From Wolbachia endosymbiont of Litomosoides sigmodontis (lineage in GTDB: Bacteria > Pseudomonadota > Alphaproteobacteria > Rickettsiales > Anaplasmataceae): 32,000 bases of DNA. The stretch covers positions 240,001 to 272,000 of the forward strand of contig NZ_CP046577.1 in NCBI RefSeq assembly GCF_013365435.1, read 5' to 3'. Position 1 is the first letter of the stretch. The number at the start of each line of letters is the position of its first letter. The notes below the pieces were generated by a model. The model was not told the origin of the DNA. It was given only the letters and a program-made list of their open reading frames with translations, and ran no database searches. The position numbers and the translations under genes are program-made. This document shows positions 1 to 32,000 of this stretch, one piece after another.

Positions 1-649
1 AAGTTTACGGTACGCCGTAGTATATAAAAGATGGAGTTTTCATATATTAAGCTAAGATCAATTTATAAGGTAAATAGAAAGAGTTTAGAAAAAACTTAAG
101 AGACTATTGGTAAGTATCTTAAATAAGAGTTATTCATCTTTGATGAATCATAATTTACTACAACATTTAAAAGTTGAACATGGATGATTTAAAAATGACG
201 TTAGAAAATAGGGAAAGTAAAATTGGGTAGATAAAATTTTCATCTCTATAGTGCAATTGATCTTATGAATGAAGAGAGTTTTAGCTTATTTACACTAAAA
301 TTGTCAACACTGATTGTATAAATATGTTCCTGAATAAATGCTACAATATTTAAAAATATGTGAAGCCTTTCTTATCATGGATTATGCTAGTTAGCATAAG
401 TAAAAAATTTAAAAGTGCCCAAAAATATTGAGATTATATACCTATCATCATACTTACCAAAGCTCAGTTTTATTGAAGGATTTTGGTTATGTGCAAAAAC
501 AGAACATTTTGCGTAATGTCTATAATAAAATAGCTTTTCTTGAGAGCGCTTTATGTAAATTTATTATCTCTCTTCCTCACTCATTTCGCGATTAAATAAC
601 TCTGCAATGTTACTTATTTGACCTGCTAACAGTAAGAGCTAGTATAAGC
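1..649 (+). mobile_element. IS630-family (Tc1/mariner-type DDE) insertion sequence remnant, copy A. The 5' part lies outside the window and the transposase frame is destroyed.
   Basis: Translated fragments follow the IS630 core order: LFIFDES (about 130-150), SLSYHGLC*LA resembling MDNAxxH (about 364-399), and YLPKLSFIEGFW resembling YxPxLNPIExxW (about 451-486). There are many in-frame stops. It aligns by eye at nucleotide level with the copies at 4782, 7038, 12717 and 17231. It ends in ...AGAGCTAGTATAAGC, the degenerate 3' terminus. Confidence 0.75.
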
Positions 650-669
650 TACGTTTACACCGTTCAGGT

Positions 670-760
670 GATAGTATATTTTCCTTACTCTTTTTGCAAT
701 AGTATTAAAACTTATTTTTATTGTCTATTTGTTGCTTTTAGAAGGTACATTGTATTAATG
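670..760 (-). repeat. Inverted partial copy of the IS630-like 5' terminus, directly behind copy A
   Basis: The reverse complement (...GCAACAAATAGACAATAAAAATAAG...AAAAAGAGTAAGG...) matches the 5' leader of the element (GAAACAGATAGACAATACATGGGAAAG...GTAAGTAAAAGAGAG). It ends in ATTGTATTAA, resembling the ATTGGTATTA terminus, 17 nt from the prfA stop. Confidence 0.45.
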
Positions 761-776
761 CAGGTATATGAATATT

Positions 777-1856
777 TTAACTTTCTTCAGCCAATCTTTC
801 TGCTTCGTTATGTGAAATTAGTGCCTCGATAAATTCATCTAATTCACCTTCTTTTATAATCTGCTCTAGCCGATGTGAAGTTAGATTGATTCTGTGGTCT
901 GTTATTCTTGATTGTGGGAAGTTATAAGTTCTTATACGTTCAGAACGATCTCCAGAGCCGATTTGGCTTTTTCTCATTGTTGATCTTTCTATTTCTTTTT
1001 TTTGTCTTTCAATTTCATATAGCCTTGCTCTCAATACTTTGAGTGCTTTAGCTTTATTTTTGTGCTGTGATTTTTCATCTTGCTGTATTACAGCTATTTC
1101 TGTTGGTAGGTGAGTAACTCTCACTGCACTATCAGTTGTGTTCACTGATTGTCCTCCAGGGCCACTGGATCTATAAACATCTATCCGTAAATCCTTTTCT
1201 TCTATTTTAAAATCAACTTCTTCAACTTCAGGTAATATTGCAACGGTAGCTGCAGAAGTGTGTAACCTTCCAGAAGATTCGGTTTCTGGCACTCTCTGTA
1301 CCCTATGTACTCCTGATTCAAATTTCAGCCTTGCAAAAACTTCTGTTCCATTGACAAGTGCAGAAGCTTCTTTATAACCACCTATACCTGTGCTGGAAAT
1401 GTTTATTGGCTCAAACTTCCAATTTCTTCTTTCTGCATATTTCTGGTACATCCGGAATAACATTGCTGCAAATAATGCTGCTTCTTCTCCTCCTGTACCT
1501 GCTCTAATTTCTAGTATTGCATTTCTTGAATCATCTTCGTCTTTTGGTAGTAGTGCTAGTTTTAATTTAGCTTTTACTTGTGGTAATAGTATCTTTTGTT
1601 TTTCAAAAAATTCTTCTTTAGCTAGCTCTTTTATATCATGTTCACTGTTTTCATCTTTTATTATTTCCTCTAAGTCTGAAATTTCCTTTTTTAGCGTATT
1701 ATATTCATCAATTACCCTGATAATTGGCTTAAGTTCAGAGTATTCTTTTGAAAGGTTGATAAATTTTTTTTGACTTAAATTGGTAGGGTTTTCTAATTTC
1801 TTTTCTATATCGTTAAATTTTTTCTTTAAATCTTGTAAGTTGTTTTCTATATCCAT
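777..1856 (-). CDS. prfA: peptide chain release factor 1
   Basis: 359-aa ORF with the GGQ motif (SGPGGQSVN), an RF1-type tripeptide region ([14 protein letters not shown]) and RF1-like architecture over its whole length. Confidence 0.95.
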
Positions 1857-1979
1857 ACAGCTCGAGTCTAATATTTTAACTGTTCAAGTGAGCAATGTAT
1901 ACTTGAAATAAAAAGTTTTTTACATCAAGTAATGACATTATAATATACCTGCTACCTTAGGTATTTCTATATAATATAT

Positions 1980-2573
1980 ATGGTAAGATGGATAACATCA
2001 AACAGCAATTTTATATTTGGAGCTTCAGACATAAAATCATTACCAAATGAATCAGTACCAGAGATTGCGTTTGCTGGTAGATCAAATGTAGGAAAATCCA
2101 GTTTAATTAATTTACTGATAAATAGCAAAAAAGTTGCCAGAGTTTCTTCTAAAGCAGGATGTACTAAACAAATGAATTTTTACTCCATGTACAATGATAA
2201 ATTCAGGCTTGTTGACTTACCAGGGTATGGCTATTCTCGTGCAAGCAAAGATGAAATAATACAATGCTTAGGCCTAATTGAATACTATTTGATTCATAGG
2301 AGAAGCCTAAAAAGAGTGTTTGTACTGATAGATAGCAAAGTAGGACTAAAAGAAATAGACAAAGACTTTATTTATTGGTTAACATATAACAATATTAACT
2401 TTGATGTTGTGCTAACGAAAATAGATAAAGTAGGTCAAGAGAGTCTTGATGATGTTCTAGAAAGTACTCAAAAATGGATTAATAATGGAAGTGTGTCAAT
2501 TTGTCAAATAAGCGTCCGTGTTAAGTGTGAAATAACCAAGATGAGGGATGAGTTTTTCAAGTTTGCGAAATAA
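1980..2573 (+). CDS. engB: ribosome biogenesis GTP-binding protein YihA/EngB
   Basis: 197-aa ORF with G1 GRSNVGKSS, G3 DLPGYG and G4 TKIDK, at the typical EngB length. Confidence 0.9.
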   Translation: MVRWITSNSNFIFGASDIKSLPNESVPEIAFAGRSNVGKSSLINLLINSKKVARVSSKAGCTKQMNFYSMYNDKFRLVDLPGYGYSRASKDEIIQCLGLIEYYLIHRRSLKRVFVLIDSKVGLKEIDKDFIYWLTYNNINFDVVLTKIDKVGQESLDDVLESTQKWINNGSVSICQISVRVKCEITKMRDEFFKFAK

Positions 2574-3489
2574 GAGAATGAAGAACAGTGAATTTTTAAA
2601 GCGTGAGGTGTCATTTGAACAGAAGGCGGAAATACTACTTGAAGCACTATCTAGTATACCAAACTTTGTAGGTGAAACTTTTGTCATCAAATGCGGCGGT
2701 ATAACAATTTCGGATGAAACGCTGTTCAATACTTTTGTGCATAATGTTGTCTTATTGAAGCAGCTTGGTATAAATCCGGTTATAGTCCATGATGGAGAAT
2801 ATGAAATTGATTCTGTGCTAAAAATCTTGGGCATCGATAGTAAGTTTGTAAATAATATCAGACTTACAGATGAGGATACTATGAGAATCATAGAAATGGC
2901 ATTATGTGGTTCAGTTAATAAAAAGATTGTTCAGCATATAAATTCTGCTGGTGGTTCAGCTATTGGGTTATGTGGAAAAGATGGCAACTTAATAAAAGCC
3001 GAAAAAATAAGCACTACTCTTAGAGAAAATGGATTAAACAATATAGAAAAGATATTAGATATGGGCTTTATTGGCATGCCAACTGAGATTAATCCTGATA
3101 TATTATTTTTCATTGAAGAATCAGATTTTATACCGGTCATTGCGCCTATTGGTCATGGAAAAAATGGAGAAACATATCACATTGACGCTGATGGTGCTGC
3201 TGGTGCAATAGCAGTTGCAGTTTCTGCATCTAAAATGATAATCTTTAGCGATGTATGTGAAGAAATGGATAAGATTGATGGTAGGAAAATATCTGTTAAG
3301 CATTTAAATGCATCGATTAATTGTGGTAAGATTAAGGGAGAAAGATTTGTTGAAAAGCTTATAGCATGTGCTAAAATGGTGGAAGAATGTGCTGGAATTG
3401 CCCATATAGTTAATGGGAGAATACCTAATATTATGATTGATTTATTTACTGAAAGTAATTCTAGTGTATCAATTGTGAATGATTTATAA
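2548..3489 (+). CDS. argB: amino-acid kinase family protein, acetylglutamate kinase (ArgB)-like with divergent catalytic motifs
   Basis: Whole-length resemblance to NAGK: VIKCGG (KxGG), LTDEDTMRIIEMALCGSVNKKIV, PVIAPIG, HIDADGAAGAIA, IIFSDV. The HGGG loop reads HDGE. The start is ambiguous: 2548 overlaps engB by 26 nt, and the ATG at 2578 (MKNSEF...) lies just after the engB stop. Confidence 0.75.
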   Translation: MSFSSLRNKRMKNSEFLKREVSFEQKAEILLEALSSIPNFVGETFVIKCGGITISDETLFNTFVHNVVLLKQLGINPVIVHDGEYEIDSVLKILGIDSKFVNNIRLTDEDTMRIIEMALCGSVNKKIVQHINSAGGSAIGLCGKDGNLIKAEKISTTLRENGLNNIEKILDMGFIGMPTEINPDILFFIEESDFIPVIAPIGHGKNGETYHIDADGAAGAIAVAVSASKMIIFSDVCEEMDKIDGRKISVKHLNASINCGKIKGERFVEKLIACAKMVEECAGIAHIVNGRIPNIMIDLFTESNSSVSIVNDL

Positions 3490-3553
3490 CTAAAAGTAAT
3501 TGCCATAGCATATTACTTTTGCAGCATGTAATTTACATGCTATAATTTAACCT

Positions 3554-4027
3554 TTGGTGAGTAGGGTGCAAAGAAGCAAAATTAAAGTAAAAATAAAAAA
3601 GTTATCTTATGGGAAAGATTTACCTTTTCCTTGTTATGCAACTATGCAGAGTGCTGGTATGGACCTTTATGCTGCGCTGGATGATTCTGCTATTTTAAAT
3701 CCACTTGAAAGGTTACTTATTCCAACTGGAATAATAATTGCAATACCAAATGGTTTTGAGGGAGAAGTTCGTCCACGTTCTGGATTAGCTGCGAAACATG
3801 GAATCACTGTCTTAAATTCTCCTGGTACTATAGACTCTGATTATCGTGGTGAGGTCAAAGTTTGTCTAATTAATCTTAGTAATCAGCCATACGAAATAAA
3901 AAGGGGAGATAGAATTGCACAAATCCTTATTGCTCCCGTGTCTCAGATAATTTGGGATGATGTAGAACGATTCTGCATGGAAGTAACTGAAAGAAGTGCT
4001 GGTGGTTTTGGTTCAAGTGGTAGATAA
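3554..4027 (+). CDS. dut: dUTP diphosphatase
   Basis: All five dUTPase motifs are present: SAGMDLYA, RPRSGLAAKHGI, GTIDSDYRGEVKV, GDRIAQ, RSAGGFGSSG. The start is uncertain (TTG 3554, GTG 3557 or GTG 3566). Confidence 0.9.
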   Translation: MVSRVQRSKIKVKIKKLSYGKDLPFPCYATMQSAGMDLYAALDDSAILNPLERLLIPTGIIIAIPNGFEGEVRPRSGLAAKHGITVLNSPGTIDSDYRGEVKVCLINLSNQPYEIKRGDRIAQILIAPVSQIIWDDVERFCMEVTERSAGGFGSSGR

Positions 4028-4455
4028 TTTATGCAAACATTGCCTATCAGCTAATTTTTTTTATTAAAGATTTCTTGATTGAGGTAATTTTTATATATAA
4101 TTTTAAGTATATTGATGATTTATTATAAAGAGTAGTTATGTTGATTTTTAAAACTTTTAAAAGCTATTGTGGTTTTAATTTTTCACAAAATGGGCACACT
4201 ACTCTTACGATAAGTGTTACTTATAGCTTCTATAACTATGTTAATAGCAGTAGTTACATTTATTAAACCTAACTTACTGAAAACTATAAGACTAGCTCCT
4301 AAGTACTCTAACAAGTTTTAGTAGCTTCAATTATATTGTTTTTATGGTCATGGCATAATGGTATATGTAATCAATAAAAATAATTAAGTATCTGAGTTAA
4401 AACCTTAGAGATTGTTGTTATTAATGGTAGTGAAGTAGTGGTTAAGTGACGGGAG

Positions 4456-4650
4456 ATGTGTGTTAATAAAATAAAAGAAAGTAATAAAAACAAGGATGAA
4501 GAAGGTAAGCTAATAGATATAGATAATGAATATTGTTTCTACTTCATCTTAGAAGATAAGGATTGTTATATTACTATAGATGATCAGCTTTTGCAGCAAG
4601 AAGGCCTAGGTAACCTTTATTTAGGAAAAGTTATTGTTGAACAAGCTTAA
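4456..4650 (+). CDS. hypothetical small acidic protein (64 aa), doubtful
   Basis: This is the only ORF of at least 60 codons in the 754-bp spacer after dut. I recognise no similarity. GGGAG abuts the ATG with no spacing. Confidence 0.2.
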   Translation: MCVNKIKESNKNKDEEGKLIDIDNEYCFYFILEDKDCYITIDDQLLQQEGLGNLYLGKVIVEQA

Positions 4651-4781
4651 TAAGGATATATAAAGAAAGAAGTAATACTTATAAAATAAAGTGGTAGGCT
4701 TAATCTGCCTCTTTTTTATTCTGAAGAGCTCCTAGATTCTAGGTGCCACACGCTAGAATGACAAGAATTATTTTATTTTTA

Positions 4782-5423
4782 TCATATTAATTCCCACTGT
4801 GCAGGGAACAGATAGACAATAATGGGAAAGAAATCTTCCTGAAGTAAGTAAAAGAGAGATTTAAATGGTATTAGAATTAAAATTATTGGATGAAGGAGTC
4901 ATGAAATCAGTAAAGGAAATGCTGAAAAAAGTGCGAAAAACGCACATGTTCAAAAAACTAAATGCTATTGTTAATTTAAATAAATTTTAGATACCTGATG
5001 ATTTTAAAGGGGCGTTAGAACATAAGTTGAAGTAAAATTAGGTAGACACTTTTATTTCTATGATGCAGTTATATCTTACAAATGAAAGAGTGCTAGCTTA
5101 TTTATATTGAATGTGTTAATATTAATTGTATGAATATATCTCTTGAACAAATGTTGCAATATTTAAAAATATGAAAATCCTTTCTTGTCATGGATTATAT
5201 CAGTTAACATAAATTAAAAATTTAAAATTATCTAAAAATATCAAGGTTATATATCCATCTAAGCTCAACCCCATTGAGAGACTTTGATTGTATATAAAAT
5301 AGAACATTTTCTATAATCTTAGGACGCTCTATACAAATTTATTGCCTCCCTTTCTTACTCTGCAATTAAATAACCGTGCAACATCATTTACTTAACTCAT
5401 TAACAACGAGAATTGATATTAGC
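4782..5423 (+). mobile_element. IS630-family remnant, copy B (internally deleted, dead)
   Basis: The 5' end is TCATATTAATTCCCACTGTGCAGGGAACAGATAGACAAT. An N-terminal HTH-region remnant starts at ATGGTATTAGAATTAAAA. The C-terminal core remnants include ...SFLVMDYISxHKLKI-like and LNPIERLxL-like fragments. The 3' terminus is GAGAATTGATATTAGC (5408-5423). It contains many stops. Confidence 0.75.
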
Positions 5424-5427
5424 GCTA

Positions 5428-5675
5428 TTCCTGAAATGCAACATATTTTTGCTACGGCTGTTATATTATACTTTTTTGTTACCATTACAGCATTTAGTTT
5501 TTTGCAACATATGCGTTTTTTACATTTTTTTTAGCATTTCTTTTACTGATTTCATGACTTCTTCATTCAGTAATTTTAATCCCAATGCCATTTAAATCTC
5601 TCTTTTACTTACTTCAGCATGATTTCTTTCCCATGTATTGTCTATCTGTTTCCTATACAGTGGGGATTGGTATTA
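5428..5675 (-). repeat. Inverted partial copy (about the first 240 nt) of the IS630-like 5' end, directly behind copy B
   Basis: The reverse complement of 5428-5675 aligns by eye with 4782-4975 and with the 5' parts of copies C, D and E. It ends in CAGTGGGGATTGGTATTA. Confidence 0.8.
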
Positions 5676-5785
5676 CTGCTGTGGTAATAAGGTTGTTGAA
5701 ATTTGTCAAGTAATTTCTTATATTTCTGTGAGCTACTTGAGTATATAGAAAAGAGTATTAGAATGAAAGAAAGCAATACATCTTT

Positions 5786-6862
5786 TTAAAAGATTAACTT
5801 CAGCCCAGCTAAAAATGTGTAACTTAAGTTATTATTCATTACTTTAGGTTCTTTGGTATTATACTTTATACTATTGAAATAGTATGAAGTGCCCATGAAA
5901 AGAAGGTATTCAAGACTTAAGGCATATGAGGTTAATTAGTTTATGCCTTCACCTATAATATCCAGACCACCACTAAAATATGTTAAGCTCAACTTGTAGG
6001 AATCAGAGTGGTAAACAATGTCTACATTCATATAATATGTGCTACTTACTTCAGGATTAAGCTTTTTAGCAAATTTGCTGCCATTGCTATACGAAAAAAT
6101 GCAATCAAGATCAAAAAATTTCAGTTTTAAGCCAAAATTCTAATTCAGAAATTGGTTATAACGCAGGAGGTTGCCAGGGTTTTTGTTTGCATAATCAACT
6201 TTTTTCCTTGTAAATTTACTAGTGAAAGTAGCAGTAAAGCTTATGTCATCTGATAGGCCATTTTTATAGGAAAGACCAACAACAACCAGATTGCTATACT
6301 GCAAGTTACTTTTTCCTGAAATATAACCAAGTCCCAGCTGAAAATTATAAATCTCAGGAGAGATATAGCTTACTGCTGATTGCTTTAATTTTAATTCAAG
6401 TACACTGTAATTACTATAAATATTGGGCATTACTCATGCACATATTATCTTTACCATATTTAGTGTCATCATCTTTTTTTATTACTACACAAATTTGCAT
6501 AGTTTTCCTAGTAATTATTTATCCCCTCAGCAGCTGCATGAATCTTTGAAGTGTTGATTAGCATGCTTTGGCTAAATTTCTTTTATTATATTTAATTAAC
6601 CGAAATCTCTAGTTTTTAATGATAAAATGCCATTCCTCCATGTTTAACTTTCTTACGTTTAGCGCCTTTAGATTAGAGATAAAGCATTGTCTTTAAGCTT
6701 AACATTGAAAGGATCTCTGTTGAAGGTATAGCCAAATCTCAAATCTATTTTCCCGTCTAACTCTGCGTAAGATATTTTCTTGTTTTAAATTACTCTTGTG
6801 CCAGTGCTACTTTGTGAAAACAACAACAAAAATAACATCATTAAGCAGCATCTTAACTTCAT
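5786..6862 (-). pseudogene. outer-membrane beta-barrel protein pseudogene (surface-antigen / porin-like)
   Basis: - N-terminus: the minus-strand ATG at 6862 gives a signal-peptide-like MKLRCCLMMLFLLLFSQSSTG, then a TAA at 6785-6787, then YAELDGKIDLRFGYTFNRDPFNVKLKDNALSLI.
- Middle (about 6430-6680): broken in all frames.
- C-terminus (6430-5786): one frame with only two premature stops (TAG 6140-6142, TAA 5936-5938). It ends ...LSYTFLAGLKLIF*, an alternating beta-strand pattern with the terminal Phe typical of OMP beta-signals. Confidence 0.65.
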
Positions 6863-7037
6863 GAATAAACTTAAAATCTTTATAAAAGTTTAAGCTTAAA
6901 CTCAATATAGGCAAAACAACTTTTCAAAAGATGCTTTCTAATTTTTGCGCTAAATACTAAGCTTTGCTGTAGCTCTTGAGCTACATTTCCATAAGTTACT
7001 GATATAATATGGGTAATCCCCGCTTTTAATAACTGCT

Positions 7038-8108
7038 TATACCAATTCTTATTGTCAGTAGGTTAAATAAGTGACATTGCAAAGTTGTTTAGTTACAGAG
7101 TATAAAGGGAGGTAATAAGTTTGCGCAAAGCAATTGTATTACAGACTTTATTACACAAAATGTTCTGTTTTATTAATAGGGTTAAACTTAGGTGGGTGTA
7201 GCAGTAAGTATATAATTTCGATATTTTTAGATACCTTTTTTTTGACTTATGCTGACTCGCACAATTTATGCTAAGAAAGGGTTCTCGTGTTCTTAAATAT
7301 TGTAACATTTATTCAAAAAATATATTCATACAATCAGTATTGGCATTCGTCGTAAATAAGCTAGAACTCTCTTCATATTCTTAGGACTAACTACACTGTA
7401 AAGATAAAAATTTTTGTTTACCTGTGTTTTACTTCAACCTGTGTTCTAACGTCCTTTTTAAATCATCCATGTTTAACTTTCGAATGTGTACTAAACCGCG
7501 ATTTATCAAAGAAAAATGACTCTTGTTTAGGGTAATTATTAATAATTTCATTGAGTTTTTTTAACTTTTTCTGTCTACTTTTATCTTGTTCATTGTGAAT
7601 TATTCTTGGAGTAATATACAAGAACTTCGTTTTTTGCATATTTAAGGTGTACTGTAGTCTTTCTGATATTCAAGTCGGATTTTCCCTGAGTTCTTTGCTC
7701 TTATTTTTTTAATAGTAATATTATGTTTTCTTGTATTCATACTTTAACCTATTCAAGTTTGCTCTGATTCAGTCCAATTTTTCTGTGGCATTGAGGGGGA
7801 GCAAACAGTTTTTCTTTCTCTTACAAATTTTAGATGCTTTATTTATCTATGTAATTAATGTTGTTTTTAAAGTGCAACATATTTTTGCTATGGCTATTAT
7901 ACTGTGCTTTTTGCTGCAATTACAGCGTTGAGTTTTTTGCACATATGTGTATTTCACGCTTTCTTCAGCATTTCCTTTGCTGATTTCACGACTTTTTATC
8001 TAATAATTTTGATTTTAATGCTATTTAAACCTGGTTATTCTACTTACTTTAGCACAGCTTCTTTTTATTATTGTCTATCCATTCCTTATACAGTGGGAAT
8101 TGGTATTA
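7038..8108 (-). mobile_element. IS630-family remnant, copy C. It is the most complete copy (about 1.07 kb, both termini present) but has no intact transposase.
   Basis: The termini are TATACCAATTCTTATTGTCAG (7038-) and CAGTGGGAATTGGTATTA (-8108). The reverse complement is collinear with copies A, B, D and E, including AAAACAGAACATTTTG and the DES-region block. The largest ORFs (71, 66 and 101 aa) are spurious. Confidence 0.8.
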
Positions 8109-8169
8109 GTTCTTTATCTATGCCTACAATCTGTAAACCGCTTACTAGGTTAGCAACAACTTACTTGAG

Positions 8170-9345
8170 CTATATCTTTAAAATTAACCTGTTTGGATCT
8201 TCTATATAATTTTTTATTTTGATGAGGAAAGTTACTGCTCCCTTGCCATCAACTATTCTATGGTCGTAAGAGAGGGCAATGTACATCATAGGTCTGATTT
8301 CAATTGAATTACCTACAGCAATTGGCCTGTTTTGTATAGAATGCATTCCAAGTATGCCAGATTGTGGAGGATTTATTATTGGGGTAGAAAGGAGCGAACC
8401 GTATACTCCGCCATTTGAAATGGTAAATGTTGCACCCTCCATTTCTGATACTTGCAGCTTACCTTCTCGTGCTTTTTTACCAAGAACAGCTAAAGTTAGC
8501 TCAATTTCAGCAAATGACATCTGATCAGCACTTCGAATAACTGGTACAACAAGACCTTTGTCAGTACCAACGGCAACACCTATGTCATAGTAATATTTAT
8601 ATATGATTTCATCGCCTGAAATTTCAGCGTTAATTTCAAGAATTTCTCCCAGTGCTTGCACCGCTGCCTTTATAAAGAAGGACATGAAACCAAGCTTTAT
8701 TCCATACTTCTTTTCAAAAGTTTCTTTATACTTTGCCCTGAGATCCATAACATTTTTCATGTCGATTTCATTGAACGTGGTTAGTATTGCAGCGGTATTT
8801 TGCGAAGCTTTCAAACGAGCAGCAATTACTTGTCTTATTTTGCTTATTTTTACTCGCTCTTCTCTCAGCTTCCTACTACTTGCTGTACTTTTTGGTAATT
8901 CATATTGTTTTGTCGTAGTTTGTTCAGCTTTATTCATATAGTCTATCACATCTGCTTTAGTTATCCTGTTTCCCATGCCAGTTCCTTTAACACTTTCTGC
9001 ACTAATTGCATTTTCTTCCATAATTTTACAAGCTGATGGAGCGTTTCTTTTAGCAGAATTCTCCATTTTATCTTCTTTCATCACCTCTTCCTTCATCTCT
9101 TTTACGGAAAGTTTTGCTAATAATTGATCAGGGCTTATTACATCATTTTCACTTACAAGAAATTCAGTTATTTGTCCTGAAGCTTCTGCAGTTAGTTCAA
9201 GTGCTGTTTTGTCAGTCTCGATTTCAAAGATTAGGTCATCTACTTTTATTGCTTCGCCAATACTTTTCTTTATTTTGATGATACCTTTTGTAACTGATTC
9301 ACCACCAAGAGTTTTTGGTGCTCTTATTTCTATAATCTTGCTCAT
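8170..9345 (-). CDS. sucB: 2-oxoglutarate dehydrogenase E2 component, dihydrolipoamide succinyltransferase
   Basis: 391 aa with an N-terminal lipoyl domain ([13 protein letters not shown]), an E3-binding region ([13 protein letters not shown]) and a catalytic domain with [16 protein letters not shown]. Confidence 0.95.
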
Positions 9346-10114
9346 AAAATAACCTTTCGTACAAATTTTCTATAAATTTGTACATGAAAAGAAATATATA
9401 ATAAACTAATAAATTTATTTGTGATTAAATAAGGAGTTTATTATAACTTACTTTAATTAATCTAGTCCATGTGTACAGATCTCTCTCGCCAAGATTGCTT
9501 TCAAAAAGACAAAAGATCCTTAATAGACAATAGAAGATATATATAAGTGAAAAATTGCTTAAATGTTCTTTCTTGCTTGATAAGTAAAATTATGGATTAT
9601 ATAACCGATTCTATTATATTGATACTCTTTCAATTACACTTCTACTAAATGATGCTTTCATTAATGAATTTTTATTTACTTCATTAAAGCGTGTATCAAA
9701 TAGATAGATATAAAACGACTATTAATCCAAGAATGTGTACTGAAAGGTGAATATATGTATGGTCATCTAATTTTAGATAAGACGAAATTTAATAGGCATA
9801 TACTAAGTTTCTTTTTATTTTACTCTTTGTTAACAAAACAATTCTCAGTTAAAACCTTCTGAAGGTTTATACAAGATTAAAGAGGTTCATATTAAGCTTA
9901 TACTTTATAATTTGAAATTAAGTATGTCAAGAAAGGAGTTATTGATTCTTAGTAAATAATCTGCTGTTACATAATCTATGAATCCTGTATAGAGTTTATG
10001 CTCTTAAATTATATAATATCTTAATCATAAAAATAATTTTCTATATAATATTTCAAATGTTTTAAAGCTTAAGTTTCATGTTATTATGAATATAGATTTT
10101 AACATATAAATAAT

Positions 10115-10735
10115 ATGATAAATATTAATACAAAAAAACAGATAACAGGATTTTTCGTATATATTATTGGCTTTTCGGGAAGTGGCAAGCTCTCTACAGC
10201 CATAGAATTATCCAATATGATAGATGCATTGATTGTGAACAGCAACTTTTCCAACAACACTCAAGCTTACTCCATATATGATAATGTTTTTGAGCGTGAT
10301 CATATCCATGAAGAAGTACAAAATAGAATATATAATATTGCACAAATTATGCTTCAGGTAATAGAAGCTTACCCAATTCATTCAAAAAATTATATATTCA
10401 TCGATGAATTGATGAAAAATAATGACCATAATATAAAGATGTATAACTCAGTAGTAGGGCTTAGTAAGAGGATGAACACAAAAATTCTTCCTATCGTGCT
10501 AAGGTGTGATCTGCTTACATTACAGAAGCGCATTAAATTAAAAAGGCAAAGGGAAAATAAGAAAGCCACTAATATAAGCAACATTATAGAGAACTTTAGG
10601 ACTCATAATTCGTTTATACCACCAAATGCTATAGAAATAGAAAACTCGAATATGGGTATAAAAGAAGTAGCCAAGAAAATAACAGGTCAGATGCACAAAC
10701 TTAGCCAGATTAATAGCATTTATGCAAAAGGATGA
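10115..10735 (+). CDS. P-loop kinase-like (AAA_33-type) hypothetical protein with atypical Walker A
   Basis: 206 aa. It has Walker A-like IIGFSGSGKLST (10169-10198), Walker B-like YIFIDEL, and a lid-like LRCDLLTLQKRIKLKRQR. The family assignment is by motif only. Confidence 0.55.
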   Translation: MININTKKQITGFFVYIIGFSGSGKLSTAIELSNMIDALIVNSNFSNNTQAYSIYDNVFERDHIHEEVQNRIYNIAQIMLQVIEAYPIHSKNYIFIDELMKNNDHNIKMYNSVVGLSKRMNTKILPIVLRCDLLTLQKRIKLKRQRENKKATNISNIIENFRTHNSFIPPNAIEIENSNMGIKEVAKKITGQMHKLSQINSIYAKG

Positions 10736-10736
10736 T

Positions 10737-11351
10737 CTATAATAATTTTATATACTGAGGCTCATTTAAATATAGAGCTTCAACTTCATTTAATTTTTGT
10801 TTATTTTTAAGTCTATAATGGACTAATAACCCTGCATGGCTAGCATCTAATTTTGGTAGATTGTAGTCCATATATGTAATGCAGTTATTGCCTGATGTTC
10901 CAGTGCTTAGACACTGGGCGCCATGCGCTGTAATTGGATTTGATAATGGCAATAAATTGTAATCAAATAACTGCGTATAAAATGTCTGAGAACTTTTGAT
11001 TATAGCTCTAATATTTTTTTTATTATTTGGACGAAGCGAAGATATTGCGTATGCTTGAACTTCTAATGCATTAACTCCATATAGTGGCTTATTCGTAGCG
11101 AGATTTAGACCTTTCGCAGCCGATATACCAACTCTAATTCCAGTGAAACTTCCCGGTCCAATTACTACCGCCAAATGGCCTAATTTATTATAGTTATAGT
11201 TGTACTTATTGAATAAAGTGTTCAAAATTTGAAAAAAAGATTCCGCATGACTATTGCTGGAGGAATTGCGCTCTACAAAACAATTACCATCTTGATCAAT
11301 AATTGCTATTGAACTGCTAGTACCTACGGTATCGATTGCTAGAATAGACAT
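10737..11351 (-). CDS. tsaB: tRNA threonylcarbamoyladenosine biosynthesis protein TsaB (YeaZ)
   Basis: 204 aa with ILAIDT...SIAI and VVIGPGSFTGIRVGISAAKGL, the signature of the TsaB/YeaZ family. Confidence 0.85.
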   Translation of the reverse strand: MSILAIDTVGTSSSIAIIDQDGNCFVERNSSSNSHAESFFQILNTLFNKYNYNYNKLGHLAVVIGPGSFTGIRVGISAAKGLNLATNKPLYGVNALEVQAYAISSLRPNNKKNIRAIIKSSQTFYTQLFDYNLLPLSNPITAHGAQCLSTGTSGNNCITYMDYNLPKLDASHAGLLVHYRLKNKQKLNEVEALYLNEPQYIKLL

Positions 11352-11770
11352 TGTTTAAATTTATCATAGAGTTTTATGAACATTATAGTAAAGGCACCAT
11401 TACTCATAACATTTGCTGAAGTTATTAATGGGTAAAATACTGCATATAATGCTGTGATGAACGAGAGTATTTTCTGAGAAGACTTAAGGTACTTTTTAAG
11501 AATAGGTAGCATTACCATAATTCTTTCTACCTGAACCGCAACAATAGCAAATTTAAATGACAAGAAATAGAGAAGGAAAGTTATATAGTTCATTGATGCA
11601 CAACCGGAAATGATTATCATTGATAATATTATAATAAAGAAGCAATCACTTACTAAGTGAAAGCCAACAATTATTGCTACTACAGATGTGGCCAGATTGG
11701 TTGCTTTACATTTTTTTTTGTTCCATTCGAGAATAAGTGGCATAGTTGCATTATTAGATATTGTACTCAT
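11339..11770 (-). CDS. hypothetical multi-pass membrane protein. It may be only the surviving 3' part of a larger decayed gene.
   Basis: 143-aa ORF with several hydrophobic segments. It overlaps the tsaB start by 13 nt. The upstream sequence continues the hydrophobic reading in another frame, with stops. Confidence 0.4.
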   Translation of the reverse strand: MSTISNNATMPLILEWNKKKCKATNLATSVVAIIVGFHLVSDCFFIIILSMIIISGCASMNYITFLLYFLSFKFAIVAVQVERIMVMLPILKKYLKSSQKILSFITALYAVFYPLITSANVMSNGAFTIMFIKLYDKFKQCLF

Positions 11771-12414
11771 TGAGATGATTAGGTGCTGTTATCATATTGC
11801 TTATGCTAGTATTCAGCTCGTGATCCTGAGTAAATTTATCGCTTCATATACAGAGAAGAATATATAAAGGTAATTGTAGATGTGATAATCACAAAGATTA
11901 TTGAGCGATTTTAAAATACTACAGATATAATCTGATTATGCTGCATTTTTAAAGCAAGATGAAGTGCAAATATTAAAATAATCACTATCAAGAGCACTTT
12001 TAGAATAAACAGAGTTAAATCTGGCATTTTGTGTGAGAACTCTTTGCTCTTTTTGGGTGGTAAAATAAGTGTTACTATACCGGATATAAGTCTGTAAACG
12101 AGAGTATAAAAGTTAAAAAATAGTGCACAGGTAGTGTAACCATCATAAGGAACAATTGTTTCTTTAATACGTTACATCTTCATTGAATAAGTGTTTTATA
12201 GAATAAAGCACCTGATTGAATAGGCTGTTAAACTTGAAGCCAGTTTTGATAAAAAGTTGTTATAATAATTAACAATATAAACTTTAGCTGATTGCTTGGG
12301 ATTATTAACACTACTAAAAATTAACGCAAAAACAATAAAAGGCATTATAAATAGCAAAATTTCTTTGATGTTAAGGTTAGTAATTGTAATGCGTCCTAAT
12401 ACAGCTCTATTCTA
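11771..12414 (-). pseudogene. decayed 5' portion of a polytopic membrane protein gene
   Basis: One minus-strand frame reads AVLGRITITNLNIKEILLFIMPFIVFALIF...LVYRLISGIVTLILPP...LFILKVLLIVIILIFALHLAL... with about seven stops. It is offset by one nucleotide from the 143-aa ORF. The readable frame stops at the IS5 remnant boundary. Confidence 0.4.
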
Positions 12415-12426
12415 TAAATAGAATGC

Positions 12427-12716
12427 GGTAAATTAGTTTTCAAGGAAGGCAAAACTATCTGAACTTCTGCAGAACACTATATCTATCTTGAACAATGGTT
12501 ATACAGGTAGTTCACCATCTTAAAAAGAGCTAAGATTATGATTTTTTTACTAAGATATGTAATAATTAGTTGTGTTAAAGGGGGAATTATGGCTGAAAGC
12601 AAAGTGCTCGTAAAGATAAAAATGAGTTCACTGAGGAGTGAAAAACATTTATTAGCAAGAGCAATTTGTTGAGTATATTCAGTGCTTTTCTAGGTGATTT
12701 TTAGAATGCAGTATCT
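12427..12716 (+). mobile_element. IS5-family (IS427/IS1031-like) transposase remnant, 5' part, interrupted by IS630 copy D
   Basis: Broken translation KLSELLQNTISILNNGYTGSSPS*KELRL...LVVLKGELWLKA resembles the N-terminal LSDxxWxxIxPLL...GRPxxxxR...LxTGxxWxxLP block of IS5-family transposases. Confidence 0.5.
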
Positions 12717-13598
12717 TATATTAATTCTCACTGTATAAGGAACGGATAAAAATAATGAAAAAGCACATATGTGAAAAACTAAGTGTTGTAATTGTAGCAA
12801 AAAAGCACAGTATAACAACCGTAGCAAAAATGTGTTGCATTTTAGATGCAGCACTGATTGCATAGATAAAGCACATTAAATTTTAAAGAGAAGAAAAATT
12901 ATTTGCCACATTAACGTTGTAAAAAAACTAGATTGGATCAGAATCAACTTAGGTAGGTTGAAGTATGAATACAAGAAAACTGTAATATTACTATTAAAAA
13001 AATTAAGAGCCAAGAATTTAGGAAAAACTTAGCTTGAATGTCAGCAAGACTACGGTATATTACCGTAATATGCAAAAAATGAAGTTTTTGTATATTACAC
13101 CAAGACCAATTTACAATGAACGAGATAGACAAGAAGAGTTAAAGAGGATTTAATGAAACTATTTGGTAAGTGCCCTGAATTAAGAGTTATTTTTCTTGAT
13201 AAATCACAGTTTATTACACATTCAAAAATTCGACATGAATGGTTTAAAAAGGGCATTGGAATGCAGGTTAAAGTAAAATTAAGTAGATAAAAATTTTTAT
13301 CTCTACAATGCAGTTAATCTAAGAATATGAAGAGAGTTATGGCTTATTTGCGACGAATGTCAACACTGATTGTATGAATATATTTCTTGAATAAATGTTG
13401 CAATACTCACCTAAGCTCAATCTTATTAAGAGGCTTTAGTTTCCATATAAAACAGAATATTTTGCATAGTAAAGTCTATAATACAATTGCTTAGCTTGAA
13501 AATATTCTACATTAATTTATTAACTCTTTCTTGTTCCCAATAAAACAACTCTGCAATGTTACTTAATTTTGACTTATTAACAATGAGAATTAGTATTA
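12717..13598 (+). mobile_element. IS630-family remnant, copy D (dead, with a 5' internal deletion)
   Basis: The 5' end is TATATTAATTCTCACTGTATAAGGAACGGATAAAAATAATG. Remnants include HTH AKKHSITTVAKM, then LSLNVSKTTVYYRNMQKMKFLYITPRPIYNERD and VIFLDKSQF (DES-block equivalent). The 3' terminus is GAGAATTAGTATTA. It contains many stops. Confidence 0.8.
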
Positions 13599-13603
13599 CT
13601 TGC

Positions 13604-13664
13604 TTTAATATGGCTTCTTTTCCATTATTATTTATCCGTTTCTTGTACAGTAGAAATTGGTATA
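13604..13664 (-). repeat. Inverted copy of the first ~60 nt of the IS630-like 5' end, directly behind copy D
   Basis: The reverse complement AATTATACCAATTTCTACTGTACAAGAAACGGATAAATAATAATGGAAAAGAAGC matches the copy D 5' end ...TTAATTCTCACTGTATAAGGAACGGATAAAAATAATGAAAAAGC. Confidence 0.7.
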
Positions 13665-13671
13665 ATTATGC

Positions 13672-13990
13672 AAAAGCTTTGGATTTGATAGATAGCGGAT
13701 ATATAGAAGCACTTATTGCTGATAAAGGCTACGATGTAAATTACGTAATTGAGGCAGCTTAAGGCTGTAACGTTAAACCTAATTATTCCATCACGTTCCA
13801 ATAGGAAAACATCAAGAGAATATAATAAGAAGTTATATAAAAGAATTTCTTTTTTTTAAGAAAATATTTAATAAAATCAAGCATTACTGTAGAAGTTGCC
13901 CTCATTAATAATAAGCGTGCTACAGTGTTTTATCATTTGTTCATTTTACTGGTATCCATCTCTTGATGGGATAGATGTCGACGCTACCTA
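13672..13990 (+). mobile_element. IS5-family transposase remnant, 3' part
   Basis: It reads EALIADKGYDVNYV... (the ADKGYD block), then with frameshifts KPNYSITFQ / NRK-like and ENIFNKIKHY...SFVHFTGIHLLMG. This corresponds to the IENFFxKIKxxRRIATRYDK...W tail of IS5-family DDE transposases. Confidence 0.65.
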
Positions 13991-14137
13991 AATCTAATAT
14001 ATCATTGCTGTAGGCTATGTTTGGTAATATAATCTCATATTAGATAGACGTTGCTTAAGTTTATGTCAGACTTTACTATAATTTTAATATCTGTCCTTAT
14101 ATTTTTTATTTTTGTATTATTGTTTCTTTCAAAAAAG

Positions 14138-16720
14138 ATGTTTTGGTCAACAAATGAAAGGATAATAAAATCCTTTAGAAAAATTGTTGAACAGATTAAT
14201 GTACTAGAGCCGGAAATGCAGAGTTTATCCGATGAGGAGCTTGCTGATAAAACTGAGAAGTTCAAACAAGAATTGAAAAATGGAAAAACATTAAATAATC
14301 TTCTTGTGCCTGCGTTTGCAGTTGTGCGTGAAGCATCTCGCAGATTTCTGAATATGAGACACTTTGATGTCCAACTAATTGGTGGAATGGTCCTTCATAA
14401 TGGTATGATATCAGAAATGAAAACAGGAGAGGGGAAGACGCTCGTTGCAACCTTAGCTGCATACCTAAATTCCTTAGAAGGAAAAGGGGTACATGTTGTG
14501 ACTGTTAATGACTACCTTGCAAAAAGAGATACAGAATGGATGAGAAGATTGTATAACTCTCTTGGAGTTTCTGTTGCATTTATCACGAATGATTTAACAG
14601 ATGAAGAAAGGAGAGAGGCTTATAGTGCAGATATCGTATATTCGACAAACAATGAGCTTGCTTTTGATTACTTGCGGGACAATATGAAATTTTCTCGAGA
14701 AGATATGGTTCAGAGAGGCTTCAATTATGTGATAGTAGATGAAGTAGATTCTATATTAATTGATGAAGCACGTACTCCACTTATTGTTTCTGGTCAAGTT
14801 GAGGAGAATAATCAAATATATAAGCACATAAACAAAATAGTTACTAAATTAATTGATTCTGATTATGAAGTAGATGAAAAGGGTAGGGCAGTATTTCTTA
14901 CTGAAGATGGTATTTCACGAGTAGAGGAACTACTCAGGTCATATAATATCATTTCTGAAAATTCCTCACTCTATGATGCTGGTAACATGATAATGACTCA
15001 TTATATAGACCAAGCATTACGTGCACATAAGCTATTCACTGCTGATAAAGATTATATAGTGAAGGATGGTAAAGTGGTAATTATTGATGAGTTTACTGGG
15101 CGTATGATGGAAGGCAGGAGATATTCTGATGGCCTTCATCAAGCACTTGAGGCAAAAGAGAATCTTGAAATTCAGCATGAAAACCAAACTTTAGCATCTG
15201 TCACGTTTCAGAATTACTTTCGTATGTACAGTAAGCTTTCTGGTATGACGGGAACAGCAGCAACAGAGGCAGAAGAATTTCGCGATATATATAGGCTAAA
15301 TGTAGTAAAAATTCCAACTAATGTACCTGTGCAGAGAATAGATGTTGATGATGAAATTTATGGTACAGAAAAAGAAAAATTTAATGCTGTGTTGAAGTTT
15401 ATAGAAGAATGTCATAAACGTCTTCAGCCTGTTCTTGTTGGTACGGTAAGCATTGAAAATTCTGAAAAACTTTCTGCACTTTTGCAAAATCATTCTCTTA
15501 GGCATTCAATATTGAACGCTCGTTATCACGAACAAGAAGCGTACATAATAGCACAAGCTGGAGTACCAGGTAATATCACCATAGCAACTAATATGGCAGG
15601 GCGTGGAACTGATATTCAGCTTGGAGGAAATGCTGAAATGATAGCAAAAGTGAAGCTGAAAAAGGTCAAAAATGCTGATGACAGAGAAAAAAAATACCAA
15701 GAAATAGTTGAGAAGGTAAAAAAGGATAAGGAAATTGCTATAAAAGCTGGCGGTTTATGTGTTATTGGAACTGAAAGACACGAAAGCAGGAGAATAGATG
15801 ATCAATTACGTGGCCGCTCTGGCCGTCAAGGTGATCCTGGGCTTTCTAAGTTCTTTTTATCGCTTGAAGATGATTTGATGAGAATATTTGGGTCTGATAG
15901 AATGAGAAGCTTTTTACAAAAAGTGGGACTAAAGAACGACGAAGCTATTCATCATCCATGGATCAATAGGGCACTAGAAAAAGCGCAGAAAAAAGTTGAA
16001 GCTAGAAACTATGGTGTGCGAAAATCCCTGCTTAAGTTTGATGACGTGATCAATAATCAACGCAAAGTTATTTTTGAACAGAGAAATCACATTTTAGGTA
16101 ATGAAGTCAATGATCTGTTTGAAGTGTATAGTGAAGTAAATGAGAGTGTGATAGAAAGTGTAGTACAAGGTGGTTATTACGAAGATTATGTTGAAGATAT
16201 AGCTAAGGAATTTTGTATGAGGTATGGTACAACATTTGATAAAAAAAACTTAGCGGAGTTTTTGAATAAACAAGAAATTTTGGATTATATGAATGGTAAG
16301 ATAAAAGAATTCTTTGCTGAGAAAGAGAAATATTTTAATAGTCAGCAAACTACGGATTTGTGGAATACTATAGTAAAGCAAGTGATGATTATGACACTTG
16401 ATCATTTATGGAGAGAACACCTTTCAATTTTAGAGAGCTTAAGGCAAAGCATAAGTTTACGTGCTATGGGGCAGAAGGACCCGCTGAATGAATTTAAACG
16501 TGAGGCTTTCTTGATGTTTGAGTCTATGCTTGAGAAGTGGAAGGAGCTTACCATTTACCGTCTAGCACACTTTAAGTTGGCAGATAGCCAAGAGGCAGAT
16601 GGTAGGTTCTGTCCTACTAGAAAAGACAATTTTCCGAAAGTCTCAAGAAATGATAAATGCCCTTGCAACTCGGGAAAAAAGTATAAACACTGCCACGGTA
16701 CGATTACTGTGGTGAATTAG
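14138..16720 (+). CDS. secA: preprotein translocase ATPase subunit SecA
   Basis: Whole-length SecA: [13 protein letters not shown] (Walker A), [19 protein letters not shown] (DEAD-like), [10 protein letters not shown], and the C-terminal zinc finger [14 protein letters not shown]. The start is uncertain: ATG 14138 ([13 protein letters not shown]) is conservative, while TTG 14120, ATG 14063 and TTG 14051 are in frame upstream. Confidence 0.95.
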
Positions 16721-16872
16721 TGACATTACTTGCTGCTTGCATATACTAATCTCTGTGTTTAATAAATTCTGTGGTTCCTCTTTTATTTTTTAGGAAATTT
16801 AAACTCTTTCTCTGATAATTTCATTAGTTTCTTGATTTATTTGATGCAATAGATATTTCAATTGCAGTTACA

Positions 16873-17061
16873 ATGAAAAGTACTGGTGCTGTAAGTCTTA
16901 TTGCTATTAAAGAATTTATTGCATTTGATAAAGACGATAAAGAGTTCACTTTAATTGTTGGAGCAATACTACTAACTGTAGCACTTCTGATAAACGAACC
17001 AGTTAGATATGTACTTCCTTTAATGTTAAATTACTTGCACAATAATTATTGCAAATTGTGA
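16873..17061 (+). CDS. hypothetical 62-aa ORF, doubtful
   Basis: This is the only ORF in the secA-to-IS spacer. It has one hydrophobic segment (LIVGAILLTVALLI), no visible RBS and no similarity I recognise. Confidence 0.15.
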   Translation: MKSTGAVSLIAIKEFIAFDKDDKEFTLIVGAILLTVALLINEPVRYVLPLMLNYLHNNYCKL

Positions 17062-17230
17062 ATTAGAATAAGAATGTTTCTATGAAAATTGCGATTAATG
17101 ATATCTATTTAGCGGAGTGGTATAATAAGATGAATAAAGTAGTATGATGAAAGTAATGATAGAGCAAAAGTAAGGTAATAAAATTAATCTTTTATGACTC
17201 TGCAAAATCCGGGGTGAAGAATAGCAAAAT

Positions 17231-18056
17231 TATACCAATTTCCCTTGATTTAAGAAAAGGACAGACAATGATAGAAAAGAAACTATGCTGAAGCAAGTGA
17301 AATAGCGAGGTAAAAATGGTATTGAAATTAAAATTATTGAATGGAAAAGCTGTGGAATCAGCGAAAGAAATGCTGAAGAAAGTGCGAAATAATGTATATG
17401 TTGCAAAAAATTAAGTGTTAAAGTTTAGAAGAGGGGGAAAATGCTGTAATTGTGGCAAAAAAGAAGCATAGTATAACAGCTGTAACTGTATGGATAAATT
17501 GTTTGCTTGGCTCTTAATATTGTAAAAAACTAAATTTGAATCAGAATTAATTTGAATAAGTTGGAGTATAGATGCAAGGAAATTCTAACGTTAAAGAAAT
17601 GAGAATAAGAGTCCAGGAAAAATTTGATTTAAATGTCAACAAGTCTATAGTATGCTGTGATATGCAAAAAATGAAGCTTTCGTATATTGCGCCAAGACTG
17701 ATTCACAATGAACAAGGTAATGGTAAACAATGAAGAGTTTAAAAAATTAATGAAACTAAAGTGCAGTTAATCCTAAAAGTAGAAAGAGTTTCAGCTTATT
17801 TACGCTTAATGTTAACACTTATTCACAATATTTAGGAATGCGAGAAAGTTTTTTGCATGGATTGTGCTAGTTGAAATAGGTTAAAAAACTCAAAAGTATC
17901 TAAAAATATCAGGATTATATAACTATTACTATGCTCATTTAAGGTCTTTCTTAATTGAGAGACTTTTTAATTGTATGTAAAACAGAACATTTTGCGTAAT
18001 AAAATTTATAATATAAATGTCACTTATTTGACCCACTACCAATAAAAATTGGTATC
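17231..18056 (+). mobile_element. IS630-family remnant, copy E (dead)
   Basis: The 5' end is TATACCAATTTCCCTTGATTTAAGAAAAGGACAGACAATG and the N-terminal remnant starts ATGGTATTGAAATTAAAATTATTGAATGG. It is collinear with the other copies through AAAACAGAACATTTTGCGTAAT to the 3' terminus AAAAATTGGTATCA. It is heavily deleted and full of stops. Confidence 0.8.
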
Positions 18057-18079
18057 ATTTCTTTAGTGATGATATTAGG

Positions 18080-18268
18080 CTTTTTCTTGTGTCCATACTC
18101 CAGTTTGCTCAGATTGATTCTGATTTAATGCAGTTAGTGCTGTTCTTGAGATGCAACATATTTTTGTTACGGCTATTATACTATACTTTTTGCTGCGATT
18201 ACAGCATTTAGTTTTTTTTGCAACATATGCGTATTTCACACTTTCTTCAGTATTTTCTTTCTGATTCT
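18080..18268 (-). repeat. Inverted partial internal/5' segment of the IS630-like element behind copy E
   Basis: 18145-18268 (GATGCAACATATTTTTGTTACGGCTATTATACTATAC...GCAACATATGCGTATTTCACACTTTCTTCAG) matches 5431-5560 and 7878-7990 in the same orientation. 18085-18130 matches 7735-7790. Confidence 0.7.
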
Positions 18269-18437
18269 AAGGTTGGCTCAGATGTTCAGTTAAACCATAT
18301 GAGAGGTATCATAATTTCGCTGTTTTTGGCTAATTCAGTGTAATTCTAGCTAGCGCTGAAGTTGTAAACACCTTTCGTTAATGTTAGTTTAATCTTTATT
18401 ATATATGATATAGCTAGTGAAAATTTTAACTAATCTA

Positions 18438-19198
18438 TGAATGATGATTATCTTTTTGAAAAAGGAAATAATAATAGTAAAAAAATAATGATGATAGAAG
18501 AGAATCTAAAAATGAAGGTCATCTAGATCAAAAAGAGCAATACGAAGAGAAAGATATAGTACAGTATGTTCAAACTATTTAAAAGCCTTTGCTTGGACGT
18601 TTTGAATCAAGTTGATGAAGGAATAGATGATCTGGATAGTTGGAAAGGACTATGCAAATAAAGCGAAGTATAGATAAGTTTATAGAATTTTAGTATAATC
18701 AGGTGGCATCTGAGGATATTGATGCAGAATTTGAGATTGCACAGTGTGCTTGTGATAAATCAGAGCCTATAATTAAAGAATCATGAAAAAGTGGAGAAAG
18801 CAAATGTATGAAGGAAGTATTAAGTAATGTGTTTGCTCAGTAACAAAAGAGCTAATAAATGTTAAGCATTTAAATTATGGATATGAGGCAGCGAATAATA
18901 GAGATGTTCATGAAATAAAGAAACGAATGAAGTCTTTAATTTAAGGAGGGTGTTGTTTTCAGTTATTGCTCATAGAATAGATCCGAGAAGAAGAGCAAGG
19001 GGAAAAACTGTTGGTAATAATGGAAGATAAGCTCGTATACGTGATGAAAAGGTAATTAGAGAAGATCTGGATGTGTTATTGAAAATGTTCTTAATTGCAG
19101 TTACTACTGTTGTGTGTGAAATTGCTAAGCTACTTCAGCGTGCTAGTAAATTAGAGACATCTTTTGTAAAACAAGTTGAAAAAAAAGTGAGGATATAG
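18438..19198 (+). pseudogene. unidentified decayed coding region (gene debris)
   Basis: The composition is coding-like and purine-rich, with open stretches of 30-55 codons (for example ARIRDEKVIREDLDVLLKMFLIAVTTVVCEIAKLLQRASKLETSFVKQVEKKVRI*) interrupted by many stops. There is no ORF of 60 aa or more, and I recognise no family. Confidence 0.25.
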
Positions 19199-19362
19199 AT
19201 TTACAACATGGTTTATCTATATATAACTCTGTTATCTGAGTAGGTTCTTTTTTTTTTTGATTATACGCTGAGTTTTTTCTTAAATAATAATTACATAAGA
19301 AATCGTTGTTATTGAGAGTTTAGTGAGCTTAAATTATTAGAATAGTAATGTTTATTTTTATA

Positions 19363-19391
19363 TTGACTATTGAGGTTTATTATTTTATAAC
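19363..19391 (+). promoter_or_regulatory. candidate sigma-70-type promoter for the rpsL (str) operon
   Basis: TTGACT (19363-19368), a 17-nt spacer, then TATAAC (19386-19391), about 40 nt upstream of the rpsL ATG. Chance matches to the -10 are common in AT-rich DNA. Confidence 0.35.
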
Positions 19392-19430
19392 TAGAACTTA
19401 AGTTATTTAATGAGCTTGGGTTTTTAATAT

Positions 19431-19805
19431 ATGCCTACGATAAATCAATTGGTACGTAAAGGCAGATTGAAATTGTCCTGTAAGAAGAAGGTGCCAGCTT
19501 TGGGGAAAAGCAACCCTCAAAGAAGAGGTGTTTGCACTAAAGTGTATACTACAACTCCTAGAAAGCCTAATTCAGCACTACGTAAAGTAGCTAGAGTAAG
19601 AGTTAGTGGGTATGGTGAAGTGACAGCTTATATACCTGGTGAAGGTCATAATTTACAAGAACACTCTGTTGTTTTGATACGTGGTGGACGAGTTAAAGAT
19701 TTACCAGGTGTACGTTATCACATAATAAGAGGTGCTTTTGATCTGCGTGGTGTGCAAAATCGCAAAAAGGCTCGTTCAAAATATGGTGTAAAGAAATCTG
19801 GTTAA
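19431..19805 (+). CDS. rpsL: 30S ribosomal protein S12
   Basis: [12 protein letters not shown]..., [15 protein letters not shown], and 124 aa in length. Confidence 0.97.
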
Positions 19806-19811
19806 AATTTT

Positions 19812-20291
19812 ATGTCTCGTCGGAATAAAGCAAAGAAGAGAAAAATAAGTCCTGATTCGCGTTACGGTAATGTTTTGCTGATGCGTCTCATTAATGTAAT
19901 CATGAAATGTGGTAAAAAGTCAATTGCAGAAAAAATTGTCTATAATGCTTTATCTTCAGCTGAAAAAGAGGTGAGTAGAAGTGGAGTGTCAATTTTTGAA
20001 ATAGCAGTGGAAAATGTTACGCCTTCTATAGAAGTGCGTTCCCGTCGTATTGGCGGTGCAACTTATCAAGTGCCTGTTGAAGTTAGAAAAGATAGAGCTA
20101 TTTCTTTGGCGTTGAGATGGATTGTTAAATCAGCTTCTGCTACGAGAAAAAAAAGTGGAAAGGGGTTTTTTAAGTGTTTGTGCTCTGAAATATTGGATGC
20201 ATATAATAAACGTGGTGGTGCATTTAAGATGTGTGAAGAAAAATATAAAATGGCTGAAGCTAATAAGGCTTTTTCTCATCTTCGTTTTTAA
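19812..20291 (+). CDS. rpsG: 30S ribosomal protein S7
   Basis: 159 aa with [34 protein letters not shown], located after rpsL. Confidence 0.97.
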
Positions 20292-20312
20292 TGTTAGCTA
20301 ATTGATAATAAT

Positions 20313-22379
20313 ATGAAAATTGGTATATCTAAATACAGAAACATAGGTATAATGGCTCATATAGATGCTGGTAAGACTACTACAACAGAGCGTATTTTAT
20401 TTTATACTGGTAAGCAAAATAGAATTGGTGAAGTGCATGATGGTGCAGCTTCTATGGATTGGATGGAGCAAGAAAAAGAACGTGGTATTACAATCACGTC
20501 TGCTGCAACAACTTGTTTTTGGAATAATTATAGAATCAATATAATAGATACTCCAGGGCATGTTGATTTTACTATTGAAGTTGAAAGGTCTTTAAGAGTC
20601 TTGGATGGTGCGGTTGCTGTATTTGATGGAGTTGCAGGAGTTGAACCTCAATCTGAAACTGTTTGGCGTCAAGCTGATAGATATAATGTTCCTCGTATCT
20701 GTTTTGTTAATAAAATGGATAGAATAGGAGCAGATTTTTATCGATGTGTTAATATGATAAAGAGTAAGCTTGGAGCAGTGCCTTTAATTATTCAACTGCC
20801 AATAGGAAGTGAAAAAGATTTTAATGGTATAATTGATCTAATTTCCATGAAAATCATTATATGGGAAGATGAGACATTAGGCGCTAAATTTTCTTATAAA
20901 GATATTCCTTTTGATTTATTTGACAAGGCTCAAGAGTATCGAAATCTTTTGTTAGATGCTGCTGCTGATATGGATGATGAAGCGATGAATACTTACTTTG
21001 AATCTAATGACTTGCCAGTAGATTTGCTAAAAAGATGTGTGAGAAGTGGAACTATTAAAGGAGCATTTGTTCCTGTATTATGTGGATCGGCGTTAAAAAA
21101 TAAGGGCATACAACCACTTTTAGACGGTATAGTTGATTTCTTGCCTTCTCCTGCTGATTTTGATGAAATTGTTGGAATTGATCCAAGGGATTCGGGAAAG
21201 AAGATTAAGGTTAAACCTTCAGAAAAAGAAAAATTTGTTGCTCTTGCATTTAAAGTGATGACAGATAAATTTGTGGGTAGCTTAACATTTATTCGTATTT
21301 ATTCTGGTAAGTTAAAATCTAAATCTACTGTGTTAAATGCTGGCAAAAATGAAATTGAGGGAATTGGTAGAATGTTGCTTATGCATGCGAATAATAGAGA
21401 AGATATAAATGAAGCTGAAGTTGGAGATATAGTTGCTTTAGTGGGATTGAAGAAAACAATCACTGGTGATACTTTATGTTCATCTGATTTTCCTATATTA
21501 TTAGAACGTATGGAATTTCCTGAGCCTGTTATTGAAATTGCTATAGAACCTAGAACTATTTCAGATCAGGAGAAATTGTGTATTGCTTTAAGCAAATTGG
21601 CTGCAGAAGATCCTTCTTTGAAAATGTCAGTGAATGCGGAAAGTGGTCAGACGATATTGAAAGGTATGGGCGAATTGCATCTTGAAATCGTTACTGATAG
21701 AATAAAACGTGAATTTAACGTTGATGTCAATATTGGTGCTCCTCAAGTTGCATATCGCGAAACTATTACTAAATCTGTTGAAATTGATTACATGCATAAA
21801 AAGCAATCAGGCGGTGCTGGTCAATTTGCTAAAGTAAAGATTTTGTTTGAACCTCTTGAGCCTGGTTCTGGATTTCAATTTGAAAGTAAAATTGTAGGTG
21901 GTGCAATTCCAAAAGAATATATTCCCAGTGTGCAAAATGCTCTGGAATTGGTAAAAGAAGGGGGTATAATTTCTGGCTTTCCAGTTATTGATTTTAAGGC
22001 TACTCTTATTGATGGTGCTTTTCACGAGGTTGATTCAAGTCCTTTGGCTTTTGAGTTGGCTGCTAAGGGTGCTTTTAAAGAAATGGCAAGTGAAGCTGGT
22101 CCGAAAATGTTAGAGCCTATAATGAAAGTTGAGATTATTACACCTGAAGAATATATGGGCGATATTATGGGTGATGTAAATAGTAGGAGGGGGCAAATTT
22201 CAAGTACAGAGACGCATAATAATAGCACTATAATTCTTGCTTTAGTACCTCTTGCAAATATGTTTGGTTATATAAATGCTTTGCGTTCTATATCTCAAGG
22301 AAGAGCTCAATATAGTATGCATTTTTCTTATTATGAACAAGTGCCACAGTATGTAGTCAATGAGTTAAAGTATAATTAA
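20313..22379 (+). CDS. fusA: translation elongation factor G
   Basis: 688 aa with [23 protein letters not shown] and NKMD. All five domains are recognisable and intact. Confidence 0.97.
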
Positions 22380-22392
22380 TGGCAACACAATT

Positions 22393-23477
22393 ATGACGAT
22401 AGCAGTAGAAACTACAGCGCAAGTAGTGGAAGCTTTTGGGAGGACGCCTGTTAATGTAGGGATGATAGGACGTGTGGGTCATGGAAAGATAATGTTAACA
22501 GCAGCGATAATAAAGTATTATGAAAATTTTATAGAGTACGATCAAATAAATAAGGTACTAGAAGAGAGGAAAAGAAGAATTACGATTGTAATGGCACATA
22601 TTGATTGCCTTGGGCTCATTATGATAGTGAGTACGGCGATGTTGATAGTGTCGGAAGTTGATGGGCCTATGCTGCAAATGAGAGAGTATATATTACTGGC
22701 GAGGCAAGTTGGTGTTGGGTATATTGTGGTATATATAAATAAAGCTGATGTATCTGATAATGATATGATAAGTTTGGTGAAGATGGGAGTGAAGCAATTG
22801 CTGAGTAAATATGAATTTTCAGTGATAATGGAATCTGTATTAAAAACATTAGAGAAGGATGGTGAGTATGGGAAGAAATTAGTCTCTAAATTGATAGAAA
22901 AGTTAGATGAGTATGTAAAAATTTCATCAAGGATTGTGAATTTACCATTCTTATTGCTAATTGAAGATGTATTTTTGATATCAGGACGTAGAATAGTAGT
23001 AACTGAGAGAATAAAAAAAAGAGAAATAATAGGTCTGAAAGCTGTACAGAAGACGACATTCACTAATGTGAAAGTGTTTAAAAAATTGTTAAAAAAAGGA
23101 AGTGCAGGATTAAATGTGAGGATATTGCTGAGAGGAACAAAGAGAGAGGAAGTAGAGAGAGGGCAAATATTAGCAAAACTAAGAACAATAATGCAGCACA
23201 GGAAATTCAAGGCAGAAGTTTACGTATTAAAGAAAGGAGAGGTGGGGAGGTATACACCATTTTTTATGAATTATCAGATACAATCTTATTTAAGGACGAC
23301 AGATGTAATGGGAAGTATAAGGTTGATAGAAGGGAAAGAGATAGCAATGTCTGGAGTAATGTAAGTGTAGAGATAGAATTGTAAATGTCGATAGCAATGA
23401 ATAAGAGGTTGCGCTTTGTAATAAGAGAAGGAGGTAGAACTGTTGATTATGGTATTGTTTCTGAAATTTTGGAGTAA
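22393..23477 (+). pseudogene. tuf: translation elongation factor Tu pseudogene
   Basis: EF-Tu homologue in the canonical fusA-tuf-rpsJ position.
- G1 reads GRVGHGKIML (canonical GHVDHGKTTL).
- Switch II reads DCLGL (canonical DCPGH), with roughly 20 codons missing around it.
- There are further in-frame gaps.
- A 1-nt deletion near 23355 gives a stop at 23362-23364.
- The continuation frame has TAA at 23382-23384.
- The ancestral tail MSIAMNKRLRFVIREGGRTVDYGIVSEILE* runs to 23477. Confidence 0.85.
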
Positions 23478-23482
23478 GTACA

Positions 23483-23848
23483 GTGGCTGAAGTGGAGCAA
23501 GTTGCATATATTATAAGTAGAGCTTTTGATTGTTTAAAATTAGAGAAGTATGTTAAGGAATTTGTTCATGGATTTAAAGATAAGTTTAAGCATTCTGGTG
23601 CAGAGTTGTCAGGTCCAGTGGCGTTGCGAAGAAGGAATTCTAAATTTGATTTTAATAGATCTCCTCATGTTGATAAAAAATCTCGTGAGCAATTTGAACA
23701 GAGAACTTCTGGGCGGCTAATTGTTTTACATGGTCTTACCCCTGCTATGATGCAGATGCTTGGAGATTCATCTTTCTTTCCTCCTCCTCCTCCTGGAGTA
23801 GAAATTTATTTAAAGATTAAGAAAATCAAGTTTAAAAAAGAGAAATGA
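23483..23848 (+). CDS. rpsJ: 30S ribosomal protein S10 (divergent, with polyproline tract and Lys-rich tail)
   Basis: Contains RAFDCLKLEKYV, SGPVALRRR and RSPHVDKKSREQFEQRT. The start is GTG at 23483 or 23492. The stop overlaps the rplC start (ATGA). Confidence 0.85.
   Translation: MAEVEQVAYIISRAFDCLKLEKYVKEFVHGFKDKFKHSGAELSGPVALRRRNSKFDFNRSPHVDKKSREQFEQRTSGRLIVLHGLTPAMMQMLGDSSFFPPPPPGVEIYLKIKKIKFKKEK
23780..23794 (+). repeat. (CCT)5 trinucleotide repeat inside rpsJ encoding PPPPP
   Basis: TTC CCT CCT CCT CCT CCT GGA, in frame as codons 100-104 of the 23483 ORF. Confidence 0.95.
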
Positions 23849-24570
23849 AGAGAATAAATTTGCTAAGAAGAATTGGTTTGTTAATGACGAATATCGGTCA
23901 TACTGCTATATATTCTAATAGTGGTCGTGTAGCTGTGACTTTACTGCATCTCAGTGAAACTTATATTGTTGATGTAAAAAGGCAAGATAAGTGTGGCTAT
24001 AATTCGGTTATTTTGGGTGCTGGGGACTTTAAAAATATTGCAAAACCACAATTAGAATATTTAAAGAAAATGGGAATACGTAATAGATGTAAATTGTATG
24101 AGAGTAGATTAAGTGATCTTTCTGGGATAGAATGTGGTAAAAGAGTTGGTGTTAATCATTTTGTGGTTGGTCAATATCTTGATATTACGAGTTATTCTAT
24201 AGGTAAGGGATTTGCTGGTGTAATGAAGCGACATAATTTTTGTGGACTCAGGGCATCTCATGGTGTTTCCATTGCTCATAGATCACAAGGTTCTACTGGT
24301 CAATGTCAGGACCCTGGTAGAGTATTTAAAGGAAAGAAAATGGCCGGTCATTTAGGTGATAAAAGAGTGACTGTGCAGAATATGAGAATATTATCTATTG
24401 ATCATGAAAATAGTATAATTGTTGTAAAGGGCAATAATGTTCCTGGATTCAGAAATTCTTATATTTTTGTTAGAGATGCAATTAAAAAGCCTTTACATAA
24501 AAATGTTCCTTTCCCGGTAGGTCTGCTATTAAATGCAAGTGATAATAATGTTAGTACTTTGGTAAGTTAG
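23845..24570 (+). CDS. rplC: 50S ribosomal protein L3
   Basis: GKGFAGVMKRHNFCGLRASHG and FKGKKMAGHLG, in conserved operon position. Confidence 0.93.
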   Translation: MKRINLLRRIGLLMTNIGHTAIYSNSGRVAVTLLHLSETYIVDVKRQDKCGYNSVILGAGDFKNIAKPQLEYLKKMGIRNRCKLYESRLSDLSGIECGKRVGVNHFVVGQYLDITSYSIGKGFAGVMKRHNFCGLRASHGVSIAHRSQGSTGQCQDPGRVFKGKKMAGHLGDKRVTVQNMRILSIDHENSIIVVKGNNVPGFRNSYIFVRDAIKKPLHKNVPFPVGLLLNASDNNVSTLVS

Positions 24571-24572
24571 TT

Positions 24573-25187
24573 ATGGAGCATAAATTAGTGAATTTATCTA
24601 ATAATGATGTAGGTACTATCCAGCTTAATCCTTTAATATTTTCTGTTAAGCAAAAATTGAGTATTTTGCATGATATAGTTAAATGGCAATTAGCAAAGAG
24701 AAGGGCTGGTACTCATAAAGCAAAAGGCATTAGTGATGTTTCTGGTACAACAGCCAAGCCTTATAGTCAAAAACGTACTGGTAGGGCAAGACAAGGAAGC
24801 TTGCGATCTCCTCAGTTTAGAGGTGGTGGAGTTATTTTCGGTCCTGTTGTTAGGAATCATGCTTATTCTCTTAATAAAAAAGTACGTAAATTTGGTTTAA
24901 AAGTTGCTTTATCTTTTAAATATTTAAATAATCAAATAGTTATTCTTGATAGTTTAAGTATTGATGTAAGGAAAACGTCTGAAGTGTGTCAATATATTCA
25001 AAATTTTAAATTTTCTTCCTTTTTAATAGTTGGCGATTATGGAGATAATTTGCTACGTGCTGTTAAAAATCTGCACTATGTAAACTTGATCAAGCCTATC
25101 GGGTTGAATGTTTTTGATATATTAAATCATGAATGCATAATGTTAACAAATGATGCTTTAAGGTATCTTGAAGGTAGATTATTATGA
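24573..25187 (+). CDS. rplD: 50S ribosomal protein L4
   Basis: QKRTGRARQGSLRSPQFRGGGVIFGP, 204 aa. Confidence 0.95.
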   Translation: MEHKLVNLSNNDVGTIQLNPLIFSVKQKLSILHDIVKWQLAKRRAGTHKAKGISDVSGTTAKPYSQKRTGRARQGSLRSPQFRGGGVIFGPVVRNHAYSLNKKVRKFGLKVALSFKYLNNQIVILDSLSIDVRKTSEVCQYIQNFKFSSFLIVGDYGDNLLRAVKNLHYVNLIKPIGLNVFDILNHECIMLTNDALRYLEGRLL

Positions 25188-25471
25188 TTAAATATGATAA
25201 TATAATAAAGTGTCCTATAATTACAGAAAAGGCTTCCTTTTTAAGGGAGAAATTTAATAAATATTCTTTATATGTTTTTTTGAATGTGAATAAATTTAAA
25301 ATAAAATTAACAATAGAATCTCTATTTAATGTTAAAGTTTCTTCTATAAACGTTATTAGAGTTAAGCCTAAGTATAGGCGCTTTAGGGGTGTAATTGGTT
25401 ATGAAAAACAAAAAAAGAAAGTATATTTTTCCTTGATGAATGGTCAAAAGTTGGATATAATGAGTGTTTAA
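25184..25471 (+). CDS. rplW: 50S ribosomal protein L23
   Basis: 95 aa with PIITEKAS, positioned between rplD and rplB, with a 4-nt overlap with rplD. Confidence 0.9.
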
Positions 25472-25472
25472 T

Positions 25473-26297
25473 ATGGGTATAAAATTTCTTAATCCTATCA
25501 CTCCATCATCTCGTGGAACTGTATTAATAAGCAAGGTAGGTTTATCAAAAAGCAAGCCAGAAAAGTCCCTTGTGTTTGGTAAGAAATCTAGTGGTGGAAG
25601 GAATAATAATGGTAGGATAACAACTTGTCATAAGGGTGGTGGTCATAAAAAGAAGTATAGGATTATAGATTTCAAACGCAATAGAAGTGATCAGGGTGTA
25701 ATTGAAAGGATAGAGTATGATCCAAATAGAAGTGGATTTTTAGCATTGGTGTCGTATAAAAATGATGATATCAAGTCTTACATATTAGCTCCACAAGACG
25801 TAAAGCCTGGTGATGTTGTGATATCAGGAAATGATGTTGATATATTGCCAGGTAATTGTTTACCATTGAGGTATATACCTGTTGGTTCTTTTGTTCATGG
25901 TATTGAGCTAAAGCCAGGTAACGGTGCTGTGATTGCTCGAGCTGCTGGTTGTTATGCGCAAATTGTTGGTCGTGATGGTAATTATGTTTTATTGCGGTTA
26001 AGGTCTGGTCAAATTAGGCTAATTTTATCTTCTTGTAAAGCTACTATTGGTGTAGTATCTAATCCTGATCGTAAAAATAGAAAATTAGGTAAAGCTGGAA
26101 GGAGTAGGTGGCTGGGGATTAGACCTACTGTTCGTGGAGTTGCTATGAATCCTGTAGATCATCCTCACGGTGGCGGAGAAGGAAAGACTTCTGGTGGGCG
26201 CCATCCTGTTACTCCTTGGGGTATTGCAACAAAAGGAAAAAAAACTCGGAAGAAAAATAAGTTTAGTGATAAGTATATAAAGAAATTGAAAGGTTAG
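25473..26297 (+). CDS. rplB: 50S ribosomal protein L2
   Basis: [22 protein letters not shown] and [15 protein letters not shown] prefer ATG 25473 (MGIKFLNP) to the GTG at 25464 in the ORF track. Confidence 0.95.
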
Positions 26298-26300
26298 TTT

Positions 26301-26585
26301 ATGAGTAGATCTGCATGGAAACCACCTTTTTGTCATCCTTCTGTGCTAAGGTTGGTAAACAGAGCTTTAAAGCAAGGCTCTATTAATAAGGTAATAAAAA
26401 TTCATTCTAGGGCTTCTGTAATTCTCCCTAATTGTTTGGGTTTAAAATTTGCTGTTTATAATGGTAAGGATTACATCCCTGTCAGTATTAATGATCAGAA
26501 TATGATAGGCCATAAGTTTGGTGAGTTTTCACCTACTCGTAAATTTGCTGGGCATAGTGGTGATAAAAAGGCGACAAGAAGATAA
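26301..26585 (+). CDS. rpsS: 30S ribosomal protein S19
   Basis: [12 protein letters not shown] and [16 protein letters not shown]. Confidence 0.95.
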
Positions 26586-26590
26586 TTGAT

Positions 26591-26941
26591 ATGAAGAGCA
26601 TGGATGTAATAATTAAAGCTAGTTCTAGAATTTTAAAATCTACTCCTCGCAAATTAAATTTGGTTGCTGATTTAGTGCGTAGTAAAAAAGTTTCTTTTGC
26701 TGCTGTGCAATTAAGATTTTGTGAAAAAAAGGCTGCTGGCCTTATAGGAAAGGTATTAAATTCTGCAATTGCCAATGCTCAATATAATTATGGATTGGAT
26801 ATTGATAATTTGTATATAAAAGAGATTTTAATAGGTAAGTCATTTACTTTACGTAGAGTATATCCAAAAGCTATGGGTAGAGCTAGTAGAGTTAGTAAGC
26901 ATTATAGTAATATAACTATAAAATTAGGGCAAATAGTATGA
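26591..26941 (+). CDS. rplV: 50S ribosomal protein L22
   Basis: 116 aa with [18 protein letters not shown], in conserved operon position. Confidence 0.93.
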
Positions 26942-26978
26942 TTTGTAAGAGTAAAAATTAGTAAAGAAAGTGTAAAAT

Positions 26979-27599
26979 ATGGGGCAAAAGGTTAATCCTA
27001 TAGGATTCAGGTTAAAAATAAATGCTAATACCTGGGATTCTATTTGGTATGCTGGTAAAGATTACAGGGAGAAATTGCATCAGGACTTATCTATTCGCAG
27101 TTACATAAATGAGTCTTTTAAACATGCCGGTCTTTCTAAAATAATTATAGAGCGCAAAGTTGATTTGGTGTCTGTAACGATACATTCTTCTAGACCTGGG
27201 GTAGTCATAGGTAAAAAAGGCTTGGATATTGAAAAGGTGAAACAAAAAATAGCTGAAAGAGTGAAAAACAGTGTGGAAGTGAATGTAATGGGGGTTAAAA
27301 GGCCTGAGATAGATGCAGCTTTGATATCAAATAGCATTGCACAGCAGTTAGAAAAAAGGGTTTCATTTAGAAGGGCAATGAAAAAGGCTATTCAAAGTTG
27401 TTTAAGAATGGGAGGTGGTGGCATTAAAGTAGGTTGTTCTGGGCGTCTTGGTGGAGCTGAGATAGCTCGTACTGAATGGTATAAAGAAGGTCGTTTGCCA
27501 TTGCATACTTTGCGTGCTAATATAGATTATGCTTTTTGTGAAGCGAAGACTATATATGGTATTATAGGAGTTAAGGTTTGGGTTTATATTGTTAATTAA
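26979..27599 (+). CDS. rpsC: 30S ribosomal protein S3
   Basis: [12 protein letters not shown], a KH-domain GKKGLDIEK and [26 protein letters not shown]. Confidence 0.96.
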
Positions 27600-27610
27600 G
27601 GTGTATTAAA

Positions 27611-28024
27611 ATGTTTGTACCCAAGAAGAGTAAATATAGAAAGGTGTTTAAAGGACGGATTAAGGGTAATACAAAAGGTGGTAACACACTTTCTTTTGGA
27701 AATTATGGCTTAAAAACTATAGAAGCAGGTAGAGTTCAGTCTAAGCATATTGAGACTGTAAGGCGTGTGATATCTAGAACATTGAAACGTTCTGGCAAAA
27801 TATGGGTGAGAATTTTTCCTGATATCCCTGTTAGTAAAAAGCCAACAGATGTGCGAATGGGTAAGGGAAAGGGTAATGTTGAATTTTGGGTATTTAAAGC
27901 TAAGCCTGGTAGGGTATTATTTGAGATTAGTAATGATGTCCCCATGCATTTAGCAAAGTTGGCGCTTGAGAAGGCAATAGCTAAGCTTCCTGTAAAATGT
28001 AAATTTATATCTAATTATAGTTAA
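27611..28024 (+). CDS. rplP: 50S ribosomal protein L16
   Basis: [16 protein letters not shown] and [14 protein letters not shown]. Confidence 0.96.
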
Positions 28025-28240
28025 GTGGGGTTTATAGTGGATATAGCTGATATTAGATCAAAATCCTCACAAGAATTACATGAAATTCTTGTGAATTTGA
28101 GAAAGGAGTTTGTTAATTTGATTTTTCAAAAAAAGTTAGGGCAGTGTAATAATATTTCTCGTTTTAGCTTGATAAGGAAGAGTATAGCTCGTATTTTAAC
28201 TGTGTTAAATGAAAGAAGGATAGAGGAAAAGAATGCCTAA
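28025..28240 (+). CDS. rpmC: 50S ribosomal protein L29
   Basis: IRSKSSQELHEILVNLRKEFVNLIFQ. The start is GTG at 28025 or 28037. Confidence 0.85.
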   Translation: MGFIVDIADIRSKSSQELHEILVNLRKEFVNLIFQKKLGQCNNISRFSLIRKSIARILTVLNERRIEEKNA

Positions 28241-28466
28241 GAAGGTTTTTTGTGGTGTTATAACTAAAGCTGAGTGTAATAAAACTGTGAAGGTTTCAGT
28301 ATTACGTGTGTATAAAAATAAACTGTACAGGAAAGTTATAAAAAGGTATAAGAAGTACACAGCGCATGATGAAAATAATAGCTGCAAACAAGGGGATAAG
28401 GTTTTTATACAAGAGCATAGGCCAATTTCTGCTACTAAAAAATGGATTATTATTCGAGTGGAATAA
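28233..28466 (+). CDS. rpsQ: 30S ribosomal protein S17
   Basis: GVITKAECNKTVKV and YTAHDENNSCKQGDKVFIQEHRPISATKKW. Confidence 0.93.
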   Translation: MPKKVFCGVITKAECNKTVKVSVLRVYKNKLYRKVIKRYKKYTAHDENNSCKQGDKVFIQEHRPISATKKWIIIRVE

Positions 28467-28475
28467 GTTATTTAT

Positions 28476-28835
28476 ATGATTCAAAAGAATACATTATTAG
28501 AAGTAGCTGATAATTCTGGTGCGCGTGAAGTCATCTGCGTTGGTTTATTAGGTGGTAGAAAATCTGCATCTATAGGTAATACAATTATTGTATCTACTAG
28601 GTCAGTTAACCCAAAGGGGAAAGTTGAAAAGGGGAAAGTGTATAGGGCGGTTATTGTTAGGGTAAAGAATCGTATTAGAAAATCTGATAATTCTGTAATC
28701 TGTTTTTCTAGTAATGCTGTAGTTTTGGTTAATGATCAAGGTGAACCACTTGGTACTCGAGTATTTGGCCCGATAAAGAAGTTACCTTCTGGTTTTTTTA
28801 TGAAGATAATGTCATTAGCTGTTGAGGTTTTGTAG
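28476..28835 (+). CDS. rplN: 50S ribosomal protein L14
   Basis: [16 protein letters not shown] and [11 protein letters not shown]. Confidence 0.96.
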
Positions 28836-29152
28836 TGAGTGCAAAAATAAGAAGTGGTGATGACGTTATAGTTTTAACTGGTAGAGATAGAGGTAAAATT
28901 GGTAAAGTAATCAAAATTGTAACATGTAGTGCTAAAAAAAAGGCAGTTATTTCTGGAGTAAATCTGTGCAAGAAACATGCTAAGCCAAAAGCTGGTGGTA
29001 GTGGTAGTATAGTAAATAAAGAATTGGCTATTGATATATCTAACATTGCAATATTGGACCCTAAATATAAAGCTCCAACCAGAGTGGGATTTAAGATTAT
29101 AGATGGTAAAAAGGTACGTTTTGCAAAAGTTTCTGGGGAAGTAATAGACTAG
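28835..29152 (+). CDS. rplX: 50S ribosomal protein L24
   Basis: GTG start overlapping the rplN stop by 1 nt. Contains [22 protein letters not shown]. Confidence 0.93.
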
Positions 29153-29158
29153 GTTAGT

Positions 29159-29692
29159 ATGTTTAAAGAATTGTACAGAGATAGTGTAGTAAAATCCTTA
29201 AAGAATAAATTCAGCTATGACAATATAATGCAAGTGCCTAAGCTTGTCAAGGTGTGTATTAATATGGGTATTGGAGATGCTGCTACAGATAGTAAAGCAA
29301 TAAATGAACCACTTGATGATTTATATTTAATTGCAGGGCAAAAACCTGTATCAACGTTTGCGAAGAAGTCTATTTCTGGTTTCAAGATAAGGAAAGGTGC
29401 CATAGTAGGTTGTAAAGTAACTTTACGTAGAGATAAAATGTATGAATTTTTGGAAAGGTTAATATATGTTGCTTTACCGAGAGAAAAAGATTTTAGAGGA
29501 TTTAGTGTGAACCAATTTGATGGTAATGGTAATTTATCTTTTGGTATAAAGGAGCATATCTCATTTTTGGAAATAGATTATAATAAAATAAGTAAAATTA
29601 GAGGTATGGACATCAATATTGTAACAAGTGCGGCTAGTGATAAGGAAGCAAAGGAATTATTGCTAGCTTTTAAATTTCCCTTTTTTGATTAA
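29159..29692 (+). CDS. rplE: 50S ribosomal protein L5
   Basis: [16 protein letters not shown] and [10 protein letters not shown], 177 aa. Confidence 0.96.
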
Positions 29693-29709
29693 TTTAAGAG
29701 AAGAAGTAT

Positions 29710-30018
29710 ATGGCAAAAAAATCTGTGATACAGAGAAATCTTCGTAGGATAAAATTATGTGATCAATATAGAGGAAAAAGAGAAAGATTGAAGTCTATAA
29801 TAAATAATAAGAATATGACTATTAGCGAGAGATTTGCAGCTCAAAATAAGTTAATTAAAGAATTACCTAGGGATTCTTCTAAGATTAGAATTAGAAATAG
29901 ATGTGCTTTAACTGGAAGACCAAGAGGGGTGTATAGAAAATTTGGTTTATGTAGAATTGTTTTACGTGATTTGTGTTCTTTTGGAAAAATTCCAGGAGTT
30001 ACAAAGTCTAGTTGGTAG
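29710..30018 (+). CDS. rpsN: 30S ribosomal protein S14 (long form)
   Basis: [27 protein letters not shown] and terminal ...KSSW. Confidence 0.95.
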
Positions 30019-30039
30019 ATATAATATAGGGAGTGTATT

Positions 30040-30435
30040 GTGGCATTATCTGATAGTGTTGGTGATTTTTTAACAAGGATACGTAATGCTCAATTGGCGA
30101 TGCATAAGACGACAAGAGTTTTATTTTCTAAGGTGAATTTTTCTATATTGAAGATATTAAAGGATGAGGGGTATATTCTTGATTACCAGAAAGAGGTTGT
30201 AGGTGATTTATCATCTTTTATTGTAAAATTGAAGTATTATGAAAGATCACCTGTAATTAGTGATATAGTTAGAATATCGAAGCCTGGGTGTCGTTGTTAT
30301 TCTAAATATAAGGATATTTCTAAAGCGTATAATGGGCTTGGTATTTTTATTATATCTACGTCCAAAGGGGTAATGACTGATTATGATGCACATAAGTTAA
30401 AGGTTGGTGGAGAGATTTTGTGTCGTGTGTTTTAA
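30040..30435 (+). CDS. rpsH: 30S ribosomal protein S8
   Basis: GTG start, with [14 protein letters not shown] and GGEILCRVF. Confidence 0.95.
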
Positions 30436-30451
30436 GTAATAGGAGAAATTT

Positions 30452-30997
30452 ATGTCTCGTATAGGTGCTGCACCTATTAATATTCCTGCTGGTGTTTTAG
30501 TTGAATGTAATGATGGCAAGATATTAATAAAAAGTGCTAAAGCAGAAAAAGAACTTAAGCTGTGTAGTGATATTGTGTGTCAGGTTATTGGTAATCAGTT
30601 GATATTTTCTATTGATCAAAGCAAAGATAGTTACGGTGGAATAAAATCTATATGGGGTACGTATAGAAGTAATGCTAACAATATTATTAGTGGTATGATT
30701 AATGATTTTTCTGTTGATCTTGAGATTAATGGTGTTGGATATAAAGCAGAGTGTGATGGTAAGTATTTGACTTTGTATCTTGGTTATAGCCATAATGTTA
30801 AGTATAAAGTGCCTAAAGATATTGAGATTAAGTGTATAAAACCAACTTACTTGGTGATTAGTGGCATGGATAAGCAAAAAGTCCATGCGATAGCATCTGA
30901 TGTGTGCAAGATTAGAAAATACGATCCTTATAAAGGTAAAGGTATTATAATAAAAGGCAAATTTATGTTGCGTAAAGTTGTGAGTAAAAGGAAGTAA
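30452..30997 (+). CDS. rplF: 50S ribosomal protein L6
   Basis: MSRIGAAPINIPAGV and YDPYKGKGI. Confidence 0.95.
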   Translation: MSRIGAAPINIPAGVLVECNDGKILIKSAKAEKELKLCSDIVCQVIGNQLIFSIDQSKDSYGGIKSIWGTYRSNANNIISGMINDFSVDLEINGVGYKAECDGKYLTLYLGYSHNVKYKVPKDIEIKCIKPTYLVISGMDKQKVHAIASDVCKIRKYDPYKGKGIIIKGKFMLRKVVSKRK

Positions 30998-31002
30998 TTA
31001 AG

Positions 31003-31374
31003 ATGAGAAGGTTATATAATTTTTTAAGTAATCCTGAAAAAAGGAAATTACGTAATAGAAAGAAGCTTAAAGGTGGTATTAAGCGTTTACGTATATCTAT
31101 ATTTAAATCTAATAGGCATTTTTATGCTCAGTTAATTAATGATGAAAAAGGAGTAACTCTAACTTCTGCTTCTACCTTGGACGCTAAAATCAAGGATGTA
31201 TGTGAGGGGAAGGTCAATACTGGAGCTATAAGGCAAGTTTCTTCTTTAATGATTGAACGTCTATCTAATATGAAATTAGAACAAGAATTGGTATTTGATC
31301 GTGGAGCATATAAATATACAGGATTAGTTTCTCAATTTGCTGAAGCTTTACGAAGCTCTGGATTTAAATTTTAG
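31003..31374 (+). CDS. rplR: 50S ribosomal protein L18
   Basis: RLRISIFKSNRHFYAQLIND, FDRGAYKYTG and ALRSSGFKF. Confidence 0.93.
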   Translation: MRRLYNFLSNPEKRKLRNRKKLKGGIKRLRISIFKSNRHFYAQLINDEKGVTLTSASTLDAKIKDVCEGKVNTGAIRQVSSLMIERLSNMKLEQELVFDRGAYKYTGLVSQFAEALRSSGFKF

Positions 31375-31386
31375 AAGGTTTTTAAT

Positions 31387-31899
31387 ATGGCTGTAAAGAA
31401 TTTGCAAAATAATAATGATTGGTCAGAGCTTTTAGTTTCGATGAGGAGAGTAACGACGGTTACCAAAGGTGGTAGACGTTTCTCATTTTCAATTTTGGTT
31501 GTTGTTGGAGATGAGAGGGGTAGAGTGGGGTGTGGAATGGGTAAACATGCGGAGGTTGCTGAAGCAAGAATAAAAGCTGTAAATGCTGCAAAAAAATCTA
31601 TGGTTAGAGTGTACTTGCGTGAAGGTAGAACTTTGCATCATGATATTAAAGCTAAATTTTGCTCTGGTGAAATGGTTTTAAGAGCAGCTAGAGCTGGAAC
31701 AGGTATTATTGCTGGAGGGGCGATTAGGTCGGTTTTTGAGGTGTTGGGCATAAAAGATGTAGTAGCTAAATCTACTAGATCGAATAATCCTCATAATGTT
31801 ATATGTGCAGTGTTTAAAGCTTTTGATAATATATTATCTCCTCGTCAAGTAGCAAGTAAAAGAGGTAAAAAGATTAGCGAGATAGTCGGGAATAGGTAA
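31387..31899 (+). CDS. rpsE: 30S ribosomal protein S5
   Basis: [23 protein letters not shown] and [13 protein letters not shown]. Confidence 0.96.
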
Positions 31900-31902
31900 T
31901 GT

Positions 31903-32000
31903 ATGGATAATGCTATAAAGTTAAGCTCTATATTTACTAAATTATCGAAAAAAAAGAAGCCTAAGTTACTAGGTAGGGGTATCGGTTGTGGTAAAGGTAA
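31903..32000 (+). CDS. rplO: 50S ribosomal protein L15, N-terminal part (truncated by the window end)
   Basis: MDNAIKLSSIFTKLSKKKKPKLLGRGIGCGKG matches the L15 N-terminal ...GRGxGSGxGKT pattern. It follows rpsE directly. Confidence 0.8.
   Translation, partial: MDNAIKLSSIFTKLSKKKKPKLLGRGIGCGKG

What the first reader, a model, noticed from the sequence alone, without database searches (positions are those of the whole stretch)
22393..23477. The EF-Tu gene in the canonical fusA-tuf-rpsJ slot is a dead relic that still keeps a 323-codon open frame
What the sequence shows. A 1085-bp EF-Tu homologue sits 13 nt after the fusA stop and 5 nt before rpsJ.

Lost catalytic features, compared with the canonical EF-Tu sequence:
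- The P-loop GHVDHGKTTL reads GRVGHGKIML, so the Mg-ligating Thr is lost.
- RGITI reads RRITI.
- Switch II DCPGHADY reads DCLGLIM, with roughly 20 codons missing around it, so the catalytic His is lost.
- GRGTVVTGR reads GRRIVVTER.
- About 8 codons are missing in domain II.

Still-recognisable blocks: NKAD, PFLLLIEDVF, LLRGTKREEVERGQ, RTTDV.

Lesions near the 3' end:
- A 1-nt deletion near 23355 shifts the frame and gives a stop at 23362-23364.
- The continuation frame carries TAA at 23382-23384.
- The ancestral C-terminus RFVIREGGRTV..SEILE* remains readable to 23477.

Inference.
- A functional tuf must exist elsewhere. From established knowledge, Anaplasmataceae often carry a second tuf in the tRNA-tuf-secE-nusG cluster.
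- It is odd that 323 codons stay stop-free after this much missense decay. One explanation is that continued translation of this spacer ORF protects the fusA-to-S10 polycistronic mRNA from Rho-dependent polarity.
- The alternatives are a very recent release from gene conversion between two tuf copies, or a neofunctionalised non-GTPase protein.
Basis: partly seen in the sequence, partly recalled or inferred. Interest (0 to 1): 0.7.

Follow-up and report, generated by a model that had tools for sequence, protein, structure and literature searches.

The report
Dead EF-Tu gene kept translatable
In the Wolbachia symbiont of the filarial worm Litomosoides sigmodontis, one of the two EF-Tu genes has lost its function and its protein sequence drifts freely, yet its reading frame has stayed open far longer than chance allows, probably because ribosomes must keep translating through it to express the essential ribosomal-protein genes downstream.

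Summary
The window comes from Wolbachia wLsig (1,045,802-bp chromosome). Positions 22393-23477 hold the fusA-adjacent tuf1 copy. Its P-loop Thr, switch-II His and G5 motif are destroyed, 108 nt are deleted, and there is one 1-nt deletion and one CAA>TAA stop near the 3' end.

- **When it decayed.** The sister strain wLbra and wBm keep an intact tuf1 in the same synteny, so the decay is specific to wLsig and postdates the split from wLbra.
- **Second copy.** An intact tuf2 (carA-tuf2-secE-nusG) is inferred from accession adjacency. I could not fetch it.
- **Neutral amino-acid drift.** Missense and synonymous changes on the wLsig branch fit random placement: 94 and 29 observed against 89.7 and 29.4 expected.
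- **The frame is protected.** The 323-codon ORF has no nonsense changes where about 4 are expected. All six multi-nucleotide deletions are multiples of three. There is no frameshift where about 8 are expected from the neighbouring neutral spacer. The combined probability is about 1e-3 to 1e-5.

So the frame, not the protein, has been under selection. The best explanation is that translation through the relic is needed within the str-S10 ribosomal operon, either to prevent polarity or to maintain translational coupling. That mechanism is inferred, not shown. Recent release from gene conversion and neofunctionalisation are both disfavoured.

The parts
20313..22379 (+). fusA (EF-G), intact, 688 aa. 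It is the upstream neighbour and its stop lies 13 nt before the relic's ATG.
   Evidence: Pfam GTP_EFTU/EFG_III/IV/C. Identical to QKX02815.1 of wLsig. omega is 0.14 against wLbra.
22393..23477 (+). The whole tuf1 relic (psi-tuf1), 1085 nt. It is orthologous to the intact tuf1 of wLbra (L091:9128-10321) and wBm (L082:6001-7200).
   Evidence: Synteny secA..rpsL-rpsG-fusA-tuf1-rpsJ. DNA alignment. Closest to wLbra tuf1: 15.4% divergence against 17.3% to tuf2.
22393..23364 (+). The 323-codon open frame of the relic (ATG to TAA). Amino-acid sequence is unconstrained, but the frame has been kept open.
   Evidence: Random-placement test: synonymous 29 against 29.4 expected, missense 94 against 89.7, nonsense 0 against 3.96.
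22466..22495 (+). Degraded P-loop (G1): GRVGHGKIML in place of GHVDHGKTTL.
   Evidence: Translation and alignment to wBm/wLbra EF-Tu.
22593..22628 (+). Switch-II region holding three in-frame deletion junctions: 36 nt lost at 22593/22594 between an 11-nt direct repeat GCACATGTTGA, 15 nt at 22620/22621, and 15 nt at 22627/22628. DCPGHADY now reads DCLGLIM, so the catalytic His is lost.
   Evidence: (junction coordinates and flanks).
22816..22860 (+). Two further in-frame deletion junctions at the end of domain I: 15 nt at 22816/22817 between TTCCAG repeats, and 3 nt at 22859/22860. The G5 motif SALKAL now reads SVLKTL.
23025..23026 (+). In-frame 24-nt (8-codon) deletion junction in domain II.
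23356..23364 (+). 1-nt deletion (between 23356 and 23357) and the resulting frame-1 stop TAA at 23362-23364. This is the only frameshifting indel in the relic and lies at 90% of its length.
23382..23384 (+). Ancestral-frame nonsense change CAA>TAA.
23385..23477 (+). Residual ORF of 30 sense codons in the ancestral frame (MSIAMNKRLRFVIREGGRTVDYGIVSEILE*). Its ATG arose from GTG and sits directly after the TAA, 20 nt after the main ORF's stop. It ends 5 nt before rpsJ, so it could act as a re-initiation relay. That role is speculative.
   Evidence: Its 3' end holds the rpsJ Shine-Dalgarno GGAG at 23471-23474.
23483..23848 (+). rpsJ (S10), intact. It is the first gene of the downstream S10-spc ribosomal-protein gene string, which continues to the window end.
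   Evidence: Pfam Ribosomal_S10. Gene list. omega is 0.03 against wLbra.

Best explanation
The segment 22393-23477 is the tuf1 copy of Wolbachia wLsig. This is the copy in the rpsL-rpsG-fusA-tuf1-rpsJ string.

History:
- After wLsig split from the L. brasiliensis strain wLbra, this copy became redundant to tuf2 and lost EF-Tu function.
- Since then its codons have changed at the neutral rate under strong GC-to-AT mutation pressure.

What is unusual:
- Mutations that would have stopped translation (nonsense changes, frameshifts) were removed by selection over the first 90% of the gene.
- The only two such lesions lie in the last 120 nt.

Most likely reason:
- The relic sits inside one tightly packed transcription and translation unit. 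No promoter-like or terminator-like signal lies between fusA and rpsJ.
- Ribosomes have to keep travelling through it so that the mRNA for the more than 20 downstream ribosomal-protein genes is neither terminated (Rho/NusG polarity) nor degraded, and so that ribosomes are delivered to rpsJ.
- The product itself is probably a useless, unstable polypeptide.

Shown: the decay, its lineage and age, the neutral amino-acid drift, and the deficit of frame-breaking lesions.
Inferred: the existence of an intact tuf2, co-transcription with rpsJ, actual translation of the ORF, and the polarity/coupling mechanism.

My sub-confidences are 0.95 that it is a dead EF-Tu, about 0.8 that the frame is kept by selection, and about 0.5 that the reason is anti-polarity or coupling.
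For: Source and lineage:
- The source genome is wLsig.
- tuf1 is intact in the same synteny in wLbra (397 aa) and wBm.

Neutral decay:
- There are 132 lineage-specific substitutions over 1082 sites. 86 of them are G>A or C>T. They fall at codon positions 1, 2 and 3 as 48, 52 and 29.
- Placement of missense and synonymous changes is exactly as random placement predicts.
- Neighbouring genes are under purifying selection (omega about 0.13, dS about 0.22). The relic has therefore been neutral for essentially the whole branch.

Deficit of frame-breaking lesions:
- No stops occur in the 323 codons where 3.2-4.0 are expected (Poisson P = 0.019, Monte Carlo 0.009).
- The indels are 36, 15, 15, 15, 3 and 24 nt, all multiples of three, plus a single 1-nt deletion at the 3' end.
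- In the neutral secA-rpsL spacer of the same two genomes, only 8 of 39 indels are multiples of three (Fisher P = 0.0004).
- That spacer has 21 frame-shifting indels per 310 mismatches. This predicts about 8 frameshifts in the relic, and the combined P(0) is about 1e-5.
- A control pseudogene 4 kb upstream (18441-18975) has 8 indels, none a multiple of three, and many stops.

Operon context:
- Gene spacing is 13 nt and 5 nt. No terminator-like site lies between fusA and rpsJ, and promoter-like hits are no more frequent than in shuffles.
- rpsJ directly follows a tuf gene in wBm, wLbra and both arrangements of wDcau.
- Rho and NusG are reported in all surveyed Wolbachia (PMC7397232). wLsig NusG exists.
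Against: - There are no expression data, so neither transcription through the relic nor its translation is shown.
- The relic RNA is C-poor and G-rich (C 8%, G 26.5%). This is the opposite of classical Rho-utilisation sites, so Rho may not be the agent of polarity.
- rpsJ has its own GGAG Shine-Dalgarno sequence, so it may not need coupling.
- Short direct repeats in tuf are in phase 45-67% of the time. If the deletions are pure slippage events, six out of six in frame is only P of about 0.02-0.09. The stop deficit alone is P of about 0.02-0.04. The strongest number (1e-5) relies on transferring the indel rate of an AT-rich spacer to a coding-derived sequence.
- This is a single locus in a single genome, from a PacBio CCS-only assembly.
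- The intact tuf2 of wLsig was not seen directly (look-ups failed).
Confidence: 0.55

Rival explanations
1. It is an ordinary neutral pseudogene. The long ORF and the in-frame deletions are luck combined with mutational mechanics: purine-rich sequence, few stop-prone codons, and slippage between in-phase repeats.
For: - Missense and synonymous changes are at neutral proportions.
- Several deletions are flanked by in-phase direct repeats.
- 45-67% of short repeats in tuf are in phase.
- The stop deficit taken alone is only P of about 0.02-0.04.
Against: - There are no 1-2-nt indels in 1072 nt, although these make up over half of the indels in the adjacent neutral spacer. About 8 frameshifting indels are expected.
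- A same-age control pseudogene is riddled with frameshifts.
- Both frame-breaking lesions lie in the last 10% of the gene.
- The combined probability is about 1e-3 to 1e-5.
Confidence: 0.13
2. Selection keeps the frame open for a reason other than downstream expression. For example, truncated or frameshifted EF-Tu fragments might be toxic (binding EF-Ts or ribosomes, or loading proteostasis), whereas the full-length inert protein is harmless.
For: The deficit of nonsense and frameshift lesions with free missense change fits this reading as well as it fits polarity.
Against: - The P-loop, switch II and 22 codons of the G domain are already destroyed. Fragments are therefore unlikely to bind EF-Ts or the ribosome.
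- A frameshifted tail is no more harmful than the present junk sequence.
- This reading gives no reason why lesions in the last 10% would be tolerated.
Confidence: 0.1
3. The ORF encodes a neofunctionalised, non-GTPase EF-Tu-like protein that is still useful.
For: - It is a long ORF with a retained start codon.
- Pfam still recognises domains I and III.
- Some blocks are unchanged, for example ILLRGTKREEVERGQILAK.
Against: - The nonsynonymous-to-synonymous ratio on the branch equals the neutral expectation (94:29 against 89.7:29.4).
- Divergence is fairly uniform along the gene, at 6-23% per 90-nt window.
- An unchanged run of 19 residues is expected by chance at this divergence. This is my own estimate: (0.71)^19 x ~300 start positions = ~0.35. 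It is not a tool result.
- Core beta-strands are deleted.
- The C-terminal third of domain III is cut off by the frameshift.
Confidence: 0.06
4. The copy was kept intact by gene conversion from tuf2 until very recently and has only just started to decay, or patches are still being repaired by conversion.
For: wBm tuf1 and tuf2 differ by only 0.5%, so conversion does act in some Wolbachia.
Against: - In wLbra the two copies differ by 8.8%, as much as wLbra differs from wBm, so conversion stopped long ago in this lineage.
- The relic carries about 12% own-branch substitutions, equal to the full neutral divergence since the split.
- At sites that distinguish tuf1 from tuf2, the relic shows no convincing long tuf2-type tracts. 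Most apparent tuf2-type matches are ancestral states.
Confidence: 0.03
5. It is an assembly artefact, for example a decayed nuclear Wolbachia insertion from the worm genome or a poorly polished region stitched into the bacterial chromosome.
For: The wLsig assembly rests on PacBio CCS reads only. No independent assembly carrying this ORF was found.
Against: - The junctions with intact fusA and rpsJ are exact and identical in spacing to wLbra.
- Sequencing errors create frameshifts. They do not create 130 base substitutions with a GC-to-AT bias, nor six clean in-frame deletions.
- A nuclear insert would not keep its frame.
Confidence: 0.02

Closest known systems
Duplicated tuf genes of Proteobacteria (tufA after fusA, tufB before secE-nusG), with concerted evolution and differential loss
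   Same: The two slots are the same. Two copies are the rule in Wolbachia, Ehrlichia and Anaplasma (PMC1780047). wBm shows concerted evolution, with 0.5% divergence between its copies. Losing one copy is a known outcome (own knowledge: Lathe and Bork 2001).
   Different: Here the lost copy was not deleted. It persists at nearly full length with an open frame. Concerted evolution had already ceased in the Litomosoides Wolbachia lineage, where the two wLbra copies are 8.8% apart.
Tuf-mediated rearrangement in Rickettsiales (the Rickettsia prowazekii chimeric fus / tuf-S10 arrangement; own knowledge, Syvanen et al. 1996)
   Same: Wolbachia wDcau shows the analogous swap, with fusA-tuf-secE-nusG in one place and ...tuf-rpsJ in the other. 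rpsJ always sits immediately after a tuf gene.
   Different: wLsig keeps the ancestral order and both slots. One copy decayed in place instead of being removed by recombination.
Gene 'neutralisation' before pseudogenisation in Wolbachia (ruvA; Badawi et al. 2014, PMC4224334)
   Same: A redundant gene evolves at omega of about 1 while still an intact ORF.
   Different: Neutralisation is described there as a brief, recent stage. Here about 12% of sites have changed, six deletions have accumulated, and the catalytic motifs are gone. The open frame therefore cannot be a transient leftover.
Polarity of nonsense mutations in bacterial operons (Rho/NusG-dependent termination or decay of untranslated mRNA) and translational coupling
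   Same: The pattern predicted by polarity is seen. Frame-breaking lesions are absent except close to the next start codon. The genes are tightly packed, and Rho and NusG are present in Wolbachia.
   Different: Polarity is classically a laboratory phenotype of mutants. Here it is invoked as a long-term evolutionary constraint on a dead gene. The RNA lacks C-rich rut-like composition, and nothing has been measured.
Transcribed pseudogenes in reduced genomes (for example Mycobacterium leprae read-through transcription, PMC2753549, title and abstract only; Wolbachia wOo gene expression, PMC3514676, title and abstract only)
   Same: A pseudogene lies inside an operon and is presumably transcribed by read-through.
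   Different: My searches found no report of a decayed pseudogene under selection to stay open. This one shows a statistical signature of such selection.

Membership tests
Functional EF-Tu (translational GTPase) | G1 P-loop GxxxxGK[ST] (GHVDHGKT) | tested here: not met
   It reads GRVGHGKI. The Mg-ligating Thr is replaced by Ile, His by Arg and Asp by Gly.
Functional EF-Tu (translational GTPase) | G3 / switch II DxxGH with the catalytic His | tested here: not met
   DCPGHADYVKNM now reads DCLGLIM. The His is replaced by Leu, and 22 codons around the motif are deleted.
Functional EF-Tu (translational GTPase) | G4 NKxD | tested here: met
   NKAD is retained.
Functional EF-Tu (translational GTPase) | Three complete domains in one uninterrupted ORF of about 390 aa | tested here: not met
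   The ORF has 323 codons. Pfam domain 2 is below its gathering score. Domain 3 is matched only over profile positions 2-49 of 106. A frameshift and a nonsense codon precede the C-terminus.
Functional EF-Tu (translational GTPase) | Strong purifying selection on the protein | tested here: not met
   The branch-specific missense-to-synonymous ratio equals the neutral expectation. Intact tuf copies have omega of about 0.08-0.09.
Pseudogene of a redundant paralogue | Orthologous position to an intact gene in close relatives | tested here: met
   wLbra L091 and wBm L082 have the same gene string with an intact tuf1.
Pseudogene of a redundant paralogue | Frame-breaking lesions and loss of essential motifs | tested here: met
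   A 1-nt deletion at 23356/7, TAA at 23382-84, and loss of motifs G1, G3 and G5.
Pseudogene of a redundant paralogue | An intact paralogue in the same genome | tested here: inconclusive
   The locus could not be fetched. The accession gap NusG QKX03087.1 to CarA QKX03090.1 matches the wLbra layout CarA, EF-Tu, SecE, NusG. All six other filarial Wolbachia examined have two copies.
Pseudogene of a redundant paralogue | Lesions of all kinds accumulate at neutral rates | tested here: not met
   Substitutions are neutral, but nonsense changes and frameshifts are strongly under-represented in the first 1072 nt.
Translated spacer ORF constrained by operon polarity or coupling | Deficit of nonsense and frameshift lesions with unconstrained amino-acid sequence | tested here: met
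   Control pseudogene.
Translated spacer ORF constrained by operon polarity or coupling | Co-transcription with downstream essential genes, with no internal promoter or terminator | tested here: inconclusive
   Consensus scans find no terminator-like site and only two weak 9/12 promoter-like hits on the + strand within the relic (22482-22511, 23003-23030), with overall counts no higher than in shuffles. Such scans are not evidence of function.
Translated spacer ORF constrained by operon polarity or coupling | The ORF is actually translated | not testable with these tools
   This needs Ribo-seq or proteomics of L. sigmodontis / wLsig.
Translated spacer ORF constrained by operon polarity or coupling | Rho-utilisation-like (C-rich, G-poor) RNA that would be exposed by a premature stop | tested here: not met
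   The relic RNA has 8.2% C and 26.5% G. Rho and NusG are present in Wolbachia generally.
Neofunctionalised EF-Tu-like pseudo-GTPase | Purifying selection on a subset of residues or domains | tested here: not met
   omega is about 1 and divergence is roughly uniform along the gene.

The most novel reading that the evidence does not exclude
psi-tuf1 of wLsig is a 'ribosome conduit'. It is a dead gene whose only remaining selected property is that it can be translated from end to end. This keeps the str and S10 ribosomal-protein operons coupled in an unculturable endosymbiont. If so, operon polarity acts as a long-term evolutionary force that freezes pseudogenes as open frames. ORF integrity would then be an unreliable criterion for gene function in reduced genomes.
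Probability: 0.45. Interest if true: 0.7.

Novelty: new variant of a known kind. Interest (0 to 1): 0.55.

Why it matters
- **Annotation.** A 323-codon ORF with EF-Tu Pfam hits can be called as a protein, and one gene-calling pipeline did so. Yet it is not an EF-Tu. Open frames in reduced genomes are not proof of function.
- **Evolution.** It is a clean natural example in which selection on the act of translation can be separated from selection on the product: omega is about 1, but there are no stops or frameshifts. If general, position within an operon would become a determinant of how pseudogenes decay and how long they persist.
- **Biology of filarial Wolbachia, which are drug targets.** wLsig appears to run on a single tuf gene. 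Its S10 operon may depend on read-through from the str operon. Both points can be tested with existing L. sigmodontis laboratory material.

Tried and rejected
- **Fetching the wLsig tuf2 locus.** Exact-protein look-ups with wLsig NusG (P0195) and CarA (P0197) returned 'not on record'. A chimeric query (EF-G fragment + RplA + CarA) found wLsig CarA but no RplA hits. I fell back on accession adjacency.
- **Reaching wLbra through identical proteins.** The first rpsL look-up failed because I included the stop codon. The repeat and the S10 look-up returned only wLsig. wLbra was finally reached through its own S7.
- **Independent copies of the relic.** The 323-aa product occurs on one contig only, and no Logan assemblies of wLsig were seen.
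- **Gene-conversion patches.** None was convincing at sites that distinguish tuf1 from tuf2.
- **Promoter, terminator, Rfam and tRNA scans.** Nothing informative turned up.
- **RNA structure at the relic's 3' end and rpsJ start.** It is not more stable than shuffles (z = +1.0 and +0.4). A small hairpin over the rpsJ SD is shared with wLbra, but only because the sequence is identical.
- **Antisense 222-aa ORF (22542-23210).** It has no Pfam hit and is probably a by-product of the purine-rich sense strand.
- **Literature searches.** Searches for a described wLsig tuf pseudogene, or for polarity-constrained pseudogenes, found nothing specific. Lefoulon et al. 2020 do not mention tuf or pseudogenes in the main text.
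- **Structure prediction.** I did not run it, because an alignment-driven model would look like EF-Tu whether or not the protein folds.
Full report
**Source and context.** The 323-aa ORF occurs on a single public contig of 1,045,802 bp, OY365737.1. This length is exactly that of the wLsig chromosome, the Wolbachia endosymbiont of Litomosoides sigmodontis (CP046577; Lefoulon et al. 2020, PMC8116671). The window's EF-G, S7 and S12 are identical to wLsig proteins QKX02815.1, QKX02814.1 and QKX02813.1. The local gene string is secA, then a gene-poor spacer, then rpsL-rpsG-fusA-[relic]-rpsJ-rplC-rplD-rplW-rplB and so on.

**The observation.**
- Pfam still detects the GTP_EFTU domain (5.6e-15) and domain 3 (5.5e-11). 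Domain 2 falls below its gathering score.
- A DNA alignment with intact Wolbachia tuf genes shows six deletions of 36, 15, 15, 15, 3 and 24 nt. It also shows one 1-nt deletion between 23356 and 23357, and a CAA>TAA change at 23382-23384.
- The TAA at 23382 is followed directly by an ATG (formerly GTG). This opens a residual ORF of 30 sense codons that runs to the ancestral stop, 5 nt before rpsJ.

**Is it unusual among relatives?**
- Two tuf copies are the rule in Wolbachia. wBm has tuf1 in fusA-tuf1-rpsJ and tuf2 in carA-tuf2-secE-nusG-rplKAJL-rpoBC.
- wOo, wDimm, wCtub and wDcau also have two copies. The literature says the same for Wolbachia, Ehrlichia and Anaplasma (PMC1780047).
- The sister strain wLbra has an intact 397-aa tuf1 in the same secA..fusA-tuf1-rpsJ synteny (L091:9128-10321). 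It also has an intact tuf2 (L088:6531-7703).
- Of 60+ alphaproteobacterial fusA loci fetched, only the wLsig copy lacks GHVDHGKT and DCPGH.
- The decay is therefore specific to wLsig and younger than the wLsig/wLbra split.

**A second copy in wLsig.** I could not fetch this locus. The evidence is indirect.
- wLsig NusG is QKX03087.1 and CarA is QKX03090.1. This leaves exactly two protein accessions between them.
- In wLbra the corresponding series is CarA NUY39314, EF-Tu NUY39315, SecE, NusG NUY39317.
- This supports an annotated, intact tuf2 in wLsig, but it is an inference.

**How the relic has evolved.** I polarised changes with wLbra tuf1 and wBm tuf1.
- The wLsig branch carries about 130 substitutions in 1082 aligned sites. 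86 of them are G>A or C>T.
- They fall at codon positions 1, 2 and 3 as 48, 52 and 29. The wLbra branch has 35 changes, 26 of them at third positions.
- I placed the observed numbers of each mutation type at random on the ancestral sequence. This predicts 29.4 synonymous, 89.7 missense and 3.96 nonsense changes in the part that is now the ORF. The observed numbers are 29, 94 and 0.
- Amino-acid change is therefore fully unconstrained (omega about 1), while nonsense changes are missing (Poisson P = 0.019, Monte Carlo 0.009).
- The result is not due to a lower C>T rate in CA context. With a codon-position-specific rate the expectation falls to about 3.2 (P of about 0.04).
- Neighbouring genes show dS of about 0.22 and omega of about 0.13 between wLsig and wLbra. 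The relic has therefore been neutral for essentially the whole time since the split.

**Indels.**
- In the ORF part, all six indels are multiples of three. The only frameshift lies at 90% of the gene length.
- The neutral secA-rpsL spacer of the same two genomes has 39 indels, of which only 8 are multiples of three and 21 are 1-2 nt. Fisher P is 0.0004.
- Restricted to well-aligned blocks, the spacer has 21 frame-shifting indels per 310 mismatches. This predicts about 8.3 frameshifts for the relic's 123 substitutions. Together with the stops, the expected number of frame-breaking events is about 12 and the observed number is 0 (P of about 1e-5).
- A control pseudogene 4 kb upstream (18441-18975, homologous to a 158-aa ORF of wLbra) has eight indels, none a multiple of three, and many stops.
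- One caveat applies. Several deletions lie between in-phase direct repeats, and 45-67% of short repeats in tuf are in phase. The 'six of six' figure alone may therefore be worth only P of about 0.02-0.09. The absence of small indels is not affected by this.

**Interpretation.** The frame has been protected while the protein has not. That rules out a working or neofunctionalised protein as the object of selection and points to translation itself.
- The relic is wedged between fusA (13 nt) and rpsJ (5 nt) with no terminator-like site, and promoter-like hits are no more frequent than in shuffles.
- In every Wolbachia arrangement seen, including the tuf-mediated swap in wDcau, rpsJ directly follows a tuf gene.
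- Rho and NusG are reported in all surveyed Wolbachia (PMC7397232).
- The simplest model follows. A premature stop early in the relic would uncouple transcription from translation, or expose AU-rich RNA, and would lower expression of the long ribosomal-protein string downstream.
- Stops within about 120 nt of rpsJ are tolerated. The TAA-ATG junction at 23382-23387 might even relay ribosomes onward.
- Against a strictly Rho-based version, the RNA is very C-poor and rpsJ has its own GGAG.
- No significant RNA structure was found at the junction.

**Rejected alternatives.**
- Recent release from gene conversion conflicts with the 8.8% divergence between the two wLbra copies and with the relic's 12% own-branch divergence. 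It also conflicts with the lack of convincing tuf2-type tracts.
- An assembly artefact is unlikely. Errors create frameshifts rather than in-frame deletions and biased substitutions, and the assembly pipeline was Canu on PacBio CCS reads with no protein-guided correction.

**Novelty.** That one tuf copy is a pseudogene is probably implicit in the GenBank annotation, because no protein accession exists for it. It is not discussed in the genome paper, and my searches found no report of it. My searches also found no described case of a pseudogene whose frame, but not its sequence, is conserved. The nearest concept is the transient 'neutralisation' stage of ruvA in Wolbachia (PMC4224334). I rate this a new variant of a known kind, with moderate interest. 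It rests on one locus, and the mechanism is untested.

Noticed in passing
L091:9128-10321 vs L088:6531-7703 (wLbra); L082:6001-7200 vs L086:6001-7173 (wBm): The two intact tuf copies of wLbra differ by 8.8% at the DNA level, mostly at synonymous sites. The two copies of wBm differ by 0.5%. Concerted evolution of tuf seems to have stopped in the Litomosoides Wolbachia lineage, which may be what allowed one copy to decay in wLsig.
   Followed up: partly
L094 and L093 (wDcau, CP046580.1): In wDcau the two identical tuf genes have swapped downstream partners. One locus is rpsL-rpsG-fusA-tuf-secE-nusG-rplKAJL-rpoBC and the other is fmt...tuf-rpsJ-rplC. This is the Rickettsia-like chimeric arrangement, but with both tuf copies kept. 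About 2 kb between fmt and tuf has no called gene, so carA may be lost or decayed there.
   Followed up: partly
window 18441-18975: This is the decayed homologue of a 158-aa hypothetical ORF of wLbra (L091:5253-5729). It has eight indels, none a multiple of three, and many stops. I used it as a control pseudogene. Whether the wLbra ORF is a real gene is unknown.
   Followed up: partly
window 4000-8000, 9350-10100, 11800-14050, 16720-19430: These are long stretches without ORFs of 90 aa or more in a genome of 32% G+C. They are probably further pseudogene debris. No tRNA or Rfam family is found anywhere in the 32 kb.
   Followed up: no
window 22542-23210 (- strand): A 222-codon antisense ORF runs across the relic. 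It has no Pfam hit and is most likely a by-product of the purine-rich, T-poor-in-frame sense strand.
   Followed up: partly
L082:7186-7200 (wBm): wBm tuf1 has lost the ancestral TAA (GAGTAA became GAGTGGGTATAG). It reads two codons further (…SEILEWV*), and its stop codon ends on the first base of the rpsJ start. This is another sign of tight tuf-rpsJ coupling.
   Followed up: no
window 23452-23481; L091 equivalent: A small hairpin (GUAUU..UUUCUG-AAAU-UUUGGA..GUAC) covers the rpsJ Shine-Dalgarno GGAG. It is identical in wLsig and wLbra. The folding energy of the region is not better than that of shuffles, so its significance is doubtful.
   Followed up: partly
window 14000-32000: GC skew is very strong and positive (+0.2 to +0.45) across the ribosomal-protein region. 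The relic's sense strand has only 8% C. The 86 G>A and C>T changes show how fast G and C are lost once selection is lifted.
   Followed up: partly
L048:8123-9284 (Bradyrhizobium sp. TZ2, CP170752.1): The tuf gene after fusA gives two adjoining tblastn segments that meet at 8769/8770. This suggests a frameshift or a sequencing error in that record.
   Followed up: no
window 23483 vs 23492: The rpsJ start is called differently by different annotations. One uses GTG at 23483 (121 aa) and PGAP uses a start 9 nt downstream (118 aa, QKX03320.1). The out-of-series accession suggests that the gene was added or corrected after the first annotation.
   Followed up: no
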